Translations under genes and position numbers: made by a program
The notes under the pieces: model-generated
Told to the model about the DNA's origin: nothing
What the model saw: only the letters and a program-made list of their open reading frames with translations
The model's database searches: none
Source of the DNA: Geosiphon pyriformis uo1
Lineage: Eukaryota > Fungi > Glomeromycota
DNA: 64,000 nt
Direction: 5' to 3'
Assembly: GCA_016748015.1 (NCBI GenBank)
Contig: JAAOMT010000295.1
Span: 186,001-250,000 of the forward strand
Shown: one piece after another, positions 1 through 64,000 of the stretch
Position numbering within the stretch: the stretch's first letter is position 1
Layout: each line of letters begins with the position of its first letter

Positions 1-99
1 CATACCAATGTTGATAGCCTCTCAAGAATGAGACAAGATTAATACCAACAACAATTCCACCACAACTTACCAACTTACCAACAAAATAACCAAACAAGA

Positions 100-1485
100 A
101 TGGATTCCAGAAATTACAGCAATCTTAAAAATTATTTGGAGACCCTTACCATGCCAGAAAACTGGTCTTTAAGTGAAAAACATCATTTACAATACCAATC
201 AAAACAATATTTCATACACCAGAACAAAATCTATTATAAAAATCACAGAAACCCAAACCAACCACTCAGATTAGTACAAGAGAATGAAAAAGAAACAATT
301 TTATACAACATGCACACAGATCCGTCTTTAGCACACTTGGAAAGAGATAAAACAATTCAAAAAACCCTTGAACATTATTTTTGGCCTTACATGCAAAAAG
401 ACATTCGACAATATATAGAATCTTGTGATAGTTGTCAAAAAAGAGAAGGAATTCACTCCACAGAACCTTTAAATTCAATCAAAGTTGGACAATTTTTTGA
501 CAGAGTTGGAATTGATTTAGTCGGACCATTACCTATCACAACTCAAGGAAATTGCTATATTGCAGTAGCAGTAGATTATCTTACCAAATGGCCTGAAACT
601 AGAGCCATCCAAAGAGCAGATGCAAAATCAGTAGCAAATTTCATCTATGAAGACATTATTTGTAGACATAGATGTCCAATTGAACTTTTATCTGATCAAG
701 GAACACATTTTGTGAACAACTTAATACAAGAAATTTGTAAATGGTTCAATGTCAAAAGATTTCTATCATTATCTTATTACTCTCAAACAAATGGACTTGT
801 AGAATGTTTCAATAGAACATTGTGTGAATCTCTAGCCAAAGTCTCAACAGACTTTAAGCAGGAATGGGATATCTTTATTCCATCAGTGTTACTAGCATAC
901 AGAATGCTAAAACAAGATATTATAAAACACATACCATTTGATTTTACTTATAGAAGGACAGCAACATTACCAATTAATTTCACAGTGGAAACATACTCAG
1001 TGCAACCAATCAATGAAGAAAACTTTCAAGAAACACTCCAAAGAAGGGCCTACACTCTTCTTAGTACACTGAAAGGAAAAAGAAGAATAGCAGCAACTCA
1101 TATTGAACATTCCCAAGCTTAACAAAAAGAAAAACATGACAACAAATTACCATCTATTACCAACAAATTTAAAGTTGGAAATAAAGTTCTCTTATACAGA
1201 ACTAAGACTGAAAAACAATGGAGTAGAAAATTTGAAAACAAATGGAATGGACTATTTTATATTCACGAAATTCTAGGCAATGGATCATACAAGTTAAGAC
1301 TTGATGACAAAATACTAGTAAAAGTTGCACATAGAAACAGATTAAAACATTATCATTCCAGAAACAATCCTGAAACATTAATTCCACAAATTGGTATACA
1401 TTCTCCTTTAATTAATCCTGAAGATATTCCCCGAAATTTAGAACTAATAATTATAATAGAACAACAACCAAACTTGAACACTTAA
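100..1485 (+). pseudogene. Gypsy integrase (HHCC, DDE core, GPY/F-like C-terminus), one internal TAA at 1120-1122
   Basis: MH...HL...CDSCQ; GIDLVGPLP; LLSDQGTHF; QTNGLVE. The frame continues after the stop with KFENKWNGLFYIHEILGNGSYKL and ends in TAA at 1485. Confidence 0.93.
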
Positions 1486-1628
1486 ATTTTACAATAATTT
1501 TCTAATAAAAATACAAAGACAAAAATAGTAAATAATTACAAAAACACTTAAACCCAAAAACAAATAAAAACCCCATATCCAAAAATAATTTTCTTTATTC
1601 TCTCTTTTCATAATTAGTCAATTTTATC

Positions 1629-2336
1629 ATGATTATTTCCCGAAATATTCAACAAATATCCCAAAAGTTAATATTAGCCTTGAAAACACTTCCTGACTTA
1701 TCCATAACGATTAATGGAAGTCAAATTAATTACATTCAGAAAAAAACCACAGCCCCAGTAGCAAATCATTCACAGAACTATCACCCCTATAGAAAAAAAA
1801 CAAGAAGTCACTCTGAAAATAGGTTACCAAGACTTTTGAAGCAAGCACTGGAAGAAAATCTTTTAATTGCCCCTATTGACATTCCATCAAATACTACAAT
1901 GCAACAAAAACTTTTACTACTTTTCAATGAACAGAACAATGAACACACCCCTATCTATAAATACTTTCACATTGGAAAGACACTTTATGAACGAAAACTA
2001 GAACTTGAAGCAACAAATCTCACTCCTGAAGCTATACAAAAACAAATCCACAATGAATTCAAAACAGCAGCTGAACCAACAAACATTCGCTACAAACTTA
2101 GAACAGCTTTTAGACTCTATAATTTGTTTAATACTTGTGAAAATATTCTACAAAATCTAATACTGCAACCAATAAAAGTCCAATACATTGGCAAACTCAC
2201 AGAACTGAAATTTCAACAATTTTCAGACCAGATTACTTTAATTATTTTAGATCACTATCTCAATATTACAAATAGTGCTTGGACTTCGACAGAACTCAGT
2301 CTTGAGGAGGAGATTATGTTACCAGTAGAATTTTAG
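1629..2336 (+). CDS. Accessory ORF3 of element A, 235 aa, unknown function; runs through the PPT into the LTR
   Basis: Intact ORF between integrase and LTR. Homologous N- and C-terminal motifs occur at the same position in elements C, D and F. Confidence 0.8.
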   Translation: MIISRNIQQISQKLILALKTLPDLSITINGSQINYIQKKTTAPVANHSQNYHPYRKKTRSHSENRLPRLLKQALEENLLIAPIDIPSNTTMQQKLLLLFNEQNNEHTPIYKYFHIGKTLYERKLELEATNLTPEAIQKQIHNEFKTAAEPTNIRYKLRTAFRLYNLFNTCENILQNLILQPIKVQYIGKLTELKFQQFSDQITLIILDHYLNITNSAWTSTELSLEEEIMLPVEF

Positions 2337-3307
2337 TTATTAATTAGCATGAAATTACCCTTATAATTCCTATAATTCATTAGTATATTAATATTATTTC
2401 AAATTATCATTTATTATTTAATCAATTATCACATATCACAATTCAATTAAATAATCCAATTAGTATAACAGAAAGTAGAATGATCAAATTACACAATACT
2501 CTGAACTTTGTAACATTCAAAAATTTGCCGAAATTTACAGAAATTCGCCGAAATTTATAGAAATTCGCCGAAATTATGAATAGTTCACCCAAATTAATCA
2601 ATAGTTCAGCGAAATAACTTGTAGTCCATTAAAATGTATCTTTAGTTTGTCGAAATTTGAGCAAAAAGAAAAAGTACAAGTTCATAGACTAGTCTATAAC
2701 AAGTTGTATAAAAGAAGAGCTTTTCTCTTCAAGAAAATGTATCTTACTTTAGATTTATCACTTAGAATTATTCATATACACACAAAAAGAAATAAATATC
2801 AAATAATTTGAAAAAACCAAATTCTTTAATTATTGCACTTGGAAAATCCCCAAAACCTAACTAACATTTTGAAATTGATTAGCTACCAATTTCAGTAAAC
2901 TGTTAGTGACTCCAGGCCTGAATAGAAAACATTTCTCTTGACAGAATTCAACTTCTTTTACATTTCTTTTACATTTCTTTTATTTTCTTATTATAATCAT
3001 TAAGGTAGCCTACAGACAAAATTTCTGTAGAAGAATTGATTTTTACAGCAAAGTAACTACACATTTTTAGTGAGCTTCCAGACGAGCAATTCCTGAAAAA
3101 GAGTTGACGTTTACTACAATGTAACTACATAAAGTAACTGGCAAGGAATTGACTATTTCACTTATAAGCCCAGCAAGTTCAAATTATAGAAGATAATTTG
3201 AAGATAAATTCAGTTATTGGAGGTTTAACTACTTCTAGAAAACATAAATTTGCAACCAACAGACATTTACAACATTCAAGAAAAGAGACCAAAAACCTCT
3301 GGTAACA
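2317..3307 (+). repeat. 3' LTR of element A (991 bp)
   Basis: 9-bp terminal inverted repeat TGTTACCAG/CTGGTAACA; follows the PPT; TATAAAA near 2706 and AATAAA near 2791; homologous to 48932-49902 and 57559-58546. Confidence 0.93.
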
Positions 3308-3816
3308 ATGGCTTTTGCTTCTGGCCATTTTGTAAGATAGTCTATAGTCACTGCAATATATTTGTTGCCTCTACTGGTGATTGTTAATGGTCCGACTAAG
3401 TCAATTCTAATGCAATCAAATAGTTGTCTTATTTTGATTAGTCTTAATGGTTCACTGAGTTTTGTTTTACCTCTTCTTTGACAAGCATTACAACTTTGAA
3501 CATATTAGATGATGTCTAAATACATTGATGGCCAATAGTATCTTTTTCTGGTTCTTTCTATAATTGCTTCTTTATGAAAATGTCCTGCTGTTGGATCTGA
3601 GTGCATGTTAAACAATATTATTTCTTTTTCTGATTTTGTAATTACTTTGGTTGGTTGGTCTGGATTTCTTCTGTTTTTCTAGTAAAATATATTTTGATGA
3701 TTGATGAAATATTTTGATTGTTGTTTTATGTTGTTTTGTTCTTTTTGAGATAATTTTTCCTTGAACAATTGAGTATTTATATAATGCTGGAGTTGTTGGT
3801 ATTTTTGTGTGTTTAT
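3308..3816 (-). pseudogene. Integrase N-terminal part of element B (start codon decayed to ATA), interrupted by element A
   Basis: Near-identical to the ORF 26890-27531 region (NTQKYQQLQHY...MHSDPTAGHFHK). Confidence 0.88.
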
Positions 3817-3846
3817 CTTTTATTATATTTTTGGGTTGAAATGTTT

Positions 3847-6800
3847 TTAGATTTGTCTCATTTGCAACAATCCATCGACATTTCCATTGCCTTTTCTTTT
3901 TTTATAATGTACTGTATAATTGAATGGTAAAAGTTTTATTTTCCATCTGGCATGATAATCATTTGCAAATTTTTGTTTCTGGATTGAAGTCAATCTTTTG
4001 TGATTCATATATATTTCAAACTTTTGGCTCAAGTATTCTCTCCATTTAATGACAGCCCAATAGATTGCTAAGTGTTCCAGTGCTAGAGTTCTATAATTCT
4101 TTTCAGCTGGACTTAAATTTCTACTGGCTTAAGCTACTGGATGCTCTCTTCCATTAGATTCTTTCTGTGATAATACTGCTCCCAATGCTTGACCTGATGC
4201 ATCAGTAGTAATAATAAATAGTTTGTTGTGATCTGAATACATCAATACTGAAGCTTGAATAAGCTTTCTTCTCAATGTGTCAAATGCTTTTTGTTGAGCT
4301 TCAGTCCATTTATACTTCATATTCTTGGTTTGTAGATGGTGAAGTGGCTGAGTTAGTTTAGAAAAGTTTTTGATGAAGCAGCAATAGTAGCCTGTGAATC
4401 CCAAAAATGCTCTTAGTTCTGGCAAGTTGGCTGGTACTAGAAAGTTCTTAACTATTTTGATCTTGTTTGTATCTGTTTTGATTCCGTTTTTGCTCACCAC
4501 ATGTCCCAAAAACTTGAGTTCAGTTTTTCCAAAGAAACATTTGGTTGTATTTAGTTTCAATTCAGCTCTTCTTAACCTTTTAAATACTTGTTGGAAATGA
4601 TGCAAATGATCATTGAATGTTTTTGAGAATACATTGATGTCATTCAAGTATACAACTACTGTTTTCCATAGTAATTCAGTATAGACAATTTCCATAAGCC
4701 ATTAGAATGTTGCTGGAGCATTCATTAAGCCAAATGGCATGACTTCAAACTCAAAATTTTTTTCTCTTGTGGTGAACACTATTTTTTCTTTGTCAGCTGA
4801 ATCCATGGCTACTTGTCAGTAACTACTATCTAAGTCCAGTATTGAAAACCATTTATTTTCTCCAAAAGTGTCAAATAGTTTTTGGATCTTTGGAGTTGGA
4901 TAGCTATCATCTTTTGTTATTCTATTCAGTTTTCAGTAGTCTACACAAAAACAAATTTTTCTATTCTTTTTATGAACTAGTACTACTGGTAATGACCATA
5001 GATTCATTGATGGCTGAATTAGCCTATTGTCAAGTATCTGATTGATTTCTTGATGAATGATCTCATGGCTAGCTGGTGGTATTTTGTATGCTCTTTGTTT
5101 AATTGGCATTGCATCTTCAGTCTTGATCTGATGCTGGATGATGTTGGTTTGACCAAATTCATTTTTGCTAGCAAAGATGTCATTAAAATTGTTAAGTAAT
5201 ATTTTGAGTTGCATCTGTTGAAGTGGATCTAGATTCTCCATGTTCATTTGTTCCAATTGTTTTGGTTGGAGCAGATAACATTCACTTTGTTTATAGATAG
5301 TTTGTGATGTAATGTCCACATATCTGCAAAGCTGTAGAAAATCTGGAATGTGATTTGGTAGTTGATTCTCAACTTCAGTGGTCAAATATCCAATAATAGT
5401 TCTTTTTGGTATTTTAATAACACTTCCAGTTGTGTTGTAGATGGGAATTTTAATGTTTTTGGGGCTTTTGGCTAATATATAGAGATTAATAAGTCTAATC
5501 TCTCCTGATTTACAAATGGTGGCTTCTGCTTCAAACAACTGAGCCTGATTCTTTACTTCTCTTTTTATAGATAACATATACTGGTCATATGATGGAATAG
5601 AAATTTATTGACAGGTTGAGATAATTTCTCCTTTGTCAATAATCTTTTCCTTTGTTATATTAACTAGTATGTCTATTTTACTCATTAATCCAAATTCTTA
5701 TATCCCTTTAGCAGTAATCCCTAATTTTTTTCTGTTTCCTATTGACACTAATTGAGCTATTTTCACCAGAGGTAGAAATATTACTTGTGCTATCTTTTTA
5801 TTTGGCTCTATAATATAGGCCTTTTCAGAGTCATTTTGTAGTATAGCAATGATATTTCCTACATACCCTGCATCAATTATTTCTCCTTTAATGTTGATTT
5901 TTTTTTTCATTAGGCTACTCCTAGATGCTAATTGAACCATAGTTGTTGTTGGAATTTTCAGAGCTATTTTGAGATTAATATATGTGCACGAATTTGGTTC
6001 CAATTTAATGGCTTCTTTTTCTAGATATCTCAGATCAAACTCTGTGTCAGTATCATGCACATGTTCTGGCATAATACCTTCCTTATTGTCACTATACCAT
6101 TTGAGCTTCTGCTCCTTAGATAGATCAGGAAGTGCAATATATATTTCGGGGTTTGAATTGGAGTCTGAATTGCTAATATTTTTGTTGTCATTTTGAGCAG
6201 AGTTGAAACTGTTATTTTCATTATTGTTGGTGTCAGAGTTTGAATTGGGATTGAAAATTGATTCTGATTCTAATGCATAGTTGTTGATTGGTTCTTCTTC
6301 CTCTGGGATTGTGTAGATTATGCGTGATGGTAGATTGTAAATGAGATTACATTTATTACAATATTAAAAGTCACATAGAATTAAACAGTGGTTATATAGT
6401 TGAGTGTTGATTTCTTCCAAGCATTGCTTCTGCTCTTCTTTCATAGGTGCTAGCTCTTGATAATTTTCATGAAATTGTTCTGGATCTAGGAGATTTATGA
6501 TTGGTTTTGGGTCCCAGTTGAGTTTTATAGGTTCAGGTGGGTTATTTTTAATTGTTTTTATCTCTTCTGGTGTTACTCCTTTGATTTTGGCAAGTGCTAT
6601 TTGCCAGATTTTGTCATCATCATGTGGACATCCATCCAAACATTTGATGGCTTGTCTCTAGGCAGCATCTATGGGTGTTCCTTTTCTCACCCAGTTACTT
6701 ATGAGAATTGTGTATTGACACAATTCATCGCATGTTTCTCTTTACTCAGGAATGTCATTCCACATTCTTTTATTCAGAAGAGTTTCTTCACAAGCCAAAC

Positions 6801-9800
6801 ATAGTTTATTGTCCTATTTTCCAATCCATTTTAGCCTTCCAAAGTGTTTAATAATGCATGAACAGCAGAATTTTGTTGCCAAAGTGTACTTCTCATCGTC
6901 ACCACAATAAGTGCCCATTAACAACAATTTCTTGCCACAATCAATGCATACCAGTTTTGGGCAGCAATAAATGGATTGGTAGGATGTAGTATAGAAATTA
7001 TAAGTGAGATTGCTGTCGATTGTTGGTTTTTTTTCTTTCTTCTTTTCTTTTTCTTTTTTGTCTTCTTTCTATTCCCAATTTATTTGTTCTTCTTGGTCAT
7101 TGTCAGTTTCCCAGGCTTGGTCAGCTTTCCAGATAAGTTCTTCACTCTGCTTTCCTTTACTGTTGTTGTCTCATGAAGATACTGGCAGCAGCTCATTGTG
7201 TTCGGTGTTGGTCCAGGAAACTTGGTAGACTTTCCAGGTAGGTTTCTTCTCCTCTTTCTCAAATTTAATAAGTGGGGTTGTCGAGTTGGTGGTCTTGAAA
7301 TGGCTACATGTGGCTGGTATATGTGTGTGTCAGCCATTCTGGTTAATTTGAAGCTCTTGTGTATTCCAATCAAGCAATGTGTTGGTTTTGGATAGCCAAT
7401 CATTCTCAATGAGTGCTTGGTATTGGGTGGCTTTTATGATCAGTACTTTGATTGGGACTATAATACCATTGATTTCGATGGAGAAGTTGTCAATCTCACC
7501 AATGAGAGTTTTTGTTGTTTCATTGGTGGTTATGATTCTGGTGCTGGCAGTGCAATCAACTTAGCAACCTAATTGGTTCATGAGTTGTTTTGTAATGATG
7601 CTACCAACTGATCCACTATCTAGGATCAGTTTAATAAAGTGGCCATCAACTTTGACATCAGTATATATGGCCATAATAAGTTTTTCTTCCAAAGCAGCTC
7701 CACTAAATAATGGCATGGTCAATGGTTCTTCAAGTTTAAACAGGAAGATGGTGTCTAGTGATTCATTCTCAGTAATGGTACCTGGCAGAATATTGCTGGT
7801 AAGTGTTAATTGTTGGTTGGTCTTCGGATTATTAGGTTGGATGTCTTCTGTAGTAACCAGGAGACTTAAATAGTTCTGGGAATTTGGGTTTTGGGTGTAC
7901 CCAGTACCCAAATTCCATTGTAAAGATCTTGCTGGTTGTGTAAAAGAACTGGAGATCAGTTGGTGAACTACTATTGACGATCTCCAGCTTTGTTGGGTCA
8001 ATCTCAGCCTTTGGATTTTGTTTTGAGGTAAGTTTTATGGTGGTGTTTGAATTTGTTAAGGCTGATAGATTATCTAAGATTGCAGCTAATAAATGAGTTG
8101 TAACTGTGGTTAATAAATTGTCAGTATTGTTGGTTGATAAATTGGTGCTTGATATACTGGTGGATGATAAAGTGGTTGCTGTGTCATAAGTATGTAATTC
8201 TGATGATATGGCTCTAAGTTTGATAGGTTATTTGGAATTTGAAACTGGCAATCGGGGTTTTAATATTGATTTTCTGATCATTGGTTATTTAAGCAATGGC
8301 AGCAATTGATTTGTAGGTGTTCTTGTTTACCACAATAGTAGCAAACATGCATTTCTTGTTGCCATTGTTGATTGGTTGACAATGATAAACACAACTAATT
8401 CTGGAAATGATTCGCATTTTCAGAATTATTATGTTGTTGTGGTGGTAGATAAATTGTGCGATTGTCAGCTAAATATTTCTCTAATTTCTGATTGATAGAA
8501 TCATTAAATTGGTTTAATTTGGAATCCAATTCAGATGATCCATTCATTACTAGATTAATGGCTTGAGCATGGTTAGCTTCAAGTTCAGTGGCTTCAAAAT
8601 CTTAAGCATTTATAACGGCTGCTTGCAGATTGATAGGATGCAATGGATGTACGCATTGTAGAATACTATTGCATAATCCGCAAATAAACTGATTTAGGAT
8701 CTGGGCCACTGTAAAATAATTGGCGTCAATGGCTTGGATTTGGTGCATATTTCTATGGAAGTGTCCTAAATAAGTAGTAACTGCTTTATTTTCTCCTTGT
8801 TTAATGGTAGTGAATGTGTTTGCTAGCCTGTTAATGCTGTTATTGTTGCTGAAATATCTTAAGAATTCAATTTTGAATGCATTAAAATCTTGGGATTTGT
8901 TGACCAGACTTTAATACCATGAATTGGCAATATTCTATAGAAAATATGGGATGGCTTGTATGGCTCTGGCGTCATTCCATCCATTAGCTGCAATAGCTTT
9001 TTCCACATCATTTAGCCATACTTAGGCGTCGTCCTCTTCACTGGTGAATTTTTCAAGTTTGGCTATTAGTACATATGTTATTGGATCTAAGTTGGGTTGT
9101 GGTTGCTGCTGAATTTGTTGTTGAGGTAGCAGTTGTGGTTGTTGTTGCTGTTGGGTGTTTGGTGGAGCTGATGGTAGATTGATCACGATTACTGGAGGTA
9201 AGTGCTGATTAATTACATTGGGGTTTTAATTATTCTGATTTTCTGGAGTTTGATTAACCAGAGTTTTAATTTCTGAATGTTCTAAGATCAGGTTTTGCTT
9301 ATTAACTTCCTGATTGCTACTCTCTTCTTCCTCGGAGTTGGTTATTTCCCAAGGATTAACAGTTCCAAAATCTGGTTGTGGTGGTGGTGATCAAATTTTT
9401 AATGGCATTGGGGATTATAATTTAAATTTCTTGAAATAATCGCCATATGTTTCTAATAACTCTGCCTTCTTTTGTTTATTTTGGAATGGAATTCTGTTTA
9501 GTGATATTGTTGCACTTGTTGTAGCTGTGTTTATTATATTAATAGTGCTTTTGGGTGTGTAGTGATATGATGGATTAGCAGGTGAATCAAACTTTTGTTT
9601 TTTCCAAGTGAATAGTTGGATTTTCTTTGGTGTTCCTGCTGGTGTTTGTAGCTTTCTTTTGCCTTTGTTTGCAAAAGTGATAGGAAATCTCTGTTTGGTG
9701 TATTTTTCAATTTTCCTGTTTATTTCTGTAATTAGGGGTGCAAATAGGTAATTTTGTGGAAGGGTGGTGCTTTGGAGTAATTCACTGAAGAAGTTGTTAA

Positions 9801-9985
9801 AGGTGGATTTTGGATCTCTTTGGCCTCCTAAGTGATATACTACTCTTTCGTTGACATAGCAATTGAAAGCTGATTTGGTTGGCCAACTATTATTTGTTAA
9901 TCTGAAATGAATGTGATAGTGTTGGAATAAGAATTTTGCAAATCCTAAATGGTTTGTTCCTATTTCTTCAGATTCTGCTACTGTT
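3847..9985 (-). pseudogene. gag-PR-Cys-rich-dUTPase-RT-RNaseH polyprotein of element B, many nonsense changes
   Basis: ORF fragments 7561-8001 (protease), 6364-6639, 5698-6072 (dUTPase), 4933-5577, 4129-4695 (RT/RH), 3847-4032. Confidence 0.92.
5680..6072 (-). pseudogene. dUTPase domain within pol of element B
   Basis: Motifs FDLRY, QLASRSSL, IIDAGYVGNI, KIAQVIF, LGITAKGI match trimeric dUTPase motifs I-V. Confidence 0.9.
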
Positions 9986-10024
9986 TAGATGATTATGATT
10001 GGTGCTGTTCTCTGTAGAATTATA

Positions 10025-10041
10025 CCTCACAGGAAGCACCA
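10025..10041 (-). promoter_or_regulatory. Primer-binding site TGGTGCTTCCTGTGAGG
   Basis: Lies 2 nt after the LTR end and is complementary to a tRNA 3' end (..GCACCA). tRNA identity is uncertain (elongator Met or Ile-UAU-like). Confidence 0.85.
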
Positions 10042-10043
10042 AA

Positions 10044-10827
10044 TGTTACAGATAATTATTTGGGGTCTTAAATCAAATAACAAATCTGTAACTTGGTGCT
10101 TAATATCTTGACAATGCTAATGATACTGGTATGTTGGTTGTATCTGAAGATTTTAGAGTTGAGTCCTTTGTATAATGAACAAAGATTCAATGACAATATA
10201 GTTGGTTGGTGAGTTGTGTTTCCAATTTCTGTCTTTAGCTTGGTGGCCAGTTTATTCTGGCAGTCATGCCCTTCTAGTAAGCTATCCATTAATATATATA
10301 TAATTTTACTCTTATTTCTGGGTTTTTTACCAGGCTATTTGTGATGTCAATTACTCAGTGCTTTAATTCTTAATTAGTTAGTATATGACAGTAAAAATTA
10401 AAGAAAGAAAAAAATAAAAGAAAATAAAAAAATGAGCCAAGGCAATGTGCACATTAGTATCTTGTCAATAACCATGATCAAGAGCTATTGTTCCAGCATA
10501 GTTAGGTATCAATTACTATCAACATAAAGTGTTGATAGTGGAGAGTCAATTTGGATAGTAAATGATTTATTTATTTAATATTTGTGGATAGAAGATTTCT
10601 AACTAAAGAATTCTTATCTTTCTACTTCTAATGCTACTGCTATATATACATAATTGATGTTCTATGAGATCACTCATATTCCCAAGCAATGTGTTATAAT
10701 TTCTTGAGCAATGTGCTGTAATTTTTATCATTGTTCTACATTGCTAAGCAATGTGCTTATATGCTACATACTATTCACTCATTAGTCTACTATTCTCTCT
10801 ATATCTGTTTTTTTTTTATGAGTAATA
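10044..10827 (-). repeat. 5' LTR of element B
   Basis: TGTTAC...GTAATA termini; TATATATAG box on the minus strand near 10640; homologous to seven other LTRs in the window. Confidence 0.92.
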
Positions 10828-13125
10828 TCACCACCAAGAATGATAAAAGAAGACTTGTTTACAGCTTTAGCAATAAGAAAATTAATCTTACCAGCTTGGG
10901 AAAAATGAACTGCAGAAGAGACACCAGCATAGAGCCCCAAAATTGAAACAGAAAGTTTATTTTTAAAGAGCAACTTAATAGAGAGGAGCCAACCAGGTAC
11001 CTCAGACACCTTATATATATGTCTTGTCAAAAAATTGTCTATGATTACAGCAATACCCAAATCCAAATAACCAGAGTTCATATCTGAAGTAAACACATAG
11101 ATACTACTAAATTTGTCAACAATCCATGGACAGATTTTCTCTCTTAGCTTTGTTTCCATGAAAATTTAAACCAAATTATTCATGTTCTTATGTCAATGCA
11201 CAATATTTTCTTGTTTAGTTAGATTGTTTATACCTCTAACATTGCATGTAACAATCTTTCAAACTAGACTGGTCATTGAAAAGAAGGATTGGGAAATGTG
11301 CCACCAGCCAAAATCAAACCATCAAATCTTGCTGTCAGACTCAAAACCAAAGCAGAAAGTCTTTCCAATATGATTTCTAGTCTTTTTACTTTAAAAAAGA
11401 CAAAAGAGACTAATTTCACAGCAGTCTTACCACCAGTAGTCCCACCCAAATTCTTTCCCATCACTATATTACCCATTTGATCCTATAATAGAAGAATTAT
11501 TAACAGCTGACATCCAAAGCTAGGCTGAGAAACTGCTGACATAAATGAATCCAACCTCTTAGCCAACTCACTAAATTGTCCTGTGAGACTAGTAAGACTG
11601 CTTTCCAAAATAGTAAACCTTTTTTCAATATCAACTATAACAGACAGAGTAGGCTTCATCTCCAAAGAGAAGCCAGAATTGATCAAACTACTATGCATAG
11701 AGAGAGAAGAAAACAAAGATTCACCAGCAATTTTTGCCCAAGACACTTTACCAAAAGCAACAGGACAAGCAACAGGAGCTGAATGTTTAACATAGATGAT
11801 AGCCAGTCTGCTTTTATCCAAGTTTAAGAGTGTCCTATAAGAAGATCTTCCAAAGAAAAGATTCTCACCCACAGAACAGTTTAACAATATATGACCCACT
11901 TTTTCATACTTAGCATACTTAGAAAAACCTAAATGAGACCAGTGCAGATTCACACCCCTTAATACTGAAGTAGTTCCCATAATGACATCCAAGAATTTGG
12001 CTGTTTCAAAACAAACAACAGCACATCTGACCTAAACATATATAACTGGATAATGATTGATCACACATGTTTTTCCACCCACAGAACTAATAAAGTCCCA
12101 GATATCATGAGCATTTGTTCCTATTGGCAGAGTATAGAGCAGCACCCTATGATGATCTTTTACATCTCATGATTCTTTATCTTAATCAGTCCTGACTACA
12201 TATACAGCATTCTTCCCAATTAGAATAAACCAACAAGCCGTGACCAAATCAGTCTGTTCAACCTTATCAAATTTAACTACAGCTTTTTGCCACAAACTCA
12301 CCAATTGTATTTTAATTAATACTACTGTACCAAATTCAAATAGCGCAGTGTACACAGCCTCAGCCAAAGTTTCAATAGGAATTTTCTTTATTATCACAGT
12401 CTGATCTGAGTGCTCAGATGATTTTTTGAGATCAGTGTTCACTGAGATCTTCACTTCTCCAGCTTTTTTAGAAGCTTGCACCAAACTTAATTCGAAAATG
12501 AATATCACTCTAATGATCCCAGCAAATTTTGAGAGGGTAGAGGCCCCCCCAAAACCATTGATTTTTGAAAACAACTTTCTAATTACCATAAGCTTTTCTT
12601 GAGCAGATTTCTCAACAACATTGTCCAAACTGATGTTCAGAGCAAAAAATTTTCTAACAAAAATATTGACTAAGTTTTTCAAATAGGGGAGAGAACCACA
12701 GATTTGTCCAAAAGAATGTCATTATCATCATTGCCCAAGAAATCAATTTTTTCTAATGGTTTACCCAAAGCTCTCTTGATCTAAATTTTCAAACTCTTAG
12801 GAGTTTGTTTCAAGTCTTTACCAGCAAGAATGTCACTTTTCCCATAATTAAAGCTGGTCTCTTCAACCAAAAATTTTTCCTCTATGTCCACACTATCTGA
12901 TTCAGTGGTATTACCTGTCTTAGAACTCTATGAATAACCATTTGACATCTTAATAGCAGCAAATTTCCTATTACCTATATTATCCTCTAAAGCACCACCC
13001 CTCCTTTTTTTTCTAGACTTAGTAGACTTAACACTAATGTTAAAACCAGACTTTATGATAAACTTGTTTAGAATGACAATACTAGAGCCAATAGTGGTCT
13101 TGTAATCAAGCAAAAACAGTTTAAA
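10828..13125 (-). mobile_element. LINE 5' part (ORF1 with zinc knuckle, start of ORF2 AP endonuclease), cut by element B at the GGDFN motif
   Basis: ORF1 fragments 12182-12682, 11483-11992, 11273-11476; ORF2 start KIVTCNVRG, METKL, SILGLYAG, IILGGD. Homologous to 60666-64000. Confidence 0.9.
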
Positions 13126-13139
13126 TATTTAATACTATT

Positions 13140-14990
13140 TTTAAGATTAAATTGGCTTGCTTAATTTTTTGTTTTATTTGTTATTTGGTTTTATTAAATT
13201 TAAATTGGTTTTAAAAAATAATATCAAGTTGTTTTATATAAATTTTGCTTTTAAAGCTTTTTTAATTGTTATTATTATTATAAAAGTGTTTTTTTAATAT
13301 ATTGATTATTAATATTTCTATTTTAATTGCAATTAATTTTTTATGAGTTTTTTAATTTTATTTATATAATGATATTAATATTATACTAAAGACTTTTTTT
13401 TGAAGTTACAATATAAGTTATTTTTTAAATTTTAATTATTATGTATATTTATGTATTTTTTTTAGAAATTAATTTGAAATTTATTTATAATAAAATTTTC
13501 TTTAAAATTATTTTTTTAAAAAATTTAATTAATAAATAATAGTTTTATTTAATAAATGTTATTAGTAAGTTTTTTAATACTTTTAATTATAATAATTCAG
13601 TTTTTAATATTATTTCTTATTTTTTTGAATATTTATTTAAATATAAAGACTAAAATATAATTAAAGTAAAAATAAAATTATTGAAATTAAAATTGTTATA
13701 TAAATTATTTGTTAAAATTAAATTGTTATTTTTTTTAATATTAAAACTATTATATATATATAATTTTATAAAAAAACATATTATAATACTTTTTATTATT
13801 ATTATAAAATAGTACTTACTACTATTATATTAATTATTATTTTTTTAAAATTATTATTATTATTATTAATTTTTTTGGTTTAATTATACTTAAGATTGTA
13901 AAATTTTTTGTAATAATATTTACTTTTTTTATTTTTTATTTTTATTACACTTTATAATATTTTTTTTCATATATTTTTTAATAATATTAAAATTATTTTT
14001 GGTGTTTTTAGTATTATTATTTTATTAAGTTAAAATCTATTAGCTTGTATTAATATATTGTGGTTTATTTTAAAAAAAAATTTGTTGTTATTATTTTTGT
14101 TTACTGGTTTGTATTGATTAAAAAAAACAGTATTAAAATTTTTTTTACTTAATCAAAAAAATTATTGTTTTATATAATACTTATAAAACCAAATTAATCA
14201 ACTTTTTTTTTAGTTATACTGTTTTTAAAATTAATAATTATATTTGTTTTATTTTTTATTTTTTTTATTTTTATTATTATTAATTTTTTGTTGTTATAAT
14301 ATTTAATTTTTTAAAGGTTTTAAGTTTTATTGTTTTAAAAATAAGTACTTTATACAAATATTATATTTAATAAAAAAACTCTTAAATGTTATTGTTACTA
14401 TAAATATCAAAATTTGAAATATTTATTTATAGATTATAAGATGTATTTGTTTTTTTTAAGTTTATTAACAGGTTTAAAATTTTGGTTTATTTTTTATTAA
14501 TATAAAATTTTATATTAAAGCTATTGTCTTTTTGTTTTTTTTACTATTGTACTATTGATTTTATTTGTTATTATATTTGCTGTTAATTTTATAATTGGCT
14601 TTAAACTAGACTTTTTAGAATTTTAGATTTCAAATTTAACTGTATTAATTAAATTTGTTGTTAAATTTATTGATTTTTTAATTATTTTAATTATTTTTTT
14701 TTGGTTAAAAATATATATAAAATATTAAAATAAAAAAAATTTGGCTATTATAATAATTGTTAAAAACTTTATTAATTTTTTAGTTAATTTATTTAAAAAC
14801 TTATTTAAATTTAAAGCTAAGATAAAATTTAATAATATAAATAAAAATAAAATTAGTATTATTAAAGTATTTTCTTTAAGTAATAAAATTAATAATTATT
14901 TAGTTGTTTTATAATAAATATATAATTTTAATATTAAAAGTAATATTAAATATACAGTTTTATTAAAAATAATTTTACTTAAAAGTTAAA
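13140..14990. other. Extremely AT-rich, unassignable decayed repeat relic
   Basis: Almost no G/C and no ORFs; texture resembles the most decayed elements elsewhere. Origin could not be established. Confidence 0.35.
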
Positions 14991-15006
14991 AAAATAAAAA
15001 TTTAAG

Positions 15007-18000
15007 CTTTTTCTCTCCTATGTCCCAAAATTTTCAAGGAGCTTATTTTCAAAAAAAATGTTTTTTTTATTTTTTCTGGTTTTTATTTCAATATTTTTCA
15101 AGAATTAAACTTTTTTATAATTAAATTGGCTGTTATTATAAGTGGTTTTTTAGCTAAAAAAAGACCAGTTAGAGTTTTAGCTTTAGGTTTAGTCAATAGA
15201 AGTTTGACTCAGAAATAAAAAACTTTACTTGGCAAAATTAAACATTTTGGTGATAAAGCAAATTTGAGTTTTGGTAAGTCAAAATGCATTATTGGTTAGT
15301 TTAATGTAATAAAAACAGATGATAATACTTTTGGGTTGATTTACTCAAGTAATAATACTGGTTATAAGACTGAAGATAAAGACAAAAAAATGTTTGATTC
15401 TAAGACAAATATCCTTAAGGCAAAGTGGATTAATACTGATATTGTTTTTGGTTTCTTAATCAGTTTTTCCAATTTTAATATAAATAACAATGATGTTTTT
15501 CTTTTTTTTTACTTATCTATCTCTCTAAACAAGAAGTAGATTAACCTAAAGGTTACCAAAACTCAGGTAAATATACCTGTCAAGAAATTTTTTGCTTTGA
15601 ACATTAATTTGTTAATAGTAAATAGCAAATTAGTTACAGCTAAGACTCAGTTTATTAAAAAATTATTCTCAATAGTTAATAGTTTTAAGAGGATTACTAT
15701 TCTCTCAAAATTTAAAAAGATTATCAGATCTATGTTTACTTTAAAAGAAAACATAAAAAAGACTGCGTTATTAACCAGAAAAAATAGCATTATAATAAAC
15801 AATAATCTCAAAAGACAAAAATTTCATTCAAATCAGATTGTAGTAATTAAAAAAAATTTTATAGATATACCAAAAAAAATAATTATTACTACAGTATTTA
15901 AATTTGAACAAATTAAGTCAATCAAATTACAACTAATTGAAATATGACAAAAGACTGTGGTAGAATTTGCCAAATCAAATTAGACAGATCAATTGGTTAA
16001 AAAATAGTTGTTTCTAATTGAAAAAAATTTGGTACATGTAGTCAAGACTGTGGAAAATCATAAAATTTGGGCATTTAGGGCACTTTTGTTTATCTTGTTT
16101 ATGAGAATAACAGCTTATAATCTGGGCACTCTATTGGAAAAAACTAATAAGAAAACTTGTATTATTAATTATTTACTTAAAACTGGTAACCATATTTACT
16201 GTACTGTAGTTAGTTTCGAATTAAAAAAGAAATTGGAGTCTGTTTTTTGCACAAAGCTGATTTTTGGTAATGTGAAACTTTTATGGACTAAGTTGAATTT
16301 GGTTTAGTATAAAAAGTGTAAAAAGTTTGGTCATTCTGCTTTAAAATATAATATGTCAAATACATTTACTTTTATATCTTTAAAAATAATTAAGAAAGTT
16401 GTTTCTAATATAAATTACATTTGGCTTAACAAGTTATATGCAAAAAAATGTGTTTTAATCTTTTATTCTGCTGTTTTTAATGGCAAATTTTGGGCTCAAG
16501 TGGTTTTGCTTGCTGTTTCTTCTGATAATTTTTACTTTGGTTTTGGTTCTGGTTTCCCTTCTCTTTCTGGTATGCCACATATTAAAAGAGGTATTTAGCT
16601 ATTCAAGATAATTTATCTATTGCCACTTACCTGACCACTTTGAAACATTCCTTAAAGTTGTTAGCTGACCAAGTATTGAATATTATTAAGAGATTGAATA
16701 TTGTTAACTTAATATTATAAGTGTTTATCTTTCAAACTTTTTTTTATATTGCATCTGTACTTTTGGTTTCAGATTCAAATTTGAATATGGTTTTGGATGT
16801 TTTACAAGAGCTTCTTGCAACTCCTTCTTTAATTATGATTAATATAACTTTAGTTTTAAATTTAAGTAATTTGAAAGTCTTAACCACCAAAATAAACAGT
16901 TTAGAGTCAAAGTTATTGGCTTTTGATGTTTCTGTAGATTCAGTTTTGGTAAAGTTAAATCAGTTGTGTGTTAGTTTGAATTAATTAGCATTTTTTTTTT
17001 CTTAATAAGTGATTTTATTTGGAAGATTGCTATGTGTAATATTCAAAAGATAAACAATTTGTCTAAACAAAAAGATATAATTAAGTGGCACAATGAGTTT
17101 GGTAATTGGATCTTTTTTTTTATTAAAACTAAGCTAAAAGATCAAGTTAGATCTTGAATTAAGAATAGATTTCAGGATGTAAAAGTTTTTGTTTCTGGTT
17201 TGGATACTGAATACATAAGTGCTGAAATGGCAATTTTAATAAACAATTTCTTGGCTTAACATATGTTTAAAGTCTCTGAAATTTTAAGTAATCTTATTTT
17301 AATAGATTTGCTATTTAACAATAAATATTCTGTAATACTAATAGATTTATATAGAAGTGCTTTGGCTAATATGCAATTTGATTAGGCCAACAAAGTAAAC
17401 TTTTTTATTGCTAAGGTAATAAATTTGAACTTTTATGTTGTTTTGGGTAAAAATTTTAATAAAAATAGAAAAAAATACAGTGTAAGTTTCAAAAAATATT
17501 TTGATCTGAGTTTATGCAACTTTTTTTCAAGTAGAATGGCTTCTAAGCTTTTAACATAATCTAATTCACAAGGTGTAATGAAAACCATTGACTATATTTT
17601 TATTAGTAAATATTTCTTATTTTCTGTAATAATTTAAAGTGTTAATAGTGTGTCTGAGTTTTTTAATACTGACCACAAGACTATTATAATATCTTTTGGC
17701 CTAGATGGTTTATTAGACAAATGTTTGCTTGCAATTTGTAAACAAGCTAATAAAGATCATTAAAAGTTTAAAATTAAAAATATGAATAAAGCTAAATAGA
17801 TTAATTTTTAAGAGTGTATTTTTACCAGTCTATTAAAAGTTGTAAATAGTTTTGATAATGCTAGTAATCTTAGTAATTTGGATACTATGTAAAATATTTT
17901 GAAAGGAGTAATAGTAAACTCAACAGATAAGATTTTTTCTAAACACTAATACAATAAGTTTAAATGTACAAGAAATAATTAATCTTCAGATTTCATAATT

Positions 18001-18480
18001 TGGAGTTACTAGTCTCAAAAATTATAAAGAAAGTAAGTGTAAATTATAAGTCTAAATATAATTTTTTTATCAGAATATGGTTTACTCTTGATAATTAAAG
18101 TTGAAATTTTGGTTTGTGATAATAAAAATACAAATAAAATATTAAAGCAGTTATTTTTAATCAAAAAAAGCTATAGGAAATTGAAATATTATAAATCTAA
18201 AACAGCTGAGAACACAGCTATCAAAAAAGTAATTGAGAAAAAAATAGACAATTTTAGTTTGAACAAAGGTGGCATGATAAGAAGTATTTGAAATAATCTT
18301 TTTATAAAGTTGTTTTGAATTATTTAGTAATTGGTAACAAATTAGTTTTAAAGCCAAACAAGGTAAAGCTTAGAATAAATGAAATTATGATAGATTGAAT
18401 AAGGAACATAAGGTGTCATTAATGCTTTCTGCTATATGGTTTTATTAATATGCACTATTAAGTTATATTAATAAAAACGT
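15007..18480 (+). mobile_element. LINE copy, left part (5' UTR, ORF1, endonuclease), interrupted by element C
   Basis: 5' end resembles 60666; ORF1 fragments 15597-16984; ORF2 start IWKIAMCN near 17005-17040; frame rejoins at 43005. Confidence 0.88.
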
Positions 18481-19289
18481 TGTTACAGATGATTATTTGG
18501 GGTCTCAAATCAAATAACAAATCTGTAATTTGGTGCTTGATTGATCATGTTGTTGGTAATATCTGAAGGTGTTGTTTATCTGAAGGTTTTGTTGTGGAGT
18601 CCTTTGTATAATAAACAGAGATTCAATGGTTGTCTTTTCAGTAGTCTCCCAGAATTGCAATTCCATCAAATTTTTTTCTTAGTGTGATGACCAGTAATCT
18701 TGGCAAAGATGCTTTTCTGATAAGCTATTCTTAAACTCTCAATTCTTATACCCTTTCTTTGGGGTTTTTTATCAGGCTATCCGTGATGTCAATAACTCAG
18801 CACTTAATTTTCAAGTAATTAGTAAAACAAAAGAGATAACAAAAACAAAAGAAATTTAAAAGAAATAACCCAAGACAATGAATGTTAATATCCCATCAAT
18901 AGCCGTAATCAAGAGCTATTATTTCAATAAAATTAAGTATCAATTACTATCAACATGAAGTGTTAATAGTAGAGAATAGATTAAAATAGTGAATAATTAT
19001 TTATTTGTGATGTGGAAGATTGCTTAGATCAATTCTAAACAGAAAGGTCTCTAACTAAAAAATTCTGTCTTTTCTACTTCTAGCACTACCACTATATATA
19101 CATAATTGAGATTCCTCAATTCCTCAATTTTTCACATCAGGAATCCTGTGATTCTTTGTACAAGAATTCTGAAATTCCTAGAATCCTGCAATTCCTCTTG
19201 AGAGGAATTCTGGAATTTCACATTTACTACAGCTACTTCTGATTGGCTAATTTATATGCTAATATACTCTCTATGTTCTATGAGTAATA
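18481..19289 (-). repeat. 3' LTR of element C
   Basis: TGTTACA start, GTAATA end, PPT adjacent; matches 42182-43004. Confidence 0.92.
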
Positions 19290-19303
19290 TTATTCTCTTC
19301 TTT

Positions 19304-19942
19304 TTAATATTGAGCTCTGTTAAAATTTTCCAAATCTCCTAACTTTAATTCTCTGTCTTTGAGTATTTCTTGAACTTCTTTTTCGAGAATTACTTGAGTT
19401 ATTTTGTTCTGTAATTCTTCAAATTGGGTGTTGTTTATTTTTTTTATTTGGTTAACTGTAATGGAATCCATTTCTGGATTGAGTAAGATTTTCAGTCTGT
19501 CTTGAAATCCAGCATGCAATTGATAGATGGCTTTTGCTTGTGTTGTTAGATTGTTCTTACCCACAAATTGTTCCAGTTGTTGCAATATTGTTGTGTCAAA
19601 TAATTGTTTTGTTTTATCTGTATATAAGTTTTGAATATTCAAGTGTTGTTCCAAGTGGAAATAACAAAAGTTTCTTGGAAATTTGTGTATCCACCATTTC
19701 CAAGTTTCTTTGATCAACTCTTGATATGTAATGACAATTGTTGGTTCTTCTATTGCTAATTTTATTTTTAGAACCATTTTGTCAATAATGTTTTCTGTTT
19801 TTTTTTGACTTTTATATTTGGATATCTTTCTGGTATCTCAGTATTTAATGGTTTGTTGATTAATAGTAATTTCTATATTCTGTTGTTGAATCAATTGGAA
19901 GAGTTGTTGTGCTAGTAAGTAAATGTTGTCAATGATTTCCAT
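19304..19942 (-). pseudogene. Accessory ORF3 of element C (about 212 aa, one internal TGA)
   Basis: ATG at 19942 gives MEIIDNIYLLAQQLFQLIQQQNIEITINQQTIKY*DT, in frame with ORF 19304-19777; stop abuts the PPT. Confidence 0.8.
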
Positions 19943-19996
19943 TTTTCTGCTGTCTTCCATCACATCTACCATGTCTTTTTATATTTTTTTATTGGT

Positions 19997-21377
19997 TCAA
20001 TTCGACGTGTTTAGTTCAATAATTATTATTGATTCTAAATCTCATGAAATCTCATCTGGTTGGACTAGTACTTGTTGTATTCCTAATTGTGAAATATTAC
20101 TGGTAGATAATGATACTATATGATAATATAATTTCAATCGATTATTATGTGCTACTTTGATTAAGATTTTGTTGTTTAACCTTAATTTATAAGCTCTATT
20201 TCCAAGAACTTTTTCTATGTAAAATGGTCTGTCCCACTTGGGGTCAAATTTTTCACTTTATTGTTTTTCTGCTTTAGTACAATGTAGAAGCACTTTGTCT
20301 CCAATCTTGAATTCAACTGGTTTATCTGGTAGTTGGTTATCTTGTCTTTCTTTTTGTTTCTCTTGTGACTTTTAGATGTTATCAGCTGCTTTTCACTGTT
20401 TGTTTTCTAGTGTCTCTATTAAGTCATATGTTCTTCTTAACAATGTTCTTTGGAAATTTTCTTTGTTATTGGTTCTGTTGAATATGTTTTGACTTCTATC
20501 TTAACTGGTAATGTTGCTGTTCTACTATATACTAGTTCAAATAGTGTTGTTTGTATAGTGTCTTGTTTCATTGTTCAATAAGCAAATAATACTAATAGTA
20601 TAAACAAATCCTATTTGTCCTGGTTTTCTTGGCTGATTTTGACAATAGCTTTACACAATATTCTGTTAAACTTTTCAACTAGCCTATTTATTTGTGGATG
20701 ATATGATGATGATAATGGTCTTTTTATTCCAAATCTTTGACTTAATTCTGCTAATGTTCTATTCACAAAGTGAGTTCTTTGATCTGATAATAGTTTTTTT
20801 GAACATCTGTGTCAACATATCAAATCTTGATGAACAAATTCAGCAATGAATTCTGTATCTGCTTTTTGAATGGCTTTTGCTTCTGGCCATTTAGTAAGAT
20901 AGTCCATGACTACTGCAATATATCTGTTGTCTCTACTGGTAATGTTAATGGTTTGACTAAGTCAATTTTAATGCAATTAAATGGTTGCCCCACTTTGATT
21001 GGTCTCAATGGTTCACTCAGTCTTGCTCCTCCTTTTCTCTGACAAACATCACAATTCTGAACATATTGGATAATGTCTGAATACATTGATGGTCAATAGT
21101 ATCTTTTTCTGATTCTTTCTATCATTGCTTCTTTATGAAAATGTCCTGCTGTTGAATCTGAATGCATGTTGAATAATATTGTCTCTTTTTCTGGTTCTGT
21201 GATTACTCTGATTGGTTGGTCTAGATTCTTTTTATTTTTCCGATAAAGTATATTTTGGTGGTTGATAAAATATTTTAATTGTTGTTTTATGTTGTTTTGT
21301 TCTTTTTGAAATAATTTCTTCTTGAACAATTGAGTATTTATATAATGTTAGAGTTGTTAGTATTTTTGTATATTCAT
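19997..21377 (-). pseudogene. Integrase of element C (own ATG)
   Basis: ATG AAT at 21377; fragment 21093-21329 MHSDSTAGHFHK; colinear with D integrase. Confidence 0.88.
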
Positions 21378-21408
21378 TTTTTTGTTATATTTGTGGGTTG
21401 AAATGTTT

Positions 21409-24400
21409 TTAGATTTGTCTCATTCACAACAATCTGTCAGTATTTTCATTTTTTTTTCCCTTTTTATAATGTATTATATAATTAAATGGTAATAGTTCTA
21501 TTTTTTATCTGGCATGGTGATTGTCTGTAAACTCTTGTTTCTGAATTGAAGTCAATTTTTTGTGATTGGTATACACATCAAACTTTTGACTCAAGTATTC
21601 TTTCTATTTAATAACAGCCCAATGAATAGTTAAGTGTTCCAGTGCTGGAGTTCCATAGTTTTTTTCAGCTAAACTTAAGCTTCTACTGGCATATACTACT
21701 GGATGTTCTTGTCCATCTGATTCTTTCTGAGATAATACTGCTCCTAATGCTTGGCCAGATACATCAGTTGTGATTATGAATGGCTTGCTATGGTTTGGAT
21801 AGATTAGTACTGGAGCTTAAATAAGCTTTCTTCTTAATGTATCAAAAGCTTCTTGCTGAATTTCTGTTCATTTATAATTGGTGTTTTTTGTTTAGAGTTG
21901 GTGTAGTGGTTGAGTTATTTTAGAAAAGTTCTTGATAAAGCAGCAGTAGTACTCAGCAAATCCCAAAAATGCTCTTAGTTCTGTGAAATTATTTGGTACT
22001 AAAAAGTTCTTGACAATCTCAATCTTGTCTGGATCTGTTTTGATTCCGTTTTTGCTCACCATATGTTCCAAAAACTTGAGTTCAGTCTTCCCAAAGAAAC
22101 ATTTAGTTGTATTTAGCTTTAATCCAGCTCTTTTTAGCCTTTCAAACACTTGTTAGAAATGGTGCAGATGGTCATCAAATGTTTTTGAGAATACATTGGT
22201 GTTATCCAAGTATACAACTATGGATTTCCATAGTAGCTCAGTATAAACAATTTCTATAAGTCACTGAAAAGTGGCTGGAGCATTCATCAAGCCAAATGGC
22301 ATTACTTTAAATTCAAAGTTTTTTTCTTGAGTTGTAAAAGCCATTTTCTCTTTGTCTTCTGATTTTATGGTTACTTGCCAATAATTACTGTCTAAGTCTA
22401 AAGTTGAGAACCATTTTTTCCTCCCAAAAGTATTGAACAGCTCTTAAATCTTTGGAGTTGAATAGCTATCACTTTTGGTTACTCCATTCAATTTCCAGTA
22501 CTCCACACAAAAGCAGATTTTCCCATTTTTTTTATGGACTAGTACTATTGGTGATAACCATGGACTCATTGATGGTTGAATTAACCCATTGTTAAGCATC
22601 TGATTGATTTCTTAACAAATAATCTCATAACTGGCTGGTAGTACTTTGTATGCTCTTTGTTTGATTGGCATTGCATCTCCAGTTTTGATCTGGTGTTGGA
22701 TAATGTTAGTTCTGCCAAATTTATTTTCACTGGCAAAGATGTCATTAAAGTTGTTGAGCAATATCTTGAACTGCATACATTAAAGTAAATCCAAGTTTTC
22801 CATGTTCATCTGTTTTAACTGTTCTGGTTGAAGCAGATAACATTCTTTTCATCCATATATTGTTTGTGATATAATGTCTACATATCTGCACAGTTATGGA
22901 AAGTCTGGAATGGTGTCTGAAAGTTGGTCTTTAATTTTTGTGGTTAAGTATCTGATGGTGGTTCCTGCCAATATCTCAATGATATTTCCTGTGTTGTTGT
23001 AAATAGAGATTTTAATGTGACTGTAGTTCTTTGCTGGTATGTATAAGTTGACCAAATTAATTTCTCCTGATTTATACAGTGTTGCTTTTGCCTCAAAAAT
23101 CTGAACCTGATCCTTTACTTTTCTCTTTATGACTACTATGTACTGGTTATATGATAGAATGGAAATTGGTTGACAGGTGAAGATAATTTCTCCCTTGTCA
23201 ATAATTTTTTTCTCTGCCATATTACCTAATACATCTATTCTACCTGTTGATCTAAATCCTTGTATTCCTCTAACCATAATCTCTAACTTTTCCCTGTTTC
23301 CTACTGATACTAATTGAGCTATTTTCACCAGAGACAGAAATATTGCCTGTGCTATCTTTTTATTTGGTTCTATGACATAAGCCTTTTCTGAATTGTTTGT
23401 AGTATTGCAATGATATTTCTTACATATTCTGCATCAATTATTCCTTCTCTGATGTTAATTTCTCTTTTCACTAAACTATTCCTAAATGCTAGTTGAATTA
23501 TGGTTGTTGCTGGAATTTTTAATGCTATTTTGAGATCAATGCATGTGTGTGAGTGTGGTTCTAATTTGATGGTGTCCTTTCCTGGATATCTCAGATCAAA
23601 TCTGGCATCTGTATTATGCACACATTTTAGTATGATACCTTTATTGTTGTCACTATACCATCTGAATTTCTGTTTCTTGAAAAGATCAGGAAGTATAATG
23701 TATGTTTCAGGATTTGAATTGGAATCTGAATTACCATTATTTTTCTTGTCATATTGAGCAGAGCTAGAACTGTTGTTTTTGTTGTCATCATTGTTGGAGT
23801 TTGAATCAAGATTGAAAGTTGATTCCGATTCTGATGCACAGCTGTTTATTGGTTCCTCTTCTTCTGGAATCGTGTAGATCATGTGTGGTGGTGGATTGTA
23901 AATGAGATTACACTCATTACAATATTGAAAGTCACATGGAATTAAACAATAGTCACATAGTCTTGTATTTATTTCTTCCAACCATTGCTCTTGTTCCTCT
24001 TTAGTGGGTGCTAATTTCTGGTAGTGTTCATGAAATTGTTCTGGATTCAGGAGGTTTATGACTGGTTCTGGGTCCCAGTCAAGTTTTATAGGCTCTAGTA
24101 GGTTGTTTTTAATTTCTCTGATTTCTTCAGATGATGCTCCTTCTATTTTGTCGATTGTCATTTTCTATATTTTATTGTCATCATGTAGACAACTGTCCAA
24201 TCACTGTATGGTTCTTCTCCAAATGGCTTCTATTGGTATCCTTTTTCTAACCCAGTCACTAATAAGGATTATGTACTGACATGAAGCATTGTATGTTCTT
24301 CTTTGACCAGGAATGTTGTTTCATATTTCTTTGTTGAGTAATGTTTCTCCACAAGCTAGACAAGGTTCATTGTCCTATTTTTCTTGCTGTTTTGGTCATC

Positions 24401-24566
24401 CAAAACATTCTATAATACATGCGCAGCAGTAAAATTTAGTCACTGTTGAGTATTTCTCATTGTCACCATAGCATATGCCCATTGATGACAATTTTTTGTC
24501 ACAATCAATGCATATTAGCTTTGATCAACAATAGTGAAACTGTAGTAATATGGTATAGGTGTATAG
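21409..24566 (-). pseudogene. pol of element C, 3' part (Cys-rich domain, dUTPase, RT, RNase H)
   Basis: ORFs 23370-24161 (CDYC..CNEC, DARFDLRYPG, IIDAEY), 22894-23328 (RGIQGFRSTG), 21892-22149. Confidence 0.9.
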
Positions 24567-25456
24567 TATTATAGATGATTATTTGGGGTCTCAAATCAAA
24601 TAACAAATCCGTAACTTGGTGCTCAATATCTTGACAAGGCTGGTGATACTAGTACATTAGTTGTATCTGAAGGTTTTAGAGTTGAGTTTTTTGTATAATA
24701 AACAGAGATTCTTTGTTGATGTTATTTGCAGTTTTCTGGTAAGTTGTTTCCCAATTTCTTTCTCAGCTTGGTGGCTGGATTTATTCTGGCATTCATGCCC
24801 TTATGGTAAGCTATCCAATAATATATATATAATTCTATTCTTATTTCTGGGTCTTTTACCAGGCTATCTGTGATGTCAATAACTCAGCACTTTAATCCTT
24901 AATCCATTAGTATTCAACAAAAAAAATCAAAGAAAGAAAGAAAAATAAAAGAAAATAAAGAAATGAGCCAAGGCAATGTACAAGTTAGTATCTTGTCAAT
25001 AGCCATGATTAAGAGCTATTGTTTCAGCATAGTTAAGTATCAATTACTATCAACACTTTATGTTAATAGTGAAAAGTGGATTTGGATAGTAGATAATTTA
25101 TTTATTTAATATTTGAGGATAGAAAATTTCTAACTAAAAGATTCTGCTTTTTCTACTTCTAATGCTACCACTATATATACATAATTGATGTTCTACAAGA
25201 TTGCTCACATTTCCAAGTGATGTGCTATGATTTCTTGAGCAATGCTTACATTGCTGAGCGATGTGCTTTAATTTTCTAACATCACTCCACATTGCTGAGC
25301 AATGTGCCATGTTTTCTGATATTGCTCCACATTGCTGAGCAATGTGCCATGATTTCTGACATTGCTCCACATTGCTGAACAATGTGCTTATGTGCTAAAT
25401 ACTATTCTTTTATTGGTCTGCTATTTTCTATATTTGTTTTCTTTTTATGAGTAATA
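24567..25456 (-). repeat. 3' LTR of element D
   Basis: Decayed termini TATTATAG...GTAATA; PPT AAAAGGAGGAG on the minus strand; matches 38230-39108. Confidence 0.9.
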
Positions 25457-25469
25457 TTATCTCCTCCTT

Positions 25470-26094
25470 TTAATATTGAGCTCCGTCAAAATTTTCATTT
25501 TAAATTAATTTTAATACTTTTTTTTCAAGTATTGTTTGTTCGACTCTGTTCTTCATGTTTTCTACTTGTGTATTGTTTATTCTTCTCCATTGGTTAATGG
25601 TTATGGTTTCCATGTCAGAGTGTAACAGTATTTCTGGATAGTTTTGAAATATGTTGTGCAGTTAATAAATTGTTCTTACATGTAGTGTCAAGTTCGTCTT
25701 TTTCTCAATAAATTTTTCAATTTGCTGTATTATGTTTTGGTTAAATACTCTCTTGGATTTGTCAATATACAATTTCTGAATATTCAACTTTTGACCTAGC
25801 TGGTAGTAACAGTATGATATTAGAAGTTGTTCTGTTCATTGCTTCTAATTCTTTTTTTGTTGGTGCCATAATAGATATTTTCCCAAAAGTGTTCTTTACT
25901 TTTTTTATTATGTTGTTTGACCAGTTTTTATCATTCTTTGGTAACCACTGATATAGTGTATTTTTTGTCTTTCTTTTGGTGTTTTGATAGCAAATTGTTT
26001 GGTTGTTAACAAAAATTTCCATGTCTAAAGGTTGTTGACTTAAGATCTGAAATAATTGTTGAACTATGGCGTGAATATGATCTGGTATTTCCAT
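25470..26094 (-). pseudogene. Accessory ORF3 of element D (frameshifted)
   Basis: MEIPDHIHAIVQQLFQIL...; downstream frame reads RTIY*LHNIFQNYPEILLHSDMETITINQWRRINNTQ, homologous to C ORF3. Confidence 0.78.
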
Positions 26095-26154
26095 TTTTTT
26101 TGGTTGCTTTTGTTATGTATACTGAGTTTTTATATACTCTTTTATTGTTTGATT

Positions 26155-27531
26155 TTATGTGTTTGGTTCAATGATTATGATTGGTTCCAGATTTCGTAGA
26201 ATCTTATCTGGTTGAACTAGTATTCATTGTACTCTTAATTGTAGAATGTTATTGGTAGATGATGATGCTATTTGGTGATATGGTTTCAGTCGATTACCAT
26301 GTGCTGCTTTGGCTAAGGTTTTGTTGTCCCATCTTAGTTTATAAGCTTCATTTCCAAGAATTTTTTCTATGTGAAATGGTTTGTCCCATTTGAGATTGAA
26401 TTTTCCACTCTATTGTTTTTCCACTTTGGTACAATGTAAAAGTACTTTGTCTTCAATCTTGAATTCAACTAGTTTATCTAATAATTGGTTATTGTGTCGT
26501 TTTTTTTGCTTTTTTTAAGACTTTTGAATGTTATTAGCTGCTTTTTGTTATCTGTTTTCTAGTGTTTCTATTAGGTCATATGTTCTTTTCAACAATGTTT
26601 CTTGGAAATTAGCTTCTGTTATTGGTTCAGTTGGATATGTACTGACCTTTCTCTTAACTGGTAATGTTGCTGTCCTATCATATACCAATTCAAATGGTGT
26701 TGTTTGTGTAGTATCTTGTCTCATTGTTTAATAAGCAAATAATACTGATTGTATAAACAAATTCCATTCATCTTGGTTTTCTTGACTGATTTTGGCAATT
26801 GCTTCACACAGTGTTTTGTTAAATCTTTTGACTAGTCTATTTGTTTGTGGATGATATGGTGACGATAATGGTCTTTTTATCCCAAATCTCTAACTTAATT
26901 CTGTTAATGTTCTATTCACAAAATGAGTTTCTTGATCTGATAATAGTTTTTTTGAACATCTGTGTTGACATATCAAATCTTGATGGATGAATTCAGCAAT
27001 GGATTCTGCATCTGCTCTTTGAATGGCTTTTGTTTCTGGCCATTTTGTAAAATAGTCCATGGCTACTGCAATATATCTGTTGTCTTTACTGGTGATTGTT
27101 AATGGTCTGACTAAGTCAATTCCAATGTGATCAAATGGTTGTCCCACTTTGATTGGTCTTAATGGTTTACTTGGTTTTGTTCTTTCTCTTCTTTGACAAG
27201 CATCACAATTTTGAACATATTGAATGATATATGGATACATTGATGGCCAATAATATCTTTTTCTGGTTCTTTCTATGGTCACTTCTTTATGAAAATGTCC
27301 TGCTGTTGAATCTGAGTGCATGTTGAATAATATTGTCTCTTTCTCTGGTTCTGTGATCACTCTAATTAGTTGATCTGAATTTCTTTTATTCTTCTGGTAG
27401 AGTATATTTTGATAATTGATAAAATATTTTGATTGTTGTTTTATATTGTTTTGTTCCTTTTGAGATAATTTTTCCTTAAACAATTGAGTATTTATATAAT
27501 GCTGAAGTTGTTGGTATTTTTGTGTGTTCAT
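26155..27531 (-). pseudogene. Integrase of element D (own ATG)
   Basis: ORF 26890-27531 with HHCC, GIDLV, LLSDQETHF; continues to TAA at 26155. Confidence 0.92.
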
Positions 27532-27562
27532 TTTTTGTTATATTTTTTGGGTTGAAATGTTT

Positions 27563-30500
27563 TTAGATTTGTCTCATTCGTGACAGTCCATTAGCATTTC
27601 CATTGTCATTTCTTTTTTTATAATGTATTATATAATTAAATAGTGAAAGTTCTATTTTCTATCTGGCATGGTAATCATCTGCAAATTCTTGTTTCTGGAT
27701 TGAAGTCAATTCTTTGTGATCAATGTACACTTCAAACTTTTGACTTAAGTATTCTTTCCATTTGATGACAGCCTAATAGATAGCTAAGTATTCTAGTGCT
27801 GGAGTTCCATAGTTCTTTTCAGCTGAACTTAAGCTTCTACTGGCATAAACTATTGGATGTTTTCTTTCATCTGATTTTTTCTGTAATAGTACTGCTCCCA
27901 ATGCTTGACCTAATGCATTGGTGGTGATTATGAATAGTTTGCTGTAATCTGGATACATTAATACTGGAGCTTAGATAAGCTTTCTTCTTAATGTGTCAAA
28001 CTCTTCTTGTTGAGCTTTGGTCCATTCATACTTCACCTTCTTGGTCTGTAGATGGTAAAGTGACTGAGCCAGTTTTGAAAAGTCTTTAATAAAATGGCAA
28101 TAATAGTCTGCGAAACCTAAAAATGCTCTTAGTTCTGTCAAGTTGGTTGGTACTGAAAAGTTTTTAACTACTTTGATCTTGTCTGGATCCGTTTTGATTC
28201 CATCTTTGCTCACTACATGTTCCAAAAACTTGAGTTCAGTTTTTCCAAAGAAACATTTAGTTGTATTTAGTTTCAATTCTGCTTTTCTCAATCTTTCAAA
28301 CACTTGTTGGAGATGATGCAGATGATTATCGAATGTTTTTGAGAACACATTGGTATTATCTAAGTATAATACTACTAATTTCTATAGTAATCTAATATAG
28401 ACAATTTCCATGAGCCATTAGAATGTTGCTGGAGCATTCATCAAGCCAAATGGCATGACTTCAAACTCAAAATTTTTTTTTCTTGTGGTAAATGCTGTTT
28501 TTTCTTTGTTGGCTGGATCCATGGCTACTTGTCAATAACCACTATCTAAATCTAGTGTTAAAAACTATTTATTTCCTCCAAAAGTGTCGAATAGTTTTTG
28601 GATCTTTGGAGTTGGATACTTATCATCTTTAGTTATTCTATTTAGTTTCCGGTAATCTACACAAAAACAAATTTTCCTATTTTTCTTATAGACCAGTATC
28701 ACTGGTGATGACCATGGACTTATTGATAACTGAATTAGCCCATTGTTAAGCATTTGGTTAATTTCTTGATGAATGATCTCATGGCTAGCTAGTGGTACTC
28801 TGTATGTTTTTTGTTTAATTGGCATTGCATCTCTAGTCTTGATCTGATGCTGAATAATGTTGGTTCAGCCAAATTCATTTTCACTGGCAAAGATGTCATT
28901 GAAATTGTTGAGTAACATTTTAAGTTGCATTTGTTAAAATGGATCTAGATTTCCCATGTTCATCTGTTCCAATTGTTCTGATTGGAGCAGATAATATTCA
29001 CTTCTTCTATAAATGGTTTGTGATATAATGTCAACATATCTGCAAAGCTGTGGAAAATCTAGAATGTAGTTTGGTGGTTGATCCTCAACTTTGGTAGTTA
29101 AATATCCAATAATAGTTCCCTTTGGTATTTTGATGATCTTTCCAGTTGTATTATAAATGGGGATTTTGATGTTTTTGAGGCTTTTGGTTGATATGTAGAG
29201 ATTGGTGAGTCCAATCTCCCCTGATTCACAAATAGTGGCTTCTGTTTCAAACAATTGAGCTTGATCTCTTACTTCCTTTTTTATGGCTAATATATACTGG
29301 TCATATAGCGGAATGGAAATTGTTTGACGAGTTAAGATAATTTCTCCTTTGTCAACAATTTTTTCTTCTGCCATATTAACTGGTATATCTATTCTACCCG
29401 TTGATTTAAATTCTTGTATTTCTCTTGCTGTTATACCTAATTCTTCCCTCTTTTCCACTGAAACTAACTGAGCTATCTTTATCAGAGGTAAGAATATTGT
29501 CTGTGCTATCTTTTCATTTGGTTCTATAATATTTGTTTTTTTTGAGTCATTTTATAGCATGGCGATAATATTTCCTATGTATTCCACATCAATTATTTCT
29601 CCTTTGATGTTGATTCCTTTTTTCACTAAACTACTCCTAGATGCTAATTGGACTATGGTTGTTGCTGAAATTTCCAGAGCTATTTTGAGATCAATATATG
29701 TGTGCAAATTTGGTTCCAATTTGATGGCTTTTTTTCCTGGATATTTCAGATCAAACCCTGCATTGGTATCATGTATGTGTTCTGACATAATACTTTCATT
29801 ATTATCACTATACTATTTGAGTTTTTGTTCCTTTGAGAGATCAGGAAGTGCAATAAATGTTTCAGGGTTTGAATCATTGTAATTTTTGTTGCTATTTGGA
29901 GCAAAGCTAGAACTGTTGTTTTCATTGTCATCATTGTCAGAGTTTGAATCGGAATTGAAAGTTGATTCCGATTCCAATACACAGCTATTGATTGGTTCTT
30001 CCTCTTCTAGAATCGTGTAGATCATGTATGCTGGTGGATTGTAAATGAGGTCACACTCATTACAATACTAGAAGTCACATAGAATCAAACAGTGGTCACA
30101 TAGTTGAGTGTTGATTTCTTTCAAGTGTTGTTTCTGCTCTTCTATTATGAGTGTTAGCTCTTGATAATGTTTGTGGAATTGTTCTGGATTTAGAAGATTT
30201 ATGACTGGTTCTGGGTTTTAGTCGAGTTCTATAGATTCAAGTAAGTTATTTTTAATTGTTTTTATCTCTTCTGGTGTCACTCCTTTGATTTTGGCGAGTA
30301 CCATTCACCAGATTTCATCATCGTCATGTGGACATCTGTCCAGACGTTTGATGGCTTGTCTTCAAGCAGTGTCTATGGACATTCCTTTTCTTATCCAGTT
30401 ACTTATGAGAATTGTGTATTAACACGATTCGTTGTATGTTTCTCCTTGTCCAGGAATGTCATTCCATATTCTTTTGTTCAGAAAAGTTTCTCCACAAGCC

Positions 30501-32740
30501 AAGCATGGTTCATTGTCCCATTTCCCAACTTGTTTTGGTCTTCCAAAGTGTTCAATGATGTATAGACAGCAGTAGAATTTCATTGCCGAAGTGTACTTCT
30601 CATTATTGTCACAACAAGCACCCATTGATGCCAATTTTTTGCCACAATCGACGCATACCAGTTTTGGGCAGCGATAAGTGGATCAGTGGGATGTAGTGTA
30701 GGAATTATAAGTGGGATTGCTGTTGGTTGTTGGTTCTTCTTCCTTCCTCTTTTCTTTTTTCTTTTTGTCTTCTTTCCATTCCTAATTTATTTGTTCTTCC
30801 TGGTCATTGTCAGTTTTCTAGGCTTGGTTGGTATTTCAGGTAAGTTTGGTCTCCTTCTGTTTTTTTTTGTCGTTGTCATTCCAGAAGAGTATAGGCAGTA
30901 GTTCTTTGTGATCTTCATTGGCCCAGGACACCTAATAAGCTTTTCAGGTAGGTTTCTTTTTTTCTTCTTCCAATTTGATGAGTGGGGTTGTTGAGTTAAT
31001 GGTCTTGAAGTGGCCACACATGGCTGGTACATGTGTGTGTTGACCATTTTGGCTCAGTTGGAGCTCTTGCGTCATCCAGTCCAGTATAGCATTGGTTTTA
31101 GATAACCAGTCATTCCCTACTAATGCCTGATATTGGATTGCTTCTATCACTAAAACTTTGATGGGAATAATGATGCCATTGACTTCAAAAGGGAAGTTAT
31201 CAATCTCACCAATGGGAGTTTTGGTTGCTCCATTGGCAGTTATGATCCTGGCATTGGCAGCACGATTAACTTGGTAATCTAATTAATCTATGAGTTGTTT
31301 TGTAATAATGCTGCCAGCTGATCCACTGTCTAAGATCAGTTTAATGGGGTGACCATCAACTTTGGCATTAGTGTACATGGCAGTAATAGGTTTTTTTTCC
31401 AAAGCACTCCACTAAATAATGGCATGGTCAATGATTCTTCAAGTTCAAATGGGAAGATGGCATCCAGTGATTCATTCTCAGTGATAGTAGCTGGCAGAAT
31501 ATTACTGGTAAGTGTTGGGTGTTGGTTGGTTTCCGGGTTATTGGGTTGGGTGTCTTCTGGGGTGACCAGGAGACTTAAATAGTTCTGGGAATTCAGGTTT
31601 TGGGCATATCCAGTGTCCAAATTCTGTTGTTGAGAGCCTAATGATTGTGCCATGGAACTGGAAATTAGTTAATGGACTATCATTGATGATCTCCAGCTTT
31701 GTTGGGTCAATCTTGGCCTTTGGGTTCCATTTTGAGGTAAGTTTTGTAGTGGTGTTTGAATTTGTTGGGGCTGATATATTATCTGGGACTGCAGCTAATA
31801 AATGGGTTGTGGCTGCAGCTAATAAATTGCTGGTGTTGTCAATTAATAAATTGGCATTTGATATACTGGGAGTTGATAAGATGGCTGCTGTGTCATAGAT
31901 AAGTAATTCTGATGATATGGCTCTGAGTTTGGTAGGTTATTTGAAATGTGAAATTGATGATTGGGGTTTTAATATTGATTTCCTGATTGTTGGTTATTTA
32001 AGCGATGGTGGCAATTAATTTGTAGGTGTCTTTGTTTACCACAATAGTGGCAAACGTGTGTTTCCTGTTGCCACTATTGATTGACAATGATGGACATGAC
32101 TGATTCTGGAAACAATTCATGTTTCCAGAATTATTACGTTGTTGTGGTGGTTGATAAATTGCATGATTGTCAGCTAAGTATCCCTCTAATTTCTGATTGA
32201 TGGAATCACTAAATTGTTTCAATTTGGAATCCAATTCAGATGATCCATTCATTACTAGATTAATGGCTTGGACATAGTTAGCTTTGAGTTCAACAGCTTT
32301 AAAATCTCTGGTATTTGTAATGGCTGCTTACAGATTGATAGGATGCATTGGACGTACACATTGCTGAATGCTACTGCATAATCCACAAATAAACTAATTT
32401 AGAATCTGGGCTACTGTGAAATAATTGGGATTGATGGCTTGGATCTGGTACAGATTCCTGTGGAAGCATCCTAAGTAGGTAGTGACTGCTTTATTTTCTC
32501 CTTGTTTGATAGTAGTAAAGGTATTTGCTAGCTTGTTAATGCTGTTATTGTTGCTGAAGTATCTTAAGAACTCTATTTTGAATACATTGAAATCTTGGGG
32601 TTTGTTGACCAGACTTTAGTACCATAAATTGGTGGTATTCTGGAAAAAATATGGGATGGCTTGCATGGCTCTAGCATCATTAGCTGCAATGGCTTTCTTC
32701 ACATTATTTAGCCATACTTGGGCATTGTGTTCTTTGCTAA
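27563..32740 (-). pseudogene. gag (capsid onward)-PR-Cys-rich-dUTPase-RT-RNaseH of element D
   Basis: ORFs 31998-32252, 31336-31653, 30944-31150, 30419-30634, 29552-29788 (NAGFDLKYPG), 28934-29458, 28565-28825, 27971-28348, 27773-27958. Confidence 0.92.
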
Positions 32741-33687
32741 TGTTACAGGTAATTATTTGGGGTCTCAAAGCAAATAACAAACCTGTAACTTGGTGCTCAA
32801 TTGATATAATGTTGTTGGTAATATCTAAAGGTTTTGTTGTAGAGTCTTTTGTATAATGAACAGAGATTCATTATGGTTGGTTTTGGTTGATTTCTCAAGT
32901 TGCTTTCTCAATTTCTGTCTTCAGTGTGGTGGCCAGTTTAATCTGACAATTATGTCCTTCTGGTAAGCTATCTGTTAATATATATAATTCTACTCTTATT
33001 TCTGGGTCTTTTACCAGACTATTCTTGATGTCAATTACTTAGTGTTTAATCTCTTTAATCAGTAATAAGTCAACAAACAAAAGAAAATAAAATAAAATAA
33101 AATAAAATAAAAAGAAAATAAGAAATTAGAAATAAGCCAAGGCAATTCAAGCTAGTATTCTATCAATAGTCATGATCAAGAGCTATTGTTCCAGTATAGT
33201 TAAGTGTTGGATTTTATCAACATGAAGTGTTGATAAATGAAAGAGTAATTATATTTTCAAACAAATGACAATAACATGGATTTGAAGAATTGAAGAGATT
33301 TTTTATTTATATAATTCCATTTTGATTGATAGCAACTATCCTTGAAATGAGGGTTAATAAATAAAGAAGAAAGGGAATTATTCTAAATTAATAAAACTCT
33401 ATTGAATTCTCCAGGAATTCTTGAATTCTCCTGGAATTACTTTTTCTGCTTTTAACACTTTTACTATATATATATAATTTATGTTATATGAGATTCTGCA
33501 TATTCGTGAGCAATGTACCATAATTTCTCAAGCAATACTTACATTGCTGAGCAATGTGCCTGTAATTTTTGACAATGTGCTCATTGCTGAACAATGTGCT
33601 TATATGCTAAATACTATTCTCTTATTGGTCTATTTTTCTTATCTGTCTTTCTTACTATTTTCTTGTATTCTTTTTCTATGAGTAACA
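32741..33687 (-). repeat. 3' LTR of element E
   Basis: TGTTACA...GTAACA; PPT AAGGAGGGAA adjacent. Confidence 0.9.
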
Positions 33688-33820
33688 TTATTCCCTCCTT
33701 TAATATTGAGCTCCTGTGAAATCTTCTAAATTTTTTTTTTGTATTAATGTTGTTGCTGTAATTTCTATTGCTATTTGTAAATCTAATTTTATATATGACT
33801 GGAGTTTTTAACTATAGTGG

Positions 33821-34707
33821 TGTTACAGATGATTATTTTTGCTGTCGAATTAAATAACAAACCTGTAACTTGATGCTCAAAAGCTACTTCTATGAATGAG
33901 GTTCTACAAGTATTGTATCTGAAAGTTTTGATGGAGTCCTTTGTATAATAGACAGAGATTCAATAGTGTCAATAGTAGATGTATCTTTCAAGAGTTTTCC
34001 CAATTTCTTTCTCAGTGTGGTGGCCGGATTTAGTCTGGCAGTCATGCTCTTCTGGTAAGCTATTCAATAATATATAAAATTCTACTCTTATTTCTGGGTC
34101 TTTTACCAGGCTATCCTTGACATCAATAACTCAGTGCTTAATCTTTTAATCAATTAGTATACAACAACAAAATCAAAAAAAAGAAAATAAAATAAAGAAA
34201 ATAAAAATAAAAAAAATAGAGAAAATAAGCCAAGGCAATTTGGTACATTAGTATCTCATCAATAGCCATGATCAAGAGCTATTGTTCCAGCATGGTTAAG
34301 TATCAATTACTATCAACACTTTATGTTGATAGTAGAGAGTGGGTTGAGATATGAAATAATTATTTATTTGATGATTGGAAACTGGAATGTTGCTTAGATT
34401 AAATCTAAACTGGGAGGTTTGTCTTTTCAGTTTCTAATCCTACTGCTATATATACATAATTGAGATTCCTCAATTTCTCAATTCTTTGCGACAGGAATCC
34501 TGAGATTCCTAGAATCCTGTGATTCCTGATGAGAGAAATCCTAGAATTCTGGAATCCTGCAATTCCTCGTCAGGGAATCCTGAAATTCCTGGAATCCTGC
34601 AATTCCTCTAAGAAGAATTCTGGAATTCCACATTTACTATGTCTACCTCTGATTGGCTAATATCTACTGACTAATAATACTATATTTCCTATATTCTATA
34701 AGTAACA
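33821..34707 (-). repeat. Solo LTR nested in E
   Basis: TGTTACA...GTAACA, no PBS or PPT; flanks GTGG/GCAG (inferred GCGG). Confidence 0.88.
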
Positions 34708-34852
34708 GCAGTCTGTTCAGAATATTAATTTCAAATTTTGCATCTGTATTATGTGCATGTTCAGACATAATGTCCTTATTATTATTACTGAATTTAGTTA
34801 ATTCCTGCTCCATTGTAAAGTCTAGAAACGTGATATATTGTTTGGTGTTTGA

Positions 34853-35072
34853 AGTGGAGTTTGAATTTGTTGGCGGAGTTTAAATCATTGTTGTCATTAA
34901 TGGAGTTTGAATTGTTGTTATTATCAACAGAGTTTGAATTGTTGTTGTCATTAGCAGAGTTTGAATTGTTGTTGTCATCAGCAGAGTTTGAATTGTTGTT
35001 GTTATCAGCAGGTTTGAATTGTTGCTGTCATTAGCAGAGTTTGAATTGTTGCTGTCATCAGTGGAGTTTGAA
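34853..35072. repeat. 27-bp tandem array (about 7-8 units)
   Basis: Unit AGAGTTTGAATTGTTGTTGTCATCAGC; on the minus strand it encodes NSADDNNNS repeats inside a pol-linker fragment. Confidence 0.9.
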
Positions 35073-35402
35073 TCAGGATTAAGTTCCGATTCCGATTCTG
35101 ATTTGTTCTCGCTGATTGGCTCTTCTTCAAATATATGACACATGAGAGTAGATTGTGACTACATCTCAATATTCTGACTTAGGACCATCAGATGAGTTTT
35201 GCTGATTTATTGGTACTGTGGGAATTAGGTTTAATTGGGTTATTGAAGATAAGTTTCTTTGTATGATCGCAGAGTTTGGAATTTATTGAACTTTAAATGT
35301 TCAGGTTTTTGAATAATTCCCAGAGTTTGAATTACTAGAGGTTTAATGAGTTTTATCGACAGTAAGTTTTTTTGTACAATAGCAGAGTTGGAATTATCAG
35401 AT

Positions 35403-36064
35403 TTTGAATGTTTGGGTTTTTTTTTTGAATGATTGGTTCTTGAATAATCAGAGTTTTAATTTAATGAGTTTTAACAAGTTTATCAAAAGTAAGTTTTGAA
35501 TGTTCGGGGTTTTAATGATTGGGTTTTGAATAAATAGATTTTTAATTTAACAAGTTTTAATGAATTTATCAATGGTACATTTCAAATGTTCAGGGTTTTA
35601 ATAATCAGGTCTTAAATAATCGAAGTTTTAATTTAACAAGTTTTTAACAAATTTATCAATAGTAAGTTTCGAATGTTTGGGGTTTTAATGATCAGATTTT
35701 GAATAAATGGAGTTTTAACAAATTTATTAATGGTATGTTTTGAATGTTCAGGGTTTTAATAATCAGGTCTTGAATAATTGGAGTTTAATTTAACAAGTTT
35801 TTAACAAATTTATTAATGATAAGTTTCGAATGTTCGGGGTTTTAATGATCAGGTTTTGAATAAATAGAGTTTTAATTTAATGAATTTTTAACGAATTTAT
35901 CAACAGTAATTTTTGAATGTTTGAGGTTTTAATGATTGGGTTTTGAATAATTGGAGTTTTTAATTTAACAAGATTTAACGAATTTATCAATAGTAATTTT
36001 TGAATGTTCAGGGTTTTAATAATCAGATTTTGAATAATTGGAGTTTTAATTTAATGAGTTTTTT
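35403..36064. repeat. About 86-87-bp tandem array (about 8 units) just downstream of the PBS of E
   Basis: GAATGTT anchor recurs near 35406, 35498, 35584, 35671, 35742, 35828, 35915, 36002. Confidence 0.9.
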
Positions 36065-36198
36065 AAAAGTAATGGTGAAATAAAGATTTCGTGAATTCTA
36101 AGTGATTTTCCCTTGTTTTTTCTTGGTTTGCCACTTTTCTGCATGGTTGTTGTTGGTACTGGTTCTTTGTTGGATTATACTTCACAAGGAGCACTAAA

Positions 36199-37178
36199 TA
36201 TTACAGATGATTATTTGGGGTTTCAAATCAAATAACAAATTCATAACTTGGTGTTCAATATCTTAACAATGCTGGTGATACTAATACATTGGTTGTATCT
36301 GAAGGTTTTAGAGTTGAGTTTTTTGTATAATAGACAGAGATTCACTATGGTTGGTTTTGGTTGATTTCTCAAGTTGCTTTCTCAATTTCTGTCTTCAGCA
36401 TGGTGGCTGGTTTAATCTAGTAGTTGTGCCCTTCTGGTAAGCTATCCGTTAATATATATAATTTTACCCTTTTTTCTGGGTCTTTTACCAGGCTATTTTT
36501 GATGTCAATTACTTAGTGTTTAATCTCTTTAATCAGTAGTAAGTCAACAAACAAAAGAAAATAAAATAAAATAAAATAAAAAGAAAATAAGAAATTAGAA
36601 ATAAACCAAGGCAATTCAAGTTAGTATTCCATCAATAGCCATGATTAAGAGCTATTGTTCTAGTATGGTTAAGTATTGAATTTTATTAACATGAAGTGTT
36701 GATAAATAGAAGAGTAATTATATTTTCAAACAAATGACAATAACATAGATTTGAAAAATTGAAGAGATTTTTTATTTATATAATTCTATTTTATTTGATA
36801 ACAACTATCCTTGAAATGAGGGTTAATAAATAGAGAAGAAAGAGAATTGTTCTAAATTAATAAAACTCTATTGAATTCTCCTAGAATTATTTTTTCTGCT
36901 TTTAACACTTTCACTATATATATATAATTTATGTTATATGAGATTTTGTATATTTGTGAACAATATGCCATAATTTCTCAAGCAATACTTACATTGCTGA
37001 ACAATATGTCTGTAATTTCTGACAATGTGCTCATTGCTGAACAATGTGCCATAATTCTCTAACAATGCTTCACATTGCTGAGCAATGTGCTCACATGCTA
37101 AATATTATTTTCTTATTGGTCTATTTTCCCTATTTGTTTTTCCTACTATTTTTTTGTATTCTTTTTCTATGAGTAACA
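36199..37178 (-). repeat. 5' LTR of element E
   Basis: Matches 32741-33687 over most of its length; PBS adjacent. Confidence 0.9.
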
Positions 37179-38200
37179 CTGGTGAATTTTTTTAGTTTGG
37201 CTATTGGTGCATATGCCATTGGATTTAAGTTGGGTTGTTGAAGTTGTTGTTGTTGCAGCAGTAGAAGTGGCTGCTATGGTAGTTGAAGTGGTTGAAGTGG
37301 CTGTTGTTGCCATTCGTCAATTGGTAAAGCTGGGGGTGGATTGATCATGATTACTAGAGGTAAGTGTTATTGATTATTAATGTTAGGGTTTCAATTGTTC
37401 TGATTGTGCTGCATTTGAAAATTCAGAGTTTCAATTTCTGGGTTTTCTGGGATTGGGTTCTGGTAAGTAAATTCTTGATCTTCAGATTCTTCTTCTTCTT
37501 TCTGTTCTTTTTCTGATTCTGTTAATTCTCAGGAACTTGCAGTTCTGAAATCTGGCTGTGGTGACAGTGATTGGAATCCTGATGGCATTGGCGATTGTAA
37601 TTTAAATCCTTCAAAGTAATCACCATATGGTCCTAATAACTCTGTTTTTTATTGTTTACTTTGAAATAAGAAGCATCCAAAGGTTGATGTCATATTTGAT
37701 GTAGATGCGTCTGTTGATGAAATGTTGATGGTACTTCCAGATGTATAATAGTATGATGAATTAGTGGGTGATTCAACTTGGGTTTTCTTCTAATTGAGTG
37801 GTTGTATTTGTTTTGGTGTTACTGCTGGGGTTTGCAATCTTCCTTTGTCTTTATCTGCGTAGGTGATGGAAAATTGTTGTTGTGTATATCTTTCAATAGT
37901 TTGATTGATTTCCTTAATAATTGGTGTAAAACTGTAGTTTCTTGGTAAGCTGGTATGTTGAAATAATTCTGTATAGAAGTTTTTTCTTGCTGATTCAATG
38001 TTAACTGTTCCTCCTAAGCACTCTGTGATTTTATCATTGATGTAGGAGTTAAAGGCTGATTCTGCTGGGAAATGATTATTGTCCAATCCTAATTGTTGAT
38101 TGTACTATTGAAATAAGAATTTGGTAAATTCTAAATAGTTTGTCCCTATAATTTCTAATTCTGCCACTTTTGGATGATTATTGATGGTGCTGGTTTTCTG
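37179..38200 (-). pseudogene. gag N-terminal part of element D
   Basis: ORF 37790-38086, Q-rich tract, PMAYAPIAKL...FT joins the capsid left of 32741. Confidence 0.85.
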
Positions 38201-38210
38201 TAGGATTATA

Positions 38211-38227
38211 CCTCACAGGGAGCACCA
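38211..38227 (-). promoter_or_regulatory. Primer-binding site TGGTGCTCCCTGTGAGG (best-preserved copy)
   Basis: Lies 2 nt from the LTR end; same motif at 10025, 36180 and 42163. Confidence 0.88.
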
Positions 38228-38229
38228 AA

Positions 38230-39108
38230 TGTTATAGATGATTATTTGAGGTCTCAAATCAAATAACAAACCCATAACTTGGTGCTCAATATCTTGACAA
38301 GGCTGGTGATACTGGTACATTAATTGTATCTAAAGATTTTAGAGTTGAGTTCTTTGAGATTCTTTGTTGATATTATTCGCAGTTTTCTGGTAAGTTTTTT
38401 CCCAATTTCTTTTTCAGCTTGGTGGCTGGATTTATTCTGGCATTTGTGCTTTTTTGGTAAGCTATCTGATAATATATATATAATTCTACCCTTATTTCTG
38501 GGTCTTTTACCAGGCTATCCGTGACGTCAATAACTCAGTGCTTTAATCCTTAATCTATTAGTATTCAACAAGAAAAATAAAAGAAAGAAAAAAAAAATAA
38601 AAGAAAATAAAGAAATGAGCCAAGACAATATACAAGTTAGTATCTTGTTAATAGCCATAATCAAGAGCTATTGTTCTAGTGTAGTTAAGTATCAATTACT
38701 ATCAACATGAAGTATTGATAATGGAGAGTAGATTTGGATAGTAGATGATTTATTTATTTAATATTTGAGGATAAAAGATTTCTAACTAAAAGATTCTGCT
38801 TTTTCTACTTCTAATGCTACTACTATATATACATAATTGATGTTCTATGAGATCGTTTACATTTCTGAGCAATGTGCTATAATTTCTTGAGCAATGCTCA
38901 TATTGCTAAGTAATGTGCTCTAATTTTTTAACATCACTCCACATTGCTGAGCAATGTGCCATGTTTTCTAATATTGCTCCATATTGTTGAGCAATGTGCC
39001 ATAATTTCTGATATTGCTCCACATTGCTGAGCAATGTGCTCACATGTTAAATACTATTCTCTTATTGGTCTGCTATTTTCTATATCTGTTTTTTTTTTAT
39101 GAGTAACA
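38230..39108 (-). repeat. 5' LTR of element D
   Basis: TGTTAT...GTAACA; matches 24567-25456. Confidence 0.92.
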
Positions 39109-42100
39109 ATGATCTATTAGTAATGTTGGTTGGAACTGTTTCTTCTTTTTTTGTCTTTTCTTTTTCTTTGTTATTCTTTTTCCATTCCTAAGTTTGTGGT
39201 AACTTTTGATAGTCATTGTCAGCCCACAAGGTTTGGTTAGTACTCTAGATAAGTTCTTCTTTTTGTTTTCCTTTTCCGTTATTGTTCCAGGATAGTATTG
39301 GTGGCAGCTTGTTGTGGTCATTGTCAGCCTATAATACTTGATATGTTTCTTATGTTGGTTTTGGCTTTTTTTCCTCAACATCAATCAGTAGTGTTGATGT
39401 GACATTGCTGGGTTTGAAGTGACCACATGTTGCTAGTACTCATGTGTATTGGCCATTTTGATTTATTTGCAGCTCTTGAGTGGTTCAGTCAAGTATTGTG
39501 TTGGTTTTGGACAGCCAATTGTTCCCAACTAGAGCTTAATACTGGGTAGCTTCCATAACTAGTACTTTGATTGGTACTATGATGCCATTGACCTCTATTG
39601 AGAGGTCATCAATCTTGTTGATTGGAGTTTTGGTTGCTCCATCAGTAGTAATTATGCATGCACTAGCAGCATAATCAACTCAGTGACTTAATTAGTCCAT
39701 AAGTTGTTGTGTAATAATGCTCTTAGCTGATCCATTGTCTAAGATCAGTTTGATGGCATGACCATCTACTTTTGCATTAGTGTACATAAAAATGATCAGT
39801 TTGGTGTTAAGAGTGGCTCTATTGAATAATAGAACTGGTGTGGTTTCCTCAAGTTCAAAAGGAAAAATAGCTGCTAGGGATTTGTCATTGGAGATAATTG
39901 CTGGTAGAATATTGCTGGTAAGTGGCTGCTTTTGTTTGGGTTCCTGGTTGTTAGATGAGACATCTTCTGGGGTAACCAGAAGACTTAAATATTGTTGGGC
40001 ATTTGGGTTTTGGGTGTATCCAGTGCTCAAATTCTATTGTTGAGATTCTGATAATTGGGTCAAGAAACTGGGAATTGGTTGATAGACTACCATTGACAAT
40101 CTTCAGCTCTGTTGTATTAATCTCGACCTTTGGGTTCTGTTTTGAGGTAAGTTTTGTGGCAGTGTTTGAATTTGTTGGGATTAATAGATTACTTGAGACT
40201 GTGGCTAATAGATAGGCTGAGACTGTGGTTGATAGATAGGCTAGGACTACAGTTGATAAATTATGGGTGTTGTTGGTTAATAAATTAATGATTAATAGAT
40301 TGGCTGTTGTGTCATAGGTAAGTAATTCAGTTGATATTGTTCCAGTGATTGATTACTAATGTAATTCTGTGATTGTAGTCGACAATCAGAGTTCTAATAC
40401 TGATTAGCTAATCTTAAGTCACTTATTTTTTTTTGGCATTCAAATTGCAAATGTCTTTGTTTACCACAATAATGGCATATATGTATTTTTTGTTGCCATA
40501 GTTGATTGGTTAATGATGCTGGACACAACTGATTTTAGGTGCGATTTGAGTTTCCTTGATTGTTGCATTATTGAGGAGGTTGATAAATTGTATAATTGTC
40601 AACTAAGTATCCTTCCAATTTCTGATTGATTGAATCACTAAATTGTTTTAGTTTAGAATCCAATTCAGATGATCTATTCATTACTAGATTTATAGCTTGA
40701 GCATGATTTGCTTTGAATTCAGCTGATTCAAAGTTTCTGGTATTTGTAACTGCAGCTTAAAGGTCTGTTGAATGCATTGGGCATACACACTGGAGGATGC
40801 TACTGCACAGTCCTCTAATGAATTGATTCAGAATCTGTGGTATTGTAAAATAATCAGCTTGAATTGCTTGAATTTGGTGCAAATTCCTGTAGAAATGTCC
40901 CAAATAAGTGGTAACTGCTTCAGTTTCTCCCTGTTTAATTGTGGTGAATATGTTGACTAGACAATTAATACTGTTATTATTACTAAAATATCCCAAGAAT
41001 GCAGTTTTAAATTCCTGGAATGTTTGAGATTTAGTGGCTAAACTTTAATACCATAAGTTAGTGGTATTTTGTAAAAAATAGGGAATCACTTGAAGGGCTC
41101 TGTCATTGTTCCATCCATTGGCTGCAATGGCTTTTTCTATATCATTGAGCCATACTTGGGCATCGTTCTCTTTGCCAGTAAATTTTTTTATTTTGGCAAT
41201 TAGAGCATAGGCCATTGGTTGTTGTTGTGGTTGCTGCTGGATTTGTTGTTGGGGTAGTGGTTGTGACTGTTGTTGCTGTTTGGCAATTGGTGGAGCTGGT
41301 GGTAGATTGATCACGATTACTGGAGGTAAGTATTGTTGATTATTAATGTCAGGGTTTCAATCACTCTGGTTTTTCAGGGTTTGATTAACCAGAGTTTTAA
41401 TTTCTGAATTTTTTAAGATCAGGTTTTGCTTGCTAGTTTCCTGATTACTATCCTCTTCTTCCTCAAAGTCAGTTATTTCCCAAGGACTAACAGTTCTGAA
41501 ATCTGGTTGTAGTAGTGGTAATCAGATTCTTGATGGCATTGAGAATCATAATTTAAATCCCTCAAAATAATTGCTGTATGTTTCTAGTAATTCTGTTTTC
41601 TTTTGTTTGCTTTGGAATGAAATCTTGTTCAACAGTATGGTCATGTTTATGGTGGATGTGTCTGTTGATATTATATTGATAGTGCTTCCAGGTGTATGAT
41701 GATATGATGGATTAGCAGATGAATTAAATTTTTGTTTCTTTTAAGTGAGTAGTTGGATTTGTTTTGGTGTTCCTGCTGGTGTTTGTAACCTTTCTTTTCT
41801 TTTGTTAGCAAAAGTGATAGGAAATCTCTGTTTGGTGTATTTTTCAATTTCCCTGTTTATTTTTGTAATTAAGGGTGCAAATAGATAGTTTTGTAAAAGG
41901 ATGGTGCTTTAGAGCAATTCACTAAAGAAGTTGTTAAAGGCAGATTCTGGATTTCTTTGGCCTCCTAAATGGTATATGATTCTTTTGTTGATGTAGTAAT
42001 TGAAAGCTAATTCTGTTGGCCAACTATTATTTGTTAATCCGAGATAAGTGTAATAATGTTGAAATAAGAATTTTGCAAATCCCAAATGGTTTGTTCCTAT

Positions 42101-42150
42101 TTCTTCAGATTCTGCCACTGTTTGAATTGTTGTTGTTGATGCTGGTTTTC
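39109..42150 (-). pseudogene. gag-protease of element C
   Basis: ORFs 41909-42118, 41045-41314 (KFTGKENDAQVWL), 40757-40996, 39692-40030 (LILDNGSA). Confidence 0.9.
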
Positions 42151-42181
42151 TGTAGGATTATATCTTACAGAGAGCACCAAA

Positions 42182-43004
42182 TGTTACAGATGATTATTTG
42201 AGGTTTTAAATCAAATAACAAATCCATAACTTGGTACTTAATTAATTGTGTTGTTGGTAATATCTGAAGATATTGTTTATCTGAAGATTTTGTTGTGGAG
42301 TTCTTTGTATAATAGACAAAAATTCAATGGTTGTCTTTTTAGTAGTCTCCCAGAATTGCAATTCCATCAAATTTTTTTTTTAACATGATGGCTGGTAATC
42401 TTGGCAGAAATGTCTTTTTGGTAAGCTATCCTTAAACTCTCAATTCTTATACCCTCCTTTGGAGTCTTTTACCAAGCTATCCATGATATCAATAACTCAG
42501 TGCTTAATCTTCAAGTAATTAGTAAAACAAAAGAGATAACAAAAACAAAAGAAATTTAAAAGAAATAAGCCAAAACAATAAATATTAGTATCCCATCAAT
42601 AGCCATGATCAAGAGCTATTGTTCCAATAAAATTAAGTATCAATTACTATCAACATAAAGTGTTGATAATAGAGAATAGATTAAGATAGTGAATAATTAT
42701 TTATTTGTAATGTAGAAAATTGCTTAGATCAATTCTAAATAGAAAGGTCTTTAATTAAAGAATTCTGTCTTTTCTACTTCTAGTACTATCACTATATATA
42801 CATAATTGAGATTTCTCAATTCCTCAATTTTTCACACCAAGAATTCTGGAATCCTGTAATTCCTTGTACAAGAATTTTGAAATTTCTGGAATTCTGTAAT
42901 TCCTCTTAAAAGAAATTCTGGAATTCCATATTTATTATGGCTACTTCTGATTGGCTAATTTATATGCTAATATATTCTCTATGTTCTATGTTCTATGAGT
43001 AACA
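42182..43004 (-). repeat. 5' LTR of element C
   Basis: TGTTACA...GTAACA; PBS adjacent; matches 18481-19289. Confidence 0.92.
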
Positions 43005-46000
43005 ATGTCTTTTTTTGTGTAATAAATATGATTAGTATAAATAAATTGGTCCAAGTTATTAGTTGTTTGTTTAATAGCAAAGCTGCTAGTTTGTCTAATA
43101 TATTGAATAAATTATGGAAATATTGTAGTAAGATGATACTTGGGTGCTTATTAAGTCTACTGAACTTTTGTTTGTCTCTTAAGGAAGTTTTTGTTCTCTA
43201 AAAGAAAGCATAAATCTCAATAATCTTCAAACTATATAAGTAAGATGATATCTTAACAAATACATGACTCATTATTTTAATTGAAACAGCTAGAAAAATT
43301 TTGTCAATAATTTTGTCAGACCAAATTTTGTTTACTTGTATTAAGTGTAATATGCTTTATGATAACAACTTTTCTGTTTTAAAGAGTATTTTAATTTATT
43401 TTTTTATTTTTACTGTTGACTCTGTAATAGAGAATGCTTTGAAAAAAGACTATAAAATTTGGCTGGTTCTTCAAAATATGCATAAAACATATGATTCAAT
43501 TGGATGGCATTATCTCAAAACTAGTCTAAAGCATATTAAAATATGTAGCAAATTTATAAAATTTTTTGGAAATATACACATAAACAAAATTAACAGAATG
43601 ATAATTGACTTTGGCTTTTTAGATGGTTATATAATAATAGATGGGCTGAATTAGGATAAGATGTTTTTGCTTCTTTTGTAAAGAATTTTCTATAATCTTT
43701 TGTTGTATGAAGTTAAAAAACAAGAACATTTGTATAAGTACAGGATTAATACAAACTTTGTAATAAGAACAGATAGATTAGAGACTAATAGGAATAAATT
43801 TTCTTTTTTTGTGACAAGTGTATTTGTCAATAATACAATTTGGATTAAGAATAGTTAGGCTTCAATACAACATATCTTAAACATAGTTAGTGAGTTTTTT
43901 GAGTTGAATAATATTTTCATTAATAATAACAAAACTGTGGTAATTTCAATTAATCAAAAGATCAAAGTTGTATTCTTGCAGATTTGTGATCAACTAATCT
44001 CTATAGCCAGATATAATAAACATTATAAGTATTTAGAAATCTACTTATCAATGAATAGTTTGTCTAAACTCAGTCTTGTCAAAGCTCAATTGAATGTTAG
44101 ATTTTTTCTAATTTGGTTCTTAAAAAGACTTTGTAAGATAAACAATTTTTATATCTGGTTTCAGCAGTCTTACAACTCATAGTTAATTATTGTATTTAAT
44201 TTAGCTTTATTTCTAAGACTGTGTACCAGAAGTAAGATGTTTTGCTGAGGAGAGAACTAAGATTTAAGGCCAATCTGTCTGGTGATTTCCCAACCAAGGC
44301 TTTATATTATCCTTTTTTTTATGGTTTAAAATTATTTAAACAGTTATAGACAGAAAGCAAGATCACTTTTTTGGTTGTATTTTCTAATGTATTTGAAATA
44401 CTTAAATGTTTGTTTAAGTAATACTTTTTGGACTTGCAAATTTTAGGTTGGGCTCTTTTGAATTCTCTGTAATATTTTGTTAGATTAAAAGTTAATTCTG
44501 TAAATAACTTTTTAGCAGATGTCATGAAAATTTTTTTGGATAACAAGATCTTTTTGTCTAATAACTTATTTAATGCATTTCATAATGCTAACCAGTTTCT
44601 AATGTTCTTGATCTTGAAAAATTCCTTTTATTTTGAGGTGTTTTGTTTGCTAAAGCATTTTGGTGTTGTCTTTGATAATAGATTGTTGGATAAACAAGAG
44701 TCAATAATGAGTTGAAGCACTTTTCATTATTGGAAAAAATTAAATTCTAAGGGTTCAATACCATTATGATTTGAAAAAATATTATTTTATATAAATGGAA
44801 ATCCAGTTGAATCTAGTGAAAGTGGTTGTGTATCTGATTGCTCAAACTTTTTCTGCTTAAGTGACTTCTCAGTTGTTCAAAATAGTTTATATGAATTGTA
44901 AACTAATGAATTAAAATATACATAGATGGTTTTCTAAAACAGTTTGGCACAGCAAGAGTTACTAATAGGACAGTGGCTTATTTTTCTGATATTGAAATGA
45001 GTGTGAGTGTTAAGGTGTATAAACTTTTTTCATCTATATTAACTGAGTTGCAGACAGTTGTTTTGGCTTTAGAATGTGTTTTATCATTATGTTTGGTAGT
45101 AGTGTATATGGACAGTCAAGTCACTTTAAATGCTTATAATTTAGAGCTCACACTTTACCAGCCAGACTTTTAAAACAGATATTAAATAGAAAAGCATTAT
45201 ATAATCAATTTAATAAGATTTAAAGATATTTTTGTTAAGTAGATAAAAGTTAAAAGTTATTTTGAAAACATTGATAATAAAAGAGCTAATATCTTTACAT
45301 ATAAGATAGTCCAATCTGGTTTTGTTTTTCTTATAAGTGTCTGTGAGAGATTTATTATGGCTAATGATAGAATCATATCAAGAAATTCTTATTACTTTGT
45401 TTGAGACATTTTTTGATTTGTTTGTTATGTTTATTAGAAAGCTGGTTTTAATACATATATAGTTCAGAAATTATTAATTAGGGACATAGACTAAGATAGT
45501 ATTGCTGCAGTATAGTATTTGAATTCTTATATGCTGTTGGGTTTTATTAGCAAGATCTCTGCTGTTATTCATACATATTTGATAAAAGCTGTTTATAGAA
45601 AACTGCTAATTGTGATTAGAAAAAAACTTTATAACAGAGCTTACTCAGATGTTTTATGCTTAATATGTAATAATATTAAATTGCTGGATTATGTTTTCAC
45701 TTGTTTGAAAAATACTAATGTACATTCTTATATCTTGAAAAGTTATATAAATTTATGAAAATCATTGGTGGCTGGTTATTTTTTATCTTTTTCTGTAGTA
45801 TTGCATATACTTTTTTTTAGAATTTTAAATATGAGTCTTTATACAGTTTTGTGTAAAAGTTTTGTGTTTAGAGACTGAGTTAATGACATGGCTTCTGTTT
45901 TTAATAATAAAAAGAAAATAGTTAGATTGGTGATAAGTTTTGTGTATAGTTTAGCTAAGAAATATTGAAATAAGTTGTGGTTGCTAAAAGTAAAATTTAG

Positions 46001-46332
46001 AATGAATATGAAAAAAATAGTCTGGTTGGTGATAATAGTATAGTTTCTGTTGCTTTTGGTAATATGCTGTGTCGTTTTTTTGTTGGTGTTGTTTGTTTAC
46101 TTGGCATTTATGAATTTTTTGCTGTTAGTTTTAGTTTACATAAAACATGTTCTTTTTTTTTAGGTATAGATAATAGTATAAGTATTTATATAAATATATA
46201 GTATTATCTTAATTGGTTTGAGTGACCAGTTACATGTAATAAATACATAAGCTACATTTAGTTAGATTTTTTTGTATATTTCTATATACTATATGATAAT
46301 TGGACTGCACTCATAAATAAAATTAAAAAAAA
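43005..46332 (+). mobile_element. LINE copy, right part (RT, RNase H, C-terminal Cys motif, 3' UTR, A tail)
   Basis: KAASLSNI, LQNMHKTYDSIGW, YKYLEIYL; RNase H-like TELQTVVLAL and VYMDSQ; CLIC..VFTC; A-rich end near 46315-46332. Confidence 0.88.
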
Positions 46333-46619
46333 GTAATATTAAAAAAACTAAATTGTTTTTTAATAAGTTTATTTTTAATAGTAAAATTTAAATAATATTA
46401 TAAAAAAATTTAGTAAATTAAATATATTTTTAGTTTTTTTAATTCAACTTAATTTGTATTTTATTTGATTTAAATATTTAATTACATATAAAAAACATAT
46501 TAATTATTATATTATATTAAATAATAATTAGATTATATTTATTTTATTTTATAAGTATAGTTTAACTATTACTTAAAAACATATAATTATACAAAATTTT
46601 ATATTAAATATAGTTTATG

Positions 46620-47560
46620 TTTTTTTTACATGTGACTAATCACTTAAACCAATTAAAACAGCATTATATATTTAATCTATCTATTACAAAAAAGTTATGT
46701 AAAAAACCAAAATACATACTAACTAAACAAAAATACAATCCAAAACAAATATACATATTTAATTTAATATTAAAATTATAAATTATTTAAAGAAACCACA
46801 AGGATAATAAACCAAGAACAATCAAAACTACAGATTTATTAGATAATAAAAAACTATGTTTCTTATAATGTATTTTTAGTTTAGTGACTAATAACTACAT
46901 AACAAATTTGTAACTTTCAGCAAAACTTTAGACCAAATTAATAACTAACAAACCATTATTAGATTTAATGCTTAATAAATACATTATATTAACTACTTAT
47001 TTTTTTATTATAAAGCTTTTAGCTAATAATATATATAAATAATCAAAAAATTTAGTCTTATATAAAGATTAAATTCTTTTATAATTAATAATACAGATAC
47101 TTAACAAACCAGTTTATTTTCAAATAATATTTGAAATCAGTTTTTTTTTAATACAATTATTGTAGATATATAAAAACATATAGTCAAAGTTTTTATTAAC
47201 TCATGTTAAATACACAACATATTAGAATAACTTGAATTGTATAATCTTTTTCTCTTGGCTATAGACAAATAATAATGCAGAATTTCTATAAAATAAGACT
47301 AAAATATTACAGATACAAAGTTAATAAAGTCAGAATAAATTTAATCATCAAGATACCATATATTAAAAGTTTTATTCATAATACTATTAGCATATTTGGA
47401 TTTCTAACAAACAAAATTAATAGTTTTAAACAGATATTTAACAAAATATTAGATATTCTTAGAAATAAATCTGTCTTTAATAACAAAAAACAGTATAGTA
47501 TTTTAACAGGCAATATAAAATTAGACATAATAACAGCATTAACAAAAAATTTATATGCTG
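46620..47560 (-). mobile_element. 5'-truncated LINE 3' fragment, tail-to-tail with the previous LINE
   Basis: Reverse complement of 46628-46670 matches 46196-46240; T-run at 46620-46627; minus frame LSIAKRKKIIQ region matches the LINE C-terminus near 45605. Confidence 0.7.
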
Positions 47561-47629
47561 TTACTTATAAAAAAAAGATACAAAAAAAAATAAGAAAACA
47601 AATTATAAAAATAAATCAATAAAAAATAA

Positions 47630-48260
47630 TATTTAACATATAAACACATTTTCAAAAAATTACAGCATATTTTCAGAAATGTGTATATTTGTAAAAAATA
47701 AGCATATTTTTAAAAAATCATAGCATATTGCTTAAAAATAAATACAGTTCTAGAAAGTAATATAAAAAAAAGTAAGAATATATAAGATCTTGTATAACAA
47801 GAATTAAGTATATATAACAGTAATATCAGAAGTAAAAAAAAAACTTAGACAAATTTTTAATTAATTAACAAAAAAATATTCATAACATACCCCTTTTTTC
47901 AAAAAATAGTTTTCTATATTTGAAATAAAATTATCTAAATATTAAATAAAATTATTATTTTATCATCCAATTTATGTTATTTTTTTTATTAAATTAATAT
48001 TATTATTTTCTAATTTTATCAACAATTTATGTTAATAATATTTGCTACTTAACTATATTAAATTAATAGTTTTTGATCATGGTTATTAATAGAATACTAA
48101 CTTTCTATTTTTTTTATTTTATTTTATTTTATTTTATTTTTTTATTGTTTTTTAATTAGTTAAGAAATTAAGCACTAAAATATTAATGTCAAAAATAGCT
48201 TGGTAAAAAACCCATAAAACAAGAATGAAAACTTAAGAATAGCTTACTAGAAAAACATAA
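47630..48260 (+). repeat. Decayed, truncated LTR related to the B-E LTR family, plus orientation
   Basis: Contains the family blocks TTTATCAACA..TGTTAATA, GATCATGGTTATT and ATAGCTTGGTAA..ATAGCTTACTAG; upstream about 20-bp AGCATATTT repeats and TATAAAA. Confidence 0.6.
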
Positions 48261-48261
48261 T

Positions 48262-48931
48262 GGCTTAAATTCCAATTGAATTGAACCAAACTAAACTTTG
48301 AGTGTTTTTTAAGTTTGATTTAAATTACAAACTGAACTTGAACCAAACCAATTTTTCAAAGTAGGTTTAGTTTAAGTTTAGTATTAAATTTTTTTGATAA
48401 GTTTAAGTTTGGTTTAAGTCTAGTTCAGAGTTTACAAACTGTTTAAGTTTGATAAAATAAAAAAAAATATAACTTATACTATTTGTTTATTAATTATTAT
48501 TTTGTTTAATTACTATAATTAATTAAAGAAATATATAAAACTATATATGTATAACAACTTTACTCTTCAACTTATCAAAATAAATTTATTGTTAGCATTA
48601 TCCAATGTTATTGAAGATTTAAAATTTGAAATAATAGAATTTGATAATTTAAATAGTCCAAATATTAATATATTTGGCAAATATAGTTTTCAAAATAAAG
48701 TATATAACTATTTTAATAAGTTTGAGTAAACAAAAGAAAAAAAACAGCTAAATATATGATTTTAAAATATGTACATAAACTATTTTCTTATAAAACCATG
48801 AATATTACCAAACTCTTATAACATTATTTAAAGACTTTTTACCAAACAATATATGTTACAATAAAAAATATCATAAGAAAAGACAAAATATCCAAAAAAA
48901 TTGTAACTCAATTGAAAAAATGTTTTAATAA
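48262..48931 (+). mobile_element. hAT-like DNA transposon relic (subterminal repeats and BED finger), interrupted by F
   Basis: Opposed AACTGAAC/GTTCAG-type clusters at 48280-48430. Frame 48694-48930 reads KVYNYF..TAK(Y)MILK(Y)..ITKLL*HYLKTFY, a BED finger if TAT derives from TGT/CAT. Confidence 0.5.
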
Positions 48932-49902
48932 TGTTATCAATAGAATTTTAGTTATTAATTAACATAAAATTACTTTATAATTTTTATTGTTAATTAATAT
49001 ATATCATCATTACTCAAATTATCACTTATTATTTAATCAAAATTATCAAAAATTGCTATTTAATTAATAATCTAATTTATATAATAGAAAGTAAAATAAT
49101 TAAATTATACAATATTCTAAACTATATAATAGTTGAAAATTTGCTAAAATTTACCAAAATTTACCAAAATAATAGATAGTTTACCAAAATAGTTAATAAT
49201 TCAATGAAATAATTTGTAGTTTGTTAAAATTATAGCAAAAAGAAAATTTCAAGTTTATAGACTAGTATTATAATAAATTGTATAAAAAAAGAGCTTTTTT
49301 CTTTAAAAAAATATATCTTATTTTCTTTAGAATTATTTTATTATAGATATTTTCCTTTAGATTATTTTTATTTAGTATAATTCAAAAAATAAAATATCTT
49401 TAAAAAACCAATTTTTTTAGTAATTATACTTAAAATTTTCCAAAATTCAACTAAAATTTTGAAATTAATTAGTTATTAATTTCAGTAAACTATTAATAAC
49501 TCCAGGTCTGGACCAAAAACAATTCTCTTAACAAAATTTCACTTTTTTTATTTTTTTTATTTTTTTTATTTTTTTTATTTTTTTTATTATAATCATTAAA
49601 GTAGTTTACAAACAAGATTTTTGTAGAAGAGTTGATTTTTACAGCAAAATAACTACACATTTTTAATGAGCTTTCAAATAAGCAATTCTTAGAAAAGAGT
49701 TGACATTTACTACAACATAATTATACAAAGTAACTAATACAGAATTGACTATTCTACTTATAAGCTTAGTAATTTAAATTATAAAAAATAATTTAAAGAT
49801 AAATTCAGTTATTAGAAATTCAACTGCTTTCAAAAACTGTGAATTAAACAGCAAACAAACATTAACAATATTCAAAAAAAAAACCAAAAATCTTCAATAA
49901 TA
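48932..49902 (+). repeat. 5' LTR of element F
   Basis: Colinear with 2317-3307. Confidence 0.88.
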
Positions 49903-52900
49903 TTTGGTATTTTCTCATAAATTAATACTACAACAGTAACTTCAAAGTGGCAACCACATTTAATACAACAACTCTAAAATATTATTAGTCAATTTATACT
50001 TACTACAAGCAAAAATTTGATATTTAGAATGGAATTAAAATTTTCAAGAAATTACTATATTAATATATTAAAAACTGTATTAATAATTATCTTTTTGAAA
50101 ACTATAATATTTCAGAAGTTAAAAACCATTTCTATAAAAATTTATTGTATTATTTTTACTTAAAAACTGAAAACTTTAACAGTAAAATACCTGACACTTA
50201 CTTTCAAAAACTCAACTTTAACATTATTCAATATTGTAAAAAAATATATATAGTACAGTTCAAATATCTTCTTAACTTTAAATCAGAACCAGAAAATAGC
50301 AACAAAAAAAAACAAAAGAAAAAAACATCTTGAATTAGCCATACAACTCACAATACACCAAAAATAACTGCCAAACATCTGCAAACACCAAAACAAAAAA
50401 CTAGTGTCAAATTACCACTTTCTATTACATTATTTTTACTTTTATTTGCTTAATTACAAATACCAAATTCATTTTTTATTCAGTTTTTAAGACCAAAAAA
50501 TTTCACTTTATTAAAAAGCCCTACTCTATAACCAAAACCAATATCTACTAGTGCCAATCTTTTTAACTATTTAGCCAAAAACCAAAGTAATTATTCTAAA
50601 TACTTAAGTAACAAAAAAACATTTCTGAAGTCACCAAAGAAAAAAACACCAAAAATGAAAATACCAAAAACATGATAACCACCTACATTGCAAAAATTAC
50701 TGAATTTACTGGAAAAAATACTGACACCAGCTCACAAAAATAACTTGGCAAAGTTCAAAAAACAAGAGATGTAAATAGATAGAATATAGCAAAAATATTA
50801 AAAGCAATTCTATATTTTTTACAAGAAATAACAGATAAATAATTTAAAAACTTGGCCAAATTTTTCAAAAGCTGACAAGCATTTAAAAATGCTTTTCTGG
50901 AACAATTCACTAACAACAACACTTTTATTACCCTTTAAAACAAGAACTTTTTGAATTTGTTATGATTTATTTTAGAAAATTCAACAAATTTTTTTGACAA
51001 ATTTGATAATTAGAAACCAATAAGTATTATTTTAATGCTCAAATCTTGGACCAATTCATAACCAGATTAAAAAATAAATTAATCAAAAAAGTTTGTTTTT
51101 ATGCTTTAGCAAACTTAGTTATAGTCATTTAACATACAAAAAACTATAAAATGGCTATAAAAAAAGCTAATTACATTAAACTTGTGAATTTTACAATTAA
51201 AAAAACCAGCTTAGCAGCTAAAAAAAAATTAATCAATTAACAAAAAAAGTCAAAAACTATTTTATCAACCAATTAACAACAACAACAGCAACAACAAAAA
51301 TATTAACTCTTATAATAATAAAATTCAAGCAACTTCTTATTATTAAACAGCCAAAACCAAAGCTGTTATTATTGTAAAATTTTAGGACATTAAAAATAAA
51401 ATTGCAAAAAATGCAAAGAGACTAATAACAAAAGAATAATTAATGTTATTTTTAACCTTAGCAATTATATAACCAACTTCTGTTACCAACTTATTACTTA
51501 TCAAAATCTCAATATTAAAACAACTCTTATTAATCTACCTTACAACTTATTTAACAACAATATTTATAATCCCCTGTTTAGCAATATTAAGTATCTGTCT
51601 AAAAATTGGTTTAACAAAACCAATTTGTAACAAACAATAATAGATTTAATTCCAACAACCAATTAATTTTTCAAAATCCAATTCAACAAAGATTTACACA
51701 TTACTATACTTAATTTAGCTATTTTATAATACCAGAAGAATCGAATTTTTAGCAAACTGCACTTTTTAAAAGTAAAAATATAGTCTCAAAACAAACTCCT
51801 TTCAGTAATACAATTTTACTAACTAAAATTGCCCAAAATACCAACCTCTTAAAAATATTTTCATTTAAATTTGAAGCAAATGAATTATTATCTTTATTTA
51901 ACAATACAATTATTACAGAACAAAAAGCAATTACAGCTATATATACAAAAACTGAAGTTAAAAAAAACCAATTCAATTAATTTTAAACAGTAAATTTATT
52001 AAAAGCATTATTATTTATCAGTTAATATAACAGCTGTAATAAAATGTTAACAAATTTGCTTAAACAGTCATTATTATAACAGATAATATGAAAAAAACTT
52101 CAATAGGAAAAATTAACAACTTTCTATTTATTATTGATAGAATTACCATTCTAATTAAAGTTCTTATTATAAATGCATCTTAATATTAAGCTCTTGTCAA
52201 AAAAAATAGAACAAAAAATTTTTAAAGAAACCAATAATTAGAACAAAATTCATTATTTCAAATCAGAATTATGAAAACAGCCACCATATATTTCACTCAA
52301 ATACAAAAATTACAACAAAAAACTTTTATTAATAAAAGCTTATATATTACCAAAAAAAAAAATATGAGATATGTATTTGTTATTACTACAAAGTTTGCTA
52401 CTGGGAACAATTTGAATACTCTAAATGAAGTGGAAAATAAAACAACACTTTTTGTTTTACTTGTAAAAAACTATTATTTAAAGAATACAACTGAATCAAT
52501 ATTGCAATAAAAAGAAAAGTATGCAATTAAACCTGCCAATATGTTTTTTAAATATCAAAAAAAGTCTACAAAGGAACTTTCTTTAATGCAATATACAATA
52601 GTATTCTTAAAAAACTTTATAATTATTTACATAATGCTGAAATGATCTATAATCTTGTGATAATCTTAATTAATAAAGCCACTTAAAAAAATGTTTATTA
52701 AATAAAAGAAGCAAAATATATTAAATACATTATAAAATTAGCTAAATTTAACTATAAAGATAAAATAGAAACATATTACTAAATCACAAGTCACACATAT
52801 CTGACCAAAAAAGTTTAAATTTAATAATTAAAGCAAATAAATATTCAATTATGTAAAGAATGCATTATGTTTTATAATAACCAATAGTATTCAAAATGCT

Positions 52901-55900
52901 ATGTTCTTAGTATTTTTTTGTTCAATAAAAATAACCAGAAGTAAATCAAATTTGAAAAACTCAAACCAAAAAAAAAACTGCCAACCATATTGATTTATCT
53001 GTTTGAAAATCAACCAGTCTTACAACTTAAATATTTTGACAATAATGGTCAAAGAATCAAATCAAAAAAAGCACACGAAATTAATACTGAATATAATTTA
53101 CAATATTTAGACAAAAATATTTTGGTTAAAAAACCAAAGTCTCTAATAAAAATCAGTTTTTAAAATACTATCAAGAGCAATAATTCAAATTGCTTTCTGA
53201 TTATTATTGACAAGCAAAAAAATCAATGTTAGAGAAAAAATTATAGATGCAGGATACATTAGAAATATCACTATCATGTTACAAAATAAAACCAAAAAAC
53301 TATTCAAAATTAAGTATGCTGAAAAAATTGCCTAAGCAATTTACTTATCTTTAATTAATATTTCGAGTTTACAATCAGTTAATCAAAAAAAACAATTAGA
53401 CAAAAGTAACAAAAAAACCTAAGGCTATAATTCAACTAGACAATTCACAGTTTTAGTAAATATAGCTTTTAAAACACAGAATAAATCTTACCAAATTCTC
53501 TGACTTTTACAACCAATTATTATCTTATTTTTTAGAAAATATCACGAAATTTACATTTGTTCAAAACCCACTACTACTTAACAAATTTTTAAGTTAAATA
53601 AACAAATTTGTTTAAAACATGAAATTTTAATTTCAAATATGTATATTTCAAAAAAAATAAAGAAATTCCAGATTATTTTTTATAATTTCAACAAACACTT
53701 CATCATTTTATTAAATAAATTAGAAATTAAAATTATATATAGCAATATTTTTTAGAATAAAACTTTCAGATTGTTTTTAATTTTATTAAAATTATGAGAC
53801 ATATACTATTTTCAAATCCAAATATTATTTTTAATATTGAAAACTATCATATCATTAAAGAAAAACTTTTTTAAATCAACATCTCTTGAAACTCCAACAA
53901 CAAAAACAATTAAAACAGTTAATTATTGCTAAAGACAACAATAATCTTGAAAAAACTAATATTGTGCAACATTAAATTTACATAAAAGATGCTTTACCAA
54001 AATGCTAACAAATCTATTAAATCTTATCTGCCAGCTATTAATTCATTAAAAAAAAAGTTCAATAAATGTTCAACAATAAATTTATTTAATCATTAAGAAG
54101 TTTATAAGCCTTATCAGTGGTTTTTATCAAAAAAAATAAAAAAATCAGATTTTGTGTAAACTATTATTAACTAAATAATGTTATAATAAAAAATGCCTGC
54201 CTACTACTAAGAATTAATAATATGCTGAATGTTTTAGAAAAAGCCAAATTTTTTTCAACTTTAGACTTGGAAAGCAGATACTAGTAAGTTGAAATAAATC
54301 TAAAAAACTGCCTTAAAATAGCATTTACCATACAAGAAAAAAACTAAAAATTTAATATTATGCTTTTTAAATTCTATAATATACTAGCAACATTTTAGTA
54401 ACTAATAAATATTGTCTATAAAAAACTTCTATGACAATTAGTAGTTGTCTATCTTAACAATACTAATATCTATACTTTAACTTTTGAAGTTTATCTAATC
54501 TACTTGTAAAAAGTATTTTAATAATTACAGAAAGCAGGATTAAAGCTAAACATCAAGAAATATTACTTTAAAAAAACAAATCTAATTTTCTTAAAATATA
54601 TTTTTAATAAAAAGAGAGTTTAACCAAATCCAAAAACAATTAATGTTGTCAAAAATTTTAAAATTCTCTGAAATATTACAGAATTAAAAAGATTTATTAG
54701 ATTAACTTCTTATTATTAAAAATTCATCAAAGAATTTTTTGAAATTGCCAACTACTTAATTATTTAACCAACAAGGATATAAAATATTAATGAACACAAA
54801 CTTAACAACAAGTATTTAATACTTTTAAAAAAAAACTCATTATAATCTCAATTTTTACCTACTTAAATTTTAGTAAAAGATTTCAGTTAGCCACTAATGC
54901 TTCACATATAGTTTTTGGCACTATCTTATCATAATTAAATAACAATAACAATAAGTAAGTAATCACATATGCCAGTAGAACATTCAAGTCAACAGAATTC
55001 AAATATGGCTCAACTGAATTAAAAGCAACAGTCATTATTTGAACTTTCAAACACTTTCAGTAATACTTCAAAAATGAACACCAATTTGATATTATTACTA
55101 ATAATATCAGTCTAAATAGTTTAACAAGAAAAGTTTTGAACTTAATTTAAAACAATCTTAATAGACTAATTTTTTAGCCAATTATAAATACATTGTGCAC
55201 CACAAACTAGAAAAATTATACACAAATGTTAATAGTTTTTTCAGAATAAGACAAGATTAAAACTTATATCAACAACTTAACAATTCAACAAACAAATTAG
55301 TAACAAAACAATAAATTTTGAAAATTATAACAATATCAAAAACTATTTAAAAACTCTCAACATACCAGAAAATTGGTTTTTAATTAAAAATACTAATTAC
55401 AAAACCAAGCAAAACATGTCTTTATTCACCACAACAAAATCTATAACTGAAATTGCAAAAACCCAACAAATTTACTCAGATTAATTCAACAAAATAAAAA
55501 AAAACAATCCTATACAATATTTATACAGACTTTTTATTAGCATATTTAAGAAAAAATAGTACAATCTAAAAACACTTGAACATTATTTTTGGCCACACAT
55601 ATATTAAAACATTTGACAATATATAGAATTATGTAATAATTTCAAAAAAAAGAAGAAACTCATTTTATTAAATCTTTAAATCTAATCAAAATTAAACAAT
55701 CTTTTAACAAAATAAGAATCAATTTAGTCGAACTACTACTTATCACAACCCAAAGAAACTATTATATTGCAATTGTAATAAATTATCTTATCAAATAACC
55801 TAAAATTAAAGCCATCTAAAGAGCAGACACAAAATCAGTAGCAAATTTTATTTACAAAGACATTATTTGTAAACATAGATGTTCAATTAAACTCTTATCT

Positions 55901-57558
55901 AATCAAAAAACACACTTTGTAAACAACTTGATATAAGATATTTGTAAACAATTTAATGTTAAAAAACTCTTATTATTACCTTATCACCTCTAAACAAATA
56001 GATTAATAAAATAGTTTAATTAAATATTGTGTAAATTATTAGCCAAAGTTTTAACTAATTTTGAACAGAAATGAGATATTTTTATTTTATTAGTGTTATT
56101 AATATATAGAATACTAAAACAAAATACTACAAATACACATTTTTTAATTTGACTTATGGAAAAATAAATATTACCAATTAATTTCATCATAAAAACATAC
56201 ATTATGCAACCAATTAATAAAAAAAACTTTCAAGAAACATTTCAATAAAAAGCCTATATCTTGCTTAATACTTTGGAAGAAAAAAAACAAATAGCAACTA
56301 CTTATATTAAACATTTTTAAGCTCAATAAAAAAAATGGCATGACAATAAATTGCCATTAATTAACAATAAATTCAAAAATTAGAAACAAAGTTCTTCTAT
56401 ACAGAACTAAGGCTAAAAAACAATGGAGTGAAAGATTCAAGCATAAATAAAATAGACTATTTTATATTTACAAAATCTTAAACAATAGATTATACAAGTT
56501 AAAACTTAATAACAAAATTCTAGCCAAAGTTATATATAAAAATTGATTAAAAAACTATTATTTTAGAAACAATCCTGAATTATTAATTCCACAAATTAGT
56601 ACACATTCTTTTTTAATTAATTTTAAAGATATTTTTTAAAATTTAAAACCAATAGTTGTAATAAAACAACAACTAAACTTGAATATTTAATTTATTTTAT
56701 TAGTATTTTTTTTATTTTATTAGTATTTTTTTTAAAATAATACAGAAACATTAAGCAAAAATAGTAAAATAACTACCAGAAAATATCTAAAACCAAAAAT
56801 ATATAAAATTTTTATACCAAAAATAATTTCTTTTTTATTTTTCAAAATTTATTTAATTTTAATTTAACTTTATAATACTTATTTCCTAAAACATTCAACA
56901 AATATTTCAAAAATTAATTTTAGCTTTAAAAATACTTTTAGACTTATTAATAACAATTAATAGAAGTCAAATCAATTATATTTAAAAAAAAACTACAGCT
57001 TTAGTAGTAAATAATTTCTAAAGATATTACTTGTATAGAAAAAACACAAAAAATTATTTTAAAAATCAATTACCAGAATTTTTGAAGCAAGTTTTAAAAA
57101 AAAACTTATTATTTACATTTTTTAACATTTTTTTAAATGCCATAATACAATAAAACTTTAAATATGTTTTAATGAAAACAGTAAATATAACTTTAGTTAT
57201 TAATATTTTCAAATTGAAAAAACATTACACCAATAAAAACTAAAACTTAAAACAACTAATCTTACTTTCAAAGCAATACAGAAACAAATTCACAACAAAT
57301 TCAAAACAGTAACTGAATTAACAAACACTTATTACAAATTTAGAGTAGTTTATAAACTTTATAACCTATTTAATATTTTTGAAAATGTCTTATAGAATTC
57401 AATATTCTAACCAATAAAGATTCAATACATTAGCAAACTCACAAAACTGAAATTTCAACAATTTTCAGACCAAATTACTTTAATTATTTTGAACTACTAT
57501 TTTAATATTACAAATAATGCTTGAACTTTAACAGAACTTAATCTTAAGAAGAAAATTA

Positions 57559-58546
57559 TGTTATCAATGGAATTTTAATTATTAATTAGCATAAAATTAT
57601 TTTATAATTCTTATCATTAATTAGCATATATTATTATTATTCAAATTATCACTTATTATTTAATTAAAAATTATCAAAGATTGTTATTTAATTAATAATT
57701 TAATTTGTATAATAGAAAATAAAATAATCAAATTACACAATATTTGAACTATGTAACAATTAAGAATTTACCAAAATTTGTAGAAATTTGCCAAAATAAT
57801 AGATAGTTTACCAAAATAATTAATAGTTTGATAAAATAATTTGTAGTTTGTTAAAATATATTTTTAGTTTGTTAAAATCATAGCAAAAAAAAAAGTTTAA
57901 GTTCATAAATTAGTATTACAACAAGTTGTATAAAAAAAAGGCTTTTTTCTTTGAGAAAATGTATTTTATTTTCTTTAAAATTATTTTATTATAAATATTT
58001 TTTTCTAAATTTATTCTCATTTAGTACAATTCAAAAAATAAAATATTCTTAAAAAATCAATTTCTTTAATAATTACACTTGATATTTTCCAAAATTCAAC
58101 TAATATTTTGAAATTAATTAGCTACCAATTTCAATAAACTATTAGTAATTCTAGGTCTGAACTCGAAACAATTCTCTTAACAAAATCTCACTTTTTTTAT
58201 ATTTCTTTTATTTTCTTTTATTTTTCTTATTATAATTATTAAAATAATCTATAGATAAGATTCATGTAGAAGAGTTGACTTTTACAGCAAAATAACTACA
58301 CATTTTTAGTAAGCTTCTAGATAAACAATTTTTGAAAAAAAGTTAACATTTATTACAATGTAATTATACAAAGTAACTGGTACAGAATTGGTTATTTTAT
58401 TTATAAGTCTAGCAATTCAAATTATAAAAAATAATTTGAAAATAAATTTAGTTATTAAAAATTCAATTATTTTCAGAAAATGTAAATCAAACAGCAAACA
58501 GACATTAATAACATTTATGAAAAAAGACCAAAAATCTCTAATAATA
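57559..58546 (+). repeat. 3' LTR of element F
   Basis: Follows PPT AAGAAGAAAA; colinear with 2317-3307. Confidence 0.88.
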
Positions 58547-59175
58547 AGAGATAAAATTGCTATTTTTTTTGATTTTTGGCCAATTTAACTAGAAAACTGC
58601 TCTAATCTTCTGTAGTAACTGCTATTAATGTTGATAATAAAAATTTTATAACATTATTACTATTTGGTTTATTAACTATCAGTAATTACTTTTTATAATA
58701 GAAAACCTTAAATTAATTAAAATATTCTAATATTTGAATCCTATTTTTACACTTGTTTGTATTGATGCAATTAAAAATAGAATCATGAAACTCTATGTTT
58801 TGAGTAGACAAAAATTAAGAGTAAGTATTATTTATATTATAAAATATCTTTTTTCTTTTATTTATACTTATAATATAATAAACATACTTAAGTACTATTA
58901 AGTCCAAAATTTTTTTTACATTAAATTTTTGAATATCTTTTAATAACAAAGTCTTTGTTTTTATTATCATTTATTATATTAATAACAATTGAGACTTTTA
59001 ACAAACAATAATTGATTTTGGACTAATGAGTAAATAACATGATAAAATAAACATTGTAACCAGATTTTTTAAAGTATTAAAAGATTATAGAATTATATTA
59101 AAAATACATACATATATTTTTGTATGAATTTGGATTAATCAATAACCAATAATAAGATTGGCATATTACATAGTA

Positions 59176-59619
59176 TATTAGTATTATTTGTAACTTAGAG
59201 TTATCATAGTGCTCATATTATTAAAAATTACATTTTCTTAATATTGGCTTAAATTGGTTTTTATTATTGAATTTTTGGTATTAGTATTATCTAAAATTTA
59301 GAGTTATCACAATGCTCATATTATCAAAAATTACATTTTTTTAATATTGGCTTAAGTTGGTTTTTATTATTGTTTCAGAGCTGAATTTTAGCATTAATAT
59401 TATCTGAAGCTTAAAGTTACTATAGTGTCCATATTATCAAAAATTATATTTTTTTAATATTAGTTTAAGTTGGTTTTTATTATTGTTATAGAGCTAAATT
59501 TTCAGCATTAATATTATTTGAGGCTTAAAATTATTATAATGTCTATATTATTAAAAACTGCATTTTTTTAATATTAGCTTAAATAGTTTTTATTATTGTT
59601 TTGAGCTGAATTTTTAGCC
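59176..59619. repeat. Minisatellite, 4 units of about 103-114 bp
   Basis: CATATTATCAAAAATTACATTTT..AATATTGGCTTAAGTTGGTTTTTATTATTG recurs four times. Confidence 0.85.
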
Positions 59620-60665
59620 AAAAAAGTTAAAAAAAAAGTTTAAGAAAGAGTTATATTTATCTTTTTTTTATATGAATTTACCATTAATTTTATTAGTTAT
59701 AACTTAATTTTTTTTTAAAAGCTTCTTGTTATTACTTTTAATAAGTTGCAAATAATAATACTTTTATAAAAAAGTTAACAAAAAAATTAAAAAAAAAAAC
59801 ATTCAATAAAACTCAAAATATTTTTGATTTTAATGCTTTAATCATATTTTAAGCTTTTTAAATACATTTGTAATATATATTAAATTAAATACTATAAACC
59901 TATTTTGAATTGTCCCACCCAGTAGAATTTTACTTATAACATAGTCAAAAATAGGTTATTTCTTAAATCAATAAGTTATTTATTTCTGATTTTATATATT
60001 TTAAATACAAAAATTTCAACTATATATTTATAGGCATTAAATACTCTTACTAATACTTATATTAAATTTTATTAATATGCTATTTTACACAATTAGTAAG
60101 TTGTTTTTGATAAAATTGCTAAATTTTTTGAACTATTTAAGAATATTATAATCAAAATATTAGCCAGTTTAAATAATACTGCCTTTTCAATTATTTTTTT
60201 CTTTAATATTATTTTTAATTATATTAAAGACATGATTAATGATAATAAATCTAATAAAGTATTATATTTTTGATTGTATTTATTTAGTTATTTATTTAAT
60301 ACATTTAATATTAGATCTATTATTTATTACAGTGGCTAGAACAACAAAAAAAAAGTTAGTTAAATATTATTTTAAAACAAATACAACTGTAATGCACTGT
60401 ATTGTATTAAATTCAAGAAAAAAATTTCATTATTTTACAAAGAAGGAATTTTTGGATGACAATATTAATAAAATAAAAGAATTGTAAATTATTAATTTAT
60501 TTAAATAGTTTTATTTTCCAATTTTTATATAATAAATAAATCTTTAGAATGTATACTCTCTTTAAAACAGAGTATACACTAAACATTATATTAATATTAA
60601 ATAACAGTTTTTTGTTAAATGACAATTTTAATAATATTATAGTATTAAATATATTAAAAAAAAAA

Positions 60666-63600
60666 CTTCTTTCTCTCTTTCATCCAAAAAACTCTAAAGA
60701 GTGCTTTTCTGAAAAAAAAGTTTTTTATTTTATTTTTCTTGTTAGTTATTTCAACATTTTTTTACCTAATAACCCGTTTGTAATAAGCTTAAAGGCTGCC
60801 TCTGGTAGCAATATAACAAAAAAAAAGACATTCAAAGATGTTCTTTATGGTCCAACTAGGGGTTTTTTTTCTCAGAAAAAAAAGGTTGTTCTTAGAAATG
60901 TTAAGCATTCTGGTAATAAAAAAGATGTATCTCTGGTCAAGTCAGAATTTGATAATAGTATTTATTCTAATGTAGACAGCTTGTCTGGTGATAATGAAGA
61001 TGTTAACATGGCCAGCATTAGTAGTGAACCTCTTTTGGGTTTAGCTGCTACTACTCTTAAAACAAAGCAGTTCAATACTAGTGTTGATTTTGGTTTTTCT
61101 CTTAGTTCTCCCAACTTTTTTATAAATGATGGTAAAGTTATTCTTCTCCTTCATGTTAATTTTTCTCTGGAAAAGAAGTGGATTGACCCCAAAATTACTA
61201 AAGTACAAGTGAATGTATCTGTTAAGAAGCCATTTGCATTGGACATTAATCTCTTGGCTGTGGAAAAAAAATCAGCAACAGTAAAAACTCAACTCATCAG
61301 AAAAATTTTTCAACAAACAATGGTTTTGGGGAGGCCACTACCCTCTCAAAGTTTGAAGGGATCATCAGATCTATATTTATCTCAGAGAAGAGCATGGAAA
61401 AGGCCACATTATTGACCAAGAAGAAAGGGATTGCCATAAACAGTGATCTTAAAAAACAAGAAATCTGTTCAGATCAGACTGTGATAATTAAGAAAATTTC
61501 CATGAACACACCAAAGGAAATGATCATTGCTGCAGTGTTTGTATTTGAAAAAATCAAGTCAATCAAGATTCAGCTGATTGGAATATGACAGAAGACTGTG
61601 GTGAAATTTGCCAAATTAGGACAGACAGAGCAACTGACATCAAGATGGTCATTCCTTATTGGAAAGAACTCAGTGTGTGTGACTATGGCCATGGAAAATC
61701 AGGATACTTGGATGTCTAGGGATTGCTTTAGAGTGCTTTTGTTTACTTTGCTGATGAGAACAATTGCATATAATCTTGATACTCTTTTAAAAGGGGCTGG
61801 TAAAAAAACTTGTGTAATCAATTGTTCACTAGAGATTGACAATCAGACTCACTGCACTATCATTGGTTTTGAATCTGAAAATAAGTTTGAATCTGCATTT
61901 CACACTAAGCCAATTTTTGGTGATATGAGACTTTCTTGGACTAGATTGGACTTGGTTTAGTGTGAAAGATGTGGAAAGTTTGAACACTCAGCTTTGGAAT
62001 GTAATGCTTCTGACACTCTGGTGTCTGCTTCTTTTAAAAAAAACTTTAAAAAGAATGCTTTTGATGTGAATTGTCTTCAGTTGGCCAGATTATATGCCAA
62101 GAAAAATGTTTCTATTTCTTGCTCTGCTGCTTTTAGTGGTAGATCATGGACTTAAGTAGTCTTTTCTGCATCTTTTTCTGGTGGTTTTCAATTTGATTCT
62201 GGTTCTGGTTTTTTTTCTTCTAGTGCTTTGGGTTTGGGTGGTGGTTCTTTTCTTGTCTTGACCAATGATTTATTTTCGAATACTCATTTGGCTTCTTTGG
62301 AATGTTTCTTAGAGCTCTTAAGTGATCAGGTTTCTGGCATTGTGTGCAAACTCAGCAACATAAAATTGGTGCTTTTGGCCCTTTCTCTTTCTTCTGGTTA
62401 TTTGGTTGCTCTGATAAACATCAATTTGGATTTGAATTCGGATATAGTTTTGAATAGTTCTGTGGTAATGTCTGTACCTTCCTTTGTTGTTTTGGCTCTG
62501 GGTCTTAGTAGCTCAAAAATTTTAATGACTAAAGTGGACTGTTTAGAGCCCAAGTTGGTGGCTCTTAAAGCCTTGATTGGTTCAGTTTTGGCAAAGTTAG
62601 ATTATTTGTGTGCTGGCTCAAGTTCTTAAATGTTTTCTGCTTCCCAATGAGTGGTTTGGTTTAGAAAATTACTACTTGCAATGTTAGAGGAATGAACAAT
62701 TCTGCAAAACAGAATAATATTATTTATTAGCACAGAGACATGGACAATTTAGTTTCTATTTTTACAAAATCAAAGTTAAAAGGAAAGGTTTGCTCCTAAA
62801 TTGTCAACAAATTTGGTGGTGTGTAGGTGTTTACTTCTGGTTTGGAATCTGGTTATCTAGGTGCTAATGTTGTGGTCATCATAAACTCTTCTTTGGCAAA
62901 ATATATATACAAAATTTCAGAGGTGCCTGGTCAGCTTTTGTCTATCAAGTTGTTTTTCAAGAATAAACTTTCAGTGTCAATTTTGGGACTTTACACTGGT
63001 GCTTCTTTAGCAGTTTGGTTTTCTTAAACTGGTAATGTCAACTTTCTTATTGCAAAGACTATCAATGAATCTTTTTTTGTCATTCTCAGTGGTGATTTTA
63101 ATAAAAATGGTTCCTATAAGTATGCAGTTTCAAAAGATGCTTTGATTTAGGACTAGTTAATTCCTTGGTTGGTAGCTCAACTGTAAAGGAGCCTACTTGG
63201 GCAAATTCTAAAGGTGTCATGAAAATGATTGATTATGTGTTTGTTTTCTCGAATTTGGTTAATGCAATAGTACATCATGATGTTTTGGAAGTCAATGAGC
63301 ATTTTAATACAGATTACCAATCCATTTTTGTGTCTGTGGATTTGGGTGGACTTTTAAATACACAGTTGAACTCTCTTTACAAGCAAGTGAATAGAGATTG
63401 ATAGAAGTTTGAGTTTAAGAGTGCCAATAAGACTAAATAGAATGATTTTAAAGATACCACATTGGCCAATGTAGTAATATTCTTAGATAAGTTTGCCATT
63501 TTTATGAAGTTCTCAGATTTGGGTGCAATGTAAGATATTGTTTACAAAATAGTGGTTCTTTCAGCTAATGAGGTGTTCAAGTAGAAATGGTTCAAGAGCT

Positions 63601-64000
63601 TTAATGATGTCTTCACCAAGAAATTTTTAAGATTTCACAAGTTTGAGTTTTTGGTTTCTAGAATTGTTAAGGCCTTATGTGAAAAGAGTATTGTGAATTT
63701 TGATTTTCTTATAAGATGCTGGATTTTTTTAGACAATATTAGAGCTTCAGTCATTTAGAATGTAGTGGACTTTGGTGCTGGCTCTGATCATATCTGTTCT
63801 GCTCTCTTTGGTGCTAAAAAATCTTATCACACTGCCAAGCTTACTGAATCTCTAAAGGCTAAGAAGGCAAACATCAAGTCTGCTATTGAGCCATGACCAT
63901 ATTTTGCTTTTGGGATAGGAGGATAGAAAGCTTTGAAGTTAATAAAAGTTATATAATTAAAAGTGTATTAGAGTGTTCGTTTTGCAAAATAGTAGATCAT
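60666..64000 (+). mobile_element. LINE copy (5' UTR, ORF1, endonuclease part of ORF2), runs off the window
   Basis: ORF1 fragments 60549-62629 including CERCGKFEHSALEC near 61961; ORF2 starts at ATG 62647 (TCNVRG, SILGLY, PTWANSKG, IDYVF, HFNTDY). Confidence 0.92.

Follow-up and report, generated by a model that had tools for sequence, protein, structure and literature searches.

Integrase encoded as a separate gene behind Gag-Pol in an apparently undescribed Ty3/Gypsy lineage found in Geosiphon pyriformis

LTR elements are commonly held to bring integrase into the particle as a part of Pol. In the stretch of Geosiphon pyriformis DNA analyzed here (64,000 nucleotides; hereafter, the window), integrase lies behind a stop codon that follows RNase H (RH), which raises the question of whether integrase is a separate gene in these elements or the severed end of a decayed Pol frame and, if separate, how it is made. 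Self-comparison showed that the window contains a set of decayed, partly nested LTR elements, in a genome of which LTR sequence is reported to make up 41.2% (PMC11952901). Five of the elements have in common, as far as each is present, a frame encoding Gag, protease (PR), a Cys-rich stretch, dUTPase, RT and RH, followed by a stop codon, a separate integrase and a third reading frame, ORF3. This layout had been proposed in a first-pass annotation made from the sequence alone and was borne out by the domain matches, the stops and the ORF3 finds.

Element A (positions 1-3307, forward strand) extends from the end of RH to the 3' LTR. The RH end with the Gag-Pol stop (1-42; TAA at 40-42) is followed by a CAA-rich spacer of 57 nt without ATG (43-99) and by a free-standing integrase ORF (100-1485), which starts with ATG at position 100, comprises the H2C2 motif, the DDE core (rve) and an SH3-like end, and is broken by a single premature stop (1120-1122). 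A 143-nt spacer separates integrase from ORF3 (1629-2336; 235 aa), which is open and crosses the polypurine tract (2304-2313) into the start of the 991-bp 3' LTR (2317-3307; TG...CA, with the 7-bp inverted ends TGTTACC...GGTAACA). Element A is inserted into the integrase of element B, which lies on the reverse strand and retains the 5' part of its integrase ORF (3308-3816). The Gag-Pol of B (3847-9999; stop at 3849-3847) is a single decayed frame spanning 2050 codons, interrupted by 30 decay stops, in which the Pfam order is gag, protease, dUTPase (about 6117-5710), RT and RH, with the Cys-rich stretch (18 Cys in 211 residues) at about 6987-6355; its primer-binding site (10025-10041) and 5' LTR (10044-10827) together occupy positions 10025-10827. 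Element C (18481-43004, reverse strand; LTRs 42182-43004 and 18481-19289) contains element D (24567-39108, reverse strand; LTRs 38230-39108 and 24567-25456), and the gag of D in turn contains element Z (32741-37178, reverse strand), a short two-LTR derivative with a solo LTR (33821-34707) inside it. The RH stop, integrase ATG and ORF3 are located at 21411, 21377 and about 19942-19337 in C, and at 27565, 27531 and about 26094-25515 in D. Element F (48932-58546, forward strand; LTRs 48932-49902 and 57559-58546) is a heavily mutated member of the A family with its RH stop at 55258, integrase start at 55311 (ATA) and ORF3 at about 56878-57575. Gag, PR, the Cys-rich stretch, dUTPase and RT are all present in C, D and F, and the RH of F gave no match reaching E 1e-3. 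A, C, D and F each have an ORF3, and B is interrupted in integrase by A.

By their LTRs, capsid, domain order and target-site duplication, the elements are of the Ty3/Gypsy type. With non-chromovirus Ty3/Gypsy elements (Metaviridae) they have in common the TG...CA LTRs, a primer-binding site (which we take to match the 3' end of tRNA-Met), a polypurine tract, a Ty3-type Gag with capsid and CCHC motif, the order PR-RT-RH-integrase, and a DDE integrase with H2C2 and SH3-like parts; they differ in an integrase outside Pol (5/5 window copies split, 0/51 related loci fused) and in a non-env ORF3. The two LTRs of a pair differ mostly by transitions (82 transitions versus 2 transversions in C), and CpG is depleted in the window elements (0.07-0.27). 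Four-bp flanks match, up to transitions, at 4 of the 5 testable insertions, namely C (ACGT/ATGT), D (ATAG/ATGA), Z (CTAA/CTGG) and the solo LTR (GTGG/GCAG), and the empty site in element B confirms a 4-nt duplication for Z; Ty3/Gypsy insertions duplicate 4-6 bp of target. The proposed 4-bp duplications thus hold in a degenerate form for these insertions, whereas the flanks of F (ATAA/AGAG) do not match and those of A and B are uncheckable. The LTRs, described earlier as structured, do contain some structure (z scores of -2.3 to -3.8 for the best 100-nt segments, with 14-18 segments folded in each of 5 LTRs), but the effect is modest; an Rfam search of the window returned 0 matches.

In all five window copies, TAA stands at the same place after RH, and the spacers between this stop and the integrase start (57, 30, 31, 31 and 50 nt) contain no ATG; the start codon is ATG in A, C and D and ATA in B and F. 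The heavy transition mutation of these copies would suit a highly improbable reading in which the split is apparent only, with an intron or recoding event joining RH to integrase or with the stops being products of decay. An ORF-length-independent DNA scan yielded 573 confirmed relatives in 33 of the 64 parts of a metagenome collection, and the best 80 of these were retained. Of the 80 loci, 51 have RH upstream of integrase (the contigs of the other 29 lack RH), and in each of the 51 the Pol frame ends at a stop ahead of integrase; a continuous RH-integrase frame, named beforehand as the observation incompatible with the proposed layout, occurred at none of the 51. At the 48 loci where RH is complete to its end and an ATG could be assigned, the offsets between RH and integrase fall into all three frames (11/19/18), so that a single fixed read-through or frameshift is excluded. 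Although many spacers, at 60-100 nt, are of an intron-like size, open Pol ORFs of 1,370-1,621 aa end at a stop upstream of integrase, and the same start Met is found in 25 of 26 aligned integrases. Thus, the split is not decay, since all 51 RH-bearing loci stop before integrase and do so in all three frames; throughout the wider lineage, integrase has a gene of its own beyond the Gag-Pol stop, in most cases with a small third gene behind it. Such elements would be labeled broken by structure-based annotation in which integrase is expected within Pol.

Protein searches bear on the same question. Among proteins of 253-807 aa, the window integrase had 979 matches, and 119 of the best 120 are integrases of 359-439 aa, seven of them carrying Rhizophagus irregularis or R. 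clarus names. Chromoviruses have a chromodomain at the integrase C-terminus, whereas neither the window integrase nor the 120 stand-alone integrases listed contain one (PF00385). Because this search was limited by length, longer proteins were searched too, with 104 matches among 2040 candidates. The top four, all gene models of mycorrhizal fungi, place integrase in a longer protein, as an apparent split would predict; none of the remaining 100 scores above 243 bits, compared to 359-455 for stand-alone integrases. However, all four models miss the start of the integrase profile (its first 21-43 positions), the RH end motif is missing from three, and P0277, one of the four, hardly differs from the stand-alone integrase P0220, so that they are probably gene-calling joins. 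The apparent-split reading is thereby largely refuted and nearly excluded. Viral contigs contained no relative by the window integrase and none by RT-RH, and the integrase alignment found 3 weak, unrelated matches there.

In an RT-RH tree of 110 rows (quick method, midpoint root, element F excluded as too decayed), 20 split loci, window elements B, C and D and one R. clarus model form a single branch with SH-aLRT 99, as measured against 86 other Gypsy-type polyproteins, mostly unnamed, which were chosen by integrase similarity and include no retrovirus, Copia, BEL or GyDB/REXdb rows. The same clade was recovered with a support of 93 in an integrase FastTree of 187 rows, in which the Rhizophagus and Cetraspora sequences nest among the metagenome loci. 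Rows with integrase before RT, presumably Gypsy elements of the Gmr1 order, form a separate branch in the RT-RH tree. The split at 51/51 loci and the SH-aLRT 99 clade uphold the proposal that the lineage is distinct and has its integrase in a free-standing ORF. Its designation as probably undescribed agrees with the literature listings and openly accessible article texts searched, in which no Gypsy clade with a separate integrase gene was found. Fungal elements are reviewed as having two ORFs with integrase within pol (PMC3248453); the sections seen of this and other accounts of fungal or mycorrhizal Gypsy elements (bioRxiv 2021.03.30.436303, PMC11952901) give no such layout, and bioRxiv 073510 describes a frameshifted worm copy. 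The lineage is apparently a Gypsy clade not described before, whose integrase is encoded separately.

Other Gypsy-like elements have likewise been recognized as separate lineages, among them Troyka, Odin, Kuafuorterviruses and Gmr1-order Gypsy. Troyka elements, described from animals only, have CG...CG ends, a 3-bp target-site duplication and integrase in Gag-Pol (PMC12440569), and the TG...CA ends and 4-bp duplication found here rule out identity with them. Odin has a dual RH and integrase in Pol (PMC9040795), in contrast to the single RH and the integrase outside Pol of the present elements, and the latter also distinguishes them from the Kuafuorterviruses of animals, in which integrase is in Pol (PMC11673190). 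The dual RH of Retroviridae, lokiretroviruses and Odin (tether plus second RH) was not seen in the 6 RH-bearing Pol proteins scanned, which contained only RT_RNaseH or RT_RNaseH_2. Ginger/GIN DNA transposons carry a stand-alone Gypsy-like integrase between inverted repeats and have no RT. Identity with these was rejected, as the window copies carry LTRs and RH lies upstream in 51 of the 80 loci (with no RH on the contigs of the other 29).

The first-pass annotation had also called the lineage complex-retrovirus-like. Foamy viruses make the Pol enzyme apart from Gag, with integrase remaining inside Pol, and some lentiviruses carry a dUTPase. The clade has 3' accessory ORFs in common with complex retroviruses and differs from them by a single Ty3-type RH and by the lack of an env-like ORF. 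The comparison is overstated, the relatives having no dUTPase, RH being single and ORF3 having no membrane segment. In the window, dUTPase is recognized by Pfam at E 7e-14; the ORFs of the 80 related loci, including 12 with PR and RT in one frame, gave no match (best E 0.15), so that within the clade it was found only in Geosiphon copies. A dUTPase between PR and RT is known from the Postia placenta Gypsy element PosPlaTy3-5, and further dUTPase-bearing Gypsy elements from Phanerochaete and Tuber (Tmt1) (PMC2864245), as well as from the rotifer elements Juno, Vesta and TelKA, which also have a Zn knuckle near dUTPase and varied ORF3s (PMC5408684); in the parts of both accounts that treat these elements, integrase is a domain of Pol. 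The view that dUTPase marks the lineage or ties it to complex retroviruses is thus not supported, and dUTPase is a branch-specific extra of an already known type. Together with the Cys-rich insert, it may have been added in the Geosiphon branch, where it would limit uracil in cDNA.

The accessory ORF3 proved to be conserved, being present in A, C, D and F and, as one type, in 28 of the 46 relatives with at least 500 nt downstream of integrase. Searches with the element ORF3 gave 184 matches among 449 candidates, and the best 120 of these are all hypothetical proteins of G. pyriformis (at most 92% identity); more than 100 such Geosiphon proteins can accordingly be named as ORF3 of a split-integrase element. 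Full-length relatives of the Geosiphon ORF3 with 30-33% identity come from two metagenome clusters and from the other Geosiphon family, and one of this long type (P0146) lies 316 nt behind integrase in locus L003. Most relatives have a shorter ORF3 of 130-160 aa, these being homologous by all-against-all BLAST; the ORF3 profile was built from 20 of the 28 loci. The short and long types are collinear over 118 columns, at E 0.0034 and a weak probability of 9%, and the best long ORF3 matched the short-type profile at E 0.012 among 3304 sequences, compared to 0.021 for the best of 1000 shuffles, so that homology of the two types is likely. The 18 of 46 loci without this ORF3 type include one sub-branch as well as single cases in which another ORF takes its place. 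A tie between ORF3 loss and stop-start overlaps was rejected: both are found mostly in one sub-branch and hence count as one event, which is no test of association.

The Geosiphon ORF3 was poorly predicted (pLDDT 49.5) and had no PDB match, and the short type was modeled as a compact all-helical domain (pLDDT 91.7) that had no match at E 0.001 in PDB or BFVD (best Z 5.0), no Pfam family and no solved relative. Judging from these models, ORF3 is a conserved helical protein with an orphan fold. Among 32 ORF3 proteins, which have 0-4 Cys, the highest hydropathy over 19 residues is 1.32; ORF3 is not an envelope protein, because none of the 32 has a hydrophobic segment, and identity with Retroviridae or errantiviruses was rejected, an Env with a transmembrane segment being absent and no Pfam family being shared. 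In the Atlas, ORF3 matched unnamed Mucoromycota clusters at 0.93 and 0.91, and the named clusters gave nothing at 0.9; an assignment to closterovirus coat proteins (Atlas score 0.92, 150 features in common) was not accepted.

A clade in which integrase has been cut loose must translate and package it by another route, and the predicted need for non-canonical expression of integrase and ORF3 is supported by the split at 51/51 loci. Stop-to-start gaps at the 48 loci range from -20 to 1026 nt: 9 starts fall between 20 nt before and 2 nt after the stop (with two TAATG overlaps), 25 lie 24-98 nt past it and 14 farther away. At five of the loci with a long gap, the Pol tail seems to continue towards integrase and to be cut by premature stops; some relatives have a tail of up to 343 aa after RH with no assigned domain. 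In the context of the integrase start codon, position -3 is A in 47 and position +4 is G in 55 of 61 cases. In the 28 spacers of at most 170 nt, ATG occurs 4 times versus 27.0 expected (0/300 shuffles as low) or 17.8 in dinucleotide shuffles (0/100 as low), although the test is not independent because the loci are related; CAT is somewhat depleted too (21 versus 28; 3/100 shuffles as low).

We favor, at a probability of about 0.5, the reading that integrase is made by termination on Gag-Pol followed by re-initiation at the next AUG of the same RNA, because some starts overlap the stop, most follow it closely with no AUG in between, and no conserved acceptor site precedes them. The LTR transcript would be translated into Gag-Pol, ribosomes terminating after RH would restart at the AUG of integrase, and integrase might then enter the particle by binding its template RNA or Gag; ORF3 would be a soluble accessory protein, possibly helping downstream translation. 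Precedents are the stop-start coupling of SART1, LINE-1 and the stop-restart of a fungal hypovirus, where an enzyme ORF downstream of the structural ORF on one RNA is reached across an overlap or, for LINE-1 ORF2, a 63-nt spacer (PMC5972666). SART1 and LINE-1 belong to other element classes and have a whole enzyme ORF downstream, compared to integrase alone here. Several observations count against re-initiation. It is reported to be rare following long ORFs (PMC5972666), and Gag-Pol is 1,000-2,050 codons long; six spacers of 192-547 nt in one sub-branch (L011, L015, L029, L033, L042 and L079) contain 2-11 ATGs and would not be crossed by simple scanning; and ORF3 would require a second event.

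Subgenomic mRNAs usually serve the expression of 3' ORFs in LTR elements, as they do that of Pol in foamy viruses. In the main rival reading, possible though somewhat unlikely, integrase and ORF3 would likewise be translated from such mRNAs, spliced from a 5' leader or internally promoted, the ORF3s of LTR elements being typically expressed from spliced messages (PMC5408684). This would account for the long ATG-containing spacers and for two downstream ORFs, and is compatible with the strong start context and with short AUG-poor leaders, which the ATG depletion fits equally well. However, no conserved acceptor precedes the ATG: AG is not enriched in the 28 spacers (94 versus 107) and is absent from the window spacers of C and D, where decay may have erased it, although an acceptor inside RH is possible. 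Subgenomic RNA also leaves unexplained the 9 of 48 starts within 20 nt of the stop.

A 37-nt hairpin motif matches at 24 of the 80 loci and ends 0-14 nt before the integrase ATG in 22 of the 23 with an assigned start. Its nine pairs are kept in 99.4% of cells, far above slid controls, and 6 of the 9 have changed on both sides, the structure having been drawn from the same, related sequences on which it was tested. In L025 and L053, a CAG within the hairpin, a potential acceptor, is replaced by CGG without loss of pairing. Such covariation close to the start would suit a quite unlikely reading in which ribosomes enter internally at the integrase AUG, independently of upstream termination, guided by the hairpin in one sub-branch and by CAA- or U-rich tracts elsewhere. 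Against this, a model built from 21 copies found 26 strong and 2 weak matches in the 80 loci, leaving 52 without the hairpin at E 1 (some contigs being too short for it), and none in the window (best E 2); the hairpin is also small and of low stability (-8.6 kcal/mol) and might just as well serve packaging, export or protein binding.

Re-initiation could be examined further in these elements, whose junction variants, with overlaps, short spacers and the covarying hairpin, are a natural test set for restarting after long ORFs in eukaryotes. The question is testable, since members are predicted in the culturable R. irregularis, in which Gypsy RNA is expressed (bioRxiv 2021.03.30.436303); in the integrase tree, two R. 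irregularis integrases (P0232 and P0244) group with the hairpin-bearing loci. The most far-reaching version, in which a genus-level Metaviridae lineage of arbuscular mycorrhizal fungi uses a polycistronic mRNA with hairpin-aided restart at integrase and a new-fold ORF3 acting as a transactivator, like caulimovirus TAV, appears doubtful to us.

The hairpin is apparently a new RNA element of one sub-branch. Rfam gave no match at E 1 to the motif in 14 loci, an unlisted family being possible, and the hairpin pattern did not occur in viral contigs. A scan of 596 Gb of prokaryote assemblies returned one match, 37 nt before the ATG of a clade-type integrase on a 1.4-kb contig, which is probably a fungal contaminant and provides an independent instance of the hairpin in front of integrase.

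A 37-nt RNA hairpin lies immediately 5' of the integrase AUG in relatives of the window elements (L039:4464-4500 and 25 other loci; handles L001-L080 denote the best 80 of 573 confirmed metagenome relatives). It has covarying pairs and an 11-nt conserved bulge. Comparison of 14 loci with Rfam at E 1 gave no match, and the hairpin was not found in the 64-kb window. The hairpin also immediately precedes the integrase in L084 (1238-1274, minus strand), a 1,435-bp contig within a bacterial MAG, which codes for the fungal-type integrase of the clade and is probably a binning contaminant. In a second sub-branch, GGAC/GGAT and TTGATTTAAC words recur, similarly spaced, in the spacers 5' of the integrase AUG (L001, L002, L004, L005, L007, L009, L010, L013, L014, L016, L017 and L022).

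In L027, L039, L074, L056 and L024, Pol runs 219-343 residues beyond RNase H, and this tail, acidic at first and Cys/His-containing thereafter, matched no Pfam family. At its N-terminal start, Gag of the relatives carries a His/His/Cys-x2-Cys plus Trp motif (L017:299, L027:301, L074:6341, L002:3157), which is possibly an extra zinc site; the motif was not seen in the window Gag. ORF3 is replaced in L031 by a 314-aa ORF (1945-2889) with a putative Nudix-like box, and in L017 by an HTH protein (6546-6944). A Gag start follows ORF3 by 0.5-1.8 kb in L002, L004, L014, L039, L049, L074 and L077, an arrangement that collapsed LTRs, circles or tandem copies would produce.

In the window, the stretch after the dUTPase of element B (5700-5350, minus strand) looks, by eye, like a second, degenerate dUTPase-like domain. 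The 5' LTR of this element adjoins a region (10828-12718, minus strand) that appears to resemble a LINE endonuclease start; the region had no Pfam match, and related pieces occur near 61300-63100. Further features are a 2-kb stretch of 11% GC (13001-15000) and, within the short two-LTR element Z, an array of about 87-nt repeats (35392-36136).
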